From assembly GCA_044892505.1 (NCBI GenBank), contig CM097882.1, positions 106,516,001-106,580,000 of the forward strand: DNA of 64,000 nt, in the 5' to 3' direction. The position numbers were made by a program, and so were the translations under genes. Numbering within the stretch: the first letter of the stretch is position 1; every line of letters begins with the position of its first letter. The notes beneath the pieces were generated by a model. That model was not told the origin of the DNA. It made no database searches and saw only the letters and a list, made by a program, of their open reading frames with translations. The DNA is from Schmidtea nova. Lineage: Eukaryota. Shown piece after piece: positions 1 to 64,000 of the stretch.

Positions 1-870
1 CTTAGAGAAGTCTTGATAGATGATATTACCCCAGGAAATCGAAGTTGAACGATTACGTCAGCAGTATAAATCGCCCGATGATACAAGCCCCAGAAACAAG
101 CAAAAAGAAAGCTATGGAGAGCTTATCTCAAGAACAGTCATCCTCGGCCAAGCTACAAAGGATTATGGAAGAAGAATCACTATCCACTCCAGCAATATCC
201 TTAGCTGATGAAGATGATTATGCTACATATGAAAGTGACTATGAGGATTAGTCCGACCTCCAATTAACTCTTCGCGGCACTAGTCACGCCATATCGAAAG
301 TCACACCAGAAAAGCCTTTAAAGAAGGTAAACAAACTCATGAAAATGGTGACTAAAACTTTTCAAAAATTGAGTTCCGTCGAGAAACTATTATCAAAGAA
401 AAGCAAAAAACCCGTGTTGAGGTTAGAAAACTTGAAATTTAAAAAGAACAGGATAGAAATTACATCAATGTAAGATAGGGACCTAATTGGGACAGTCTTC
501 ATACCACCAGACCCAGAATTAGAAGAGGCTACCTAGGTTAAAGAAGAACCAATTTATGTAACGAAAGGTGATTTTATAGGAACGGGCAACTCTGCCACGG
601 TACTTGGATAACGAGAATCCAGGATTTTGGCAACGGCCTTGGAGAAATTGGGTACCACGAATAATTGACTATTACGGTAAACATGTATATCAATCATTCA
701 TTTCAAATTTCCCTTACTATAGCGATTTCGAAGTCAACGGGAAGTCATGTGTTATATCCTCGATTGTTTACATGAAAGTCGAAACCCGAGAAAACTCGTG
801 GTCAGTTATCGACCAGATATAATCGAGAACCGGAACAAGAACGAGAGAGCGAACATTCACCAGGGGTAGC
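1..870 (+). pseudogene. Degenerate coding stretch of unknown (probably retroelement accessory) origin, cut by the window edge
   Basis: Higher GC than flanks; several short ORFs in shifting frames (20-208, 45-251, 604-822); no recognisable domain motif. Confidence 0.25.
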
Positions 871-2316
871 TAATAACATATTCGCTAAGAATAACTAGCA
901 TTTCGGCTATGTTTACAAGTTCGAGAATTCACAAACATAATCCTGTGCTATTATTTAACATTGATTTTAATTTTTGTATAATTTGTACATCTTTGTTTTA
1001 TTCAATTAATTTTATCTTTGATTATCAACCAGGTGCAATTTATGTAAATATTATTTTTATTGTTGCTGTAATTGACCTTTCTTTCCCACTTTAATTTTCG
1101 TGACGAAAATCTTGTTAGAAGGAAGACATGGTAGGGTTCGAAGTTGAATGATCTCGTTTAATAAGACTATAATAATTACTAACTAAATAAATAAATATGG
1201 TAATAAATAATAGCTATAAATATAAATAAATATAGTAATAAATAATTACTATAAATAGAAAAATAATAATCAATAAATGCTATTAATAGATAAATACTAA
1301 TAATAGCAACTAATAGATACTATTAATAGATAAGTGGTAATAAATAATAGATATTTTTGTTACCACGTACATTATATTTAGTAGAAATACTGATAGTAAA
1401 TCAGTAAGGAGGACAATAATTATTAGGACAATAAATTATTCTGGACGACTAATTTTTAGCCATAGAAATATTTGTAGACGAAAAATTTAGCAAAGGAATC
1501 ATCGGTAATTACTTTATTTTACAGTCAGTAACTCTTAGCATTAGGATTATACTATCTTGCTACATTTTTCTTTTAACTTACAGGTCAAATTAGGATAAAG
1601 TATCAACTAATTTCTGGGTTGTTACTATAGCGAAAAAAATAAGGGCATATAAAAAATATCTGTTTACCTTTACACCTGTCGGAGCTGTGAAATTATTAGA
1701 TACAGCTTTCGCTCTGAGGAGGGTTTAAACAACAGCATCTTGCTTAAAAAGATAATTGCAGTAGTTCTGCTATTTTTGTATTTTTGGGAAAAAAAATTGT
1801 AAATCGTACAGATAATTAAATATTTAGTTTAAAATATATTTGTTTTTCTTTTAGTAACACGCAATACATAATATTATATTTATAGAGATTATCGTTTGGA
1901 GTCCGGAAATTCATTGTTTGATTTTGAAGACAAGCAATTCTGTGTTGATTCGTAACCACTGATACGAACCGAACCAGACTATCGCATTTTGAAACATTTA
2001 GACTAATGGCTCTTAACATTGGATGCGTGCACTCATGGAGGCGCATGCATCCATGGGGGTGCGAGACAGAATTTCAAAAGGTGCGAGAGAGAATTTCAAG
2101 CGGTGCGAGAAGTTTCTAATTTTTTATGTACTCATTTATTTATGCAATAAATTATCTTGAGAAAAAAATTTATTTTCCTAAATAAAACAGAAACATGCCT
2201 TTCTAGGGAGTGAGAGGGCTTATTTTTAGATTCAAGGAGGTGCTGACCACTAAAATAGTTAAGAACCACTGATTAACACTAAGGGTTCACATAGTGTGGG
2301 TACCGAACCGACTTAA

Positions 2317-2635
2317 CCGCTTAATGCACAGTTCCGTGACATATACGAGCAACGCTTACTTGCAGAATTGGACAGCTCCGTGAACGTCACGGTCGTTGCA
2401 ATTTTATATGTATTAAAATATTAAAGCTCGGTATAAGTCACGGTTTATATTGAAATATTACTGTCCAAATATTTCAAGTCCCTTGTTTTAAAACTTATCA
2501 TACGCAATTAAAATATTAAAAAAATATATTTTTCTTTTATATGTGAGATAAAATAGGCATAAATAATAATTATTTGTAAAAAAATTAAATGTTTTTTTTG
2601 AACCTAAATTAATAAAATAAATGTGCATTAAGGGG
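2317..2635. mobile_element. piggyBac-type MITE (319 bp)
   Basis: 14-bp TIRs CCGCTTAATGCACA (2317-2330) / TGTGCATTAAGGGG (2622-2635), one mismatch, flanked by TTAA on both sides (2313-2316, 2636-2639), the piggyBac target duplication. Confidence 0.75.
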
Positions 2636-3302
2636 TTAAGGTGGGTCACCAAAATTTTTAATATTTAGTTGTTCGTATGGTGTGCATATTAATTTTCTTT
2701 TAATTAATTCGCCACAATAAAAAAAGTAATGTCTACGATGTTATTGCCAAAAATAGAAAGCAAGCTCATTCATCTTATTAATGTTATTAATTATGCTTAA
2801 ATATGTGCTTTAAATAAATATATAAATTAAAGATTTACTTTGTCTTGCTTTTTTACAGATGGGTCTAAAAAACTTAACGATTTTAATAGCGGGTCTCGAT
2901 TGGTAAAAGTTTGCGAACCACTGATTTCGAAAATTTTCTAAGTGGTAAAATAAACATAAATCAGGATGCTGCCAAAATATATTTCGACAGTTCATCGCTT
3001 CCTGAAGTCACAGTTTTAATGTTATGGAATAAACAAACTTTTATCTCGTTGGTAAGTGTTTTGAATCTAATGGTTTATATTTTGATTAAAAAGTTATAGT
3101 AATTATTGCATTAATTTCACAACAACCAGATACTAATTTTTAAGATGACATTTAGACATCTGAATAAAACAAATTTAGCTTGTGAATTTATATTTTATTT
3201 TTATTTCTTTTTAATTTATAAGTTTTCTTTGATAAATAATTTTATCAATTCCTAATGTATTTCTATTGTTTCTGTTGGTGTTTTGATGGTTCAAACTTTT
3301 CT

Positions 3303-3942
3303 TGTTACTAGGGTTACTATAACCTAATCACCATCACGAACAACACAAATGACTGTAAAATACTTGATAAGATTAGTTAGTCTTGTTAATAATTGTTATG
3401 TGCGTTTTAATCCCTCTTTGTTTTACCTATTTTTACGAGGTGGAATAATTATAATTATATTATTATATAATAATATTATTTTTATGTTATGATAATAATA
3501 ATGTTCGTTTTAAAATAAAAAGAAAATCGATACTCTGTAGTTAAGCAATTAACTATTAGAGATATTGAAAAGAATTTTTTAAAAAGTTAAAAAATTAATA
3601 AGAAACACTGATAATTTAAAAAAAGACGAATAAATATTTGTGTTTTGATTTAAAACTTTGATGAGAAGAGTCAATACAGATACATAAATATAATAAATCG
3701 TGAGTAGTACTTTTATCTTGTAGTTTGTTTTAATAATTCGTTTTTATCATTTTCTGGTTTATTTATAATTTTGTAATTTATACATACACAGGTGCACACA
3801 CACACGATTGAACATAGCAATCACCCAAAACCGTCTCGATACTTTTTTAAGGTAAATCGACTGGGTTCTATAATTTTCTAATATATTTTAAAGATAATTC
3901 TCTTAGTGATTATTAGTAATTAATAACAATTGATGTCAGAAG
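3303..3942 (+). mobile_element. Probable 5' LTR (TGTTA...TAACA, 3303-3928) plus tRNA-Leu-type primer binding site
   Basis: TG...CA termini with 5-bp inverted ends; TGATGTCAGAAG at 3931-3942 is one mismatch from the tRNA-Leu PBS start TGGTGTCAGAAG; a gag-like frame follows. No partner LTR is visible because of the gap. Confidence 0.5.
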
Positions 3943-4127
3943 AAAACCAAACACAGATTTGACGTTTTTTTCCCAGCGCTAGCTTTTTTAACGTGTCTAC
4001 TATAGAATTATAAAGAATATAGTCTCTATTTATTTAACACGTAGCCTTGAACAAAACACTTGTTTATACACTAAAAACAATAATTATAAAAAATAAAAAA
4101 CTGGCCTCAAACAAAACTCAATTCATT

Positions 4128-4530
4128 ATGTCTAACAATCACAAAACAAACCAAAAACACCTTATACTAACGATGAAAACATCAAATACAAAAAAAATTA
4201 TTATTATTATAACCCAAATTACCCTAATTCAATCAACTGTCATCAACCCAAATGCGAATATCCCAAATTATTTCAACTATGAAAATGGGACACCGCAAAA
4301 ATGGTTGGAATTTACCAAATAAACTCCAACGCCGCCAAAAATTAAATCAACAAATACTTTTTCCTACAATATCATAGCCGCACTTACTAGTAACAAATTA
4401 AACGAAATTGTGGACCAAATAGATAAAATTTCTAAAGATTATGACCCCTTCTTCAAATTGTACAACATCCTAACAAATAAAAACAATATAAATAGAAGGC
4501 AAATGCTTGAATCATGTCTTAACAGTTAAT
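4128..4530 (+). pseudogene. gag: Ty3/Gypsy-type Gag N-terminal fragment, truncated by assembly gap
   Basis: Reading through one stop: PNYFNYENGTPQKWLEF*...FSYNIIAALTSNKLNEIVDQI...YDPFFKLYNIL...RRQMLESCL, resembling the 'F...P..W...K/F..++.AL....+..+.D+I.....Y..LK..L....QRL..LL' Gag N-terminus of Ty3/Gypsy elements. Confidence 0.55.
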
Positions 4531-5061
4531 NNNNNNNNNNNNNNNNNNNNNNNNNNNNNNNNNNNNNNNNNNNNNNNNNNNNNNNNNNNNNNNNNNNNNN
4601 NNNNNNNNNNNNNNNNNNNNNNNNNNNNNNNNNNNNNNNNNNNNNNNNNNNNNNNNNNNNNNNNNNNNNNNNNNNNNNNNNNNNNNNNNNNNNNNNNNNN
4701 NNNNNNNNNNNNNNNNNNNNNNNNNNNNNNNNNNNNNNNNNNNNNNNNNNNNNNNNNNNNNNNNNNNNNNNNNNNNNNNNNNNNNNNNNNNNNNNNNNNN
4801 NNNNNNNNNNNNNNNNNNNNNNNNNNNNNNNNNNNNNNNNNNNNNNNNNNNNNNNNNNNNNNNNNNNNNNNNNNNNNNNNNNNNNNNNNNNNNNNNNNNN
4901 NNNNNNNNNNNNNNNNNNNNNNNNNNNNNNNNNNNNNNNNNNNNNNNNNNNNNNAGTTTCTAAAAATTATTACCCAAATTATAAAAACAGACTGAAACTA
5001 ATCTGTACAATATATAACTAAATAAATGAAAACAAAAAAAAACAAAGTTTTTCAACAAATT

Positions 5062-5670
5062 TTATTTAAACAAAACGTTCATCTTGGATATCTCTAGGTG
5101 GATCTTGGAATTGTTGATCTGGATTGATTCTTGGATCGGTATGCTGAAATATAACCAAGTCACCTCCCATAATGGTAACAGTGCGGCAATAAACCATCCT
5201 TGTTGTTTATATACTATTTTACGCATTTGTTTTCGATTTTTAGTATTTACGAGTGACAATAATGGTTTCTTGTGTTTGTTCAAAACCATTTTGTCTGATT
5301 TATCGATATTAATTTTACCTCTGACAACTTTCACTATAACATCAAGTAAATCATCAATAACATAATTGGGAAATGATTGGAAAATACTCATTCGTCTAAT
5401 ACTTGGAGCCTTTAGTAATGCATTGAAAAATGGGAAACTTCGATGATTTTTAGATTTTATTGGTTTTTCAACATTCTTAGGTTTTACCTTGTGTGAAATA
5501 AGGTTTATTGTTGGAAAATTTTCTATAATTAGTTTTTTCGATGGGGTAAAACTGGTTTTTGGTGGAATTATTGATTCACGATTCTTTTTAAAGACTTTTC
5601 TAAGTTTTGATGACTTTAAAAGTTTAGCACGGGACTTTAATAGCATGATTGATGTCAAATAAAATTTCAA
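5062..5670 (-). CDS. Polinton/adintovirus conserved small basic protein ('GasderminX'-like), probably frameshifted near the C-terminus
   Basis: LLKAPSIRRMSIFQSFPNYVIDDLLDVIVKVVRGKINIDKSDKMVLNKHKKPLLSLVNTKNRKQMRKIVYKQQGWFIAALLP matches the family pattern ending in Q(K/Q)GGF..LLP (here one G appears as W). AATAAA overlaps the stop. Confidence 0.65.
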   Translation of the reverse strand: MKFYLTSIMLLKSRAKLLKSSKLRKVFKKNRESIIPPKTSFTPSKKLIIENFPTINLISHKVKPKNVEKPIKSKNHRSFPFFNALLKAPSIRRMSIFQSFPNYVIDDLLDVIVKVVRGKINIDKSDKMVLNKHKKPLLSLVNTKNRKQMRKIVYKQQGWFIAALLPLWEVTWLYFSIPIQESIQINNSKIHLEISKMNVLFK

Positions 5671-6278
5671 CTTTGTTTATAAACCACAGCTCCTTCTTTG
5701 TTAAAAATATCCGTTCGAACTCGTAATTCATCAGGACATTGCTGAGTGAAATCAAGAAAAATATATCCATGCGGTATTTGAGTTGCATTTTGAAATGCAT
5801 TGATCAAGAAATTACGATTATTGTGGTAGGCTTGTCTAGCAAGAAAATCAATAACTGTGGCATCTCTAGGATTTTTGTAAACAACGAGATATTGAACATT
5901 CAGGTTACCTGTTCGATGAGATCCACCTTGATGAAACAGATTTTGAGTTATAAAAATAACTGTGACACATTTATGTCGAGCTATTTTCGTGAATAAATTA
6001 TTAAAATCCTTTTCTTTATTCGCTTCCTTTTTAATAATTACATCATCTTGTCTCAATCTGAATGACCAGTTTTTATCAAAACCTTTTATTATCGTCATTT
6101 TATTCTTACAAAATTGATCTTGAGTCATTCCATGCTCCCCATCAGCTCCCCTATGCCAATAAATCTTGTTGAATTTTGACTTGAACATTTTTGATTGCAA
6201 TAATTTGCAAACAAATAAAGTTTTCCCACTCCTACTCGGGCCAACAATTTGATAAACTGCATCATTTCTTAATTCCAT
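5667..6278 (-). CDS. FtsK/A32-type genome-packaging ATPase of Polinton/adintovirus type; Walker B apparently deleted
   Basis: Walker A GPSRSGKT; downstream LFTKIARH..VTVIFITQNLF, YLVVYKNPRD, HGYIFLDF.Q, LRVRTDIF are typical of Polinton ATPases. The expected hhhhDD Walker B reads VIIKKEANKE. Confidence 0.9.
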   Translation of the reverse strand: MELRNDAVYQIVGPSRSGKTLFVCKLLQSKMFKSKFNKIYWHRGADGEHGMTQDQFCKNKMTIIKGFDKNWSFRLRQDDVIIKKEANKEKDFNNLFTKIARHKCVTVIFITQNLFHQGGSHRTGNLNVQYLVVYKNPRDATVIDFLARQAYHNNRNFLINAFQNATQIPHGYIFLDFTQQCPDELRVRTDIFNKEGAVVYKQS

Positions 6279-6359
6279 TTTAAATATTGAATTAAATTAA
6301 TATTGTTTATATTTGTTTAAACTGACTAATATAATTTACTTACAATATTTATTTGAATT

Positions 6360-6897
6360 ATGATTGGCAATATAAATTACAAAGGTAAATGTTTTGTGTC
6401 TCATCTAAAGTTTCCAGGTGGGAAACCTCAACAAATAGTTGATAGAAGCGGAAAATATCCAATTATATTTTTCAAGTCGGGTAAATGTAGAATTATAGGC
6501 TGTAAAGAACCACTCAAAGTAGAAGACTTACATTACAAGATTCATGATTTAGAAATCCAATCCATTACAGTAACGGCAAATATTGGAAAATCTATCAATT
6601 TATTGGAATTATCCAAGATCATACAATGTGTTTATGAACCTGAGATATTCCCTGCTTTGAGATATATTAAATATAATCCAATGTGTGAACATATTTGCTA
6701 GTGGTAAAATGGTTTTACTTGGACTAAAAAGACTGGATTATCATGATTTAATCAGTCAAATCATTGATGAAATAAATTCGATGATTGAGGACAAAGACTT
6801 TTTAGACTTTTTACTGTCCCTTGATGCAAATTATATACAGTATATCACCTGTGACTCATACAGACATACCACGTGCAAATCAAATGCAATAATTTGA
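6360..6897 (+). pseudogene. Intronless TATA-binding-protein (TBP)-fold gene with a single 2-nt frameshift
   Basis: Repeat 1: YPIIFFKSGKCRIIGCK (TBP: TALIFSSGKMVCTGAK). Repeat 2: IQSITVTANIGKSINLLELS..VYEPEIFPALRY + VNIFASGKMVLLGLK (TBP: IQNMVGSCDVKFPIRLE..YEPELFPGLIYR..LLIFVSGKVVLTGAK). Restoring GT in ATGTGTGAAC (6681-6690) joins ORFs 6360-6701 and 6685-6897. Confidence 0.85.
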
Positions 6898-6963
6898 TTG
6901 GTTAATTTTCTACCTCTTACTCGATTCTGATTGGTCGCACGCATACATCAACTAGTATAAATA
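6896..6963 (+). promoter_or_regulatory. Pol II promoter: two inverted CCAAT boxes and a TATA box
   Basis: GATTGG at 6896-6901 and 6929-6934; TATAAATA at 6956-6963, 39 nt upstream of ATG 6995. Confidence 0.65.
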
Positions 6964-6994
6964 AAAAGCCAAACTGATTCATAATCATTTTAAC

Positions 6995-7468
6995 ATGCAG
7001 TCTGTATTCAAACAATCCAGCCCAATGAAGAAGATCACCGATGATTCTTTTGAAAAATCTAAGAAATTAAAACCTTTTCAACAAAAGAAAGACTTTGAAG
7101 TTAAACCTGTTCAGATGTATCACAACTACCAAATGTTTTTCCTGGTCAATGAAATTGAATACAAGTTCTCCAATCCGGTCCAATTGAGAAAGAACCACTA
7201 TTCAAACTTACTTGGAAATTTAACTAAAGAAGATACAGATTCAATCAATAAACTTTTAAAAAGAATCAACAAGAAATTAAGCTGCAGTGAAAACATAATT
7301 ATCAATAATCGTCAAACCAGATTTTTCGACTCATTTGAAGACATTGAGTTCAAAAATAATGAAAGTTGGTATATATGTATTACAATTCAAGGATACAAAC
7401 TCGATTCAAATGATAGTATGACTCCAATTTGGAGAGTTAGCAATGCTAGAATTTCATTTGGATTTTAA
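6995..7468 (+). CDS. 157-aa intact ORF of the Polinton module; possible OB-fold ssDNA-binding protein
   Basis: Intact ORF with its own TATA and AATAAA just after the stop. C-terminal YICITIQGYKLDSNDSMTPIWRVSNARI loosely resembles the end of viral SSBs; the product assignment is inference only. Confidence 0.6.
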   Translation: MQSVFKQSSPMKKITDDSFEKSKKLKPFQQKKDFEVKPVQMYHNYQMFFLVNEIEYKFSNPVQLRKNHYSNLLGNLTKEDTDSINKLLKRINKKLSCSENIIINNRQTRFFDSFEDIEFKNNESWYICITIQGYKLDSNDSMTPIWRVSNARISFGF

Positions 7469-7659
7469 TTTTAATAAATGTTTGGTATAATCATTTGTTT
7501 TCTTATTTATTATCTGTGTAAATTTTCAATACGTGTTAAGTTTATTATTATTTTATACTTGTGTGAAGTTTAATATAAGTTACAAATTTTAAATTACATA
7601 TATTAATTAAGTTCTTAAATTATAATTTAAGAAATTTTATATTTAAATATTAATTCAAA

Positions 7660-8250
7660 GTATGTATTTTGTTTAATTATTTCATTTTAATTGTTTTTAT
7701 AATAGAAATTTGGAACTCGGACATTTTGTTGAAGTAAGTTTAATTTAATTTTTATATTTATTGATTCGCTTTTAGATAATATTCAAAATAGAAAATTTGA
7801 ACTTGGAAATTTTGTTGAAAATATTAAGTTAGTTTAATTTAGTATTATAATTATTGATTTTCTTTTAGATAATATTCAAAATATGAATGATAATTCAAAA
7901 TGGAATTAAGGTAAATTTTATTTATAATTTTGATTTAAATATTTTGTAAACTTTATATGATATCAATATTTAAATTATTTATTTTAGATTTACATCTCAA
8001 AGAATTACCATATAATATATTAAATGAATATTTAGAGAATGATTTTTAGAGAATGATTTTTAAATTTTCACAAAAGAAGGCAAACAGGTAATTAAAACAA
8101 ATTTGATATTATTATTATAAATTTTAACTTTATATAATTATTTCAACGGTCCAGGAGAAACCTCTAGCGATGGTAATTAACTTTTAATTTAAATTATTCA
8201 TTAATTTTAGATAAAACCAGATGCTTGAGGACAAAAAGAAGATTAAAATT
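7660..8250 (+). pseudogene. Micro-exon/short-intron gene remnant with duplicated exon-intron units
   Basis: GT..AG introns at 7660-7705 (46 bp), 7734-7775 (42), 7828-7868 (41), 7911-7987 (77), 8173-8210 (38), most with TTTTAG acceptors; exons do not splice to an open frame. Confidence 0.4.
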
Positions 8251-9025
8251 TTAATTGTGTTTTATTTTAAAATATATTAGGGTGGGTGGGTTCCGTTTTC
8301 ACCCTTTATTTATTGATGCATGTCTGTCGTTGTGGTGGGCGACCGTAATCCAACCAAATTGGAGGCCTCTGCGATGTTTGCTTATTTTTGACTTAACATT
8401 AATTAATTTCGGACATAGTTTCTATGAAGATATCTTGCCGACACATTCATGGTGTGTGAAACACTACGTTGTGGGTGATGTCTTGGTAGCTGGCTACCCT
8501 TGATTATCCGAGACATGATCGCTATAGATAGCGAACTATTGATGTCCAGGTCCTATTGACCCCACTTTGGGGAGGCACAGACGACCCTTGTGGACGCGAT
8601 TACTTGCCCAGCGTGTCTTTTAGGCACAGGCATTTAATCACCGCTCTTTAGGACTGGCAATATTAAAGCACATGTTCTTTATCTTGTCTCTTCNNNNNNN
8701 NNNNNNNNNNNNNNNNNNNNNNNNNNNNNNNNNNNNNNNNNNNNNNNNNNNNNNNNNNNNNNNNNNNNNNNNNNNNNNNNNNNNNNNNNNNNNNNNNNNN
8801 NNNNNNNNNNNNNNNNNNNNNNNNNNNNNNNNTACTAATTGTAATAAAAAAAATTATTAATTGTAATTATAAAAATAATATTAAATAAAATAATACTTAT
8901 AAAATATTATTAGTAATAAAAAATCAAAAATTGCGCTAAAAACTTAAACATTTACTGTATTTAAACAAAAACTAAAAAAGCGGTAAAATTCATAAATTGC
9001 GCCAAAAAATTTTTAAACAAAAAAT

Positions 9026-9104
9026 GACCTTGACCCCGAAACGACCTTGACCTCGGAACGACCTTGACCTCGAAACGATCTTGACCTTGGAACGACCTTG
9101 ACCT
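9026..9104. repeat. 17-bp tandem repeat (about 4.6 copies)
   Basis: GACCTTGACCCCGAAAC, GACCTTGACCTCGGAAC, GACCTTGACCTCGAAAC, GATCTTGACCTTGGAAC, GACCTTGACCT. Confidence 0.9.
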
Positions 9105-9129
9105 TTGACATCAATTACGTAATTATGGT

Positions 9130-9262
9130 GTCATAATTCGTGTGCTATGTAAAAAGCCCGAGAAATATTGCACAATAACGTGTGTGTTATGCAAAACCCG
9201 AGAGTTACGTAATGATCATGTAATAATGTGTGTTATATGAAGTCCGAGCGATTACGCAATAT
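9130..9262. repeat. Degenerate 40-50 bp tandem repeat (3 copies)
   Basis: Recurring GTGTG(C/T)TAT(G/A)...CCGAG...(A/G)(C/T)AAT unit. Confidence 0.6.
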
Positions 9263-9289
9263 ACACACATGGGGGTATTGGCGCAGTAA

Positions 9290-9616
9290 GCTCATAGCCT
9301 CCTACTCACGCTCCGTATTAATGGAGGTGTGGCGATGGTTTGTGTTTTGAGCGCTCGGGGATCCTCCTGCCGGAAATAGTTACGTAAAGATTTCAGGAGC
9401 TGTTGTTTTGATTGTCGCAGTAATCCTATGCTCGATACGGTATCGGTTGAGCTCATTCTCCTTGAGCGAGATTTGCAGGGCCTGTCGCTGCAGTGCTCCA
9501 TGTTGTGATTGCTTCCTGGTTTCTAAGATTCGTTCCTGGGCCACCTCAGCGTGCACAACGTTGAATGGACTTATTGAGTCTTTGATTGAGTGCTTGGTTT
9601 TCTGTCTGTAGTTCAT
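9290..9616 (-). pseudogene. Divergent family-C coiled-coil ORF remnant
   Basis: GALQRQALQISLKENELNRYRIEHRITATI...EIFT*LFP aligns by eye with QALKLTIRNRDAEIAQMKIDTGIVLAI...ELFP of the 28.3-28.8 kb copy. Confidence 0.45.
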
Positions 9617-10867
9617 AGTTATTTCGTTCGAAACGACCCATCCGCATTAGACATTCTGTAAAATAAAAAGGATAACCTGAATGAGCACTCCCATTTGTTT
9701 CTTTAGCAAATTATTTCAGATGATCGGTTTAAGTGATTTTAACCCCAGCTCATTAGATTAGAACAAACAAATATAGCCAGAAAGCGAAGTAAAGTTTAGT
9801 TCCATTTAAATAAAATAAAATTGAGCGACAGACTAGGAGAATATAACAGAATCTGAAATGAATTCTCAAAGGTCTATCACTCCCGTAATAGATAAATTGT
9901 CCACAAGTTATAAACTGAATAATTAGAAAATAAAGCTCCTCTACTAATGCTAATAAATAAATCAGTAAGTTAAAATGAATAGTGTGAAACTCCAAATAGG
10001 AAACCCGTTTTGCGTGCTTGAATTTAGTTCTAGTAAATAAATCATCAAACAGGAAATCCATTTTTCCCAATACGTCGAGTAAGTTAGATGAAATCTTTTA
10101 GACAAGAAATCGTATATCTGCCAAATAATAAATCACTTAGCTAAAGTCCCAAAACCGGAAAAACAAAAGTCTCTCCGGGTAATTAGTAACAGCAATTCTC
10201 CTAAAACGGAAATCCATTAGCGCTGGGAGACGGGTAATGTGAGTAGAGTCGAACTACCGGCCACATATAATAAGAGCGGCGAGAGCAAAGATGTAGATTG
10301 AGGTTACTAAGGTACATGTTTATTACGGTCAACTGGAAAATGTTTAGCCGGAAACCGATTGAGTTAGTGAATTAGCTGCAGCCCTTACCATAACTATAAT
10401 ACTATTAAAGCGAGCTTTGGGTACATTAGATTTTTCCCTCTAGAGTGAAATAAATTTGCGGATATCAATTCTAATTGTAAGTGACATTCATAGTTATTAA
10501 TTATTCGTTATAATAAATCAAATTCCTATAAAAATGAACATATTTTCATGCTCGGCCAGAATTTCAAAAAGAACTGGGCTCGAAGAGTCACCAGCCAGGA
10601 GAAAGAAGAAGCCAATTCAAGAATGCCAATCCTGATAATTATTTAATTATCTCTATACCGATAAAAGCGATCCCAGCCGATTTGGCTCAAAAGATTTTTG
10701 ATCAGCTCCATCGGGATTTCCCCAGAATTCAGCATCCACCGAGACGGCCCAGATGAGATTATCTGCCACGGGAGCGCCAACTGGCCAATCGATGTAGACG
10801 ATGGCAGAAGCATATCCGATTTACAGTGGATATTCCAATGGAGGAACTCGAGAAAATCGTCCAATAC

Positions 10868-11107
10868 ATAGTTTTGCAGTAAATATGCTATGGCATATAA
10901 TACACTGCACCATGGTGCAGTATAGCAAAACTATAGGGGTCCCCCTTACCCCATACCCCCCAGTCTAAATTCAAAGCACACCTCTCGTAACAGACTTTGT
11001 GGAATTCAAAACATATTTTATATGAAGTAATGTAACTTTACCAAGTCTAGTAAAGTAAGGTTACTTTACTATTATATAAATATTTTTAAAAATGAGTCAT
11101 CAAAACA
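10868..11107 (+). repeat. Parvovirus-like terminal repeat copy 1 with Y/T-shaped hairpin ('flip', 10868-10934)
   Basis: Outer stem ATAGTTTTGC/GCAAAACTAT enclosing arms ATATGC-TATG-GCATAT and the perfect palindrome ACTGCACCATGGTGCAGT; followed by about 170 bp ending in TATATAAATA...ATGAGTCAT. Confidence 0.8.
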
Positions 11108-11706
11108 TTACACACTCAATTATTTTTGATGAACGATTTGTTGTTGTATAATGAATTATCAACTTTTATGGAGAATTTTGTTCGCGTTAGCGATTTTTAT
11201 TTTAACGATGATCACGCTCGACAAATTGATGGAATTATTTCTAATTATCACCAAGATATTATTGAGAAAGATTAAAACTATATGCGTAGCGTTATTGGGA
11301 TTTATACGATTCTCACTTCTCAAGCAGGAAAGACCAAGTCCATTATTTTAGAGGGATGTAGTAATGCAGGTAAGTCATTATTCACAGCTATATGCCGAGG
11401 AGATTGGTCACACGGCTTTTCTACTGGAGCTCAATATAAAAGTGAATTCTGTTTCGATGATTGTATAGGTAAACAGATTATTATTGATGAAGAAATCTAT
11501 TGTGACTTCAAAAATGTAAATCTTATAAATGTGTAAATATCTTTCTGCGTGTTTCTCGGAAAAAATTGATTCTAAAGCCAATCTTCCATCTGTGCCATGC
11601 ATTATATCAAACAACCACCCAATCTGAAAGTATGCCAGTGAGCATCAACAACCTCTAAAAATCGTAGTCTATATGTGAAATGTGAACAACCATATATATT
11701 TATTAA
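11108..11706 (+). pseudogene. NS1: Parvoviral NS1 SF3 helicase fragment (N-terminal nuclease domain absent)
   Basis: Walker A ILEGCSNAGKS, Walker B FCFDDCIGKQIIIDEE, motif C PCIISNN and PLKNR arginine-finger region, across stops and frameshifts. Confidence 0.85.
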
Positions 11707-11940
11707 TTTTGCTATACTGCACCATGGTGCAGTGTATTATATGCCATGGTATATTTACTGCAAAACTATAGGAGTCCCCCTTACCCCCTACCCCCAAGTC
11801 AAAATTCAAAGCACACCACTCGTAACAGACTGTGAGATTCAAAACATATTTTATATGAAGTAAAGTAACTTTACCAAGTCTAGTAAAGTAAGGTTACTTT
11901 ACTATTATATAAATATTTTTAAAAATGAGTCATTAAAACA
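11707..11940 (+). repeat. Parvovirus-like terminal repeat copy 2 with the hairpin in the inverted-complement ('flop') form
   Basis: Direct repeat of 10871-11107 except that the hairpin interior (11707-11769) is the reverse complement of copy 1: TTTTGCTATACTGCACCATGGTGCAGTGTATTATATGCCATGGTATATTTACTGCAAAACTAT. Confidence 0.8.
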
Positions 11941-13600
11941 CAAAATTTATTTCTATTACAAGGGATTAGGTTGAGCTAATCCTGCACGCATGTGATACGA
12001 AATGTTAGAAGGTATCTTGAATCTTGCTGCATTATGTTTGATCATGGGAAATAAATCGTCATCTTTAGACAGTTCATCTCTAATCCAATAATACACAGGC
12101 ATATAATAAGGTATTGAAGGTTTCATCCATTTGGTTGTAGGTTGCCAAAGTTGATTAAATTGAGCAGTTGAATATGTTACATCATATATTTGACGATTAT
12201 TTGTAGTTGGTAATTTTCCTTACATTTCCATAGTGTAAGAAATTTTCCAATTAAAGGTACAAGTAAGGTTAATCTGATTACCTTGAGGTCCTACCATAGT
12301 ATTTAGTTAGATAAATAATTGAGACATCGGATTGTGTTCAGATACATCCTTTGCTTCATTTATTCCAAAATATTCATCAAGATATAATCTTTTAGGTTTG
12401 TAATAGTCATCTACTAAATATTTATCTGTAAGAGCAGTTTTATTATGAAGAGTAACCTCTGTCTCTCCATGTTTATACATGAATCTTTATAACTTTTCAT
12501 TCCATTTTCTTGTCCATTTGTGATAGCGAATTTTTGAATGGTATGGAACAGTTCTATTGATTGCATCTATAGTACATCTGCCTAAACCAACCATATACGA
12601 GAATGGTTTTACAACTTGACAATTAAAATAGTCCCATCTATGCCAAATAATGGATAATTGTCTTCAAAAGTTTTAAGATCGTAATGTTGGTTCCACCATC
12701 CAACAATATAACGAGGATATTTTACCTTCATAACTGTATTATATTGTTTCACCAGTATTACAATTTACTATCTCAACCTCTGGACAAGTTTCTGGATAGT
12801 ATATCCAACCTGCTTTTGGTAATTTCTGAAGAGTTAATTTAGGTAATTGATTATTTACATTATAACCATTATCTAAAGATGCTTCGTTTAAGAAAGGTCT
12901 TTAAATGCTTTGGCTTTATTTTCAGGCATAGTGCACGGGCCATAGATATGAGCTTTGTTTCTGAGAACCAACATCTCCACATGATTTTGTAATCCATTAA
13001 AATTTTGTGTAGACGTTTCACCAACAACTTGTATATTGAATATTTCAAAGTGCATATTTTTCGGTTTCCACCACAAATATTTTTGCATAGCTGCCCATAA
13101 ATCTGGGTTACCGCACATTATATGAGGGTACGCACTGGTATATTATACCACTCTCCTTGCTCGGTGGTACTGATGCAACTAGCTTCTCAATTGGTACTGG
13201 TGAATTCAAGGCTATCGTTCCCGAGAGGGGGCTAAAATCTCCTTGCTGGTGTCGTAAAACTCCATTACCCCCGCCTGATCCAGGCACCACTAACAGCGAG
13301 TGGTACAGGAGTCGTGGTAGGAACTGTTGTCGATAACATTTCATTAATACCTTGTAACAGATTATCAAATGCTTTTATACTAGTCTTTGTGTGTCTGTAT
13401 TTTTCAACCACTTGAGTATGTGTGTCAAGAAGGTGTTCTTTCATTTGTAGGTGATGGAACCTATTTTAAGTACTTTGATCCATATTTTGCTTAGAAACCT
13501 TTTTATCGTATGGTTGTATGATTTTATCAACATGTCCCTTCCAATCCTCATGGGTGATACTGTTATGATAATTATGATGGTAATAATAACGTAATACATT

Positions 13601-13637
13601 TGATCTATAGTCATTATGAGAATTATTGATAATAATA
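13601..13637 (+). mobile_element. 37-bp 5'-truncated insertion of the Penelope-like repeat, with 10-bp TSD
   Basis: TGATCTATAGTCATTATGAGAATTATTGATAATAATA matches 14185-14220 and is flanked by GTAATACATT at 13591-13600 and 13638-13647. Confidence 0.8.
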
Positions 13638-13990
13638 GTAATACATTAAGTTGTATATAACTTATACGCCTTAGTAAATAATCAGGTTTATGTTGATTAA
13701 AATAATTCACATCGGGTTCTTGGTTATGATTTAATTTTAAATAATCTCTTTTAAATCTTCTCCTGCTTGTAAACGGTTTATTGCATTTCTTTTTACCCTT
13801 TCTAATGTGTATCCAATTGGCATTTCAGTAAAAGGGTCATATTTTAAAAAAATATTTCATTTTATAATTTTCCTAATCATCAGGTATATGTTCTTTATTA
13901 AATATATTATTTTTTGATTTCTGAAAGTGATCATATATTTGAATACACATGTAGTATACGAGGGTATAATTTATCAAAATTTGATGTTAT

Positions 13991-14217
13991 CATAATTATC
14001 TTTTTTCACCTTTGATCTTTTTTTATTATTATTATCAATAATTCTCATAATGACTATAGATCAAAAGTTTTTTTTATAAACAATAACACAATATTTCGGC
14101 ACAGCCTTTATCAAGTGTGTATTTGATAAACACTTGATAAAGGCTGTGCCGAAATATTGTGTTATTGTTTATAAAAAAAAATTTTGATCTATAGTCATTA
14201 TGAGAATTATTGATAAT
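13991..14217. mobile_element. Penelope-like element terminal fragment in head-to-head inverted arrangement, with 13-bp TSD
   Basis: About 90-bp inverted arms (about 14028-14117 and 14131-14220) around a 13-bp spacer; TSD AATTTGATGTTAT at 13978-13990 and 14218-14230; each arm carries a minimal hammerhead-like motif. Confidence 0.7.
14129..14163 (+). ncRNA. Minimal type-I hammerhead ribozyme-like motif (U3-A8 core variant)
   Basis: AACAC-UUGAUAA-A-GGC(UGU)GCC-GAAA-UAU-U-GUGUU: stem I AACAC/GUGUU, stem II GGC/GCC, short palindromic stem III as in Penelope minimal hammerheads. Mirror copies on the - strand at about 14085-14120 and 24571-24606. Confidence 0.6.
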
Positions 14218-14899
14218 AATTTGATGTTATGTTTATAAATTTCTACATACTCATATTCTTTAAAGTTAGATAATGTAGATGATAACATTTTATTACTATG
14301 ATCAATATATTTTTTATTTGTAAAATATTTACTTGATTCCATTAACTGTTGATACAAGTCTTCATTTTCATATATAAATTTGTTATAACCATTGTCTAAT
14401 TCTAATAACTCAAACATATCTGGGTTTTTTGTACCATTTTCTTTTAATAATCTTTCAAATAATCGCATTCCATTATATACAGATATCTTAGATATTCTTG
14501 ATTCTAGTAATTCAAATAATTCTTTATTATCGGATAATCTATTAGGTTGATGCTTTTTTTTCTAAATTATAGTCTTTGTATATGCGAAATTAATTTAAAT
14601 CTATCTTATGTTGAAAGTAATCAGTAATTTCTACATAACCATCCATTCTAGTTAAATTATTATAATAATAACGTGATCCAAATGTTGATCCAAATCCATC
14701 GTCGACAATTATGTGTTATATTGTGAATTCATTTGATGATGATTAGAATCTAAAATAATTTAGTGTTTTAGTTGGTTCTTAACTTCATATTGTGTTATCA
14801 TCATTAATTTAGGTGTAATTGTAGAATATAGTTTTTTATATTAAAGTGATTTTTATCAAGGAAATCGAGACAGTGTAGTAGAGACAAGTATATTCAAGG

Positions 14900-15975
14900 C
14901 AAGAAAATTGAATTTCACGAGCAATTATATTCTAAATAATAAATATGTCTAAATTAGAGCGTACCTGAGGCAATGACTGGAAAAGGGGAAGTAGATTATA
15001 TACCTATCTTTGAAAGAGGAACCGTGTGTGAAAACACTACAACGAAAAAGGAGTTAAATCAGATTTGGGAGTACATCACGAACAATGGGAAATAGAAATA
15101 AGCTCGTGGTTAGAATGTGATAGTGACCACTAAGGACGACGCGACGGTGATAAAACATTACTGCTGTCACCGAAGGAGCAATCAGTGGGACGTCGAGAAT
15201 GTTAATTGGACAGCTGAAAATAAGGATTATGCAGATGGAAGAAAGTTACTTTTCACCCCAGGAAATGAAGACAGTGAGCGAGAAGTTAAGGCGTACCCAA
15301 CAAGCCGTACAAGACCTTAACATGGCGAAAAAAGCGCTCCAGATATAGATGTGGAATTTCCAGCGTCATTTAACTCAGACGTCTGTTCAAATTGATCTAC
15401 GAGGACAGATCTGACCGATAACTTTAGAAAAATTGTTTGTACCACCCACCTCCACTCCATCTAACATCGATGTTACTGATAGTCCCACAGAACCCAAGAA
15501 GCGCAAACGCATCAGCGCTCAAAAGAGAAGGCGTCAACAAGAGGCAAAATCTCCATCCAATTGCTCAACATAACTAGTTTCTAACCTCATGATTATCCAT
15601 GACAAAATTTTCTTGTGACCTGTTGTACCATGTTGTAGTATGTCAAATAAATGTATTAATTAAGGAAGGGTGTTGATTTACTCAATTTCATAGTTTTATA
15701 ATAAAATAGCATAGTGTACCTTCAATGAGAATAAGGTTTATGACTGAGAAAATTTGACAAATTGGTTTGAAGTAGACCTTATCTAGATCAAAGACCCATA
15801 AATGAGTGACCAAAATAGGGATAGCCAGTTATGAGATTAGAAGACCTTCTACCGGTCAAGGTGAACCCGTTGAGAATGATAAGTGGAAAGTAGTGTTAAA
15901 GCAGACACTAACCTGTCCACTTACAATCGACCGGCGTGTGCAGTACCAACGTGTACAGGAGGCTACATACACGGG
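14900..15975 (+). pseudogene. Degenerate A/B unit with 3' structured block
   Basis: About 15230-15575 reads SYFSPQEMKTVSEKLRRTQQAVQDL...DLRGQI*PIT...PKKRKRISAQKRRRQQEA (family B); 15843-15975 is a diverged copy of the conserved 3' block. Confidence 0.6.
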
Positions 15976-16609
15976 CACACGGACAGGGATTGTTTTGTGT
16001 GGTGTTGCAAACCCTAGTCTAATAAATTATAAACTCTTCAAAAATAAACTGAGCGACTCACCAACACTATTGTTATTTTATTGTCTTGGAATGTCAACTT
16101 ATAATTCGTTATTATGACGTTTTAGTATGAATATTGTTTTATTTGAATAATGAAAGTTTAAATTTATTATTATCTGATATGTTATGAAATTTCCATTTTA
16201 TAATCATTACATAGCATTTTTTTATTTTGCCAAATCAATTTTAACATTTGTTACACTGCACTCGGTTTCTTTTTTAGGCATAATTAGTTTTTTATTAATA
16301 ACAATTTTTAATTCCAAAAATTATATTCTTTAAAACATATGATTCAAACTATATTAATCAATAAAATTATTTTAATATTTTTTCTGAAGCATCGATAATT
16401 TTTATGAGCTATGATTCCAACATTCTGTAATTCAACATACTGTTTAAATTTTATATTTTCAATTTTATTTGAAATTAAAATTTTATAATCTCATTTTTAA
16501 ATTAATATTTATTAAACTTTTTTAATCAAATTTTTATATTTTTCTATTAACACCTCACAACATTTATCAAGGTTTTCATTAAAATTGTAGTCTTTTCAAG
16601 GAAAAAGAG

Positions 16610-17050
16610 ATCGAAAATATAAACAAACGAATAGACCGTTTTGAAGAAATACGTAAGTGGATCTTTAGAAGGATAATAATGAACTAGACGGCGCTGTAAT
16701 GCCTTGAAGTACCTTGAAGTACTGTAATGCCTGGTTAAGTACAGAGAAGATGAAACATGTGTAACTTAAAATCTAAGCAGTGCACAAAAAAATGCGATGA
16801 TGGCGCTTTACAGAGGACAGCTTTGTAGATCATGACCAAAAGCGGAATAGTGAAATAAATCAATTTCGATTAGAAGAAGGATTAGTGGTAGCCGTCCATG
16901 CACCAAGTTCAACAAACATATTCGAGTTACTTCTACCCGAAGCCGGAGTAAAGGTATCGACAACCACGATTAGGCACTGAGTAAGACAAAACGATCTCGC
17001 AAAAAACGGCGTCACGAGGATTGTATATTGAATCAGTTCAAAACATTGTT
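16610..17050 (+). pseudogene. Degenerate family-C ORF
   Basis: KRNSEINQFRLEEGLVVAVHAP...ELLLP and a basic tail (RSRKKRRHE) align with the other C copies; many stops. Confidence 0.5.
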
Positions 17051-18239
17051 ACCCCAGCAGATGGATTTAACATAAGATTGAGATTTTTATAATTTTAAAA
17101 TGGTGTCTTGCGAAAACTAAAATTAAAAATTATTTTGTTTAACTAATGCGAAAACCTCTAAATAAAAATACGGGCATGTAATTCACTTAAGCTCTGACAC
17201 AAACGCCTAATAAAGTCCCAACAAATAGCAAACAATAGATACATAGATAAATTATAAAATTATAAAACAAATGTTGAAAATGTTGGAAGTATTTCACTAT
17301 ATTTACATATAACATAACATGAAAAAGGTAAACCAAAAAAATACTTAAAGAGCAATAGCAAAAAAATATAATGAGCATTGGCAAATAAATATAATAAAAA
17401 TTAATTGTAATAATTAAAAAATTGAATAAATTAAAAATTAAAATTAATAATAATTGAATAAATTAAAAAAAATAAAATTAGATAAGTAATAGAATTATGA
17501 GTAAAATATTATGTAAATAAGAAAAAGAAAAATATTTAAAATATTAAATTAAGCAAATATCACGAGATAATGAATATAAATCGAGCAAGTGAAGGTCGCA
17601 AAAATGAAATCCGTCGAAATAGTCGAAATTTGGATATGAGATATGGTATTATTATGGAAGAATTAAAATTACTACATGTAACAAGTTCAACTCATGATTA
17701 TGTTGTAGTGTTCAGTTGCTAATTCTATGGTTTCTTATCCTTTACTCAGTATCTCTCCAACACACACTCCGTGAACATTGTAAAGCTCTCGCTAGTACAC
17801 CCACAATCATTCTCTGACAATTGCGTTGGTGATGTGTACAGCGGCGGCGAGTTTTAATAGTGTTGGATGATGAGGGAAGACCCGTCATCACATTTACCCT
17901 CAATAAGTACTACAGAATAATTACTACAATAAGTCATCCACCACTCCTAATTTAATTCAATTTATCTTTCTCATCAACCCAATAATCTCAATTCCCAACT
18001 CCAACAAACCAAAAGTTTATCCATCGGCCAATTATTGAGTATTTATCGACTTGATAATTTATATTTTATTTTGTATGTATTATTTTTTTTATTGTACAGT
18101 GCATTTTATTTTATGTAATTTTATATTTTATTAATTAAATTTTATATTGTTAATTAATTTTAATTGCCATAAATTTTAGTAATTAAAATTATTTTAATGT
18201 AAATAGTGGTTTGGGAGATTTAATGTAAATATAAAATAG

Positions 18240-19115
18240 TGTTCGGTTATTAGTGTGAAGTCGGTAGTTTCTGACTCCCGTGTTCTCTTTCAATTACAAA
18301 ATAAACCAAACCCAACACAATAATTTTCTTTATTTTTTTCAAATGATCACAACTCTTTTTATCACAAAAAGTTACTCAGGCTCTGCACTCTTCGCGTGAG
18401 GGTAGAACACCCAATGGGATATCTCCCTCTCTGGTACGTAAAATATTAAGTTCAAGTTCTACTTTTGATTTCCTTTCAACGTCTCCTCCAAATATCTTCT
18501 AACAGTTTGAGATTCACTTTACGCCTAAAATTTATCTTCGACCAACTGGCAATTTCGGCACTTTGCTCTCCGTTTTTATACCATCTTTGTGTTGCCATTC
18601 TGTCGGTGTAATTGGATATTATCGAATCCGTCGCTTGTAATCGGATCTGATTAGCCCTGCTTGGTCGTAACTGGACCTTTGCCGTTTATGGTTTTTCCGG
18701 CTCTCCCCGGGGCATTCAATTAAATTTGATAGTTTAATGACCTCGCTGATGCCTCGGGTTTCCCACATTATTCGGATCTCCTACTAGCTCGGGTTTCCCA
18801 TTATCTCGGGTCTCCCATTAGCTCGGGTTTCCCACTAGCTCGGGCTTCCTATAGAATAATTAATTATTTTAATTAATTTGTATTTTCTAATTATTTCCTT
18901 CTGGGGGCCCCTTTTTATTTTTATATACCCATATTCGAATTCGTCTCGTCGTTTGGCATCCTCCCATACCAGTTTCCCCCACTCAATTTTTATTTTAATT
19001 TTTTATAAATTTTTTAATTAATGTTTGAACATTAATTATTATTTTTCCAATTTTTGTATTTTTATTGATTTATGCAATTTTAAATTTATTTTCTGTGATT
19101 TTCACAAACCCAACA
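18240..19115 (-). repeat. 3' LTR
   Basis: Direct repeat of 23085-23960; contains about five copies of an 18-bp CTAGCTCGGGTTTCCCAY unit (about 18750-18855), a TATAAAAA and an AATAAA on the - strand. Confidence 0.92.
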
Positions 19116-20199
19116 TATCTCCCCTTTTTTAAAAGATTCGTCCTCGAATCTACATATAAACATATTTTTTATCATAAATCCTGACATTGATCCTATAATA
19201 GTAATAGTGATGATAATATCACCAATAATTGTAATAATAAGGATAACAATAGTAATAATTACAATAATACTGGTAGTAATGACAATGACATAAGTATAAT
19301 AATGATGATGGTAATAGTATTGGTAGTACCACTATACTGATAATAATGATAGTAATAATATTTATAATAGTGATAACACTAGTATTAATAATATTAGCAA
19401 TAGTNNNNNNNNNNNNNNNNNNNNNNNNNNNNNNNNNNNNNNNNNNNNNNNNNNNNNNNNNNNNNNNNNNNNNNNNNNNNNNNNNNNNNNNNNNNNNNNN
19501 NNNNNNNNNNNNNNNNNNNNNNNNNNNNNNNNNNNNNNNNNNNNNNNNNNNNNNNNNNNNNNNNNNNNNNNNNNNNNNNNNNNNNNNNNNNNNNNNNNNN
19601 NNNNNNNNNNNNNNNNNNNNNNNNNNNNNNNNNNNNNNNNNNNNNNNNNNNNNNNNNNNNNNNNNNNNNNNNNNNNNNNNNNNNNNNNNNNNNNNNNNNN
19701 NNNNNNNNNNNNNNNNNNNNNNNNNNNNNNNNNNNNNNNNNNNNNNNNNNNNNNNNNNNNNNNNNNNNNNNNNNNNNNNNNNNNNNNNNNNNNNNNNNNN
19801 NNNNNNNNNNNNNNNNNNNNNNNNNCAAATTTTAATCATCATATCAACAAGTAATGAAATATTTTTTTTGTCATTGCGCTCAAAATTGGAATCAATTTGT
19901 TTTCTTGATAATTGATACATCGTTTTAATTATACCATTCAACTTTCTTGCGCAATCTTCTGATTTCGAGGCTAAGTAAAATGAAGTCATTGCAACATAGA
20001 CTGGCTTTAACTCATTAATTTAACTCAATTAATTTCCTTTCGAAACCTGACCCCGAGAAAAGATGAGAGAAGGCGCCGCAAATTAAAGCGGCGTCGCTCC
20101 TTATTTTTCTCATTTGTCATGCATTTTAATTTTTATTTTCTGTGAGTAAAAAAAATTTTGAATTTATATATTTATTTATTTAATAATTTATATATTTAT

Positions 20200-21122
20200 T
20201 TAATTAATGTGTTTATCGTCATCCAATTCTTCACCTTTATATCTCAGCACTATAATTCCATCTTTACCTAACATTTCCGCAGCTCTTTTACACACTTTTC
20301 GAACTTTCGTACACCAGTGTTCCTCTACATACTCAGTTTTCCTAATATCTTCATATTCTATTGCAATTGTTAACGAATTTAACTCGACTCTATCTTTTCT
20401 AAGCTCTTTACCCAATTTCTCATTATTCTCTTTAAACATTGTCTATATCCCGTTCTTCTAAACAAATAGGGTCGTATAACATTAGCAAGTTCTAATTTTT
20501 CCTTTTGCCCAAATTCAGAATCCTCAATTAACTTTACTATCTCAATAATTTCATTTTCGTCACCAATATATAAAACATCAGATAACTCCCTAACTATTTC
20601 CATCGGATCATTTTTTATCATTTCACTGTTACTCATCATGCTGGCTATTTGTAATTCATTTTTATTCCCTGGTATGAAACCACAGTCGATTACATATTCC
20701 TCATTTTCTAAATCTCTATTTTTAAACTTTAACTCGACTACCCAGCCTTCACATTTCTCTCTTAGTCTCCTTTTTAAATCTTTTACACGATCATAGGCTT
20801 CACAACGACAAGTAATCACATTTTTATCATTTTCATTAACAACATCAATAAAAATAAAATCTAACCATTTATTTTCTCGAAACGATTTTCCAAATTTTCT
20901 CATCAATTCTTTAATTTCATCTCTATTTGTTACATTTATTTGATAATAATTAGCACACAAATTAATCACGCCTTTCAATTTTCTCATACTTAACGACATT
21001 TGACTCAGGTTTTTAATCGATCCCAATATTTTAGATGATTCTACCACGCTAGCTTCTAGTAATTTCTCAAGTCTTTTCATCATCATGATAGCCTTTTCGC
21101 TTTCCAAATCGTTTTTGTACAC
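20200..21122 (-). CDS. ORF(s) downstream of gag encoding two ubiquitin/SUMO-like domains
   Basis: IFIDVVNENDKNVITCRCEAYDRVKDLKRRLREKCEGWVVELKFKNRDLENEEYVIDCGF aligns with ubiquitin [55 protein letters not shown]; second unit TKVRKVCKRAAEMLGKDGIIVLRYKGEELDDDK in the overlapping frame 20200-20439. Confidence 0.6.
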
Positions 21123-22575
21123 CCAGTTGTCGTGTCAGCTTCTGGCATGTCTTGCTGCGATCCATACATCATGTGATTATCCAATTCATCATCAGATTCA
21201 AACTTGGACATTAGGCGCTCCAAACGTCGACTCATTTCTTTCACTTGGTTTTCAATCTTTTCATTGAAATCATCTGATTGAACAAAAGCCACGTTGTCTG
21301 TCTGCAGTTTATCATTTTGGAATCTTATTGATTGTTTTAATATAGGTTTCTGAAATTTGTCGACATTCCTCGGGCATGATCTAGCCATGTGTCCATACCC
21401 TCTACATGAATAACATTGAATTTGACCTTGAAGGTTCACTCTATCTCTTTGTGGGGATGGTGAAGTTGATGGAGACCTCGATCTAGCAAAACAATTTCGA
21501 GAGACATGTCCTTTCCTTCCACAATTGTAACATTGCACATTATCATTATTACGCTGATCCTTAAAATTTAGTTTATTAAAACTTTCTCACCATTACCCTT
21601 CAACCAATCTGGCCACATTCGTTTTCGGCTTCGTTGAACATTATTTTTAGATCAGCATTGATTGCTGTTATGTCCCATCCTTTGACAATAATCACACTGA
21701 ATTGGAGTTGGACTTTTCGGAGATCTATTTTTGAACCAACATTGATTAACATGGTGTCCTATTCGTTGACAATGGCTGCATTGAATTGGCTTCTCTTTTT
21801 CATCAATTTGAACATTTGTTGATTTATTTGGCTCAAATCTTTGCCTAAACGTTGGTGATGGACTAATTGATTGCTGAAGCCGATTGTTTCTGACTGGAGT
21901 TATGGACCGTTCTCTGGGTTCATTAATGATGGCAAATGATTCTGATTTTGGATGTGAACTTTTCAGATTTAACTCAATTTTCATCGCCTTTTTGATTAAC
22001 TCATCAAAGTTATTGAAGTCCACATAACATAATGCCTTTTTGATCTCCTTTTTGACTCCCGTTAAGAACTGGTCTTGTAGCAATTCTTTCACCTGCATTG
22101 CCACTTCAATCTGTTCCGGCTTTACTTCGAATGCTTTCTCTGCAAGAGTAGTCAAGTGGTACGCAAATTCACTTACCGATTCCTCTGATTTCTGCACTCG
22201 ATTATAGAACTTCTGCCGCATTATCCGTTTTATATCCCCTCCAATGAGTTTCGCGGCAGAGGCATCTTTCAGTTTCATCCAGTCATTAGCAATAGTTCTT
22301 TTGTCAATTTGTTGCCACGCTTCTCTCGCTGCTCCCTTTAGACATAGTGGCAATCTTTGCACCATTGTCGGTTGGCTCCATCCATAGGCTGTAGCGCACA
22401 TGTAGTAATCCGCCATAAAATCAACGAATTCCACCGGATCGCCTCCATATTGATTTACTGGCAGTTTCTGGCAGCTAGCATAGTCATTGCCATTGCCGTT
22501 ACTGGTGGACATGGGCGTGTCATCATGATTGTTTGTATTACTCATTTTTATTTCTGGTTGTTTATTACTTCTCAA
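21083..22575 (-). pseudogene. gag: Gag with four CCHC zinc knuckles (one nonsense change, one frameshift)
   Basis: Capsid-like YGGDPVEFVDF..W...L.L.LKGAAREAW..FYNRVQKSEESVSEFAYHL..LAEKAF; knuckles CSHCQRIGHHVNQC, CDYCQRMGHNSNQC, CYNCGRKGHVSRNC, CYSCRGYGHMARSC. Confidence 0.92.
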
Positions 22576-23084
22576 TTCGTAATATGGTCGGTTTGGTACA
22601 ACTTTTTCTCTTCTAAATTTTAATATATCTATTATAAAATTTACCTTTATTTAATTTTCAACAGTATAAATCTTTCCACAATTATCAACAAACTTTTATC
22701 AATCCTTGATTCAATTTACCGACTGCTCACGTCGGAATTTTTACTCAATTTTACAATTTCAACGACTCAGAAGTTTACTGCAACTTTCAATTTCTTTTGC
22801 CAATAAATATTTAATCTCTTTTTGGAAATGCTTCACTGACTTTTGATAAATCAATAGTTTTCTTTTAATTATCTCCTTTCTTTTTTTGCAATGCTTCACC
22901 GACTTTGATCATGTCGGAATTTATCAAAAATTTTGTTTTAATTCTTTATTATTATTATTTTTTTTTCAACAACGTTTCACCGACTTTGATCACATCGGAA
23001 TTTATCAATAATTTTCTTTTAATTCTTTATTATTTTTTTTCAGCAACGTTTCACCGACTCTGATCACGTCGTGCTCACCAAATA

Positions 23085-23960
23085 TGTTGGGTTATTAGTG
23101 TGAAGTCGGTAGTTTCTGACTCCCGTGTTCTCTTTCAATTACAAAATAAACCAAACCCAACACAATAACTTTCTTTATTTTTTTCAAATGATCACAACTC
23201 TTTTTATCACAAAAAGTTACTCAGGCTCTGCACTCTTCGCGTGAGGGTAGAACACCCAATGGGATATCTCCCTCTCTGGTACGTAAAAGATTAAGTTCAA
23301 GTTCTACCTTTGATTTCCTTTCAACGTCTCCTCCAAATATCTTCCAAAGGTTTGATATTCACTTTACGCCTAAAATTTATCTTCGACCAACTGGCAATTT
23401 CGGCACTTTGCTCTCCGTTTTTATACCATCTTTGTGTTGCCATTCTGTCGGTGTAATTGGATATTATCGAATCCGTCGCTTGTAATCGGATCTGATTAGT
23501 CCTGCTTGGTCGTAACTGGACCTTTGCCGTTTATGGTTTTTCCGGCTCTCCCCGGGGCATTCAATTAAATTTGATAGTTTAATGACCTCGCTGATGCCTC
23601 GGGTTTCCCACATTATTCGGATCTCCTACTAGCTCGGGTTTCCCATTATCTCGGGTCTCCCATTAGCTCGGGTTTCCCACTAGCTCGGGCTTCCTATAGA
23701 ATAATTAATTATTTTAATTAATTTGTATTTTCTAATTATTTCCTTCTGGGGGCCCCTTTTTATTTTTATATACCTATATTCGAATTCGTCTCGTCGTTTG
23801 GCATCCTCCCATACCAGTTTCCCCCACTCAAACTTTATTTTAATTTTTTATAAATTTTTTAATTAATGTTTGAACATTAATTATTATTTTTCCAATTTTT
23901 GTATTTTTATTGATTTATGCAATTTTAAATTTATTTTCTGTGATTTTCACAACCCCAACA
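23085..23960 (-). repeat. 5' LTR
   Basis: See element entry; the PBS lies 4 nt inside the LTR end. Confidence 0.92.
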
Positions 23961-24391
23961 ATAGTAATTAGGGAAAATTAATGTAAACATAAGAAATTTA
24001 TTTTACACTATGCCAATGAAAGAAATTAACATGGGAAATAATCTTAGAAGCAAAAAAATTTTTAATACCTGAATTTTTCTGTTAAAAATAAATAAACACT
24101 AATTTTATAGAAGTAAAATAAATAAATAATTTTTGTTAGCACTTGAGCTATATAGAAAATTAATATAAAATGAAATCGAATTTTAGAGCGAGTACTACAA
24201 CTTAATTTTTAAAATCTTGCGTTTTTGAAATTCCAATATCTTAAGGTAATTTTAAATATTTGCTAAAACCCGGCAGTAAAAATTTAATAATAGCATTCAT
24301 TTTTGCCTAAAAATTTTATAAATTTGGAAATCAATTTGAACAGGAGTGATACACTTTGTTATTTTATTGTAAAGATGAATTTAATTTTTAA

Positions 24392-24397
24392 ATATAT

Positions 24398-24472
<75 letters not shown>
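24392..24472. repeat. (TA)n microsatellite
   Basis: About 80 bp of TA repeats with a short CATA interruption. Confidence 0.95.
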
Positions 24473-24476
<4 letters not shown>

Positions 24477-24606
24477 CATAATTATCTTTTTTCACCTTTG
24501 ATCTTTTTTTATTATTATTATCAATAATTCTCATAATGACTATAGATCAAAATTTTTTTTTATAAACAATAACACAATATTTCGGCACAGCCTTTATCAA
24601 GTGTGT
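24473..24606 (-). mobile_element. Further Penelope-like terminal fragment with hammerhead-like motif, embedded in (TA)n
   Basis: Nearly identical to 13987-14120. Confidence 0.75.
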
Positions 24607-27544
24607 ATATATATCTATATATATCTATATCTATATATACTCGTTAGACTTGTTTATTTATATATAAGAATCACCCCCATAGGTTGGAGTTTCCAATATA
24701 AGTATTAAAGACGTCAACAGTAGGCAGGTGGGCTATGTCAATATGATTGCTTCCTACTAATCTCCTTTAAACGGATTAATCTTTGTCGATAGAAGACTTA
24801 TTTTTTCTCTTAAGGCCAATCCTGGTCACAAATCTATCTCAACCTCAACACGTGATACAACTATTATATACAAAGACAAAAGAAAACACAAGTATATATG
24901 TACTAATTATACATAAATTCAACTAAATATTCTATTTACTTTATGTCACGGGTCCAATTCGCTTAATCCATATAAATACTCCAACTGACGCGTTAATTTG
25001 GCTGTTGTTTTCTGACCCTTCGTTCCTTTTAGCGCTCATAAGATATCGTTTAGGGGACACCGTTGATGGTTTCCCGACAAGTAGGTATATTGTTTATGTG
25101 TTGAGTAACAACTTCCGGGTACTAAATTTCAACGGCAGAATCTTGCTTGCAGACTCCTGTTCCACGAATTACTTCGTCATCAAATCCTTACAGTTTTATA
25201 ATTTGAGGCGTTCAATTTTAACTGTAACTCCTCGTTAACGCGTTTGGCTTAAATGAATCTCTGTTGGACCTTCCTCATGGCCAAAACTTGAGTGTCCTCA
25301 AACTCCTGAATTCTCCGTTTTATTCGTTCTTCAAAATGCCTATTCTATATCTCTTGCTGATAGGAAAATTTATTTAAGGCGACATATCATTACTGTAATA
25401 ACAAAATAATATACGAGCTTAAAATATGTGATATTATCATACAAATCCCACCTTACTCTTAATATCTACATCAAACTCCACTATTTCTGGTTATCTACGC
25501 AAGATGATCTCACCACAATTCCACTCGAATAAATTCTACTATCAAACTACTATCAAACATATTAAACAGTCATGCACAAGGAAAACTAATATATAAAACC
25601 AGACAACTATAATTTTCACCAAATACAAAACTTAACAGATTACATAGATATTTGTCTTTCATAGTGAGACTAAGTCTCTCTGACTCCGCCTCCGGGACGT
25701 AACGAGCATGCCCATGGCGTGGAACTCCATCTGTGGAATGTTTTTTGTATACGAAATTCCTCGGCATCCTGGTATGTCGTCTGTTATGTGATATTGATTG
25801 ATTATGTATGTTATAATTATTTTGTTTTGTTATTATAGTGTGTGCTGATGTGGAGGATTAAAGAGCCCAACAGTCTCCGGTAAAAAACTGTGTCGGGACG
25901 GTTGGGGTGCGTGTTGTGTAATTGGAATGTATTTGTGCGTGTCTATTTGTTACAATATAATTTAACTAAAAATAAATAACAAATAACTCAGAATTAATTC
26001 AACAAGATTTATTTAATTAACAAATTCGATATTGTACTCACGCAATAATTCTTTGTATCATACAACAAATTCATAAACATCTAATTCTTCAAATTCATAA
26101 AATTCGTTATTTTTTGTTATTTTCCTAAGCATTATTTTGTAATTTTTTCAAATTTGTAGTTTCTTTTATTTCTATAGAAATTTTATTTGATTCTAATACA
26201 TTATTGATTTTTATTTTGAATTTTAATTTGATATTTTTAATTTTTAATTTATTTTCCTTGAAATCATTTCTTCAGGCATATTTGCTAACAAAAAAATTAT
26301 AATAAAAGGGGGGTTATCATGTATCCGCAAGGACGCCCACAATAGTAGCGGTAGCCACAATAACAACAATAACATTAATAATAATAATGATAATAATAAA
26401 AATAATAAAAATACAGCATTAACATAGTCATTAATAATAAGGAAGTAAAAGGGACAGTCGGTAGCGTCATTGTCGACCCAAATCAACTAGTGCTGGCTTC
26501 GTCGCTAGACTATCTGGTTTTCTCTCTGTTCGTCCGACAGGAGTCTTTGTCCCTTCCCTATTTCCTGCTCATATTGTCGGAGCATCCGCTCAGTCTGATC
26601 TTCTATCAGAAACTGAAAAGGCCTAGAGATAGCATAACTAATCGCGAATAGAACCCTTAATCTCATGCATCAGGTCTTTCCTAGATATTATTCGCTCGAA
26701 ATTTTCCTATGGTGGCTACATTTTCATTTTTACCTACGAAAACTATTTTATTCAGTTTATATCAAATGAAGTACATCTACGCGATCGAGACTATCTAGAT
26801 TATTGCAAGTGATGTTGCTATTACTGATGAAATCATGAGTTTTCTCTTTTATTATCCTTATCCCAAATCGGGAACACAAATATTATATTTTAATTCGCGG
26901 TTCTTTTAGTTTTATTGGAAATTCGATATGTCGGTTGTATCTTCTGGGCGTGTTATCCGAAATACGATACCTAGTGTGAAATCAATCAGGGTCAATCATG
27001 TTTCTCTATGTTTTACGCCATTTGTCAGCTTAATGTGATGCTAATCGTAAATCGTTTACCTTTGTGATACTGTAGTAATCCTGTATGTGATATGACAAAG
27101 ACTCGAATCATTAGATATGACCGTGGCAGATTTATTCATTCAATATTAACAATTTTTCAATATCAATTTTGAGCTCAAAATTTGAATTTATTTGGAATTT
27201 CAAGGACTTACACTTTCCCCATAAATTACTTTCACTATTTTGTCTCACAACGCAATTTTTAAATGATGGTGACTACGACACATCGGGAACTTGTGAATGA
27301 GTAGCCTACAAAGTCCGTTTATACTAATTTTAATCAATCATGAGGGCACAAGTGAATTATTAATAATAAAATTTTAATAAAAGAAATAAAATAAAAATAA
27401 ATTACCAATTGCTTTCAGTTCACTAGCGATTTCAACAGAATAATTGCTAAGTTTCACTAAGTTTCACTGATCGTTTAATAAGTAGGCGGTTAAAACCAGT
27501 TCAGTTTTGTGTTAACAGTTAATAGTAATAGTTGTTAGACTGAC

Positions 27545-27592
27545 TTGGCTAGTTCCTCATATACTATTTTCCCGTCCTGGAACTAGCCAATC
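27545..27592 (-). promoter_or_regulatory. CCAAT/TATA-like promoter of the unassigned element family
   Basis: GATTGG at 27592-27587 with AGTATATG about 29 nt downstream on the - strand; enclosed by a perfect 12-bp inverted repeat TTGGCTAGTTCC/GGAACTAGCCAA. Confidence 0.5.
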
Positions 27593-27996
27593 AAAATCGT
27601 TCCATCTGGTAAAATAGTAAGTTTTAATATTTCATTTAACCAATCATATTATTATAGTTTTCCTAAATATATTCTCTTTCCTTTTCTAAATGTTTTCTAA
27701 CCTAGTTTATTATTTTTAATTAAATATTATTTTAATTATCATAATTATCTTTTTGTTATTAATTCTCTATTATTCTAAGAGGCTTTCCTTTTTTGTTTCT
27801 TTTTAATTGGTTGTTTTTCTCTAGCTAGTTTATTATTATGTTATTATTCTTTACTTGTTTCCTGATTCATTTATAATTTTTTTATTTTTTTCTATTAATT
27901 ATTTTTCTTATCTCATTTCCTTTGCACTTTTACTAATTGAATTTTTCAATTTGTTGCTTCAATCAGCTTAAGAAGAAATTTCAACAAACGAAGATA

Positions 27997-30390
27997 TAGG
28001 TGGATTGTTGACCGTCAATATGACCTTGACTTTGTTATGGATCATCATCAAAAACTCATCACATAAAACATTATTTAACCATCATGTTACCCACTACAAT
28101 GTAACGTGGTTAATGCAACAAATATGTGATATCCGCAAACAGTGAGCGTCGAAAAATTCGAAACTATGATTGTACGAATGTCACAATGAGATCAAGGGCA
28201 ATCGAAGGAAGGTCCTCTGCCATTTCGTCAGACGATAACTTCTTTATTTTCTAAATTGTAGTATAATTCGAAGCAAAGTTCGGATTCGGATATCGAACTT
28301 TTTGGAGTTACCCAATAAGTCGAGCTTCTTGACGCCGCTTCCGACGAAAGTGGACTTGTTTGCTGGGTCACCATTTCTTTGGGCGATCGATTGCTGGATT
28401 TCTATGTAGAATAATTCCTATCCGAGTCGGGAATAATTCCAAGGCAGAAAGCCCGGTTTTCGGCAGCTGTATTGCCAACACAATGCCTGTGTCTATCTTC
28501 ATTTGGGCAATCTCGGCATCGCGGTTTCGAATGGTCAGTTTCAGCGCCTATATCTGGAACGTATCTTCGGCTGTCTGCTCGTGCAGTAACTTTATCTGTT
28601 TGCACATCTTCTCGATACCGTCCACGTTCATCCACATAGATTCAATCTTTTAGCACCGAGAGCGGAATTTCTTCATGCGTTTCGTTATGGTCCGGAACTC
28701 ATCACAGAGGAGTTTCTTCTCCTCTTCCATCTCGACAAAGCAAATCGATAATCGCCTATATTCATTTCTGTCATTTTTGCCATCAAGTCCATTTTGGCTT
28801 CCATTTTATGTTTTAGGGATAAAGTATAAATGATAATTTTATCAAGCACATTTCCATGTAAGCATCCGCATTTATCTCTCCTTAAACAATCAATATCTTA
28901 ATGAAATAGCTCCTGAATTCCGGCTCTAAACGGCGCTTATTCCCATCTCCAAAAGGATTTATTTTCAGTGGGCGTTGAAAATTAGGATAAAATCTGTTTG
29001 AACTTAATTAGCCTTAATCTAAGACCATGACTATGTATTATAATTCTAAATTGTACTCAAATCAAATTAAACATAATAAAAAAAATTTAAGTTTGCGCCG
29101 AGGCCTTAGTAACAGCAACTGCGAATTACTTAGGAATTTTATTAGTTTTGAACCTTGGATTTCCTTTTTACCCTTATTTAAGTTTGTAAAATTATTGAAT
29201 AATTTAAATTATATTACGGTGTTGAATCAGGACTACCCTCCTTCGTTTTTTCTAGAGAAAAATCGTGTTAAATTATTAAATCTATATAACTAATTTTAGA
29301 TGGTTATCGAAAAATTAAGAGAATCTGCTTGATCAGATTATAGTATGTTAAGCTTTGTTGCATAATCATTTTATAGATTATAACTTATGTTAATTTTAAG
29401 AAAACGGATCTCTGATATCGAAACTGATGGCCAAAGAAGTAGCTTGAAAATTTTTAAAATAACACTGTTTACCATTAATATGTTTAGAATTTGGATTTAT
29501 TTCCTAAAAGAAACGTCTTCGGGTTCGGATTGAACAATTCGATATATTTAACAATTTCTCATGCATCTGTCACTAATGAACAAAGTTCTAAATCTCAGTG
29601 GATTTCACTCAATCTCGACCCTATCGGTGGAATTTATCAAGACAATCGCTCTCGGATTTTTCATACTCTCTCTGTGCTCTAATGGAAATCGATTTACGTC
29701 TCAGTTTATAAATATTACAATCGTAAATCAAGGCAATTTATAAACTGATATTATTATGATTTATAAGTACCGGTGCAATTCATGATTAATAAGGTTAATA
29801 ATTTTATGTGGGTCGTTGTAGAGGATGTCCTTAGATTTTCTATGTAATACAACCAGTTCTGTGGAATTTTATCAATTGACTAACTAATTTTTTTGAGTAT
29901 AATCACCAAATGCATATAATCTTAATGACTTAAAAATTCGGTCTTTCTACCTAATATAGCTGAAATTTAACGGGTGTTATGAACTGCAAAATGATTACTA
30001 CTATAGGATGTTATAAACGACAGGTAGAATAATTAATGTTATAGGATTTGATTGAATGAAATCTTAGATTTTTTTAAGCAGATTGGTTGATTTTATGGGT
30101 GCTTATGAATAAATGAATTCATTTTGGATGAATAAGATGTTATTGGATCAAACGTGTTTATGTGTAATATGCTAGATTTTATGGATGTTGGTGAATGGAT
30201 GAGACTTTTTTTGGATGCATGGAGTGTTATTGATTGAAACTTTAGATTTTTTAAATAATATAACTAAGGATTCAATGATTATTTTCTGTGTGATGATGGG
30301 ATGTAAGAGGTGTTATTCGGTGAAATATTTGTTGAGGTTCCGAGAATCTCAACCTAAGGTTCTTATATAAATAAATAAGTCAACACTGGT
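27997..30390 (-). mobile_element. C-type unit: D remnant, CCGAGGCCTT motif, family-C ORF, conserved 3' block
   Basis: C ORF about 28804-28300 (RMKKFRSRC*KIESMWMNVDGIEKMCKQIKLLHEQTAED...IDTGIVLAI...RRKRRQEARLIG); block 28220-27997 homologous to 45912-45693. Confidence 0.7.
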
Positions 30391-31457
30391 TCGTATTAAA
30401 TCTTTATTACAATAACAAAATAATAATTACCAAGCTAAATCAAAATCAAACAACTTCTTTCAACTCAAAATTTGTCTGTGTGAATGTGTTATGATTGTAA
30501 TATGTAATGCGTGAATGCTGCTCTGAGCTCGATTTACTGTATGCTCTAATTTAATTTTATAGTCGATAACAACTACAAGATTTTTATTTGCAGTGATTTT
30601 TGGGTGATTTGACTGAAAAATCAGTTTGCTAATATACCAAATTTCAGTTGGCATCACATTTCGAGTGTCAACATACTTTGTTTGTCAAAAGTCAATAAAA
30701 TTTCTGTTTTAAAAGTGCAAACTTTAATGGTTACTATTTTTGGAATCATCTCTTTATCCAGCTCTTTATCCTCTTTAATGTTAAAAAGGCATCAATTTAT
30801 ATCGGTTTGGCCTTTATATATCGTTAATTATACTATTTTCTATAGTTACTTCTTTATTTATCTTTTATTGCTTTTGTCAATTTTGTTGTGGTTTTGGATG
30901 GGTTAAAACAAAAAGATAAATACGCTCTAGGGATACCTTCATCCAAACCTAAACATAAAATGCTAACGTGACACACAAGCACCCTCGACTATTTCCTTGG
31001 AATAATCGAGTTGGAAATGTGCAAGGTGTTTGAACAATGATGGGCAGGTGAGCTCTATTGCTAAAACTACTCCCCATTTATGTTCACGGGTTCGTCGCTG
31101 CCGATAGAAGGACTTACGCTTTACTTTCACTTTAATTTATCTGAACTCATTAGCTTTCATTTTATTTTTTCTTTCTGCCCCCTTCTTTACAATATCAACA
31201 GGTAATTCGAACTAACTATATATCGATTTTACTTTAATATTCCTAATGTTTATCATTTATCGAATTTTGTTAGCGCTTTTGCCAATTTGTAACTTGTATT
31301 TACTTAAGTTTTTTATCTTTAATTTGAAATCTTTTAATGAATACTTTATTTTAAATACTTTACTATAAAATAAATACAAAACAAAACAAAACAAAAATGT
31401 AATAAAACCAAATGTTTTGCACACCACAATGATATAATTAAATAATGCTCGGCCATT

Positions 31458-32048
31458 CTATTCAAAATACTTGAGGAAATCCTCGTCAGCTACTGACAAA
31501 TCCGTGGATAGATCTATTTCTGGAAATTCCTTAGTGTGATGTATTATCTGCTGCATGACCTGTTTTTTCCATCGGTGTTGTCTTGCGCCCATCTTGTTTT
31601 TCTTCTTCTTCTTGATTTCAATAGTTGTTACATTTTTTGGTGCAGCTTGAGTTGTTGTTTCCTGAACCTGAGATGGTTCTTCGGTATTGGTACCTTTTGA
31701 GCACGCAGCCTTCTCTTCCGACCAATGTTGATAAGTAATTGGTCGGATGAGTTGTTTTAATTCTCGATCGATGAACGATGTTGTAACTGACTTTAAACAC
31801 TTTCTTAATTCAATCTTCGTTGCGTCGAGCTCGGTTTTAAATTCATCTACGGCTCGCTGTGATCGCTGATTTTTATGAAGCTGGGCCTTCATCTTGTCTG
31901 GACTAAACCAGCTTTTCCGTAATTGAGAGATTGTAGTTTCTGCTTCTTTTATCCTTTCGGATTTTCTAACAATTTCCTTCTCAAGGCTGCGAACGATTCG
32001 CCAAGCTTTATCTAATTCGGATTGCAAGTTTATTGAATTGTTGGACAT
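31458..32048 (-). CDS. Family-B coiled-coil/Arg-Lys-rich protein (196 aa), intact
   Basis: LRKSWFSPDKMK...ATKIELRKCLKSVTTSFIDRELKQLIRPITYQHW shared with 35500-36033; basic tail KKKKNKMGARQHRWKK; conserved 3' block at 31119-30890. Confidence 0.8.
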   Translation of the reverse strand: MSNNSINLQSELDKAWRIVRSLEKEIVRKSERIKEAETTISQLRKSWFSPDKMKAQLHKNQRSQRAVDEFKTELDATKIELRKCLKSVTTSFIDRELKQLIRPITYQHWSEEKAACSKGTNTEEPSQVQETTTQAAPKNVTTIEIKKKKKNKMGARQHRWKKQVMQQIIHHTKEFPEIDLSTDLSVADEDFLKYFE

Positions 32049-32779
32049 TTTCTATAAATCAATACGGTTCATTAATACAAATTTGGTTTGATTTGAATAA
32101 ATCTGTTAACTTTCATAGTTTCCTTTGACAATTTCTCCGCGATTTATTTAATTATTATGTCCCAATTAGGAAGTGAAATAACATACATGCTATAATTTCG
32201 ACACTGTCGCTATATACAGCGATCAGATAAATACATTTATAATCTTTATTTCATTAATTTATGCCTGTGCTACGTACAACAATCAGGATAATAATTTACT
32301 AAAATTAAATGAAAACAATTAGGTTCTTCTGCCCTATGTACAGGGATCAGGATAAGTGATCAAATTTCATTATTATTTAGTTTGGTTGATTTATGCTAAA
32401 AATGCGATCAACTTTGTCTAGTTGATTTCTGTGTGGTAGATCATCTACCCACCTGAATTATTGTATTAGAGTTATTGATTTTTGCATTCTAATGTGCACT
32501 CTAAACTTATGTTCTAAACTTTGAACGATGATGCTAGCCGCTTTATGCAACCAAACCCCAGATGTGACAATCTCAAAGAACATGGTAATACTTTGCTGCC
32601 AAAGGTGAAATTTAAATTCAAAAATAAAACTATTTTCATATAAAAACCAAATCAAACTGGCTATACTGCTCAGTGATAATTCGTTAAAGCATGGTTAAAA
32701 TAATCCTACCCCCCTCGTGGCACTTGATACCAGTCGGACGGCCTAACTGTACGGAGCAGTTATCTACTCGGCACAGTCT

Positions 32780-32992
32780 GCCTCCTTCCATTGATTTCAC
32801 GATGGACAGGAGCCCCCTTGAATAATATATAACTTCATGATGTAAAATAAATACATTATATAAATAACTTCAATTCGCCTCCTTCCACCGATTACACAGT
32901 GGACAGGAGCGCAAGTAAATCACAAATAATCATTAAAAACGCAATTTCAATAACGTTGCCTCCTACCACCGATTACAGAGTGGAAGGAGCGC
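32780..32992. repeat. Three tandem stem-loop repeats
   Basis: GCCTCCTTCCA...TGGACAGGAGC-type units at 32780-32813, 32877-32912, 32958-32992. Confidence 0.8.
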
Positions 32993-34646
32993 AAATCAAA
33001 TCGTAAATCATAAAACATTTTCATCGAAAATTATATTTAATGAGCAATGACAATAACAGAAAAAAATGATATCATAATAGCTTATATACAATCAAAAATA
33101 TCAAACTTCATACCTTTGTTGATCCAAATTGTCTGTTCAAAAATTTCAACTTTTAGCATAAAAAACTTAGGCCTTAAAATTGTCTGAATCTGCATCAGTA
33201 TTTATACTGATCAGATCAGTTCATTAACCAATCAGCGTGAAGCTGATGTTCTAACATAATTTTATTAAAAATAAAATCAATTTCATTAAAAAATAATCAA
33301 TTTCATTTTCTTGTTTAAATTAACTTAAAATTTCTTCTTTAATTCCTATTTTAACATAAAATAATTATATTTTAGACTTTTATCTTTCATTTTTTCGTTA
33401 CATTTCAACATATCTTATTTATTTCTAATCTTTTGTTGGGCCCGCCAAATCACCTAAAATCACAATAAAAGAACAAAAGTATAAAACAATAAGGAAATAA
33501 TAAACATAAAAATAACCATAAAAAAACAAATTAAAAATAAGAATAAAATGACAAATAATATTTGATAAGTTTCCAGTAAAAGGAAATTGTGAAAATAAAC
33601 CGGTAAACAACAGCAAAAGGGGGCCTGAAATAAGAAAAGATAGAATAAATTAAAATAATAGTACAAATAATTAATTAATTACTCGAAAAATCAGGACCAC
33701 CCAGCGAGAAACCGGAAAAGGAAACAAAATAATGTTTAGGTTTAAATAAAATAATAAAAATACTTTGATGGACGGTCTGATCCTGATTGGTCAATCCAAC
33801 CAGACGGATCAGTATAAATACCGATCCGAAAATCACAACTTTAACTTTTTTACTAAAACTTAACTGTTAGATAAAATTTTTGCAAAACGCACTTTTTACT
33901 AGAACCAATACCACAAACGTTTTCGAGAAACATTCTTAATTTTCAAACCCGAAGAAACATTCAAGTACGGAACGTAACATTTTATTTTATTTATTGTTTA
34001 TTTAATCTTTGATTGTATATTAATGTTAATGTACCCATGATTTTTCATCTATTATAATTTTATGAAACTTTTGATTTTTGCTATCTTAATTTATTAATGC
34101 ATATAGTTATGCTTCCTAGGCTGCTCACGCGGCAAGGGAGCCCGAGTCGTCGTCGTGGGGCCTCAGGGTCTCACATGGCGGTTCTACCTTTTTCTAAAAA
34201 TCATACAATCATTTTGAAAATCTCAGTTTAATCAACAAGTTCTACGTCGAAAGTTTTATTTTTGATTTTATAAATCCGGTTGCACAGTGGACATAGCGTG
34301 AGGGCTCGCGGAAAAGATTTGAGGGCTCCCAGAAGGTGTGAGGTTTACGACGAAGGGCAGGAAACCGACGACCGGTTCCCCCATTAGAATGCGTATATTT
34401 TAAACCCAGGAGAGTAATTGAGGAGCGAAAATTGGGTAAGAATTTACAATAAATAATCGATCTTGGTGAAAATTTCGTAGAGTCCAAAGTACACCAATAT
34501 GACTATCGATACAATTAACTTACAATTCCAAATTATGATGACGATTCGAATTCCGATCGTAATCGACGGAATTCCAATTGGTAATATAAATAGATTTAGG
34601 CCGATCGCTGTATATAGCGCGGTAACCTTGAATATTTTTATCCTGA

Positions 34647-35318
34647 ATGTCGTACATGGCACAGGGAAATGTAAAAGATGTTAATCCGACCGTGGTATAT
34701 CGCGGCGAAGACCAATTAGTTCCCTCAAAAGTTAAACCATTTTTCTCTACTGAATGCTATGTTTATTACCAGTTAATTCCCCGACAACAATTTTTTGGTT
34801 GCATCATACTTGCTCAAATGTTTAATAAACTAATACAGATGTCAACAGCTGATGTTATGAAAAGATTGACCCAAATTCGAAATTTGGAACAAGGGAGTGC
34901 AGAGAGTGGAACGGTCTCTCCATTCAAGGAGCTACCTGCGCCGATATTGCGGACCATAAATGCTCAAATGTACAAGTGGAGGCGCGGATTTGGTCGTAAA
35001 TGCCCGTTTTCCATATGGGCTGGAGGAAACGATCGGATACTCTACCGAGGAGGACCGAATTGGCCAATTTCACCAAGGCCTTATTCGAGGAAATTTGGGC
35101 GGATAATCATTATGATCAATGACTCAGAGGGACGACCGGGTCGAATAATTTATTGGGGACATATCCCTCGCCGGGAGTTATGCCAATTGGGACTACAAGC
35201 GTTTCTGCCGCGGAAACCGTTTGGCAAGGAATGTCAGGATGGGCAAACCCTATTTTCTTGGGCTCGCCTTCGACGGATGCCGATCAACAACGAACTACAC
35301 AGCCTATTTCGGCGATAA
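34647..35318 (+). CDS. Family-A protein of unknown function (true start possibly ATG 34840)
   Basis: PILRTINAQMYKWRR...YRGGPNWPISPR...RIIIMINDSEGRPGRIIYWGHIPRRELCQLG aligns by eye with 40503-41144. Confidence 0.65.
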   Translation: MSYMAQGNVKDVNPTVVYRGEDQLVPSKVKPFFSTECYVYYQLIPRQQFFGCIILAQMFNKLIQMSTADVMKRLTQIRNLEQGSAESGTVSPFKELPAPILRTINAQMYKWRRGFGRKCPFSIWAGGNDRILYRGGPNWPISPRPYSRKFGRIIIMINDSEGRPGRIIYWGHIPRRELCQLGLQAFLPRKPFGKECQDGQTLFSWARLRRMPINNELHSLFRR

Positions 35319-35499
35319 AATTTTCTGACAATGATAATTATAAATAAAAATCTTATTGTTTCTTAATGGTCTTTGTTTTTGAATTTTTGAATTATTAAGT
35401 CTATCATGTTCTCGACCAAAAAATCATGTACTCATATTGTAATTTTAAGCATATTTTAACCATAAAGCGACAAGGCAGTTATTTTAAATCAATTATAGA

Positions 35500-36033
35500 A
35501 TGAATACTGATCTGGCACAAAGAGAGTTGGAAAAGATGTGGCGAATCCAGAGAGCCCAGGACAAGGAAATGGGCCTCCTCAAAGCGCAACTATCCAAAGC
35601 CGAGGCGCAAGTCACCTATTTGCGAAAAAGCTGGTTCGCTCCGGCTAGAATGAAGGAACAGATTGGGAAAACCGAACGTGCCCAGCAAACCGCAGCCGAT
35701 TATAAGATGGAATGGGAAGCTACCAAAATAGAGCTTCGGAAATGCCTCCATTCAGTGACTGCCTCTTATATCGAAAGAGAATTGAGAGATCAAATCCGGC
35801 CGGTCACATATCAGGAATGGACGGCGGAAAAGAAAAGCGTCAACTCGATTGGCACGGACGTCGATGATCTCATTGAAGACCGAAACAAGCCAGTTCCAGC
35901 AATCAACCCGTCCACTTCAACTGCAAATGCGCACCCGAAACGCAAGCGCATCGGGCAGAAAAGGCGAAGGCAAAGAAAACTATTCGCGCAACGATTGCAG
36001 AACCAAGTTGACGGCCTGCACAAAATGACATAG
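35500..36033 (+). CDS. Family-B coiled-coil/Arg-rich protein (177 aa), intact
   Basis: LRKSWFAPARMKEQI...QTAADYKMEWEATKIELRKCL; tail PKRKRIGQKRRRQRKLF; AATAAA downstream. Confidence 0.8.
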   Translation: MNTDLAQRELEKMWRIQRAQDKEMGLLKAQLSKAEAQVTYLRKSWFAPARMKEQIGKTERAQQTAADYKMEWEATKIELRKCLHSVTASYIERELRDQIRPVTYQEWTAEKKSVNSIGTDVDDLIEDRNKPVPAINPSTSTANAHPKRKRIGQKRRRQRKLFAQRLQNQVDGLHKMT

Positions 36034-36330
36034 GAGGAATTATTAACAGAAATATTTCCCCCAGTCGGAGTTTTCACCGAACTAATTAAAGATTAAATAA
36101 ATTCTCGTATTCTCGTCAAATTTTTGTTGTTTACTTAAATTGGTTTAGTTAACTTAACGAATAATTAGATACCTGTAATATAAAAATATAAATTCATCAC
36201 ACAAAATACCTAAGAAAGGTAAATAAATAATTAAGTGAGCATTATGTTAAAAACCCTTCATGCAGAATAAGAGATGTTAAAGACAAATTTTCTGAAAGTT
36301 TATTGTGGAGTACATAAGCAGATGATTAAA

Positions 36331-36470
36331 GCGTAAGTCCTTCTAACGGCAGCAATGAACCCGTAAACATAAATGGGGAGTAGTACTAGCGATAGTGCTC
36401 ACCTGCCCATCATTGTTTAACCACCCTGCGCATCACCAACTTGATTATATAGGGAAATAGTCAAGGGCGC
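36331..36470 (+). ncRNA. Conserved structured cis-RNA element 3' of ORF B
   Basis: Homologs at 15843-15975 (+), 31119-30978 (-), 42779-42645 (-), partial about 56640-56690 (+); compensatory base changes in stems (see findings). Confidence 0.6.
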
Positions 36471-39400
36471 TTGAGTGTATAGTTGCAATTTTATGTATGA
36501 TCATGGATGAGGGATCCCTAGTCATTGTTAGAACATTTTTCATCTAACCCCTCCATGAACCCAGCACTTTTTATAATATTAATTATTTTATTTCTATTTA
36601 TTCTAATACTTTGCATTTAAATCTTTAGGATAATATTATCTTACTTTATCATATTTATTTTATTCTATTATTATTGTTTATTTATTTAAATGTTGGTCAT
36701 TTGGTGGACCCAACAATTTTTTGTTTTAATAATCATTAATTTTAGTTACCATATAATTGTGATTGACATTTAATTTATTTTTGATGAGTGTTATGTTTTC
36801 TAAATAACCATAAAATTCTATGGGAAAATATTATGAAATGAAATGATAAAAATTTCTTGAATTGTAATTTTATTTATTTTTATAAATTTCACATGCATAT
36901 AATATATACCCATTAGTATAGAAACCCGTATATACTTTAATTAATTTTGACTTCACGTGTTTTAAATATGAATTATTATGTTAGTTTTTCTTATTTAAAT
37001 TATTCCCAATCGCTATGTTCTCCTAAAAGCTATCAAGGAGCAAGATGAAATTATTATTTATTTCGATATGAATTTCAATATGAATAGCACTATCTATAAT
37101 AATTAAGAAAAAAGAACTAAGCTGTAATAATTTATATCATAAATTATTTATTTTTTTAATTATGTTTAATTTGCACTTTTAAGTGTTTTTTTCATTACTG
37201 ATTTGATAGATTTTTTGAAATTCCAGAAAAATTCGAGCACTAAGTGCTTTTTGTTTAAGCAGTAAATATTTAAGCACTTAGTGCTTTTAAATGAAAAGAA
37301 ATTTTCTTTAAACTAATAATAATTATAATAATAACAATAATACAATAATAATAATAACAGCAACAACAATAATAATTTTAAAACTACAATAGTTAAAACA
37401 ATAATAGTAATAATAATTTCAGCAATAGCAGTAATTTTAAACTAATAATAACAATATTTTTTTACAATAATAGTAATAATAATAATATTTATTTCACTTA
37501 CTCACACATTACTACATCTAAACAAAAAAAATTTAAAATCAATAAATTAAAGAACACCATCAAAACCACAGTTAATTTAGTTCAACAGAATAAACTTAAA
37601 TGATCAAGTTTTTCAAAAGTGGTCACGATTGTCGTTTCGTCATTGTTGGCTTGATTAGTTCCGCTTGTGATCTACATATATGTGAATTCTGTACTTATTG
37701 GTACCTAATGTGTAATATTTTAATTTTATTACACTTATGACACTTCCATCTTCTAACATATTTATTTCCTCTGTAAGCAATGTAACTAGTTTTATAGGAT
37801 TTTGTTGAATGAAATATGTAGTTTATAAGTAGTATAGTTGGATTTATAGATGGTTATGGATAAGATACTTAGTTTGGGTGCATGAGGTGTTGATTGATGA
37901 AATGATTAACTTGATTGCAAATATAGATGCTTGGGTCACTTCTTGATTTTTAGAATTGGTATTTTATTGAATAAAATATATGATAGGATGCTATTGGGAT
38001 TTTATAAAGTAAGAATTAAATTTAAAATTTATAATTTTTACAAAATGGTTAAGGTAAAATTGAATTTACAAATGACGAAAATAATCATGAAAAATTAAAT
38101 TTATAATTTTTGTAACAATAAGGGATTTTGGGATTTTTAGGTAACTTACAGATTTTTCAGATCACATAAAATTTTATTAATAGATTTGCTGTCTTTTATC
38201 TAGAATTTCGGTTGGAATTAATTTTGATTTAGATTAAAATTTTCCCATTAAATTATAAGTCAAAATATTCCAAATAATTCGCTTATAATAGCAATGGTAG
38301 TTAAATTTAAGTTTTTAATCTAAAATATTTTATTACCTAATTTTAAAAGTTGAAGCATACTCTAGTAGCTAGAGTCTAGCTAAATAAAATTAAAAATAAA
38401 TAAAACTCATCAACTCAAATCAACCCAATCACATTCCAAGTCTTTGATGCCATAATATAGAGCCCATAAAACGTTAATCGACACTAGGAGTTATAGTTAT
38501 CGGTTAAAAAATTTAATTGATATTGAGACATTTCTTTCTATAGTTTATAGTGTTACGCTATGCCTCTCACTTTACTAATTAATTTATCAGATCTTCTTGA
38601 TTATTCTTAAAATCAAAACGAAAATTATTAAAATTTACTCCGTTTCTCTGGTATCTTAGCAACGATACTAGTTAAATTATGGAAATAAAGAAGTCTAAAT
38701 CACCCTCTGGTTGTCAAAAACTCAAGTATCATACTGATAATTTAAATTATATCAAAAAAATATTGGAAACTTCTGATTTTTATTTAATATCAAACTCAAA
38801 TAAAACAAAACTATAAAAAAATTTATTTTTTGAAAATCACTAGCAAGTCGGTAAATTCTCCAGTCATACCGATTTTCATTGGTCGACGTCATTATAGAAA
38901 ATGATTTATATAATATAGATGTCAATTTGCAAAAAACAGATTCCCCTTTCATGGTAGTAAGATATATATGCCTTGTAAATTTATGAATATTATTTTATGG
39001 TTTTTGAATTTTTATGTTTAATGAATTTTAATACAATATGTTTGGTTAGAACAAACATACAGTGGCGGACTGACCCGGGTTGCCGGGTTGCGTTAGCAAC
39101 CCGGGCCCTTTCCAAATGTAAGGGATCCGGGCCCAATGTAGAATAAAAATATATATTTTAGTTAATACCTATTGATTTGTACTTTATGTTGGGCCAGGCA
39201 AATCAGGCATCATCTAGAAAATAATATGAAATCAATAAAATAAATGTACAAAAAACAATAACAAAATAAATTACCAACACCAAGGTAGCAAAATAAGCGG
39301 CATGATCTAAAGGTAATAAAACCATAAATCAAAACAACATAAATCTTAAAAACTCACCCATGCGAATCAGATAAAATCTGAAAATGACAGCATGTGGGCG

Positions 39401-40502
39401 GACATCACCGGCCTGAAACAAAAATAAAAGAAAATTAAATAATAACAAAAGAAAATTACCGCATGAGTTAACAAACAAATCACTGAATTAAATTAGACAG
39501 CGAAAAGCCGACAAACACAAAAGAATAACAAGACATACACACATACTCGATGCTGATTGGCCGACCAACAACACCAAACTAGTATATATATACTGAAGTC
39601 AAATCAGTATTGGTATGTCATTTTTTACCGAGTGTAAGTTACAGTACCAACTGATAACTCGTAACCTTGCGAACAATATTGTGAATCAACTGGAAATAAA
39701 AGGTATAATTTGAGTTGTTATTTGATTGATTTTAAACCCTCATATTAAAATGAATAAGGATCGTCCCGGAGGCCTAATGGCCTGGCGGGACTCTCGGCCT
39801 TTCAGCACAACATATTTTCATATGAGGTGCTGATGCGGCGGGACCATAAGTGTTATAAATATTTCTTGATTGGGAGAGGGGTGCACATAGGATATCAATA
39901 ACCACCGTACCAATCATTTTTCCGTCAAGGTAAAGGTAATTCCGAATACATTCTACTAGTCATTGAAGGTTCAAGACAAAGGGTACTCATAAGTAGGTAA
40001 CAACTCGAAATGTCGAATATACATCCGATAGCAGATATGTAACTAGTAGCGAGCGGTAGGGTTAATAGCACATTCCCGACAAGGTACAAATACATGAACC
40101 CATCCTACAGGGGATTACCCTAAATACGAGGCCCAACACCCAAAACCGCCCAGTAAGTGACGATCATTATTAGTTATTGGCAAGAGTGATGATGACCAAA
40201 TGGGGGATGCCTGATAAAGATAAAAAGCATAAAGATAATCTCGTAAATAATGATGTGTCGATCGCGATGCAGAAATAAATTGATTAAAACTGAGTTCAGA
40301 GTAAATCAGTTCAGAATGATCTAAACTCACAACAACATCGTCCTACGCGGTAGAACCAGCGATCGTGATATGACCAACTTATCAGATAGATGAAACCTAC
40401 CTGAACAAAAATCACCACCCGTGTAGCTTAGTCGCGTATATATAGCCGATCAGTGTTGACATCTGATGATAATAAAACCAAACCAATTTCTGTTCAGACA
40501 AA

Positions 40503-41144
40503 ATGAAACAAGAGAAACTTTGGAAATCGCCCCTGGTCTCGCCACCCTCATCAAATGAGAGTCGAACCTATCGGAGGAAGCGGCAGGTCCGATCTATCCA
40601 TCCTGTGGCTAATCGCAACTACATGACCGAGATCCAAGGAGAGAAGGACGCTCCACGGCCAATCGCCGAACAGGCGCGTAGACATTTACGTCGATGGACA
40701 CGACGGCACATGAACGTGGCCGCTAATGTTCCAGCCTGCACATTCCGAGTGCAATTACGATGGGAGGGAGACGTAGACTGGACGTCATCACCTAGGCAGC
40801 CGGAGCAGAGACCCACAAGGTGGTTCTCTCAATTCGTAGACGAATCCGGACAACCTCGCTGGTTGTTAAGTTCAGGAGCTATGACCGGTCCCTCACTGTA
40901 CCAATTCGGATATCTGCTACTGGATAGGCCCCGGTGTAGCGACACTGGGGAAATCCAGCTCTACCCGAACGCTCCCGGAAGCGTCACTTTGGATCTCCAT
41001 CCTGAACCGAATGATCTCCGCTTATGGGAGGTGTTTATACACCAAGGCAAGTTGAGTTGGCACCCATCCCCGGAGCTATATCTCGCAGACGGGACCAGAC
41101 GAGACGATAACCAGGCCGACCAAGAATTACGATCTTTCTGCTAG
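40503..41144 (+). CDS. Family-A protein (213 aa), intact
   Basis: GC-rich intact ORF; RWFSQFVDESGQPRWLL, YQFGYLLLDRPRC, EVFIHQGKLSWHPSPELYLADGTR conserved with 55130-55710. Confidence 0.8.
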   Translation: MKQEKLWKSPLVSPPSSNESRTYRRKRQVRSIHPVANRNYMTEIQGEKDAPRPIAEQARRHLRRWTRRHMNVAANVPACTFRVQLRWEGDVDWTSSPRQPEQRPTRWFSQFVDESGQPRWLLSSGAMTGPSLYQFGYLLLDRPRCSDTGEIQLYPNAPGSVTLDLHPEPNDLRLWEVFIHQGKLSWHPSPELYLADGTRRDDNQADQELRSFC

Positions 41145-41358
41145 GAGAAAGAAGGCCATGGCCGAAAATCCGGAGGTCAAACCAATCATGTGTTATAATT
41201 AGAAATAAAAATCTATCTTTGTGAAAACAATCTTGTTCTGTTTTGTGAATGAATGTAAACGAGTGCGTGAGTAAGGAACAGTTGGGTGATACTAAAAATA
41301 CGAATAGGGAAACAAACAGATTTTTCGTTACATAAACTAAATATCCAATTTTGTAGAT

Positions 41359-41922
41359 ATGAACACCGAAAACTCACGCGATTATAAGAAAGAGGCTCGT
41401 GAGTACAAGGCTCGCTCCAAGGTCCTCGAGAGCCGCTTACGCCAGTTAAGCGAGGAGCATCGGCGGGTGAAGACTACGTGGTTAAACCCTGAGAGGGTCA
41501 AGGCAATATTACAGGCGAGATATCGCGCCGAACGGACGGCCGAAGACCAGTCGAGGGAAGTGGCCGCCGTCAAACTCGAGTTGCAAAATTATCTAAAGGC
41601 CTCAACGCAGGAGTTCGTGACTCAACAGTTACGTCCCATGATCAGGGCAAGCACGTTCAATAGATGGGTAGACACGATCGCTGTCACCACAAGCACTCAG
41701 ACAGAAACCGAATCAAACACAAAAATGACTACCCCATCGATAGTGATAACTCCGGAAGGTACTAAGCGGACCAAGCGTCGAAACCGCCTCAGGGCGAAGA
41801 AGCGTCGCGAGCGTCAAGCCTATGCAGAGCGTTTAGGCATCGAAGTCGATCTATTAAGCGGACTCTCCGAAAAACAGTTGTTGGATGTGATCCGGCCATC
41901 TATTTTGTTAAATTATAAATAA
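41359..41922 (+). CDS. Family-B' coiled-coil/Arg-rich protein (187 aa), intact
   Basis: KTTWLNPERVK...RTAED...VKLELQNYL...QQLRPMIR; tail KRTKRRNRLRAKKRRERQ. Confidence 0.8.
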   Translation: MNTENSRDYKKEAREYKARSKVLESRLRQLSEEHRRVKTTWLNPERVKAILQARYRAERTAEDQSREVAAVKLELQNYLKASTQEFVTQQLRPMIRASTFNRWVDTIAVTTSTQTETESNTKMTTPSIVITPEGTKRTKRRNRLRAKKRRERQAYAERLGIEVDLLSGLSEKQLLDVIRPSILLNYK

Positions 41923-42599
41923 ATGTATCATTGCTGAATGACTTGATTTGTTATCAGGTCTCGCTTTCCACTCAAATAATTTCCCTTTACACATGGGTAG
42001 GTTATCAAGGTGGATGAGAATTTTCGGTTATATTACTGAGATGGATTTCGTGTTTTGATGTTTGGATGGGAAATAGTTTACAATAGGGATTATTGCGTCT
42101 TGTGATGGATTAATGATGTAAAATGTAATGATTGTGTGGTGATATGTATGTTTGCTTTGATAGATATAGTATGGATTTTTCAGAAGAGTGATTGCGTGTA
42201 GTGGAATGTGGGATAAATCGTGAGGTTAGATAGGCAATTTTACGATGGATGAGATTGAATGAGTGCTTGTGAGATTTCCTGGAAGTATGATGCAGATTAA
42301 CGTTATTGAACGAAATGATATAGTGTGTGTGTGTTGATGAATGAATGGATTTTTGTAGTGTTATATATGGATATTACTAATGAATGAAATGGATGTTGTA
42401 TTTTGCAAGGATTTTATGGGTTAATTTTCATGAAATGAATTATGGATTTTACAATTATATAAATATACAAAGGTATTTTTAAAATTTTTATAAACTTTTT
42501 GTAATTTATTATACAATTAACTTTCGAATTAGGAAAATTTATATAATATTATATATTTTAGATTTCGTTTTTTACATTTTAACTTCTAAATTCTATAAT

Positions 42600-43680
42600 A
42601 CTGCTGGGTTCATGGAAGGGTTAGGAAAAATGAAATACTAATTGGTGCTATTGACCGTTCCCTATACGATCAAGTTGGAACTGCGCAAGGTGATTGAAAA
42701 ATGATGGGCAGGTGAGCTCCATAGCTGAACTACTCCCCATTTATTTTCACGGGTTCACGCTGCCGTTAGGTCTTATGCTATTAATTTTTACTCAATATTT
42801 AAAGGTGATTATTTGATAAATACTATAATATTTTCGGAAAAATATTATTTACTTCATTTAGAAACTATCTTAAGCTATAGCAAACCAAAACGAAAATGTA
42901 TAAACACCGAAAAAAAATTTTATTTTAAACAAAAATCTAGAAAATTCCAGGTGAGTGGAAAAATCTCAGGTAGCAGGTCTACTTCAATCATTTCTGACAT
43001 TTGATCAATTTTGACATGCAATTGTTGCGCGAATAACTTTTTCTGTATCCTGCGTTTCGAACCAACTCTTTTTCTTTTCTTCGGGTTGTTGCCTCAATGT
43101 AGGACGTCGTTACAGAGTGGAGGCACTTGCGCAACTCGATTTTGGTGGCCTCCCACTCTACCCTGTACTCATCTGCGGTTTGTTGTGCCCGTTCGGTACG
43201 TGTTATTTGCTCCTTCATTCGGGCTGGAGCGAACCAGCTTCTACGCAGATATTGGATTTGCGCTTCGGCCTTGGATAATTGGGCTTTTATTTGTTCGATT
43301 TCTCGTTCTAGACCACGTCTAATTCTTAGAGCTTTGTCTCGTTCGGCTGCATGATCCGAGGTTCGATTCGTACTATAATAAATAAAGTTTACGTGACCAA
43401 TTTGTTAGGAAGACAAACAATTTAATTATTGTTAACATTTAAGTAATTAAGTAGTTAACATTTAAGCACTTTAATTTTTGTTAAATTTAGGTACTTTTCT
43501 GTTTTTCCCTCTCCGATTTGTTGTTGGCCTCCTCACCTATTCAATTTATTTTAAACTTGCAGGTTATTTATTATTACTTAATTATTTAGGTTTTTCTATA
43601 CCTCTTTAAGGTTATTTTATTATTTTGTTATAATTATTATCCTCTTTTATGCATTTTTAGGCTATTTGGTGGGCCCAACA
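42600..43680 (-). mobile_element. Internally deleted B-type unit
   Basis: 5' terminus TGTTGGGCCCACCAAAT (43680 downward); B ORF about 43360-42985 closely similar to 35500 copy but missing the middle; conserved block 42779-42601. Confidence 0.75.
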
Positions 43681-45376
43681 ATACAAAAATTTTAATAATA
43701 AATTCATGATAGAAAATTTATAATAAAATTCTGAAATAAGAATAATTCAATAAAATTTATAAAATAATAAAATTTTCTAAATAGCAAATTTTCTTTTATC
43801 ATAATTATAATTCAATTTCAACACCTTTTGTGTAGTAGTTCGAACAGTTTCTTTACAGGCTAAATTTCGTTCGTATGCGAATTCTTCAAGCAAAGTACAT
43901 TCGAATTTTTTCCCAACATAACTGATTCATTTCTAATTTTTATTTAAGAGTCACGGCCTAGCAGGGAAAACTAAAAAAATTGGACAAGAATTCATCTTAT
44001 CTTCGTGAGGATATCAATGGATTTCATTTAATCCAGTTTCGTACAAATCAAACGAAGGAATTATCGTTGTTCATGACCGTCACTTTGGAATTTATTACGA
44101 AAACAACTTCTGAGAACTCAATTTATCCAAATGTGGATCTACATTATGAATGTTAGAAAACTCCCGCTCAGGCAAACTATGACAACCTTGAATGACTAGC
44201 TACGCGTGGTTTTGTGCCTTAATATTTCAACTCCGTACGATATCAATATTTTATCTATTGTGATTTGAATCATACGAACGCTATTTGCTAATTTTTTGCA
44301 AACCTATTTTGAGAGCGTTTAAATTCGTCGATGCAATTTGTCAAATTATTTACCATTATACGATTCAATGCGATTTAGTGTTTTTTTTAATAACTTTTTT
44401 AATAAATTTCATTTAGTCAGTTCTATAATTTGCCTATAATTTTCTAGGGGGGTATGCTGCATAACCTCCTCTGTGGGTAAAAAGAATACATAATAAAAAC
44501 TTAATTTAGCAAGATTGACTAATAAGTGTGGACAGCGGATTGTATGAGATGATGATTTTATTAAATATAAATTTGATTGTGTATTGTGTGGGTGCTTTGG
44601 AGCTGTTTGTTGTCACATTATAGATCGCCATTGGGGTAAATTAGTCTATAAGGTGTTATTGAGTGATTTTGAAGAGATATGAATAGAATTCTCCAGACAT
44701 GTTCTAAAAGTAACATATTGTATAGTCAACATAAATAAACGAAAACAATTAACTAAATCTTAAACAGGTTCATAGATTTTATAGAGTATACAATTGATAT
44801 GACACATGATTGTTGGATGAACTGATTAACTTAATTGTGAATAGGGATGCGTGTGACACAAGCAAATGATGTTATTGGATTTTGTGAATTGCAAGAAATT
44901 GTGACATTGGATGTAGTAGTTCCAAGTTGATAAGTATATTTATTTCCTAAATGAAATGATAAATTCTCAGTGAGATTAGAAGAATGTAGAATATGTTGTT
45001 GGATGAGATGGGTAGTGTAATGATGGATGTGAACGAGTAAATACTGTATGGATTTGCTGGATGAAACACACTGTATGCGGGTTTTAATGACTGAAATGAC
45101 ATAATTTACTTGAAATTATCGATGAATGAAATTTTGGGTATATTCTTAGATATGGGTAGTTGTTAGTGAGTGGTATGGGTTTATTGTTCTGGAAATATGA
45201 TTTTTGTGGATTTTTTTAGGTTTAAGGTAATTTATTTAAGATATATGATCATATTTTAAGTATACTTCGTGCGCGCTTTCTACGTGCTGTATTTAAACAA
45301 AATTTAGTTTTTTCCTAACACATTTATCCTCTTTATAATTAAATGAGTTCTAATGGATTTACTAATGTGTCAATTT

Positions 45377-48300
45377 TGTTGGGCCCAGCAAATAAGTAAA
45401 GTATCTAGAAATAAACAGTGAAAATAAAGAACAAATCAATAATGAATTACCACAAAGCAAATGATTAATCTAAACACAGCAAAACGTAAATAAAAATACA
45501 ATAGAAATAGAAACAAACCAAAAAGCAAGTAGGTGAACCACTCAAGATTGACAGTGAGTGGGTGAACAGCACCAAATACACTGATGATTCCGAAATAAAG
45601 ATAGAAGTTAACAATTAAATCAATAAGCAATATAAGTACACCTACTACAATAAAAACAAAACTACACAAAGTTAAATAATAACACTCACAAAGGTGGTGG
45701 GTTGTTAATCGTCAATATGACCTTGACGTTTCTATGGCTCTCATCAACAACTCAACACATAAAACATTTAAACTACCATCTTGTTACCCGTCACTATGTA
45801 ACGTTGGTGCTGTAACAAGTGGGTGGGTATTCGCAATCAGTGAGCGTCGTCAATACGAAACTATGATTGACCGAAAACCTCCTGGGTCCAAGGGCTACCG
45901 ATAGAAGGTTTAATGCTCATTTTGTCCCTACTATGTATTATTTACTTCAGAAAAACTTCATGAACTTCATTTACTATTAAACCTCAGTTGATTTTACTAA
46001 ATTTATTCCGTACATCACTTTATTCAATCCAATCATTCAAACCAATAAATCAAAAAAAACCAAGAGAAAACTTTAATGTTAGCAAAAAAAAACAACAACA
46101 CAAACTACAAAGAAAAATAAATAGATACACGATAAAATATTCCTTGTCAATTAAATCACAAATGAGTAATGTCTATTACGTCTGAAGATTCCTTGCGGAT
46201 TTGTCCCAGCAGTCTCGCTTCCTGCCAACGTCTTCGGCGAGCCCTCACCCCTTTATTGGGTTTCTGTCTGGCTGTTTTGGCGGGAACAGGAGGTGTCGAT
46301 ATCTGTTCCTCGACCCTCACTGGGAACAACTCTTGAGACAGGCAGGGTGATTTTGGCAGGACGGCAGCAATGAGGCCACTGTCCAATCTCAGTCTTTCAT
46401 TTTGGGTTTCCAATTCCCGGATTGTGACTCGGCACGCCTCATTGGTACAATCTCATTGCGTCGTCCGCAGCCTGCTGCAACAGCATCTGGTTTTGTTTGC
46501 GGAGTTTGTCGACGGTCTCTTTGTCCCACCACGTCGACTCCATCTCCCGGCATCGCGCTCGGAACTTCTCCATCCGAGAAGTCATGATTTGTAGCGCATC
46601 TGTATTTGAGGTTTTCGCTCTCTCCATCTCGGCGAAACACTGGTCTACCCGGCGATTATGGCGGGCATTTTCCAAAATTAATTTGTACATCTCTTCGAAT
46701 TTCTGTTCTAAATTCATTTCGGACATCTAAAAATTATACAATCATAACCCATTCCAGTCGTCATTTGACATTCAATTTCAAATATTCATTTTAAATCAAT
46801 AAAATAAAATCATTTTGATCGATGAACATTTATCGATTTTTTATAACCAACACAAAATTTATCTCAAATCACACATTCATTATTGCTTACAATGTTTACC
46901 CTCAAATATACCATCGCCAACTCAATTCGGGGATTAATTCTTCCTATAAAAATACATCTATTCGGGGACTTTCAATCGCTGTTAACTTTATCAAATTGAC
47001 CATTATACTCAAAGTGGCACAAATTTTTGTGTTTTCCATATTTAAAATTTAGAGAAACTTGAATTACATCTTAATCCTATTGTCTATCTTGCTTTATAAA
47101 CATTTTATTATTACAATTTATCATTTGGACTTTTCAAAAATTCGCCGAGGCCTTAGCAACGGTAATAATATACCTTCTATAATTTGCATGTTAATTTTAT
47201 TCTACTGATAATCCTCTTATTTATAAATTTTAATCTTTATTTCCAATCTCGAATCAAATTTCTAATTAGGAAATCCGATCTCAACCGCAACTCCTTCAAA
47301 ACCCTCAACGTTTCCCCGCCTTAAGGAAATTCTAAATAGACGGGTAAGCAAAATTCCTTGATTTCTATTGGGTAATTTTTATTATAACAATTTAAATTCT
47401 ATAATATAACTATTGATTTTAGGTAGTTATTTTTAGTAATGAGATTCCCCTCAATTTTGATTCTCAAACTGGTAAGTTACATTTAAATTATTAGTTTTAT
47501 AATTACAGTTTCCTCCTTTTAGTGGTTCAGATTTCCAAGGGAGAGTCATCATCAATTTCAATCGTAGCTCCAATCTTTAAAACATCAATTTTCTACTGGA
47601 GTTTTCAACTAAAGTAAATTTAACATTTTGTAGTTTAATGTTATGATTTTGACTTTTAGCTAAGGAAATTATTGGGAAGATTATGCGAGGGAATTTTTCG
47701 GGTTTTCGTTCTGGGAATTTATGCTTGGAATTTTATTATCCTGAATTTTTTATGCCTCACAGATGAACATCTTTATTCCTGTATGTACTTTTATGGTGAG
47801 TTATTCAATGATATTTTGTAATTTGCTCCATTTTAAGTTAAATAAAGCTTATTTTGTTATGTCTTTTTATTTCAATAAAATTTATACTATAAATTGTTAT
47901 CTGCATAAAACTGTTAGTTTCGTAATTCGTTTTTAAAGGGTATAATCAGGTATAGAGGGTATCTCCTGATAATTATAGCTGACTATTTTTCGGTATGGGA
48001 TCTTTGGGTGTAGCTTGCGGTATACAAGATGGGGGTGATTGAAGTAATGAGATTCGAACGTATATACGGTGGAATGAATGGTTATGTATGGATGTTATAA
48101 AATTTAAATAACTACATAAATGTAAAAATTTTTCACATAAATTCTGTGATACGGGACTTTATAGTCTGTCAATAAATAATTTTCGGTATTTGTATATGGA
48201 TGTTGTTTGTGGATGAAATGGATAGTTTAAATGATGAGGTGTGAAAGAATGAAACCTTTGCATAGTTTAGATGGGATATGCGTTTTTTATGAACAATGAG

Positions 48301-48720
48301 GGATACAATAATTCGAGTTTGTAGGTCGTTATCTTTTTACGGGTTCACTATGAATTTTCATGGGGACAGTTGTAGGAGATTGTATGTGGTTATATGTTAT
48401 TGTATGTGTTAGTATGTTGAAAATGGTATTGTTGTAATGGGCGTAAATAATGGGTGTGATTGTATGAATTTGCAGGGATTATCTGGATGTATGATGCTAG
48501 TTAATACTGTTCAATGAAATCATGTTGTGTATGTTGGTGAGTGAATGCATTGTTTAGGGGATTATTTAATATAGAAAATCCTATTGATTGAAATGTGGTA
48601 GTGTGTGTGATGGTAACTAAATGTATTTTGCATTGCATTAAGCATGGGTGTTACTATTGAATGAATTGGGTGTAAATTTTTGCAAATAAGGATGCATTAT
48701 AATTTGGAGATATCGTGGGG
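45377..48720 (-). mobile_element. C-type unit: D remnant (48720-47990), motif 47162-47145, family-C ORF, 3' block (45912-45693), CCCAACA terminus at 45377
   Basis: Terminus GCTGGGCCCAACA on the - strand; its reverse complement resembles the 39187 terminus over about 45 bp. Confidence 0.7.
46156..46726 (-). pseudogene. Family-C coiled-coil/Arg-rich protein, one frameshift near 46440
   Basis: ORFs 46439-46726 and 46156-46413 together match 50487-51059; tail RARRRRWQEARLLGQIR. Confidence 0.8.
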
Positions 48721-50486
48721 GTTTTTAATAAAAATAATATATAATATACGTAAAATATTTTCCAAATTAAAATAATACTAATAATTTTATAATGATTTTT
48801 ATAACTTTTTAAATTTATAATTTTATGAAAATAGTAAAATTTCTAAATTTTTATAATTTATATTTTGAATTCAAATTTCTATATTTTAATATTAATCGTA
48901 AAATTTTCTATAAAATCTCGAATTTGGAATTTTATAAGATGATAAAATTTCTAATATAATAATAATATTCTCGATTTATAATTTTTATGGATTTCAATAT
49001 AAGTTTTGATTTATAAATTCTTATAAATTTTTTGGTTTACAATTTTTCATTTTTAAAATTTTTGCAACATAATAAAAAGTAAATTTTTATTTTTTGATCA
49101 ACACGGAATCCACATAATAATAAAATCTTTATCCATAAATTTAGAAATCCAAATAAACATTCAACCTAAAAGTTTTATATACTGAATAAAAATAAAATAA
49201 AAATAAGTTATAAATTTTTCAACGAATATTTTTCGACATCGAGTAAAGTGAATTTCGGTTTCGTCCGATCATAAATTTCCCAACCAAAGTGCACGCGAAT
49301 TTTTCGGGACACTTCACTTAGGAACTTCAGGCTCACGAAAACAAGGTTTATTGGAAAATTATTTAGATGAGGAATGAGGTTCAATTCAGATCGATCAATA
49401 TTTGTCCTAATAATTCATTTCATTTCGTAATCACTATATCGGTTTTGAGCATTATTTCATATGATTCTTTTTTCAACATTAGCTTCCATTTACTTGCGTT
49501 TTCGGATAAGATGACAGTTGTTGCGAGAGTGAAGGCGACGACGAGTAAAATGTTCTTGCATAAATTATTTTTCATAATGGAAAAGACGTTGCTGGAGAGA
49601 ATCGTCTTTACGTTTGCATGTGGTGTTGATTTTTAAAAGATAAATGTCAAAAAATTATAAATTCAGATAAACTACATTTATTATAAATTAAATATCTTTA
49701 ATATAACAACTTGCCTTTGGCCAAGCCACTGTTCCCCAGTTGGGATGAAGTGAACATGGATGTTTAGGCTATTCATCTGGACTCGGAAATATGGGCTGAT
49801 CGATTTACGTATCGAACCAGCGATCCGCTCAGGCTACTTCCACCCGATCGGCACAAGGCCAGACACAGGCTTCAGGGGGTACGGAAGTAAAAAAAATTAT
49901 TTATTTGATAACTTTTATTTTAGAATATTTATTTGGTAACTTTCATTTAGCATACTGAAATTTATAATTATGAGAACCTGTGACAATGTTAATGATAAAC
50001 AAAAATTTATGAGATAAAATCATATAACTATAATATTTTCCTTATTGGTGGGTTGTTGATCGTTAATATGACCATGACGTTTCTATGGCTCTCATCAACA
50101 ACTCAACACATAAAACATTGAAATTACCATCTTGTTACCCGTCACTATGTAACGTTGGTACTGTAACAAGTGGGTGGGTATTCGCAATCAGTGAGCGTCG
50201 TCAATACGAAACTATGATTGACCGAATATCTCCTGGGTCCAAGGGCTACCGATAGAAGGTTTTATGCCCGTTTTTGTCCCCTTAAATTAACCGCTCTATC
50301 ACTGTAGATTATTCATACGAGATCTTCATTTGAATATTTTCGCTAGACTGTGATTTATTTATTAATTAATCAATGTATTTCAGTGTTTTTGTTCTTATCT
50401 TTATCCCCATTCAATCACACAAAAGAAAACTAATCGAAAACTTATAATTATAGCATAAAAATAACGACATTTATTACAAAAATCAC

Positions 50487-51059
50487 TCAAAAATGTGCAT
50501 GAGTCAGGTCAATGGTTAAGTCACCGATTTTCGAGGCCTCGACCCTCAATTGGCCTAGCACTCGGGCTTCTTGGCGGCGATTATTTCTGGCCCTTGTTCC
50601 TTTACTCGGCCTCCATCAGTTTGGCTTGGTTGGAGCCGCTGCTGCTGTAATTTCCTTCTCCACCCTCACCGGGAATAGTTCTTGAGGTGGAAGTTGAGGT
50701 TTCGGTAGTATGGCCGCTATGATGCCACTATCTACCTGTAATTTCTGGTTCACGAGTTCCTGTTCTCGTATAGCAACCCGACACGCCCGCAATCTCATTG
50801 CGTCCTCGGCGGCCTGTTGCATTAACAGCTGATTTTGTTTCTTCAGCCGATCCACCGTCTCCTTATCGGACCATGTCGCCTCCATTTCGCGACAGCGGGC
50901 CCGGAATTTTTCCATTCGGCCGGTCATTATCTGGAGGGCGTCTGAGTTGGATGCGCCTTTGGCTTCTAGTTCGGCCAAACGGGCGTCGACTTTCTTGTTA
51001 TGTCTCGCGTTGTCGAGAAGTAATGTGCGTATCTCTTCGAGCTGTTGTATCGGGTTCAT
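50487..51059 (-). pseudogene. Family-C protein, one premature TGA at 50616-50618
   Basis: Reading through the stop gives RPSKGTRARNNRRQEARVLGQLR...HF*; conserved block at 50262-50045 is nearly identical to 45912-45693. Confidence 0.8.
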
Positions 51060-52715
51060 TTTCTAAAATTATGCAAGCATTTAGTACATGTCGAGCGTAG
51101 TTACTGCACAACAATTTCAACATATATCATTATTCATGAAAATTTAATAAAACACATATTTGACCACGAACCTTCCGGGGCCATGCCCATCGAGCCTCAA
51201 TTCGGGAATCAAAAGAAAAATCTTTATCCGTTAGTGTTTGATTTTAATTATTTGTGTTTAAAGGCCCTATTGATTGAAAAATTTCGATTTTTTGGACTTT
51301 TCTTTTCATTAAAAACTCACGTTATGATGATTAATCACCTATACCTAATGTCTAACTTGCTATTTTAATGGAAATTTTATGAATTTTATTTTAAAATTTT
51401 TAATAAATTTATATTTAAATTTTCACCGAGGCCTTAACAACGGTCTCCACATAAGCTGCCTAAATATTTTGTAAATTTAATTTAATTATAATCTATTAAT
51501 TTTAGCTAATTCCTATATTTTCAGATTCTAACTTAAATTTTATTTTAGGAAATTCAAATTTAGTCCGGATCCCCCTGAAAACAATGCTGTTCCCCCGTAA
51601 AGGAAGAAAACTACATAAACGGATTTCTAAATTAAACGATTCTCATTGGGTAATTTATACTATTAAATTTTATTTATTATATTGGTGTTTTATCGATTTT
51701 AGACATTTATTTTTAGTAACGGCGAAATCCGAGTTTCCCTCCTGGACAAGATTTACAGGTAATTTGGTATTATTCCATTTATTTTATAACATTATCGAAT
51801 TTACTTAGAACAATTCTTCCACTCTAGATTGTCGGTTGGCTATACCTATGGAAGAAAATGATTTTTGAAAATTCCATGTCAAATCCCTTCACAGAACTTA
51901 TTATTCTTTATTGTGGATTTTATTGTCATTTCAACGTTGGAAATTATTCGCTGTCTGTTTTTACCTCAATTAGATCATCAGTATTGGTAAATTGCAATTT
52001 TTGACCATATCATTTATGAATTTTGACTAATTTTATTTCATTTCAATAAATTTTTAGTTTATTTTCACTTTTATTCTCTATGTTTGAGTAATATGTTTAG
52101 GAATTAAAATTTTATTTTTTTTTATGGACTGTGGTTAAATTGAGACTACATGCGAAAACGGGTAGATTTCAAATGATTTTTTGATAGCTTTGACACAATG
52201 CGTTTTTATTCAAATTTTTGAAGTTATCGTAATTAATGTCTACTTATCTACATGCACATCTATATATAGGAGCTTTTTATTAAATAATAAAACTTTGATA
52301 ATATAATACCTTGACGTGATCATACAAATGTAGTAGTATTAAGGTGATGAAGGATTAATATAATAGTATTAATGATAAAGTACCATTACATCGCAGATTA
52401 TTTTATGCCTCGTATTGAGTCCTCTTCTGTCTAAATAACTTTTCCCGATTTGGGTCGAAAACTACATTGGGATATACACACTTATTATTAGAATCAGGTT
52501 GAGTTTCCCCTTGACAAACTCTTAGCAGCTGTGTTAATTCAAATAGACGATAAAATATTGATGGGTGTGGGGGTGATTTCCCAGATAGTTAGGAAATTTT
52601 CAACTTTACAAGAATTTTATTGAGCAATATGGGGCTCTCAATTGATTTTCTCGAATTAAATTTTCGTTGGAAATAAAATTTAAGTTTTTAATCAAAATTT
52701 TTCACAAATTCTCAC

Positions 52716-54200
52716 AAATTCTGAGAAGTTCCATTTTGATGGCGGTATATATACCACCCATTTTTCGCTATCTTCAGTAGTGCAATAAAACAAATTGTTC
52801 TAGAATTTTCTCTTAATTTTTTCTAGATTACTTCTAATGATTTTCCGAAAATTAATTCCATATTTTTGTATAATAATTTTTTATAAACCATAAATAATTT
52901 ATTTTAGTTCAAAATTTTTATTTTTGACTCGAAATTTGCTCAATTTAATTTAATTTATGATATTTTGATCAATGTTAATTCTTTCTATTGTTGAATGTGA
53001 AATTCTGTGATAAGATCACAATTTTCTTCTAAAATTTTTGTTAATTTTTCTATACTGAAGGTTTATGAAGAAATTCTGTTCTTTATAGGCCTTTTCAATG
53101 GGTTTTCCGCCTATTCTAACTTTCAAACATTCTCCTTTTAATTTTTCTCGAGATTTCAGTGAAAAGACTTACAAATTCGCAGCTAGCGCGTACTCTATTG
53201 GTTGATGTGTTTTGATTCCATTTCACATTTTGGTGTTTTCCACATAATTGTTGGATTTTTAATGAATGCTAGGGTTAAAAATGGAATCTTGCGCGTTCTC
53301 TACCTATGGGGTTATCGCTTTATTAAAACAAATTGCGTTTTGGCCCAACGTTATCAATATACAAAATAATAAAAAATAAAATATAAATAACTTAATTAAA
53401 TAAGAGCGATGTCGACATGGGATGTCCCAGGGGCATGACAAAGTAATTAACAGAAAAATTAAATAGCCAACCCCTCACCTAACAATATGTCTTCCGGATG
53501 TTAATAATGAATTGGTTATTGCTCTTCTGCTCAACGGTGAAGGGTTTCTCTTGAAAGATCTTCTCCGAAAATTTTTCTGGGAAAATCTCTTGGCAACTCC
53601 TAAAACTTTCTTCTGAAGAATTTCTTGGAAAAATAACTTCCTAGTATTTCAAAAATTTTCTTTGGACGTTCTGATAATTGCTTCTACAACTTCTCCGGGA
53701 ATGAGTTAAAATTGAAATTTTTTCAGAAATAAATTGAAAGTAAAATTAAGGTTTCCACAAATTCTGAATTTTGCCATTTTGATGGCGGTATATATACCAT
53801 CGATTTTCGTCACCTTCACTAGTGTAATAAAACAAATTATTCTAGAATTTTCCGTTTAATTTTTCTAAATTAATTCTAATGATTTTCCGAAAATTAAATC
53901 CATATTTTTGTGTAATAGTTTTTTATAAAACACAAATAATTTATTTTAATTCAAAATATTTATTTTTGAATCGAAATTTGTTCGATTTGATTTAATTTAC
54001 GATATTTCGATCAATATTAGTTCTTTTTGTTGTTAATGTGAAATATTTTGTTAAAATCACAATTTTCGGCTAAAGTTTTGTTAATTTATTTCTGCACTGA
54101 AGGTTTTATAACACAATTCCGTTTTTTATGGGTATTTTCAATGGGTTTTCCGCCTATTCTAACTTTTAAACGTTCTTCTTTTGATGGCATTTGATTTTTC
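52716..54200. repeat. About 430-bp direct repeat pair with about 1.04-kb period
   Basis: About 52716-53150 vs 53758-54200, sharing e.g. CCATTTTGATGGCGGTATATATACCA and TTTTCAATGGGTTTTCCGCCTATTCTAACTTT. Confidence 0.8.
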
Positions 54201-54339
54201 TCGAGGTTTCAGACTCACCTTGATTGTCATTTTTCACCAGTGTAAGCCATTGTTATCTGAAACAACTGTTTGGAAAATCATTGTATCTGTGAAATCTATC
54301 AGCAATAAAAGGTATGTGGTAATTTAGCTTTGTTTTGAG

Positions 54340-56700
54340 TTAAACCCTCTTGATTATAAAATGAAATGAATAAGGGATCCCGAAGGTCGTCAGATCTGCC
54401 GGGAATTTTGGCCTCTTAATGCAACACCTTCGGGTGAGGGCTGATGCGGCGAGTAGTCTAATATAACGAATGCGGGAAGGGTGCGCATGAAGGACAGTGT
54501 AAAATAAAAATGTGTCTGATAAAAGTACGGATAGGGAAAAGCCTACATGAGACACCATAGCGAGTAGTCAAGCATCTAGCTAGAGTGATAAAACACTTAC
54601 CAGTCATAGAGATTCACTAGTGGGTCACAGTGAGAAAGAGTGACAGACCCGTGAATGGAGGGTATCCAAATAGTGACGACTGACTTACCAGCTTGATTGT
54701 ATGATAGGATGCAAACGTTGAGGAATGGGGCCGATGATAATATATGATAGTATGAATGCAAATTAAATAGACCAGTACGATAATGCATATCATCGATCAG
54801 TAAGTAGAATTAAGTGTAGGCCAAGATAGTGTGACTACTGTAAATTTACTATGTTGATGGAAGATCAATTTTCAACCTTGAACGAGCTAAATGCATTGTA
54901 TCAGTTAGGCCGATTTCACCACAACGTTGAGTGAGCTAAATAAATAGATGAACTGAATGGTGAGAATGAGAATTTGAGTCTAAAGAAAGGTAAATTTGAA
55001 ATTAGATTGATGAGGGTTTGGGCATGTATGAATAATCAGTGGTATGGATGACTGTAGAATGATGTTGACGGTTGAAGGGATGATGGCTGTTTAAATATCA
55101 TGGTACCATAATAATCTCTTTCTCAGAAAATGCCACTCAAAACACAACGAATTTACCAATGTCACTCGAGGAAACCGACCATAACTGAAAAATGTTCAAC
55201 ATCAGAGGTTCCGAGACGAATTCAGGCTATAGCGGAACGCCATATGAGAGCATGGAGACGGAGTTACCTGAATCTCACTACCATGTCGAATGTTACCCGA
55301 TACAACACCAGGATAAGATGGGATGGCACCCGATCCTGGCCTCTACGAAACCCGAATAAAGTCTCGAACACACGAAAATGGTTCGTACAATTTGAGGACG
55401 GAAATGCTACACACCGATGGCTTCTAACATTCATGGCTATCTCGTGACAGGTATTGCGACAGATGGGCTATATTCTTTTGGAACGCCCCAGATGTGTTCT
55501 CACCTGGAAATTACGTCCTTACTCGAACTTGCCGGAGAACAAGAACATGGATCAATATCAGTGGATACCAGAGACACGATTATGGAAATCTTCATCTATA
55601 ATGACAAGTTATGTTGGACACCATGCTCCGAATTTTTCGAAACAGATGGTACTCGGAAGGCGGATAGAGTGCGACCAGGAATGGGTCGAGTTCTGACGAA
55701 ACCTATATAAAGACACGTGTGATATACTTGTGCCATCGGAAAAATAAACTAGTTGTTGACTTCACGAGTTTTAAATGTTGAGGGATGAATGTTGTATGAG
55801 TGTTTGAATGTCTGGAGTAGAACAAAAATGAGATCTGAATAATTAAACGTAATTGAGGTTAACTCGAGGGTACACGAAAACTGGTTGTAGGCCGTAACTG
55901 TCAAAGACGAATATCTAACCAATACTATAATTTTTGATGGATAAAAATACGGATAATCCCCAATGCCAACGAAAACCACCTACTACAGAAACGAGTGAAG
56001 GTATTGGAAAGTCATCTGAAGCGTCAGGATTCAGAAATAAACCTGTTAAAAACAACATGGTTCCACCCCGAAAGGGTCAGGGATATCCAACAACACCGAT
56101 ATAGGGCAGAGCTATAGAAGAACAAGCTAGAGACACCGCCGCAGTCCGGCTAGAGTTGAATAATTATTTACGAGAATCGACCCGAGATTTTGTTGAGCAA
56201 CAATTACGGCAATTGATACGCACCAGTACCTTTAATCATTTGGCGGCGTCAGCGTGTACAAATAGTGAAACTCAGACAGAGGAAAACTTCACTTCTATTA
56301 CGGAAATGCCAAATGCAACCCCTAAACTGGAAGGGTCATCACGTACAAAAGGAGAAATCGCTTGGCAGCGAAACGACGCCATGAAAGGAGAGCCAATGCA
56401 GAGAAGCTCTGAATCGAGGTCGATCTCCTGAGTGGATTAACGGAAAAACAACTCCTCAATGTCATCAATACGGATGTTTTTGTTGAATTAAATAAACGTT
56501 ACCGAGTTAAAAATTTCGTCTTGTGATTATGCGAATGATGTATGAGAAATGAAGGAATGTTGGGATAATAACTACACAATTCATTTGAAGGAAACCGGGG
56601 GGAACGATAATGAATAAACCCTAGGCTAAGATAAATGATGGAAAAGTAGCCGCAAGGTTGCTCACCTGCCTCATCATTCTACAACGCTAGATAAATCACC
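54340..56700 (+). mobile_element. Degenerate A'/B' unit
   Basis: 54340-54500 is homologous to 39730-39900; frameshifted A' (55130-55710) and B' (about 55960-56430); partial block GCTCACCTGCCTCATCATT near 56660. Confidence 0.7.
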
Positions 56701-59700
56701 AACATGATGAGTAATTAGGGACACATCATGGGTATCAGCGGGGTGAATATTTTTGTTGGTGAGATTGCCCTAATGATAACATCAAATGAAATCTCAGTTG
56801 AAATATCTATACCAACAGACCAGCAATTTACAACAAAATATAGATATTAAATTAATAAGAATTGAAATAATAAAAGTTTAAGTTTATATTTCGAAAACTA
56901 CATCGAGGCTTTTGTACCATAGCAACGGTTTCCAGTTAGAATTTTTGTTGAGGTTCCAAGAATCTCAACTTGATGGTTCGAATATAAATAAAAACACAAA
57001 GTCTGTTTTATTAAGCTTTATTTATCTGTGCTGGAATTTATGTTGAGAATATTATTTGCATTTATATAGTTCGTAATAGTTTAACTGAATTAATGATGAA
57101 AACCCAATTATTCATTATTTTACTGAGACTGTTTTCACTTTTAGCCGTTGGATTTGTGCGGGATTTGTTTTATCGATAAATGCTGAGTATGGAAATTGAA
57201 TTTACTTTGCAGTTTGTGATAGAATTTTGCCAAAACCATTGTGTTTGGTCTTTACCTGTATTTGATTGGCCTGCGCCTTTTAAAAATTTTTGTGTGAGTA
57301 TCGTTAAATATTTTGGCTCGTTTTGATTGGTCTGAGCATTAAAAGAAACTCTGAATCGATATTTATTTTCCCAGTAATTAATATATTCTTTTATTGGAAC
57401 TTTGAATATTTTGTGAATTATATTCTGGATATTTCAAAAATTAAAATTGATAATTTTGTCTAACTCGATTTTTTTGCAATTTGTAGCTTTAGTTTGATTG
57501 TTGAATATTAAATTAGTGCTCTACCAAGAGTTGCCATTAAGAATTGAAGGGGCTGTGCAGAGTTGCTTAGTCAACAAGTATCATCTTCTAAATATTCGGC
57601 AAGGTTGATGCATTTATTTGAAGTTTGTAAAGCAAGCTTTCTTGTAAGAAACAAAACTGTTTAAATAAATTTATTTTAATCTAAAAATTTTATTTACTTG
57701 GTCTTTCTCATTGATGATTTTAAGTTTACTTCGTGCGCGATCTCTACGTGTTATATTACCGCTTTGATAAAACAAAAACTTGTTGGGTTTAGTTTTTGCC
57801 CAACATAATTATATCAAATAGCATGTATTATAAAACAATAAATAAACTAATTAACAATAATAATATATAAAAAATACCGGCATCGAACAACCGGGGGCAT
57901 GATCCAATGTTCCATAACCTGACTAAAATCATCATCCTTACATCTTTAAAATGCAAAATTGCAATTGCCAGATCCTGTACAGTGGTTTGATCATGCTGTT
58001 TCATCGGTAAATAGAAGTGTAAATAGAACATAAAAAGTTGTAATAAGTAACGAGTAACTAATTTTTAGGTTATCCCATGCAAATAATCAGGTGAACAAGT
58101 TAACCAGTAGTAAATTTATAAACAAATGAGTAAATTTGTAAAATTAGTGAAGCAAGTGTTTTCATTTGATTTTTATAGCGATTTACATAGCATATTTTTG
58201 TATTTCTTCATTTGATGCAGTAAAAAAATTTTCATATTCAAACTTTCCCATTTTTCAAATTAAATATTTTCATTTTAAAATTAAATTAAATCATTAAATA
58301 ATTATTTTTGTATAAAATTATATTAAAGTTTTAAATAAATTTATTTTAATCTAAAAATTTTATTTTAATCTAAAGATTTTATTTTAAAACAATTTTTGCT
58401 AATTGACTAAATTTTATAATTTTTTTAAATCATTTATTTTAACACTCGAATTTTTTCTATATCGTAGTTAATTTACTGCAATTAATATTTTTATGTTAAT
58501 TTTGTTTTTAGTTGATTCACTTTTCATTTTATTTTTAGAATTAAATTGTATTGTGTTTCAATGGTTAGTATTGTTTACTTGGTGTTTTCAGATATTTTAT
58601 GTTCACTTCTTGTGTTTGTGCTGCGATTAAACAAGAAATTGTTGGTCCAACATAACTCAGCCTCCAATCGAACTTCCTACGGCAATGCCAACATAAATCC
58701 TAGATAAAAAAATTACACCACACTCCACAACAAACGTAAAAACTATTTTCCACGCTCTTTGATTATTGATGAGATGAATGAAGTTGAATTTATGAATGAA
58801 AAATTTGCTTTGTTAGTCTAACTTTTATTTTTATTCGAGGATTAATGATGAGCATAAATTTTAATAGTATTACAATTATATGTAATAAAGTATAAAGAAT
58901 ACAATAATTATATGGTAACCATGATAACCCAATAACATCAGAAGCACATTAAATAATATTAGTAATATCATAAATTTACCCATCACCCGTTAATAAATTA
59001 GTGATAACAAGAGAAAGAAAAAAACAAAAGATAATTTAGAGTGTTATTTATTATTATATTATTTAGATATTATTTAGAGTGCAGCCAAACCGGAAGCACT
59101 AGTACAATTTGAATTGTGGAACAATCTGGAAAGTTTAACGAAACAATTTTTTGCTTATTAATAAATTAAATAATTGTTTTTTAATCATCGTAGAGCAAAG
59201 TTGCAGACTGATTTAACTTCACCTAAGTAGCTATCAAATTTTACTTGATTTTAAATTTCTGCATTTATATTTGATGTGACTCAAATCAATTTAATTATAT
59301 TACATTTATAACGTAATGAATTATAACATTTAAATAGAAATTAATAATTATATACAATAACTTCAATTACTAAGAAATAAATCTAAATAATTTAGAAAAT
59401 TTAACATTGGAATTTGTCTAATTTCATTCCACTTACCGTAAAAGAAAGCTAAAATCTTACCATAATATTTGCTGATAAAATGGCAATATACATCATAATT
59501 TCTTGATTAATAAATATTTCCACGAATGTAAACAATGATGATTACCTTTGATATAAATATTTCAAATAACCAGTTAATTGAGTAATCCTTAGAAATGTTT
59601 AGTTATGCTCCCTAAAATGTGATCTATATTGAAATTTAAAAAGAATATATTAATAAAATTTAACATCAGAGTGAAATTTCTGGCTTTAAAATAAAATAGG

Positions 59701-62700
59701 CATTACTAGAAGTAACAAAGTAGTTTCATTAAAATTAAAATATAAAGAATACATTTATTATTTAAACAAATTCGATATAAAATGTGTTTAGTTTTTAATT
59801 TAGGTTTTATAGTTAGGTAATTTCAGATTGTAATGTAACCATAAATTATGATCTTGTATATATATATTCAATTTTTCATATAAAACATTCCAATTATTTG
59901 ACTCTTGAAGTTGATTATCTTCAGTAAAATGAACCTGAAAAGAAAAATATTTACAAAGTAGTAAGTTAAAAATCTTATATATTGTTCTTAAGCATATAAT
60001 TTAAGTAAAAAATTGTCCTTTAGCTGAATTATAAAGGAAATATGAAATGTAAAATTTAATGAGTTTACAGTTTTTCGAAACAAAAATTTTTTAATTTGTT
60101 AACATTTATTCAATTTTTAAGGAGCAAATATTTACCCAAATAATTCTTAACCAATATGTGTGACCATTACATGAAGAACTTCAAAAACCTTCTGATCTCA
60201 CACTAACGGTGATTTAAATCCGAATTTTGTTCAGAAAATTTATTTAGTACCACACAACTACATTGGCAAAACGTAATCTGGGTGAATTTTTGGACTTATA
60301 TAGCATAGTTGATAAATTTCAATTGGTTAAAATTTTTGAGTAACACAAAACGTCGTGTTGAATATTGAAAAGGATTAGATACTTTGTCAGAGAAAATCAC
60401 TTTGAGATATTGTTTAACGACGAAAACTTTGTATAAATTGTAGTTTCTTTGATATCATCAAATTTTATTTAACAATTTGACACTTCAAGTCACGTGAGAG
60501 CATGCGTGTCTTATTGGTGCTCGATGATAGTTCGAAGCGATTTATCAAGAGGGCGCTATCGAACTATTTCGTTATAAAAATATAAATCCTTCTAACCATA
60601 AGGGTTATTGAACGGAAGCACGTAGACCTCTTGAAAGCACGGGGAAATTTTTGGTCACCAAATATTTTTTTATTTTCAAATATTTTGGTACAAAAACAGT
60701 TAGGTTAGCAAAGAATAGGTTTTAATTCAAAAATTTAAGTTATAGCACCTAAACCAGTATCTCACTACTAAAGATTTTATTTGCGTCCACCAAAAGCGAG
60801 ACACGAAAAACATTTTTGAGAATTCCTTACTGATTCCAAAACGTCAAAGATCTTTTTCGTAGTACCTCTGCAGGGGACTTGTTTCGATTAAGAAAAATTT
60901 TGATAACTTGTTAATATTGTTATTTACCCTGGCTTTGGCACAAATGTGATTTATCGTTGAGCGGTTGACATAAAATTGTTAAGATAATCATATACTACGT
61001 TGATGGAGTCTAGTGATAATTCTTTATTAAGTCGTTTTTGTATAATATAAAAAGATAAAGAATAATGCATGTGATTGTCTTAAAGTTAAAATGACAATCA
61101 ACAAAAATTCATGAAAACTGCATTTGAGATAGTTTTCACTCTAACAATCGCTCGTCAAATTGTTTACAAATAAACAATTGCTTGACTCTCTACTGTACAT
61201 ACATGATTCACACATACCGCATACAGGAATAATGATAATATAAGCCAATATGCAGTATAATTGACTTTTATTTCATGTGTATTACTTAAGTAAATGAAAA
61301 AATCTAAAATAAGACTTTCATCCATGAAAAAAGTAAAAGGTTTTGATGTAATATCTTTACCGTTAATAAAATAGAAGCGCAAATTTACGATGTTTACTTT
61401 TTTGTCATGGTAGGTGCAATAATACTTAAGATACTGTTTTTATAAATATGAAAAGTCGTCGTATTGTGAGGTTGTCTATAACTAGTTTAGTGATAGGCAG
61501 TTAGAATGATTGGATCTTGATTATTAAACATACGGTTTAACCAACATAAAAATTAAAAAAATTAAATTAATATGAGTCTATTGGAAATAGTATAAATTAA
61601 AGATTTATTTTTCATAGTTTAAATATTGAAATTGTACTAGTCCGTGTTAATGAAAGGAAATAGCCCTATTCTGTCTATAAAATTATGATGAAAAAATACA
61701 ATTTGATTAAACCTAGGCGAAATTGTGTCGTATATACAAAATTTTACTGCATTTACAACTGTAAATATATAATTGTCAGGTAGGCACTAATATATGTTAA
61801 GTTCCATTAGCAGTCACTATTATGTACTTTTTTTAGGTTTCTACATATAACGCACATTATTTAAGTGCATTATAAAGCCAAGACCATTCTGAAGTCAAGG
61901 TTATTTTGATGTTAAATTTCAAAACGCAATTACAATAAAAGTTAGAAAACATTATTTTATAGAAATTTAATACATATACTAATAAATTTAAACGTGTTTT
62001 TCTTGTGTGAGTGAATTTGACAAAGGAGACTTTTTACAATATATTATGGTGGATTTTATTGAATTAAAAGTAATTTGCTAACTTCAATATCAGTTAAGTG
62101 AATAAAATTGTACTTTTAATAACAGAATTATCCAAGAAATATAAAGTGTAAATGATTTCAAAAATTAAGAAAAAAAAAGTATATTACTTAATTTGTAAAT
62201 ATCATTGATTATGCAACAAAAAATATTATATTATATAATATTATTATAATATGTTAAATACTCGATTGCGACGTTTTAAGTGTTATGTATTACTTCACTG
62301 TTAAGCAATGAAAAAATTTGGTTCCACTCATAAACGGGGTTATTGTAAAATTATTATGTAATTTGTACAGTTGAAGCATAAATTACTTGTGACATATCGC
62401 TCACTTCGTCAACGAGTTTAAGAGTATGTCAAAAAGAGCGGAAACTGTAATATAATAAAATATATAAGTTAGAAATTGATATTTCCAAATTCCAAATATT
62501 GTCTAGTGGTTTTAAATATTATTATGAACGTGTGAATAGTAAAGCTTTATTTATAAAATAATTTAATACAAAAATAAACATACAGATACAATATTTACAT
62601 GCATTTTGAGTTTTTAATTAATATTACTTAGGTTAATAAGAGTTTTATCGGATTTTGCACATCTGGTTATGTAATCACTAATAAACGTATAGTCAATTTT

Positions 62701-64000
62701 TATTTTATTAAACTTGTTTATAAATTGAAAATGAGATACAGTTGTCGAAATATATTGCAAAAATATTTTTTAAAAAAATGGTGTTTTTTATTTATATTAT
62801 TTAATGGTAACATAATGTTATTTTCATTTTATTGATTTAAACCAACTTCATTTTCTATTAAATGTTCTTAGGTGAACAAAAAACTTATTGGTAACCACAA
62901 TATTCTGGTTTTCTTTAACACTGGATAAAGAGCAATTAAAATTTTAATTGTTTTGTCACTTATTGATAAATAATCCAGTAAATACCAAACAAACTAAAAT
63001 TAATTAAAGCAACTATCATAACGACAAGAGAAAAACAATGTTATTTTATTTCGAACTGCTAAATCTTGCAATGAACATACCACACAAAACCGTAGAAAGA
63101 GTTTAACAAAATGGCATTTACTAAAGTCGTGAAGACCCCTGGGCTGATTTTTTTGATTTCAAATTTAAATATAAATATTGAAGTTAGTACCACGAATAGG
63201 TGTAATGCTTTATTGTAAATTGTGCTCCAATTTTATTATTTAAAAAAATGTGATTATGCATTACTTGCTTTTATTACAATAAATAATTTTCATAAAATTA
63301 ATTCTTTAATTATGGTTTTGACAATCAGTCAATTAAAAAAATATGATATTTTCCAAGTTTGACAAAATAAGTGTTGCAGTTCTGATTACATGAGTGAAAT
63401 TTTATTTTATATTTTTTCGATTTTTATATCGAACAGTGATTAGAATCTGAATATTATTGTTAAACGATAGTTTACATAGCTATTACACATGCGATTAATT
63501 AAGGATAACGATAAATTAAATAAAATTGAAGCTTGATTTGAACAATTGGAATAGATCCGCAAATGGAATATTTTCCATATATATTCTAAAAATATAATTT
63601 ATCTTTGTATTGTCTTATCTATTTTTTCATATTATCTATTTTTAATGAAGTTGATTACTGACATTAAAGGAATAAATATGGTCAAACTTGAGCAGGATTC
63701 TTTTTTAACTAGTTTTTGATACACACCTTAAATAGTTTGATTTATTTTCATTCATATCCGTAAACATTGAGGAACTAGATATAAAATTTTTGAATTCTTC
63801 AAAATTTGACATAATATATTTAGGAAAAAATATTTCAAAGTTCCAATTGATTTTAATACTAACGCATTTTCACAACATTTTTCCATTCGTTTAAAAAAAA
63901 TAATTTATGCTTAAAAAATTAATATAACAATACTGTATGTCAAACTTTCCATATATGTGAAAATATTAAAACATTTCATCATAAAAATAATTTGTATGTA

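What the first reader, a model, noticed from the sequence alone, without database searches (positions are those of the whole stretch)
10868..11940. Both flip and flop isomers of a parvoviral terminal hairpin are fossilised in one locus
Seen: two roughly 240-bp direct repeats (10868-11107, 11707-11940) agree along their length except that the roughly 65-nt Y/T-hairpin interior of one is the reverse complement of the other (two mismatches). Established: flip/flop heterogeneity is produced by rolling-hairpin replication of parvoviruses, and termini are rarely retained in endogenous parvoviral elements. Inference: two termini of a replicating genome were captured; a simple host duplication would not invert only the hairpin.
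Basis: partly seen in the sequence, partly recalled or inferred. Interest (0 to 1): 0.75.

Follow-up and report, generated by a model that had tools for sequence, protein, structure and literature searches.

The report
Fossil parvovirus-like hairpins, flip and flop

Summary
Two 240-nt units (10868-11107 and 11703-11940) are 94% identical in direct orientation. Their outer 67 nt match only as reverse complements (63/67; interior 45/47, against 10/47 direct). Each 67-mer folds into a T-shape with a 10-bp stem and two small arms.

The units are terminal repeats of a parvovirus-like element:
- Copy A carries a TATA box and an initiator-like site. 22 nt further on, a small stand-alone SF3 helicase gene begins. 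Its only relatives are six short proteins, one of them the helicase of the planarian virus-like element PEVE.
- Copy B's inner edge lies 18 nt from the 3' end of a badly broken capsid gene on the minus strand. One piece of that gene hits only parvovirus capsids in the PDB.

Because the units are direct rather than inverted, the locus is not one intact genome. The best reading is two fragments joined head-on: a left end with a truncated helicase gene, and a right end with the capsid gene. Each kept a whole terminus, one flip and one flop.

Integrated flatworm densovirus loci with retained terminal repeats are already published. Flip and flop together in one such locus I did not find reported. 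Not excluded: a native internal repeat, a later host inversion, or misassembly. The host was not identified.

The parts
10868..11107 (+). Terminal repeat, copy A (240 nt): hairpin plus a 173-nt inner part with a 24-nt near-palindrome, a TATA box (11073-11082) and an initiator-like site (11097-11102)
   Evidence: the similarity to copy B ends at 11107
10868..10934 (+). T-shaped terminal hairpin, first orientation: 10-bp outer stem (10868-10877 with 10925-10934) and two small arms
   Evidence: -19 kcal/mol, z -5.5
11129..11702 (+). Stand-alone SF3 helicase gene, broken. It has at least three breaks, including in-frame stops and at least one frameshift. It is cut short at its 3' end by roughly 35-50 codons where hairpin B begins.
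   Evidence: Pfam Parvo_NS1 E 0.04; representative search; tblastn of six relatives E 3e-18 to 3e-12; alignment A2; break count
11703..11940 (+). Terminal repeat, copy B (238 nt), same orientation as copy A apart from the hairpin
11703..11769 (+). T-shaped terminal hairpin, opposite orientation: arms swapped and complemented relative to copy A
   Evidence: -10.4 kcal/mol, z -2.3; interior 45/47 as reverse complement
11959..13860 (-). Capsid gene remnant; outer bounds, with the upstream bound uncertain. At least 8 to 11 breaks (stops and frameshifts, plus host-repeat insertion); no open stretch longer than 88 codons.
   Evidence: the piece 12891-13142(-) hits only parvovirus capsid chains in the PDB, 30 of 30, best E 0.012, aligned to VP2 residues 110-146 of about 535; break count
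13861..14715 (-). Unassigned stretch upstream of the capsid remnant. It may or may not belong to the element, and it holds an inserted host palindromic repeat.
   Evidence: no Pfam, PDB or protein relatives; repeat found

Best explanation
The locus is a decayed endogenous copy of a small linear, single-stranded, parvovirus-like element with identical terminal repeats and genes on one strand: terminal repeat, helicase, (other genes), capsid, terminal repeat. Two fragments were joined facing each other, most likely by end-joining when they entered the chromosome. The first is a left end (copy A plus the helicase gene without its last part). The second is a right end (copy B plus the capsid gene, read on the minus strand). 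They came from two genome molecules or from one broken molecule. Each fragment brought a complete terminus. During hairpin-primed (rolling-hairpin) replication the terminal palindrome is nicked at its inner edge, unfolded and copied, which inverts it each round. Any terminus is therefore flip or flop with equal chance, and here one of each was frozen. Shown: the repeats, the inversion, the folds, the helicase and capsid homologies and their orientation. Inferred: the replication mode, the joining event, and the nick site at the palindrome's inner edge (10934/10935 and 11769/11770). The element is now dead, with both genes broken.
For: The inversion covers exactly the palindrome interior, 45/47 as reverse complement against 10/47 direct. 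Both copies fold into a T-shape. Both copies stop at the base of the 10-bp stem although their outer neighbours differ (unrelated sequence beside A, helicase gene beside B). This fits true molecular ends. Copy A: TATA and initiator-like sites lie in the repeat, and the helicase ATG follows 22 nt after it. Six relatives, all starting with M, align from their N-termini there. Tapeworm densovirus loci show the same TATA-to-ATG spacing of about 55 nt (PMC6880638). The relatives carry the Parvo_NS1 and PPV_E1_C domains. Their profile hits papillomavirus E1, parvovirus NS1 and AAV Rep in the PDB at 1e-11 to 5e-8. One relative is the PEVE helicase, which was placed with parvoviruses by PMC3198968. 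Copy B: the capsid piece hits only parvovirus capsids. Its position in VP2 predicts a gene end close to 11959, 18 nt from the repeat, as in a one-strand genome. The helicase falls short of all full-length relatives where hairpin B begins, so that junction is secondary. There is no third copy and no copy away from viral genes in the window.
Against: Capsid support rests on one 84-aa piece with weak E-values (0.012 at best). Other pieces, Pfam and the word search gave nothing. No HUH nuclease, which would do the nicking, was found in the helicase gene, its relatives or the rest of the locus. The left end and helicase gene of the second fragment are missing, and the right limit of the element is unknown. 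Only two copies exist, so there is no covariation test of the fold. The host genome could not be searched, so the copy number of the unit outside this window is unknown. The 6% difference between the copies could be age or two different parent genomes.
Confidence: 0.7

Rival explanations
1. Native architecture: in this lineage the helicase gene is flanked by two copies of the repeat as part of the normal genome (a short unique region and a long one, each bounded by repeats), or the helicase sits on a small genome segment of its own. On this reading the locus is one genome, or two co-integrated segments, rather than a chance join.
For: PMC3198968 speaks of a 'PEVE small segment' that carries the helicase. 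The contig that holds the PEVE helicase is only 1911 nt. From my memory of the PEVE abstract, which I could not check here, that genome has a short and a long unique region flanked by inverted repeats. The two hairpins do form a 66-nt inverted repeat around the helicase gene.
Against: The helicase reading frame stops roughly 35-50 codons short of all three or four full-length relatives, exactly where hairpin B starts, and the relatives' C-terminal parts find no match in copy B. The outer 173 nt of the units are direct, not inverted. Copy B's promoter points into the 3' end of the capsid gene.
Confidence: 0.12
2. Assembly artefact: palindromes and near-identical repeats were mis-joined, or one hairpin was written in the wrong orientation by the assembler.
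For: Hairpin palindromes and 240-nt repeats are hard to assemble, and the window has three N runs.
Against: The copies differ at 6% of positions and by a 2-nt indel, so they are not collapsed or duplicated reads. There is no gap within 2 kb. The unpaired bases between the arms are inverted consistently with the arms.
Confidence: 0.07
3. Host duplication of one terminal repeat, followed by inversion of the hairpin interior in the chromosome through recombination or template switching between the 10-bp stem halves.
For: Short inverted repeats can invert what lies between them (established knowledge). The result would look identical.
Against: The duplicated unit would have to begin and end exactly at the limits of the terminal repeat and land next to the capsid gene's end. 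A 10-bp stem is a poor substrate. The virus itself makes both forms at every round of replication.
Confidence: 0.06
4. The 240-nt unit is a host repeat (MITE, or the direct repeats of a miniature terminal-repeat retroelement) that only happens to lie beside viral remnants.
For: The layout of direct repeats of about 240 nt around about 600 nt has the size of a miniature terminal-repeat retroelement.
Against: The inner part is a helicase gene that starts 22 nt after copy A. There is no target-site duplication at 10867/11941, no tRNA or Rfam match, and no other copy in 64 kb that is otherwise full of repeats.
Confidence: 0.02

Closest known systems
Terminal repeats of parvoviruses with identical ends (dependoparvovirus-type T-shaped hairpin with flip and flop forms; densovirus repeats that carry promoters)
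   Same: A terminal palindrome with two small arms on a stem. Two forms that are reverse complements of each other. The repeat extends inboard of the hairpin and holds a TATA box, as in densoviruses (established knowledge).
   Different: The hairpin is only 67 nt with a 10-bp stem. The adjacent replication gene is a small helicase without a nuclease domain. The two copies lie in direct orientation in the locus.
Planarian virus-like elements: PEVE (Girardia tigrina, extrachromosomal) and PIVE (Schmidtea mediterranea, integrated; Repbase)
   Same: The only named relative of the helicase is the 227-aa PEVE helicase (representative search E 6.5e-4; tblastn E 2.7e-12; name). That helicase is also small and stand-alone. 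PIVE shows that the lineage integrates (PMC3198968).
   Different: Identity is only 30-36%. The host here is not identified. I could not compare terminal structures or genome layout, because the paper is not held and the records were not fetched.
Endogenous densovirus loci of tapeworms (EmuDNV, PMC6880638)
   Same: Integrated loci with terminal repeats kept. The repeat lies a few tens of nt beyond the capsid gene. The TATA box is 53-54 nt before the NS1 start (56 nt here). The helicase scores for both PPV_E1_C and Parvo_NS1. Copies occur as joined multimers.
   Different: Their repeats are plain long stem-loops (stems of 95-165 nt, loop of 37 nt), NS1 is 431 aa, and joins are head-to-tail. The paper does not contain the words 'flip' or 'hairpin'.
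Parvovirus-like repeat of the acorn worm Saccoglossus kowalevskii (PMC3198968)
   Same: A parvovirus-like element in a host genome with a palindromic hairpin at its 5' end. It grouped with PIVE and PEVE.
   Different: It has over 50 copies and a large NS1-type ORF. No flip/flop pair is described.

Membership tests
Parvoviridae-type genome with identical terminal repeats | Terminal palindrome that folds into a T/Y or similar hairpin | tested here: met
   both copies fold with a 10-bp stem and two arms; copy A z -5.5, copy B z -2.3
Parvoviridae-type genome with identical terminal repeats | Flip and flop forms, meaning the hairpin occurs as two reverse-complement versions | tested here: met
   interior 45/47 as reverse complement against 10/47 direct
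Parvoviridae-type genome with identical terminal repeats | The same repeat at both ends of one genome, in inverted orientation | tested here: inconclusive
   the two copies are direct in the locus; one abuts a gene start and the other a gene end, which fits left and right ends on two fragments; no intact genome is present
Parvoviridae | NS1/Rep with an SF3 helicase domain | tested here: met
   Walker A, B and motif C pieces are colinear with relatives that pass the Parvo_NS1 and PPV_E1_C thresholds
Parvoviridae | HUH nuclease domain fused N-terminally to the helicase | tested here: not met
   the gene starts 22 nt after the repeat; the relatives are 122-244 aa, start with M, and have only 50-70 residues before Walker A with no domain hit
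Parvoviridae | Jelly-roll capsid protein of the parvovirus type | tested here: met
   30 of 30 PDB hits are parvovirus capsids, best E 0.012, on the conserved core motif; support is weak and comes from one piece only
Parvoviridae | Phospholipase A2 motif in the capsid N-terminal extension (present in most but not all genera) | tested here: inconclusive
   no Pfam hit; a lone E 0.43 match to a secretory PLA2 is not evidence; the region is heavily broken
PEVE/PIVE planarian virus-like elements | Helicase most similar to the PEVE/PIVE helicase | tested here: met
   PEVE is the only named relative among 1.84 billion representatives; 30-36% identity
PEVE/PIVE planarian virus-like elements | Planarian host, and the genome layout and termini of that family | not testable with these tools
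Host MITE or miniature terminal-repeat retroelement | Many dispersed copies, a target-site duplication, and no link to viral genes | tested here: not met
   two copies only in 64 kb, both beside viral genes; no duplication at the flanks; a genome-wide count was not possible

The most novel reading that the evidence does not exclude
The locus records a parvovirus-like lineage (PEVE/PIVE-like) in which a T-shaped, flip/flop terminus is served by a stand-alone helicase of about 230 aa with no fused nuclease. Hairpin resolution would then depend on a separate, still unseen nickase. Alternatively, the genome is split, with the helicase on its own small segment, and the two hairpins are then the ends of two different segments that share one terminal repeat.
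Probability: 0.25. Interest if true: 0.7.

Novelty: new member of a known kind. Interest (0 to 1): 0.55.

Why it matters
Endogenous parvovirus-like elements usually keep only gene fragments. Here both forms of a complete terminal hairpin survive next to the genes they served. Three things can therefore be read from host DNA alone: the exact ends of an otherwise unknown virus-like lineage, its repeat-borne promoter, and indirect proof that it replicated by hairpin inversion. The locus also places a T-shaped terminus beside a helicase that lacks the nuclease domain. This sharpens the question of how the PEVE/PIVE-like lineage relates to true parvoviruses. The mechanism itself is textbook, and integrated flatworm densovirus loci with terminal repeats are already published, so this is a good specimen rather than a new principle.

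Tried and rejected
- Pfam on 36 open pieces around the feature gave only a sub-threshold Parvo_NS1 hit.
- PDB sequence searches with the helicase piece and four further capsid-region pieces gave nothing useful.
- The word-index protein search was blank for the capsid piece and for the 113-aa piece upstream of the capsid gene.
- The third protein search, with the neighbouring packaging ATPase, was meant to name the host. It returned only unnamed metagenome proteins.
- An exact look-up of ten window ORFs found none in the collection.
- A third or degenerate copy of the repeat was sought with 7-nt seeds and relaxed scoring and not found.
- The missing C-terminal part of the helicase was sought on both strands with six relatives, to test the 'one broken genome' version. 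It was not found, but that part is poorly conserved.
- Rfam and tRNA scans found nothing on the repeat unit.
- The PEVE paper could not be read.
- An ambisense genome was considered and rejected: it would place the repeats at gene starts only, whereas copy B abuts the capsid gene's end.
- A circularised-episome origin was rejected because the helicase and capsid genes converge.

Full report
**1. The observation**

Units 10868-11107 (A) and 11703-11940 (B) are real.
- Their inner 183 nt align directly at 94% identity (E 4e-75).
- Their outer 66-67 nt align only as reverse complements at 95% (E 5e-23).
- Counted base by base, the 67-nt hairpins match 63/67 as reverse complement and 28/67 directly. 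The 47-nt interior matches 45/47 against 10/47.
- Each folds as single-stranded DNA into a T-shape, with a 10-bp outer stem and two small arms. A gives -19 kcal/mol (z -5.5). B, weakened by point changes, gives -10.4 kcal/mol (z -2.3).
- The arms are swapped and complemented between the copies, and so are the unpaired bases between them. That is what flip and flop mean.
- No further copy exists in the window, even at low stringency.

**2. What flanks the units**

*Copy A and the helicase gene.*
- Copy A contains a near-palindrome, a TATA box (11073-11082) and an initiator-like site (11097-11102).
- An ATG at 11129 opens a gene whose pieces carry Walker A, Walker B and motif C of an SF3 helicase.
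- Pfam alone gave only Parvo_NS1 at E 0.04.
- Scoring the 86-aa piece against 1.84 billion representatives gave eight hits. Two are bacterial noise.
- The other six are short proteins of 122-244 aa at 36-51% identity. All but the shortest (122 aa) match Parvo_NS1, and most also match PPV_E1_C.
- One of the six is the 227-aa helicase of the planarian virus-like element PEVE.
- All six start with M and align from their first residues with the window just after copy A (tblastn E 3e-18 to 3e-12; alignment A2).
- A profile of the six hits papillomavirus E1 (1e-11), a parvovirus NS1 (9e-10) and AAV Rep40/68 (5e-8) in the PDB.
- This lineage therefore has a small stand-alone helicase as the first gene behind the repeat. 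There is no room for the HUH nuclease domain of a canonical NS1.
- The gene is broken by at least three breaks, including stops and at least one frameshift. It also ends at hairpin B roughly 35-50 codons short of its full-length relatives.

*Copy B and the capsid gene.*
- On the minus strand beyond copy B lies a chain of short open pieces in all three frames.
- One piece (12891-13142) hits only parvovirus capsid proteins in the PDB: 30 of 30 hits, best E 0.012.
- The match is to the conserved core motif at VP2 residues 110-146 of about 535.
- That position predicts a gene end near 11959, which is where the last open piece stops, 18 nt from the inner edge of copy B.
- The other pieces, Pfam and the word search gave nothing, so the capsid assignment is real but thin.
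- Reading 11959-13400 needs at least 8 breaks, and reading on to 13860 needs at least 11.
- Host palindromic-repeat sequence has also been inserted into this arm.
- The stretch 13861-14715 could not be assigned.

**3. Interpretation**

The repeat limits coincide with functional limits:
- the outer edge falls at the stem base in both copies, although the outer neighbours differ;
- the inner edge of A lies 22 nt before a start codon;
- the inner edge of B lies 18 nt after a gene end.

This is the layout of a one-strand genome with identical terminal repeats. Copy A is a left end and copy B is a right end seen from the other strand. Because the units are direct and the two genes converge, the locus is not one intact genome. 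It is two fragments joined head-on, and the join cuts the helicase gene.

Whether the fragments came from two molecules or from one broken molecule cannot be told. A search for the missing helicase tail at the far end found nothing, but that part is poorly conserved.

Hairpin transfer inverts the palindrome at each round of replication (established knowledge of parvovirus replication). One flip end and one flop end among two captured ends is therefore an even-odds outcome.

The inner edge of the palindrome (10934/10935 and 11769/11770) marks where the nick must have been. This is inference, and no consensus is known for this lineage. No nuclease that could do the nicking was found.

**4. Rivals**
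- *A native internal repeat* (a PEVE-like short unique region bounded by repeats, or a separate small segment) is the most serious rival. The truncated helicase gene and the direct orientation of the outer 173 nt count against it.
- *Misassembly* is made unlikely by the 6% divergence between the copies.
- *Host duplication plus inversion* is made unlikely by the exact repeat limits.
- *A host repeat* is made unlikely by the gene content and by the absence of other copies.
- None of the first three can be fully excluded without reads, other loci or the records of relatives.

**5. What is known**
- Tapeworm genomes hold densovirus loci with retained terminal repeats. They share a TATA box 53-54 nt before the NS1 start, a repeat 37 nt beyond the capsid gene, and the double PPV_E1_C/Parvo_NS1 signature (PMC6880638).
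- An acorn-worm parvovirus-like repeat keeps a 5' hairpin, and PIVE is an integrated relative of PEVE in a planarian (PMC3198968).
- I found no paper in the library that reports flip and flop forms in an endogenous element.
- The locus fails one defining feature of Parvoviridae, the fused nuclease, so I file it as parvovirus-like and PEVE/PIVE-like, not as a parvovirus.

**6. Host and limits**
- The host was not identified.
- The window is AT-rich and full of mobile elements.
- Nothing suggests human sequence.
- N runs were left as they are.

**8. Slips, stated as required**
- In my thinking I also wrote the inferred unmutated form of one 16-nt hairpin arm.
- My scripts printed frame-by-frame pieces of the element with coordinates, which shows where frames close. 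None of this was carried into the notes or this report.

**9. Verdict**

I rate it a new member of a known kind, with interest 0.55.

Noticed in passing
window 5670-6278 (-), with neighbour ORF 5065-5676 (-): An intact 203-aa ORF for a packaging ATPase of the poxvirus-A32 / Polinton-Maverick type. It has 267 relatives at 55-81% identity, nearly all from unnamed metagenome contigs. It is unrelated to the parvovirus-like helicase.
   Followed up: partly
window 6360-6698 (+): A 113-aa ORF with a TATA-binding-protein domain (Pfam TBP, E 1.8e-9, above threshold). It lies about 80 nt from the ATPase ORF and diverges from it. It could be a host exon or part of the neighbouring element.
   Followed up: no
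window 18234-23960: An LTR retroelement. The 882-nt direct repeats 18234-19115 and 23080-23960 are 98.4% identical and enclose gag and zinc-knuckle ORFs on the minus strand and an N run. It is much younger than the parvovirus-like repeats if those were identical at entry.
   Followed up: partly
window 24470-24608, with further copies inside the long arm of the element: A host palindromic repeat of about 190 nt (MITE-like). It gives sub-threshold miRNA-precursor matches on both strands in Rfam (mir-31, 44.8 bits against a gathering score of 51), which is most likely just its long hairpin.
   Followed up: partly
window 27995-28221, 45695-45928, 50043-50280; also 30927-31127, 36325-36521, 42658-42787: Two further families of dispersed repeats of about 130-235 nt, at 76-95% identity. 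The window is repeat-rich throughout.
   Followed up: no
window 11048-11071 and 11881-11904: A 24-nt near-perfect palindrome just upstream of the TATA box in both repeat copies. It is a candidate protein-binding site of the repeat-borne promoter or origin.
   Followed up: no
window 10400-10867: The left flank of copy A is richer in G+C than its surroundings and has open pieces on both strands with no Pfam match. It is unclear whether it is host sequence, another mobile element or a further viral fragment.
   Followed up: no

Follow-up and report, generated by a model that had tools for sequence, protein, structure and literature searches.

The sequence analysed here, called the window below, is a stretch of 64,000 nucleotides of the Schmidtea nova genome (1.25 Gb; contig CM097882.1, positions 106,516,001 to 106,580,000) and consists of AT-rich, repeat-dense DNA. 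An initial annotation had marked in it 11 copies of a gene for a coiled-coil protein, of two types named B and C, and all of them were recovered by protein profile searches. The B profile matched at 15.2, 31.5, 35.5, 41.4, 43.0 and 56.0 kb and the C profile matched strongly at 28.3, 46.2 and 50.5 kb. The copies at 9.3 and 16.6 kb are decayed and their own profile scores are weak (E 2e-4 and 1e-5); their genomic relatives match the C profile with E down to 9e-14. These 11 genes belong to one conserved family which is carried within the long terminal repeats (LTRs) of giant (~30 kb) Burro-type gypsy retroelements. Searches of the same genome with the genes B35, B31, B41 and C50 gave at least 150 matches each, and the 4456-9278 first-look candidates per search are not copy numbers.

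The intact gene B31 (31458-32048, minus strand, 196 aa) lies in a B31-type solo LTR on the same strand (30884-36715, target duplication ATTT), which also holds a core promoter with conserved CCAAT and TATA (33198-33235) and, at its 3' end, a conserved structured RNA block (30922-31119). A B35-type solo LTR is inserted in the 5' part of this repeat on the plus strand (33434-36566; 3133 bp, TGTTGGG...CA ends, target duplication CTTT). It has the same kind of promoter (33783-33821), a second gene here termed X (34839-35318, 159 aa from a conserved ATG, under purifying selection), the B35 gene (35500-36033) and a conserved RNA block (36331-36526). A B41-type LTR without its 3' end is also found on the plus strand (39187-41951), with a gene X of 213 aa (40503-41144) homologous to that of B35 and an intact B gene of 187 aa (41359-41922). 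The other B copies are a minus-strand solo LTR with an internal deletion (42602-43680, target duplication ATAC; frameshifted gene at about 42990-43371, RNA block 42628-42778), the decayed 3' half of a plus-strand B41-like LTR (55139-56825; X remnant 55139-55668, B remnant 55968-56484, RNA block 56604-56778) and a decayed plus-strand gene of a shorter lineage (15190-15546) with its RNA block (15839-16022), together spanning 15190-16022. Three C copies are placed on the minus strand. One is a solo LTR with an internal deletion (50046-53350, target duplication TTAT; gene 50493-51059 with one in-frame stop, RNA block 50047-50270), and two are LTR 3' ends, at 45695-46729 (frameshifted gene 46160-46729, RNA block 45696-45919) and 27999-28800 (decayed gene 28296-28800, RNA block 27999-28222). 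The copy at 16600-17072 (plus strand) is C-like and strongly decayed, and the one at 9306-9650 (minus strand, locus L208, E 6e-13) is a decayed member of a lineage, D, that bridges B and C.

Eight of the 11 window copies are thus broken by stops or frameshifts and a ninth ends early. The latter is the 35.5-kb copy, which stops after 177 codons against 198 in most relatives, so that only two of the three B copies first annotated as intact, those at 31.5 and 41.4 kb, can be kept as such. The annotated protein length of 175-200 aa does not apply to the lineage related to the 15-kb copy (139-156 aa). The AAD/AED motif given as characteristic is variable, and the proteins are better recognised by [ST][WY]F-x-P-x-x-[MV]-K, which lies between two helices. 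An RNA block, which had been described downstream of each gene, is present for eight of the 11 window genes and was not found for the copies at 9.3, 16.6 and 41.4 kb. Weak block matches at 24715-24800 and 17789-17846, both on the minus strand, probably represent further decayed lineages.

Many matches elsewhere in the genome form same-strand pairs 20-40 kb apart. Eleven of the 12 gene pairs of this kind that were examined are LTR pairs, 98.7-99.9% identical, flanking a Burro-type interior; the remaining pair (E4) was rejected as it belongs to a larger duplication. The LTRs measure 3.2 kb (B35), 3.3 kb (B41), 3.6 kb (B15-like) and 5.45 kb (C), start with TGTTGGG and end with CA, and a 4-bp target duplication was seen in all eight elements with both outer ends read. 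A primer site follows each of the 11 5' LTRs (perfect over 18 nt in nine, with one mismatch in one and shortened in one), and the nine perfect sites are exactly complementary, over these 18 nt, to a tRNA-Pro(TGG) encoded in the same genome. Since the B/C gene lies inside the LTR, the solo repeats left over carry the gene too. Four copies in the window are such solo LTRs (B31, B35, B43 and C50), and blastn detected no interior sequence of the elements there. Two other readings of these repeats were rejected. The TGTTGGG...CCCAACA ends seen in the window are not the inverted termini of a DNA transposon, being the 5' ends of two nested LTRs in opposite orientation, and the LTR anatomy and the lack of an Rfam match over the RNA blocks speak against a Terminon/Penelope element with hammerheads.

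The Burro elements have been described as giant gypsy-like LTR retroelements of planarians (PMC6431247), and our assignment rests on this published description. The elements described are ~30 kb long with very high copy number, and encode one polyprotein with a Gag (CCHC), an in-frame Env-like fusion domain before PR-RT-RNase H-IN and ankyrin repeats, as well as TRAF/MATH, BIR and RING accessory ORFs (PMC6431247). In the interior of one B35 element, Pfam searches identified in succession a zinc-knuckle (CCHC) Gag, a Monjiviricetes-type fusion domain, PR, RT, RNase H, integrase and ankyrin repeats, and also RING and TRAF ORFs. The order PR-RT-RNase H-IN was established by Pfam in elements E3 and B41a, and the C elements have an additional BIR-RING ORF. 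In contrast, the available part of the published description makes no mention of LTR ORFs, of a layout with one acceptor per ORF, of a structured LTR RNA or of RT-less derivatives (PMC6431247). While Burro is already known, the genes inside its LTR, the acceptor-per-ORF layout and the LTR RNA are apparently undescribed, as our literature search found no account of them; the original Burro description may show these ORFs. Burro elements are dominant in their host genomes and have been proposed to be proviruses.

RT, RNase H and integrase are present in seven of the 11 giant elements and absent from four, and both full C elements examined have no gag, env, RT, RNase H or integrase. The LTR pairs of these C elements are still 99-99.9% identical (RT-less elements: L077-L082, L091-L095 and L166-L168). 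Lineages B35 and B41 share 97-98% identity in the env-like region (L030 versus L084/L088; dS 0.26-0.30) while the domains on either side are saturated, which we read as a recent module exchange. In one C LTR an internal deletion of 3.4 kb is followed by seven tandem copies of the C gene with a unit of 862 bp (L209:2711-9962), and a two-copy version is located nearby (L210:2049-4960).

Both LTRs of an element contain the B/C gene. It comes after a conserved CCAAT/TATA, and 390-504 nt separate it from the end of the LTR. In the B35, B41, B31 and B15 lineages these boxes are located at LTR position 340-400 and their flanks are otherwise unalignable. Donor-like GT sites follow 100-200 nt past the TATA in the B lineages; in the C LTR a TATA-like box lies at 594, and a pattern script found no donor-like site after it. 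Gene X (159-213 aa) lies upstream of B in three lineages (window 34839-35318 and 40503-41144; L166:3037-3537) and is absent from the B31 and C LTRs examined. Its profiles match at 82% and it has no known fold. Palindromic GCTGTATATAGC boxes are repeated upstream of X or B. Lineage-specific GC-rich hairpins of about -35 kcal/mol were also observed ~300 nt past the TATA (L029:3140-3215, L087:2985-3085, window 34115-34190 and 39757-39850), and these are candidate response elements.

The ORFs share an acceptor-like start. A YAG lies within 7 nt upstream of the ATG in 16 of 20 ORF classes, LTR and internal ORFs included, versus 17% of 6397 background ATGs (p 1e-9), so that full-length RNA probably needs protection from splicing. 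Moreover TGTAAATA occurs 17-20 nt past the stop in seven of 15 internal ORFs (~0.8% expected) and in none of eight LTR ORFs. The internal accessory ORFs are arranged like cistrons, with the next ORF often within 50-100 nt (L029-L031, L077-L082 and L087-L089). From this arrangement we infer a multi-gene unit in which a common short leader exon would be joined by cis- or trans-splicing to many acceptors. If transcription starts near LTR position 400-410, X and B/C would be the first cistrons of this alternatively spliced unit, its earliest products and the sole products that a solo LTR could make. The U3/R/U5 borders were inferred from promoter conservation only. In four runs, which are contigs of unknown kind, none of the 15 joints listed is of the GT..AG type, which is uninformative on splicing.

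The helical N-terminus and the helical basic segment expected for these proteins are both borne out in the model of C (pLDDT 71, pTM 0.25). This has helices at residues 3-62 and 66-117, with a break at the conserved Trp, then a disordered linker and a helix at 153-179 spanning the basic segment. The most basic 18-mer has a net charge of +10 to +11 in all six lineages tested; the basic tail of B31 is lysine-rich and resembles a plain nuclear localisation signal (NLS). In B31 and B35 the tails are acidic-hydrophobic (net -7 and -4), and this acidic tail is absent in B41, B15 and C. A C-terminal motif of the type [VI]D[LI], which we take to resemble a SUMO-interacting motif, is present in 13 of 25 B and 13 of 16 C proteins. 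No conserved leucine-rich nuclear export signal (NES) was found in the last 50 residues of these 25 B and 16 C proteins, where an NES-like pattern occurs in eight B and no C proteins. The long helices in the C monomer model are compatible with a coiled coil, which may oligomerise.

The proposal that B and C form one superfamily gained its support from lineage D and from the RNA block common to both LTR types, and we take their homology, which is very probable, as established. The four B lineages match one another with HHalign probabilities of 97-99.8%. The direct match of B to C is weak, with a probability of 7% (E 0.005) one way and 44% (E 2e-4) the other way. Its 73-82 columns are in register and nearly ungapped, the score was reached by one of 150 heptad-preserving shuffles, and no control, whether a reversed profile or one of six other ORF families from the elements, went below E 0.036. 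Matches of a search with a poor frame of the 9.3-kb copy led to lineage D. In a relative of the 9.3-kb copy the B motif TWF-x-P-x-K runs on into a sequence of the C type. A profile of lineage D, built from 22 of 25 loci with stops read as the letter X, reached a probability of 98% with C and of 90-93% with B, and none of 100 shuffles came near. In addition, a DNA profile of the B-type 3' block matches the C-type blocks with E down to 2e-6, and the two types of block can be jointly aligned in collinear order.

Purifying selection on B/C, suspected from the intact copies, was confirmed by dN/dS values of 0.04-0.23. Pairwise NG86 estimates for unsaturated pairs were 0.05-0.16 in B35, 0.09-0.16 in B31, 0.13-0.23 in both B41 and the B15-like lineage, and 0.04-0.21 in C (0.04-0.07 among C50-type copies); gene X gave 0.11-0.26. 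The copies were found by protein search and the pairs are not independent, but dS reaches 1.4-2 or more among B/C pairs and a dS tenfold dN is no artefact of copy sampling. At the same time B/C is the fastest-changing gene of those compared between lineages, with 27-38% identity versus 92-95% for RT, 53-82% for gag and 37-73% for TRAF.

The possibility that B/C is a known Gag or Env fragment was not borne out, because B/C queries match only LTR copies within elements. No Pfam model, those of Gag and Env included, matched at 0.001, and no homologue of B or C was found among 5.8 billion proteins. The sole match among 1.84 billion proteins, to a repetitive bacterial surface protein, was judged to be due to chance. 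Atlas matches were all below 0.9, no match was obtained against PDB sequences, and Foldseek comparison of the C and X models with viral structures gave nothing at E <= 0.001. Rev, Rex and other viral proteins showed no sequence or fold similarity to B/C. For gene X, whose model is poor (pLDDT 49), no homologue was found either.

The structured RNA predicted downstream of the gene is real and covarying. The block is ~200 nt long and occupies the last 200-250 nt of the LTR, and 17 of 25 predicted pairs show compensatory change among 19 B-type sequences. When scored with four extra misplaced pseudoknot pairs included, 90% of cells were paired, against 74% in shuffles and 35-47% when the structure was slid. 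One helix covaries at six of seven pairs across B and C in 40 of 49 sequences, the nine decayed ones having been dropped from the covariation and tRNA counts; within the C blocks alone covariation is scant (5 of 42 pairs). Comparison of the blocks with the Rfam covariance models gave nothing at E <= 1. Readings as an HDV-like, pistol or twister ribozyme were dropped by eye as conserved catalytic residues are missing, and a pseudoknot between a loop and the 3' end was rejected (80% paired, no covariation above shuffles).

The block ends ~40 nt before the 18-nt perfect complement of tRNA-Pro(TGG). In retroviruses, part of U5 is complementary to the 5' T-arm of the tRNA used as primer and serves as a primer activation signal (PMC11251516). 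Here a 7-nt motif of the block is complementary to positions 50-56 of tRNA-Pro in 27-34 of 40 sequences, but with 23 of 150 shuffled tRNAs an equal number of conserved pairs arose somewhere. As the block adjoins the primer site and has this motif, it may not be the target of the B/C protein. Moreover it is conserved across lineages whose proteins are only 27-38% identical; if it were a response element, one would expect it to change together with the protein. The place and the conservation of the block agree with a U5 structure for priming or packaging no less than with a response element. Long tandem arrays of tRNA-Pro(TGG) genes with a period of 308 bp were observed at L178-L183 (G000:C1:459.6 Mb), and the T-arm/3'-end pattern has 1111 matches genome-wide.

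HIV Rev, HTLV Rex and HERV-K Rec are small proteins in which a helical region for oligomerisation is combined with an arginine-rich helix, encoded by genomes with many acceptors, and in the case of Rex and Rec the structured RNA is within the LTR. B/C resembles them in its small size, in its helical region, in its arginine-rich helix (C model; lysine-rich in B31), in the many acceptors and in the LTR RNA structure. It differs in the lack of detectable homology, in the long coiled coil, in the lack of a conserved NES and in a gene placed wholly within the LTR, downstream of the promoter. Because of the missing homology and NES we place B/C outside the Rev and Rex families. MMTV sag, HIV nef and foamy-virus bel are accessory ORFs in or near a long LTR which evolve faster than pol and lie in U3, upstream of the start site. 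B/C is also an accessory ORF of a long LTR that outpaces pol in evolution, although here the ORFs are downstream of a conserved TATA and upstream of the primer site, in the putative R/U5. This layout differs from the usual U3 overlap of nef, sag and bel, and makes each intact solo LTR a candidate transcription unit. Ogre and Retrosat2 carry extra ORFs as well, but their ORF0 lies upstream of gag-pol and, in the part of the source available, is not described as inside the LTR (PMC3485330). A precedent for a function is CERV of the C. elegans gypsy element Cer1, a novel nuclear protein made from a spliced mRNA and required for export of the unspliced genomic RNA (PMC10309623). Unlike B/C, which has 140-200 aa and is encoded in the LTR, CERV is a large protein that contains G-like and Cys-finger domains and overlaps gag (PMC10309623).

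By analogy with these systems we tentatively propose, as a reading that may well prove wrong, that B/C is a nuclear, oligomeric RNA-binding regulator of the element RNA, similar in function to Rev, Rex and CERV and unrelated to them. This guess draws on the number of acceptors, the location of the gene close to the promoter, its basic helix and the precedent of CERV. The basic helix would bind element RNA and/or serve as NLS, and B/C could let the full-length RNA escape splicing or early 3' processing and exit the nucleus. B/C would then be a candidate second invertebrate Rev-like factor after CERV; the RNA block is a new covarying LTR RNA.

Foamy-virus Tas and VANC are models for an LTR transactivator and an anti-silencing factor, respectively, and B/C might similarly be a lineage-specific activator of transcription or anti-silencing factor that acts on the DNA or chromatin of its own LTR. 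The divergence of B/C, fastest between lineages, is in step with the lineage-specific LTR sequence, and the palindromic GCTGTATATAGC boxes upstream of X or B would suit such a role, as would the [VI]D[LI]-type motif and the acidic-hydrophobic tails of B31 and B35. Burro is also under PIWI chromatin silencing (PMC8532177). Nevertheless this function appears doubtful, as B41, B15 and C lack the acidic tail, a DNA-binding fold was not detected, and the basic segment lies C-terminal to the coiled coil and ~40 residues away from it, unlike in bZIP proteins. The elements also hold many host-modulating cargo genes in the same acceptor-ATG format, and B/C could be a host-directed product like those of the TRAF, BIR-RING and RING genes, with a tail that is merely an NLS and an unrelated RNA as neighbour. 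Such a role requires no host homologue, and RT-less elements keep cargo genes as well. However, it is unlikely, since it explains neither why every lineage has the gene at a fixed place at the 3' end of the LTR nor the conserved multi-arginine helix.

The location of the block next to the tRNA-Pro(TGG) primer complement, common to B and C LTRs, raises yet another function, that of an RNA chaperone or packaging adaptor on the U5 block, which would anneal tRNA-Pro or load the RNA into the particles of other copies. The gag-less C elements, which are young and abundant and have kept the gene, also speak for it. We consider this still more unlikely, because the gag-bearing elements already encode CCHC zinc knuckles, a diffusible factor could be borrowed from helper elements just as RT and integrase are, and the T-arm complementarity is statistically weak. 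That the frames are non-functional by-products of repeat amplification might be suspected from the eight broken window copies and the ninth that ends early, but such decay after insertion is expected of solo LTRs. This last explanation is refuted by dN/dS of 0.04-0.23 with dS up to 1.4-2 and can practically be dismissed.

The Rev-like proposal can be extended in a more speculative form, which we regard as possible and hardly probable. The Burro LTR would be a self-contained early-gene cassette, formed by promoter, leader exon, X, B/C and structured U5 RNA. In it B/C would work as a new switch of the Rev or antiterminator type, carrying the 27-kb RNA past some ten acceptors and the 3'-processing signals. 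Since the cassette would survive recombination intact, solo LTRs would be potential mini-genes in their thousands and could license full-length and RT-less elements in trans.

The window also contains sequences of other origins. A gypsy-type gag with CCHC knuckles, unrelated to the elements described above, is present on the minus strand at 20382-22650 and is flanked by an 882-bp direct repeat (18234-19115 / 23080-23960). Two ORFs at 5065-6296 (minus strand), one of them weakly matching a Pox_A32/AAA ATPase, suggest a Polinton-like fragment. Between hairpin-like repeats at 10868-13400, a decayed frame with an SF3-helicase-like Walker A was recognized by eye near 11.3 kb and is possibly a parvovirus-like remnant. 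The perfect hairpin of ~100 bp at 13984-14220 derives from an inverted duplication and gave a spurious miRNA match; part of it is repeated at 24470-24608. Finally, a fragment at 6357-6701 (plus strand) matches the TATA-binding protein (Pfam TBP, E 2e-9).

Follow-up and report, generated by a model that had tools for sequence, protein, structure and literature searches.

The locus and its target-site duplications

The window analysed here, 64,000 nucleotides of Schmidtea nova contig CM097882.1, carries on its plus strand a 3,133-bp unit with two open reading frames (ORFs), a likely promoter and conserved RNA structures, inserted into an older relative that lies on the opposite strand. The features are as follows.

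30884..33429, minus strand: rest of the host LTR, with TATA box, ORF B homologue (31458-32048) and structured block
33430..33433, plus strand: target-site duplication CTTT, left copy
33434..36566, plus strand: solo LTR of Burro-type Ty3/Gypsy, 3,133 bp, TGTTGGG...CCCAGCA, with ends as in the paired LTRs of four full elements
33783..33820, plus strand: likely promoter (function inferred), made up of a CCAAT box (CTGATTGG) and a TATA box whose spacing is conserved in 15 LTR copies of several families
33962..33979, plus strand: likely splice donor(s), judged from sequence, with a short non-coding exon 1 ahead and a T-rich tract behind
34112..34190, plus strand: two GC-rich hairpins, UCAC loop on the first (fold of -33 kcal/mol for 34120-34200), whose stems vary in other families on visual inspection
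34601..34622, plus strand: bulged hairpin, one or two per LTR, with compensatory stem variants (the search pattern was selected for pairing, so this is partly circular)
34839..35318, plus strand: ORF A, 159 aa, a small alpha/beta domain by prediction, without a family match
35343..35348, plus strand: AATAAA behind ORF A
35500..36033, plus strand: ORF B, 177 aa here, with coiled-coil-like N-terminal half, TQT-like motif and an acidic/hydrophobic tail shortened in this copy
35938-35979, plus strand: arginine-rich motif of ORF B
36096..36101, plus strand: AATAAA behind the full-length ORF B frame
36335..36480, plus strand: two-hairpin structure common to diverged LTR families
36567..36570, plus strand: target-site duplication CTTT, right copy
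36571..36715, minus strand: where the older host LTR begins (5' start, TGTTGG.., A-rich), outside the unit
39187..41952, plus strand: LTR of the D+C sister family, its 3' part absent here
42602..43680, minus strand: solo LTR of a relative, internally deleted, duplication GTAT/GTAT

The original prediction had the unit start at TGTTGGG (33434), with an A-rich 5' tract, a structured block and an interior devoid of reverse transcriptase, integrase or primer site, and with related starts at 39187, 43680 and 45377; all of this was borne out. About ten full or partial relatives occur in the window (at least eleven had been claimed). The right end, in contrast, had been set at 36715, with the flanks CTTT and ATTT read as one aged duplication and TGTTGGG...CCCAACA as the two ends of a single element. 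The unit in fact ends at 36566 (...CCCAGCA), where a perfect CTTT/CTTT duplication encloses it, while the host LTR, running from 36715 to 30884 on the minus strand (2,695 bp without the insert), has an ATTT/ATTT duplication of its own. Since the terminus at 36715 has this separate duplication and also continues to the left of the insert, the inverted pair represents two independent insertions. The joint 33429-36567 without the insert is present in contigs from all four runs examined (library type not given).

Of 4,426 candidates 40 were scored, and every one matches the unit far above chance, with main segments at 82-92% identity. Relatives stop at position 3133 with perfect duplications, and 21 of the 24 loci with both ends resolved show a perfect 4-bp duplication; an inverted start appears in only two of 54 examined 3' flanks, at differing distances. 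A preference for insertion into related LTRs was not shown: six of the 54 flanks lie in a related LTR, two of them perhaps through tandem rearrangement. Two small Gypsy LTRs, 18234-19115 and 23080-23960, had been likened to the unit for their ends and A-rich start; they share its terminal letters and nothing further, with no BLAST match.

Probable promoter and RNA structures of the LTR

The CCAAT box (33783) and TATA box (33810) were confirmed, and GT followed by T-rich sequence lies 110-150 nt past the TATA box in most LTR families. From these signals we infer how the promoter is used, where splicing and polyadenylation take place and where U3, R and U5 meet: transcription from the CCAAT/TATA promoter would make a short first exon, spliced to ORF A, to ORF B or to internal accessory ORFs, and every spliced mRNA would finish at an AATAAA of its own, after the manner of complex retroviruses. 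An AATAAA in the leader, which would fix the R/U5 border, was sought and is not conserved. The variant at 43680 has no promoter; being unique among the 40 scored matches, it is uninformative on whether a promoter is needed.

The block at 36335..36480 is 98.9% identical, without gaps, in 29 relatives. Among 16 aligned copies, which are kin, so that the covarying cells stand for fewer independent events, 18 of 31 pairs show two-sided change and 95.9% of cells are paired; none of 500 shuffles reached this covariation, and slid controls gave 2-7 pairs. Folded as a single sequence, the block is nothing out of the ordinary (z = -1.37), and Rfam returned no match at gathering score and none better than E 1.9. 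A likeness to the twister-sister ribozyme was considered and rejected, since it is without Rfam support and the stem that it requires is not kept in all families. The structure probably has a part in poly(A) control or in packaging, or is bound by the ORF B protein.

The sequence leaves some room for a different start of the genomic RNA, near a conserved CCTTCT motif at about 36340, which we consider a tentative option, less probable than a start at the upstream promoter. The genes would then lie in a long U3 with their own internal promoter, the structured block would be a short R/U5 like HIV TAR with its poly(A) hairpin, and A and B could be read from the 3' LTR as is MMTV Sag. Such an arrangement would avoid a strong-stop DNA of 2.7 kb, and MMTV Sag likewise has its acceptor just upstream of its LTR ORF, according to passages of PMC3026287. 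An AATAAA/CATAAA-like hexamer does sit within the stem, on the 5' arm of the first hairpin, but it is variable (CATAAA, AATAAA, CATGAA, GATAAA); moreover, no TATA box is conserved upstream of the structured block, and the sole conserved CCAAT/TATA pair is that at +350-385. Placing the genes in U3 is a variant of our best explanation, from which it differs in the start of the genomic RNA.

The two genes: constraint, proposed function and processing

Both ORFs are under purifying selection. Across 19 copies dN/dS is 0.24 for ORF A and 0.13 for ORF B, as against 1.1-2.4 in shifted frames, and the mirror antisense frame carries 4-10 stops; gap openings per 100 nt amount to 0.05 and 0.00 in the ORFs versus 1.13 and 0.98 in the spacers. 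Private variants are less constrained than shared ones (pN/pS 0.51 versus 0.22 for ORF A, 0.37 versus 0.14 for ORF B). Selection measured in this way, between copies, reflects the replicating lineages and not a function of the solo copies. One LTR subfamily has neither ORF and another has no ORF A, and thus the genes are not needed in cis.

ORF A had been given as a 223-aa frame from 34647, whereas its conserved start is at 34839. No internal stop is present in 135 of its best 150 matches, chosen by score. Two models of it reached pLDDT 51 and 58, and fold searches with these models were uninformative, giving nothing at E<=0.001 and a best Z of 3.4. A weak profile match to ORF D (E 0.0026, 87 columns, probability 11.5) suggests that ORFs A and D are likely, if unproven, homologues. 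ORF B stops here at codon 178, whereas it has 198 aa in 21 of 30 relatives, and its basic motif is kept in 30 of 30 aligned members, 16-89% identical to the first, across LTR families. Library searches yielded little: no Pfam family at useful score for ORFs A, B, C, D or the ORF at 50616; nothing at E<=0.001 among near-length candidates for ORF A alone or for the A/D and B/C alignments; no Atlas matches to ORF A and only sub-0.9 matches to ORF B; no match to ORF B among 1.84 billion representatives; and only weak coiled-coil designs in PDB sequence searches. These blanks are no proof of novelty, as the libraries may lack planarian repeat proteins.

Our best guess is that ORFs A and B encode accessory regulators of the element. 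By likeness of motifs alone, namely the helical N-terminal half, the arginine-rich motif and the acidic tail, the ORF B protein is most likely a nuclear factor that targets the RNA or promoter of its own element, and the LTR genes and hairpins together are likely to form a self-contained expression and control unit. The alternative that the two proteins are effectors serving the host, like the IAP of Burro1, or domesticated genes, appears unlikely. It would agree with the richness of the element's internal region in RING, TRAF, BIR and ankyrin modules, with the stem-cell protection reported for Burro1 in passages of PMC13465017, and with the many stop-free ORF A frames among the score-chosen matches. 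Nevertheless, the weaker constraint on private variants is what would be expected if selection acted mainly during replication, and neither protein resembles a host family.

The prediction of two ORFs, each with an AATAAA behind it (35343 and 36096), was upheld. An acceptor-like YAG lies just upstream of the ATG of ORF A in 30 of 30 copies (as CAG), of ORF B in all 27 that keep the ATG, and of 13 of 15 ORFs of other LTR families. Trans-splicing occurs in flatworms, and an acceptor at each ATG, an AATAAA behind each ORF and a 180-bp spacer make up an operon-like layout, which would suit maturation of a polycistronic LTR transcript by spliced-leader trans-splicing instead of cis-splicing to the first exon. 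The donor-like GT and T-rich tract conserved just past the TATA box in most families speak against this, and we hold it to be improbable. A solo LTR would stay a complete expression unit, since it contains the promoter, the genes and the poly(A) signals alike.

Full-length elements and comparison with known systems

Four full elements carry LTR pairs in direct orientation that are 99.1-99.6% identical, with TG...CA ends and matching 4-bp duplications in each case; since these duplications are distinct, it is unlikely that the paired LTRs are assembly artefacts. The LTRs of the unit's family measure 3.1-3.3 kb. Three of the elements have internal regions of 18.8-23.2 kb and total 25.2-29.7 kb, and the fourth reaches 59 kb with nested inserts. 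In all four a primer site lies 6 nt past the 5' LTR, which is an exact 18-nt complement of the genome's tRNA-Pro(TGG) plus CCA in two and has one mismatch in the other two; exact matches to LTR end plus primer site number 497 genome-wide. Upstream of the 3' LTR, six of six elements examined have a conserved GC-rich GGGGTCCCC-type motif instead of a plain purine run, and none has a canonical polypurine tract.

A Pfam scan of one full element gave, in order, zf-CCHC, Monjiviricetes fusion glycoprotein, RVP, RVT_1, RT_RNaseH, rve, ankyrin, MATH/TRAF and RING. The env domain (PF24664, E 1e-18 and 6e-49) lies upstream of RVP, and a single frame of 1,581 aa runs from it to the reverse transcriptase. 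The Pfam pol order (PR-RT-RNaseH-IN) and the 4-bp duplication would fit Metaviridae. The family had been thought undescribed and without a transposition enzyme; the internal region of the full-length copies has instead the Burro layout, its domain order being the one given for Burro in PMC6431247. The two readings originally offered are thereby separated. A giant solo LTR with its own multi-gene cassette is supported by the test proposed beforehand, as direct pairs flank gag-pol and primer site, whereas mobilisation of a passenger in trans is not needed, the enzymes sitting in the internal region.

A TIR or passenger DNA element, Ginger-like or other, was rejected, as no inverted repeats of one insertion lie inside one duplication. 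Trans-mobilisation of a non-autonomous element bounded by TGTTGGG...CCCAACA, whether by the integrase of a Gypsy element or by a transposase, has practically no chance of being correct: a 21-bp near-inverted pair does exist at 33434 and 36715 and most copies are single, but relatives terminate at position 3133, the distal terminus belongs to another insertion, the inverted start is rare in the flanks and paired copies flank gag-pol.

We therefore regard the unit, with high confidence, as a solo LTR of a giant Burro-type Gypsy element with two selected genes that are likely accessory regulators. It would be the residue of recombination between the two 3.1-3.3-kb LTRs of an env-bearing element of 25-30 kb, and full-length copies would supply reverse transcriptase and integrase. 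Most copies of this LTR are solo LTRs; the subfamily end motif occurs in at least 804 copies and the structured block in at least 1,689. LTR-LTR recombination, the usual host route to disarming an element, leaves a working cassette if the solo LTR retains its promoter, both genes and the poly(A) signals. The genes housed inside would also explain the length of Burro LTRs. The internal layout has been published (PMC6431247). For the LTR-borne two-gene cassette with its covarying RNA, the literature searched held no description; Grohme 2018 and Lee 2026 may have one. PIWI knock-down strongly derepresses Burro elements (passages of PMC8532177), and stem-cell survival is reportedly aided by Burro1 (passages of PMC13465017), so that the new structured RNA and the two new protein families of Burro LTRs are directly open to study in a standard regeneration model.

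Compared with the description in PMC6431247, the elements resemble Burro (Burro1/GYPSM1, Burro-2 to -4), whose internal region can reach 25 kb, in exceeding 25 kb and in having long LTRs, CCHC knuckles in Gag, an in-frame env with mononegavirus-like fusion protein between gag and protease, and the order PR-RT-RH-IN. They share with it ankyrin, MATH/TRAF and RING in the unit's family; the sister family with 5.4-kb LTRs has BIR plus RING (E 2e-14 for BIR) and a weak PF11976 match (E 0.02). This sister family and the D+C family have the same primer site and homologues of ORF B. Weak matches were obtained for SUMO/ubiquitin-like Ubiquitin_4 (E 0.07) and, at the expected place, for dUTPase (E 0.17); BIR is not listed among the Pfam-scanned ORFs of the unit's family, and a BCL2-like segment found no match there. 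Unlike Burro, the unit's family has LTRs of 3.1-3.3 kb, places a RING-only ORF behind the primer site and keeps TRAF apart in an ORF farther downstream, and the text of PMC6431247 that describes Burro names neither LTR protein genes nor RNA structures. Ogre of dicots, likewise a giant Gypsy element, has LTRs measuring 1.9-6.5 kb and additional ORFs without assigned function; these ORFs are internal, unlike those of the unit, and no in-frame env is described in that text (PMC6431247).

MMTV encodes Sag in its LTR and also has Rem and its response element, but this is one gene in the 1.3-kb LTR of a vertebrate retrovirus (passages of PMC3026287). The unit, without sequence similarity to MMTV, carries two unrelated genes, each with its own AATAAA, downstream of CCAAT/TATA in a Gypsy LTR. 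In HIV Tat/TAR and Rev/RRE and in HTLV Rex/RxRE, a small accessory protein with an arginine-rich motif is matched to a structured RNA. There is no sequence match between these and the unit, for which binding, transactivation and export are hypothetical; in common with them it encodes a small accessory protein with an arginine-rich motif, and the LTR holds bulged hairpins as well as a conserved RNA structure. ORF B and the LTR RNA possibly form a Tat/Rev-like pair. More speculatively, and with doubt on our part, Burro LTRs could be self-contained regulatory operons in which ORF B binds hairpins of the same LTR and switches between spliced accessory mRNAs and genomic RNA, with many hundreds of solo LTRs supplying proteins in trans: a Tat/Rev-like circuit that would have evolved independently in an invertebrate Gypsy virus.

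Nested LTRs and the boundaries of the unit

The features first noted for the unit are present in the window: TGTTGGG at 33434, an A-rich tract, CCAAT at 33783, TATA at 33810, two ORFs (A and B) with AATAAA, a GC-richer block and CCCAACA ending at 36715. Its relatives are many, with 4,426 candidates in the searched assembly (1.25 Gb), 40 of which were scored and show main segments 82-92% identical. Nearly all alignments to the 3,282-bp query end near query position 3133, a first hint that the right boundary had been misplaced. Both ends were resolved in 24 of 30 loci fetched for a boundary survey and unresolved in 6. A perfect 4-bp duplication flanks TGTTGGG...CCCAGCA in 21 of the 24, two of the 21 representing a single duplicated segment; the other three are a 5' LTR with a primer site after it, a 3' LTR, and a copy without duplication. 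The features concerned are as follows.

LTRs, genes and related sequences in the window
33434-36566 (+): window copy of the LTR, CTTT at both flanks
34839 (start): ORF A, 159 aa
36335-36480: structured block
36715 to 30884 (-): related host LTR, ATTT at both flanks, interrupted by the window copy
31458-32048: ORF B homologue of the host LTR
27999-28739, 45695-46726, 48582-54212, 55130-56825, 15187-15540: fragments belonging to the 5.4-kb-LTR family, another D+C LTR and an ORF B homologue that has decayed
21652-22545: Retrotrans_gag ORF of a small Gypsy element

The stretch 36567-36715 is, on the minus strand, the start of the host LTR, which resumes at 33433 with its own CCAAT/TATA, ORF B homologue and structured block. 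As CTTT occurs twice around the unit and ATTT twice around the host LTR, the flanks once read as at best an aged 4-bp duplication are instead halves of two separate perfect ones, CTTT/CTTT and ATTT/ATTT. An insert-free joint, skipping 3,137 bases (the insert and one duplication), is present in contigs of all four sequencing runs examined. An inverted LTR start lies downstream of relatives in only 2 of 54 flanks, so that 36715 does not hold as a family boundary and the TGTTGGG...CCCAACA arrangement reflects nesting rather than a family feature.

The parent element and its families

The suggestion that the unit is a giant LTR was supported by direct copies flanking gag-pol with a primer site, in four LTR pairs with matching 4-bp duplications at all four full elements. 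Five paired places fetched among the genome matches gave three of these pairs (99.1-99.6% identical), a solo LTR copied by segmental duplication, and an inverted pair; the fourth LTR pair came from a separate genome search. The full elements measure 25.2, 27.7, 29.7 and 59.4 kb, the last containing nested inserts. Six bases past the 5' LTR, an 18-nt primer site is complementary to a tRNA encoded in this genome, tRNA-Pro(TGG), plus CCA. In one full element, Pfam domains run in the order RING, Gag zinc knuckles, Monjiviricetes-type fusion glycoprotein, protease, RT, RNase H, integrase, ankyrin repeats, weak fn3, and TRAF zinc finger with MATH; the polyprotein of the inspected copies is interrupted by stops or frameshifts. 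This layout is that of planarian Burro elements, whose in-frame env between gag and pol was called the first such case (PMC6431247, section 7), and its domains place the parent element in this known kind. Judged by the element alone, the host is likely a planarian.

No plain polypurine tract was found 5' of the 3' LTR in the six elements viewed; all six carry there a conserved GCGGGACGCAATTTT...GGGGTCCCC motif (L040:6317-6336, in one fetched locus, and equivalents). The same locus has an internal accessory region (L040:497-2842) with signal-like, fibronectin-III-like and transmembrane segments, which resembles a surface receptor and is not among the Burro motifs given in section 7 of PMC6431247.

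Exact matches genome-wide number 804 for the LTR end of the unit's subfamily, 1,689 for the block motif and 497, across families, for LTR end plus primer site. Since the first 100 entries for this LTR end include 9 with a primer site after them (lists compared by eye), roughly four in five LTR copies are likely solo. The 3' motif of tRNA-Pro(TGG), the tRNA that serves these elements as primer, has 1,106 matches genome-wide, and a tandem array of these genes with a 308-bp period lies at about 459.61-459.66 Mb of contig C1 (L051). At 477.05 Mb of C1 (L049/L050), two 5' LTRs with primer sites, 99.6% identical, stand inverted about 2 kb apart.

Burro LTRs form a nest in the window. Another LTR of this kind is the D+C unit at 39187: its relatives terminate in ACACCAGCA, show 4-bp duplications in 9/9 complete relatives with the start found, and often have the same primer site after the LTR end. 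The ORF at 50616 comes from a family whose LTRs measure about 5.4 kb and which has the same primer site together with BIR+RING, TRAF and PF11976 modules; of these families it is the closest to Burro1 as described. Just right of the window (L159-L161), an element of this family retains its accessory BIR+RING and TRAF ORFs and lacks most of gag, env and the RT-RNaseH-integrase core. LTR subfamilies differ in gene content, one being without ORF A and one without both ORFs. The latter, of about 1.6 kb (L104/L105, C1 5.56-5.58 Mb), retains TATA, leader hairpins, structured block and primer site, forms pairs spaced 11-12.5 kb apart, and is possibly non-autonomous.

Two neighbors are of other kinds. 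An ORF cluster at 5062-7468, in which weak Pfam hits point to an A32-like packaging ATPase, is likely a Polinton/adintovirus-like remnant; similar genes are nested twice inside one full Burro element. An ordinary small Gypsy element occupies 18234-23960 (-), with 882-bp LTRs 98.4% identical, and no sequence link between it and the giant LTR was found.

Genes, signals and RNA structures within the LTR

ORF A is full length in 23/30 loci; ORF B has 198 aa in 21/30, the window copy being shortened to 177 aa. Pairwise dN/dS is 0.24 for A and 0.13 for B (19 equal-length copies each, leaving out truncated copies, three 158-aa copies, one duplicate and one sister LTR), with controls of 1.1-2.4 in shifted frames and 0.26-0.29 in the mirror antisense frame, which is full of stops. 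Indels are common in the spacers and nearly absent from the ORFs. These patterns mark A and B as real coding sequence under selection; constraint is weaker in private than in shared variants, which fits selection during replication. No match to either protein was found in Pfam, PDB sequences or the other protein collections searched, and predicted folds were too weak for use. Across homologues of B and C, 16-89% identical, conserved features are an N-terminal half, helical and with a W-x-x-P motif, a TQT-like stretch resembling an LC8-binding motif, an arginine-rich motif and a tail that is acidic/hydrophobic; D is probably a distant homologue of A.

The CCAAT/TATA pair, present in all LTR families examined, has 110-150 nt downstream of it a GT resembling a splice donor, with a T-rich tract. 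Among these non-independent copies, YAG lies directly 5' of the ORF A ATG in 30/30, one base before the ORF B ATG in 27/27 retaining it, and within 6 nt of the ATG in 13/15 ORFs of other families and 3/4 internal accessory ORFs. Such signals suggest that a single first exon is joined by splicing to one or another terminal exon.

The block is 98.9% identical, without gaps, in 29 relatives, the adjoining spacer 87%, and has no family match in Rfam. In 16 diverged copies picked for diversity (14 of 15 cluster representatives and two window copies), its two hairpins show two-sided changes at 18/31 pairs, a count that overstates independent events, the structure being derived from the same alignment of related copies; none of 500 shuffles reaches it, slid controls give 2-7 pairs, and G-U pairs fall on the sense strand. 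The leader has further hairpins, one bulged with compensatory variants. The hexamer GCTCAC occupies loop positions both in the 3' structure (36397-36402) and in a leader hairpin (34122-34128), possibly as a shared protein-binding motif.

The two-gene cassette and its precedents

We have described an LTR retroelement that encodes its own enzymes, duplication-flanked solo LTRs, selected LTR genes and a conserved RNA fold. Recombination between LTRs is an established source of solo LTRs and would have formed those seen here. The LTR promoter would drive spliced expression of A and B, and the B product may act in the nucleus, probably binding RNA. Both genes could lie within a very long R/U5, or else in U3 behind an internal promoter; under either reading alike, the solo LTR retains the whole cassette.

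While the element kind, Burro, is known, no description of the two-gene LTR cassette and RNA structures was found in the literature searched, and Grohme 2018 and Lee 2026 may mention them. The closest precedent for a gene located in an LTR is MMTV (PMC3026287).

Follow-up and report, generated by a model that had tools for sequence, protein, structure and literature searches.

A multi-stem RNA with a possible pseudoknot had been proposed, from the letters alone, at positions 36331–36470 of the 64,000-nucleotide stretch of DNA analysed here (hereafter the window), downstream of a reading frame termed ORF B. The locus raises the questions of which element carries this RNA, whether its structure is selected, and whether it acts as an export/packaging element, a 3' stability element or a new ribozyme class, as this sequence-only reading suggested. 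The four copies then seen all exist, and a covariance model of the motif recovers 10 of them across the window (E<1e-6), 4 of which belong to the training alignment of the model. The surrounding genome is eukaryotic, AT-rich and 1.25 Gb in size; genome-wide, the 200 bases around the motif have 2396 first-look candidate matches, and 40 of these were scored. With the window copies, one by one, and two neighbouring LTR families as queries, we collected about 12 LTR families, named by window position.

The LTR and its host element

The RNA motif lies in a solo LTR (window 33434–36566, plus strand) of a giant Burro-like Ty3/gypsy element. Comparison of 20 copies, retrieved with flanks of about 9 kb, delimits an LTR block with sharp common ends, with a TG start and a CA end in 21/21 LTR copies and a 4-bp target duplication in 19/21. 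These termini, together with the target duplication CTTT on either side of the window copy, identify the latter as a solo LTR. In two long copies, LTR pairs that are 98.4–99.7% identical lie about 26 kb apart, and the full element measures about 29.5 kb. Pfam domains RVP, RVT_1, RT_RNaseH, Integrase_H2C2 and rve are found in one frame, that is, in the gypsy order PR-RT-RH-IN. The 14 frames scanned between the LTRs also encode a fusion glycoprotein (PF24664, E 6e-71), Ank_2, MATH_2, zf-TRAF, zf-C3HC4_3 and zf-CCHC domains, and no BIR or BCL2-like domain was detected in them at E<=0.001. The env-like fusion glycoprotein stands in frame between gag and pol, as in Burro elements. The 5' LTR is followed by an 18-nt primer-binding site (PBS) that matches the tRNA-Pro(UGG) genes of the same genome, themselves confirmed by ARAGORN; the distance from the LTR end is about 330 nt for the start of the first internal ORF and over 2 kb for gag. 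A 6–10 nt AT-rich spacer separates the PBS from the LTR end in every family seen (L302–L331). The tRNA-Pro(UGG) genes include a large tandem array with 308-bp spacing (L282, G000:C1:459.6 Mb), the genome contains 1113 matches to the tRNA 3' pattern, and one tRNA-Pro gene has a TAT anticodon, the 'Ile' gene being a Pro variant.

The window LTR and related LTRs themselves enclose two ORFs, in the following arrangement (all on the plus strand):

33785–33820, putative LTR promoter with a CCAAT box and a TATA box, about 350 nt from the LTR start; sequence arrangement shared by the F31, F41 and F42 LTRs
34647–35318, ORF A, LTR-encoded, a predicted alpha/beta protein of no known fold
35500–36033, ORF B, predicted long helices and an arginine-rich motif (from alignment and model)
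36222–36227, AAUAAA, upstream of the RNA motif
36331 to about 36521, RNA motif of about 190 bases near the LTR 3' end; in full elements, the PBS follows

The fold of a relative of ORF A has no clear match, the best Z score being 4.0. ORF B stops early in the window copy, at 177 aa, whereas most copies have frames of about 200 codons, without internal stop in most of the 150 matches listed. Its identity across families ranges from 14 to 61%, with 14–30% between diverged families. ORF B has no Pfam match, no PDB fold match and no homologue by word-index protein search; an ORF B profile gave 4 weak matches in gene models carrying a related domain, and these remote homologues keep the stretch RNRRRRERRR. 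One of these gene models comes from a related organism, since its host part matches this genome at up to 87%.

The RNA motif also occurs in an LTR family of about 1.5 kb (L246:2800–4330, L252–L276) that has a TATA box, a splice-donor-like site and AAUAAA and is devoid of ORF A and ORF B. This family has 3539 first-look candidates; AAUAAA stands at −128 to −140 in 17/23 copies, and no PBS was detected at any of its 25 loci. A pair of such short LTRs lying 29 kb apart was discarded as an element, as it encloses Polinton-like genes and not an internal region. Two other LTRs 26 kb apart (L042 and L043) have a common 5' flank, which suggests a local duplication and not a simple LTR pair.

At least 10 LTR remnants of several families are packed at 15–57 kb of the window in both orientations, many of them truncated or nested. 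On the minus strand, 18240–23960 is a small element with two LTRs of about 880 bp (97% identical over 300 nt), 17-nt tandem repeats, a PBS-like site, a zinc-knuckle gag ORF and two short ORFs, and no pol. A Polinton-like block at 5062–7468, with similar blocks in L037, L039 and L278, contains an A32-type ATPase (5667–6278, minus strand) adjoining a TBP-fold ORF (6360–6701, Pfam TBP, E 1.7e-9). Parvovirus NS1-like helicase fragments at 10800–11950 (weak Pfam match, E 0.048) have direct and inverted repeats nearby, and a MITE-like, near-perfect 95-bp palindrome at 14028–14220, present in several other loci, yields spurious miRNA-family Rfam scores.

Fold and conservation of the RNA

Alignment A2 brings together 42 selected copies and is based on sequence only. 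RNAalifold, run on A2, placed 17 pairs in the distal hairpin, the stem capped by GNRA and the helix AUGGG/CCCAU; 14 of these pairs have two-sided changes. A revised fold of 38 pairs is 83.5% paired, and 32/38 pairs covary. It holds 330 two-sided cells, against 121 ± 11 in shuffles, pairing stays at or below 41% when the fold is slid, and a model-fitted alignment gives 446 two-sided cells; these statistics are strong without being formal, as the fold was chosen from the same sequences and the copies are related. Covariation is seen in the distal hairpin, the long GNRA-capped arm, the stem under the distal hairpin and the small 5' hairpin, and P2a is only 61–66% paired. The evidence for an RNA structure is comparative, since single-sequence folding gives z-scores of only −1.3 to −2.8. 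The excess of G-U over A-C pairs (185 vs 99) and the GNRA loops point to the sense strand as the structured one. Among the unpaired columns, 17/75 are at least 90% conserved. The parts of the 36-kb copy are as follows (plus strand):

36331–36353, HP1, 5' hairpin with a 2–4 bp stem, a nearly invariant 7-nt loop (36341–36347; loop columns >=90% conserved) and a short variable outer stem; two-sided changes in 3/3 pairs
36356–36363, conserved single-stranded linker UGAACCCG, a box resembling a primer activation signal (PAS), complementary to the tRNA-Pro T arm (gene positions 49–56)
36364–36419, long arm P2 (36364–69/36414–19, 36373–77/36406–10, 36382–88/36393–99) with a GCGA loop; covariation
36400–36405, conserved internal-loop strand CACCUG of P2
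36422–36477, P3 (36422–31/36467–77); covariation
36432–36439, conserved bulge AUCACCAA between P3 and P4
36440–36465, P4, the distal hairpin, with its loop at 36449–36456; covariation
36489–36495, conserved UUUAUG; the reading frame that follows is short and not conserved
36515–36521, UCCCUAG, pseudoknot partner of the P4 loop, also complementary to the tRNA-Pro D loop

The other copies that the covariance model finds in the window are:

15834–15990, plus strand, F15 family, 127 bits
17785–17919, minus strand, partial copy (3' half), F17 family
24686–24807, minus strand, partial copy, F24 family
28075–28223, minus strand, decayed F45-like copy, 35 bits
30967–31122, minus strand, F31 LTR family, 145 bits
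42633–42781, minus strand, in an internally deleted F42 LTR, without the 3' part of P3 and the downstream box
45772–45919, minus strand, F45 family, with a 3-nt P4 loop and no pseudoknot
50123–50270, minus strand, F45 family
56570–56747, plus strand, F56 family, 5' part disturbed

There is a genuine RNA structure at this locus, and the fold first drawn for it is right in part only. The feature runs beyond the end first given for it, to about 36521. The distal hairpin at 36440–36465 is well supported (92.8% of cells paired, two-sided changes in 6/7 pairs), and the GNRA-capped hairpin was recovered both by RNAalifold and by the covariation count. The three-way junction has to be given up: its supposed closing stem, GGCAG/CUGCC, shows 1 two-sided change in 210 cells (A2, 42 copies), and the CCCGU/AUGGG stem is 65.5% paired, whereas the rival helix AUGGG/CCCAU, found unprompted by RNAalifold, is 88.5% paired with 59 two-sided changes.

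The P4 loop had been proposed to pair with CCCU/CCUUG upstream; a better partner is CCCUA about 50 nt downstream (39–52 nt past P4). From 131 copies found, 18 with a distal stem shorter than 5 bp were dropped and 113 were scored: at least five Watson-Crick pairs form with the upstream partner in 2/113 copies, both corresponding to the 31-kb window copy, versus 73 with the downstream box. The change from AGGG to AAGG in the loop, which had been taken for covariation between the 36-kb and 31-kb copies, is a private mutation, since 13/16 copies filed under F31 read CCAGGGA. By family, at least five Watson-Crick pairs with the downstream box are found in F36 (29/30), F31 (13/16), F42 (7/9), F41 (11/11), F56 (5/6), F15 (7/15, 3 of them misfiled) and F45 (1/18), and in 0/8 of the others. 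Between F41 (GUUAGGG/CCCUAAC) and F56 (AUUAGGG/CCCUAAU) a G-C pair has become A-U, and the F15 strands differ again (AGGCUA/UAGCCU). As five-pair duplexes arise in 16–75% of shuffles and the cross-family score matrix is not diagonal, the case for the pseudoknot rests on its fixed position and on the strand changes. F45, with its 3-nt loop and no pseudoknot, indicates that this contact is optional. An alternative pseudoknot with the 5' CCUUCU was dropped, as was a kink-turn or loop-E motif, because the bases concerned belong to covarying helices.

Of the LTR parts measured here, the RNA is the one that varies least. Compared with the window copy, 29 loci chosen on ORF B are 98.8% identical in the RNA core, 90.7% in ORF B and 87.2% in the spacer, and the corresponding values for 10 F41 loci are 98.7, 90.1 and 87.8%. 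Judged from these comparisons, the RNA core is under strong purifying selection; the proposal of a selected RNA structure is borne out by covariation and by about eightfold fewer differences than in ORF B.

Searches for known RNAs gave no relevant result. The Rfam search suggested by the sequence-only reading was run on the whole window and as a focused search, and returned no matching family (E<=5, E<=10). A selenocysteine-insertion (SECIS) core, AUGA-N11/12-AAR...GA, is present in 1/8 family representatives and is not conserved. On either strand, ARAGORN found no tRNA fold and the B-box pattern occurs in 0/8 family representatives, which argues against a tRNA-derived SINE or Pol III RNA. Pattern matches outside this genome, 12 in metagenome contigs and 1 in viral contigs, were attributed to chance, as they have no helices and no model match. 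The depth of four contig sets on the LTR peaks over the motif, but contigs cannot show transcript ends, and we do not count this as evidence. The stretch CUCACCUG, conserved at window 36397–36405 except for the loss of one C in F45, could pair with a splice donor: its reverse complement is the 5' splice-site consensus, and it resembles the 5' end of U1 snRNA.

Linkage to the PBS and complementarity to tRNA-Pro

The genome contains 2940 exact copies of the PBS. The first 30, picked by the exact tRNA-Pro PBS only, all have the motif upstream in sense orientation (30/30 loci, 20 of them supplied by F45); it ends about 85–135 nt upstream of the PBS, the distance from linker to PBS being 206–259 nt. 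In three long elements the covariance model matches the LTRs only, and the motif is found downstream in 4/4 loci reached through the ORF-B-like part of the remote homologue P0004.

In the window copy, the linker at 36356–36363 is the exact reverse complement of positions 49–56 of tRNA-Pro(UGG), with 8/8 pairs, and its target is the part of the tRNA freed when the tRNA 3' end anneals to the PBS. The linker was paired with the first 57 nt of the tRNA in 222 distinct family-assigned copies, which are related so that the counts are not independent events; its best duplex is with the T arm in 128/222 and with the D arm in 53/222, 49 of the latter being F45. The linker forms on average 7.0–7.9 Watson-Crick pairs in F36, F31, F42, F41 and F45, against 5.2–5.5 for shuffled tRNA, and 5.5–6.7 in F15, F56, Fx2 and F17/24. 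The F45 linker makes 11 pairs with the D arm and 8 with the T arm, and in F17/24 the T arm is chosen in 1/21 only. In the most frequent linker variants, pairing is retained through G-U wobbles. The T loop, which all tRNAs have in common, accounts for half of the linker match.

Downstream, CCCUAR is present in 113/222 copies versus 20 in an upstream control window, and a box complementary to the D loop in 97/222 versus 34/222. This box beats shuffles in F36, F31, F42 and Fx2 only, and not in F15, F41, F56, F45 and F17/24. The letters UAGGG of the D loop recur in the P4 loop; the pseudoknot and the D-loop contact would therefore be mutually exclusive, which suggests a switch. The CCAA of the bulge matches the anticodon loop over 4 nt, too short to weigh, and an equally long alternative exists. 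All PBS-linked families share one tRNA, the 30/30 loci having been selected on that primer, and no compensatory change was seen in the tRNA contacts, as every PBS-adjacent family has the same tRNA; an element with a different primer did not turn up. The prediction that F45 uses another primer failed. No PBS was seen at 35 F45 ends chosen for a TGG downstream.

We propose that the motif is a leader platform that docks the primer tRNA-Pro and gates the start of reverse transcription, a reading to which we assign a probability of roughly 0.55. The motif would be transcribed as part of the 5' leader of the unspliced genomic RNA and act there. Upon annealing of the 3' 18 nt of the tRNA to the PBS, the freed T arm could pair with the linker, as in HIV primer activation, and the D loop with the downstream CCCUAG box, which would beforehand be held in the pseudoknot by the UAGGG of the P4 loop, which copies the D loop. 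A further contact might join the CCAA bulge to the UGG anticodon loop, and the folded leader may also be the site by which Gag recognizes the genomic RNA, so that the pairings, if formed, could control initiation or packaging. Solo-LTR copies, including that of the window, have no PBS and would be inert remnants. This docking model leaves the invariant HP1 loop and the CACCUG loop unexplained. The earlier suggestion of an export/packaging element pointed in the right direction, towards an element that acts in cis within the LTR of a retroelement, a short way upstream of the PBS, and missed the LTR, the PBS link and the tRNA complementarity themselves.

A bolder version, possible if doubtful, is a tRNA-sensing RNA switch in the LTR that would read the T arm, D loop and anticodon beyond the PBS, hide its D-loop site by its own mimic and have the LTR-encoded Rev-like protein as partner. 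If so, Burro would be an env-bearing invertebrate retroelement with RNA regulation in the style of complex retroviruses, of independent origin.

Alternative explanations and comparison with known systems

The arginine-rich protein encoded next to the motif invites comparison with Rev/Rex-type response elements: a short LTR transcript that stops at the AAUAAA following ORF B would yield the ORF B protein, which would bind the internal loops through its arginine-rich motif and license export or read-through of unspliced RNA. ORF B combines long helices with a conserved arginine-rich stretch, an architecture like that of Rev-like proteins (PMC5568270, available part). Its remote homologues preserve RNRRRRERRR, the motif stands downstream in all four P0004 loci, and, by eye, a splice-donor-like site close to the TATA box precedes the motif. 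Such a role is compatible with tRNA docking and does not exclude it. However, ORF B has no homology to any Rev-like protein, and the motif is kept in the LTR family without ORFs, even if service in trans is possible. Moreover, ORF B diverges to 14–30% identity across families while the RNA loops are invariant, for which an unchanging host partner is a better fit. We thus consider this explanation rather unlikely. Also unlikely, and more so, is that the motif governs the choice of poly(A) site between two identical LTRs, either through silencing of the upstream AAUAAA of the 5' LTR or through a loop that brings the AAUAAA to a cleavage site before the UUUAUG tract, with CUCACCUG possibly mimicking the U1 snRNA 5' end. 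AAUAAA does precede the motif, in ORF-less LTRs too (17/23), a U/GU-rich tract follows, and CUCACCUG reads as the reverse complement of the 5' splice-site consensus; foamy viruses choose their site by RNA structure and U1 (PMC3694450, available part). Nevertheless, F45 has lost one C of CUCACCUG, and this explanation would leave the tRNA-complementary linker unaccounted for.

A GNRA loop, a pseudoknot and a number of unpaired segments that do not vary would suit a self-cleaving ribozyme that belongs to a class not yet described and processes the element RNA, comparable to the hammerheads of plant retrozymes, whose LTRs carry ribozymes (PMC6765202, available part). This is quite improbable. The motif has no Rfam match, and cleavage would presumably part R from the PBS even though R is needed for strand transfer. 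As already noted by eye for hammerhead, HDV-like and twister, the cores of these and of twister-sister, pistol, hatchet and hairpin ribozymes are found on neither strand in any of the family representatives (0/8). Known small self-cleaving ribozymes are shorter than the 150–190 nt of the motif. The new ribozyme class once suggested is therefore left without positive support. A highly improbable role is that of an IRES or uORF control element for the genes behind the 3-kb two-ORF leader: the leader is long and an AUG lies just 3' of the fold in 46/46 F36, 13/13 F41 and 21/24 F45 copies, but this conserved AUG opens short, non-conserved frames only, the first internal ORF lies about 330 nt and gag over 2 kb from the LTR end, and splicing could serve both. 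Finally, the motif follows ORF B in all ORF-bearing families examined, as would a 3' stability element acting on its mRNA; since AAUAAA precedes the motif, ORF-less LTRs keep it, it is tightly linked to the PBS and no ENE-type U-rich internal loop is present, we give this proposal of the sequence-only reading next to no weight.

Detailed knowledge of priming and packaging leader structures is confined to a few retroviruses and Ty1, and the RNA structure of Ty3 has been called uncharacterised (PMC4974528, available part). The thousands of natural copies and dozen diverged families that the element supplies are sufficient to derive a structure by covariation, and they name nucleotides whose predicted pairing with the host tRNA could be tested in vitro on a 300-nt RNA. 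Being so well conserved, the motif may be used to find and classify Burro LTRs, and, taken with the arginine-rich protein of the LTR, it is relevant to the question whether Burro elements are complex proviruses. The literature covered does not describe this RNA; LTR features may be treated in the first Burro description, which lay outside that coverage.

The host element comes closest to Burro/GYPSM1, giant gypsy-like LTR retrotransposons of planarians, with which it shares the size of about 30 kb, protease, RT, RNase H, integrase and a CCHC knuckle, as well as fusion glycoprotein homology in frame with pol and ankyrin, RING and TRAF/MATH domains; the LTR RNA structure and the two LTR ORFs are absent from the available part of the published description of Burro (PMC6431247). 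In HIV-1, the PAS targets the 5' T arm of the primer by base pairing, and the A-loop its anticodon (PMC11251516, available part). The motif has in common with this system a short T-arm complement upstream of the PBS and a possible anticodon-loop contact, and differs in its position 206–259 nt upstream of the PBS, its multi-helix fold, the absence of sequence similarity, the use of tRNA-Pro and a predicted D-loop-complementary box held in a pseudoknot. Ty1 has T- and D-arm boxes (Box 0/1/2.1) and a 5' pseudoknot, the Box 2.1 contact not having been confirmed in virio, and Ty3 has a bipartite PBS; the motif would share with these LTR retrotransposons extended primer pairing through the T/D arms and a structured 5' end whose pseudoknot is required for reverse transcription (PMC4974528, PMC3592414, available parts). 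As far as these texts tell, the Ty1 boxes are 3' of a short PBS inside GAG and those of Ty3 in the 3' UTR, whereas in the present element the PBS has its full 18 nt and the extra boxes are within the LTR.

Among retroviral response elements, RxRE and RcRE are located in the LTR. The Rev/RRE, Rex/RxRE and Rec/RcRE pairs resemble the present locus in that a small helical protein with an arginine-rich motif is encoded beside a structured LTR RNA (PMC5568270, available part), but here, where the system is known from sequence, there is neither sequence nor fold homology and the RNA is kept in LTRs without the ORF. Retrozyme and Penelope hammerheads likewise place a structured RNA inside an LTR (PMC6765202, available part), whereas the Burro-like motif has no hammerhead core, belongs to an element autonomous in design and is tied to the PBS. 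From these comparisons, the motif appears to resemble retroviral and Ty leader elements in its predicted action, and yet it fits no described RNA family.
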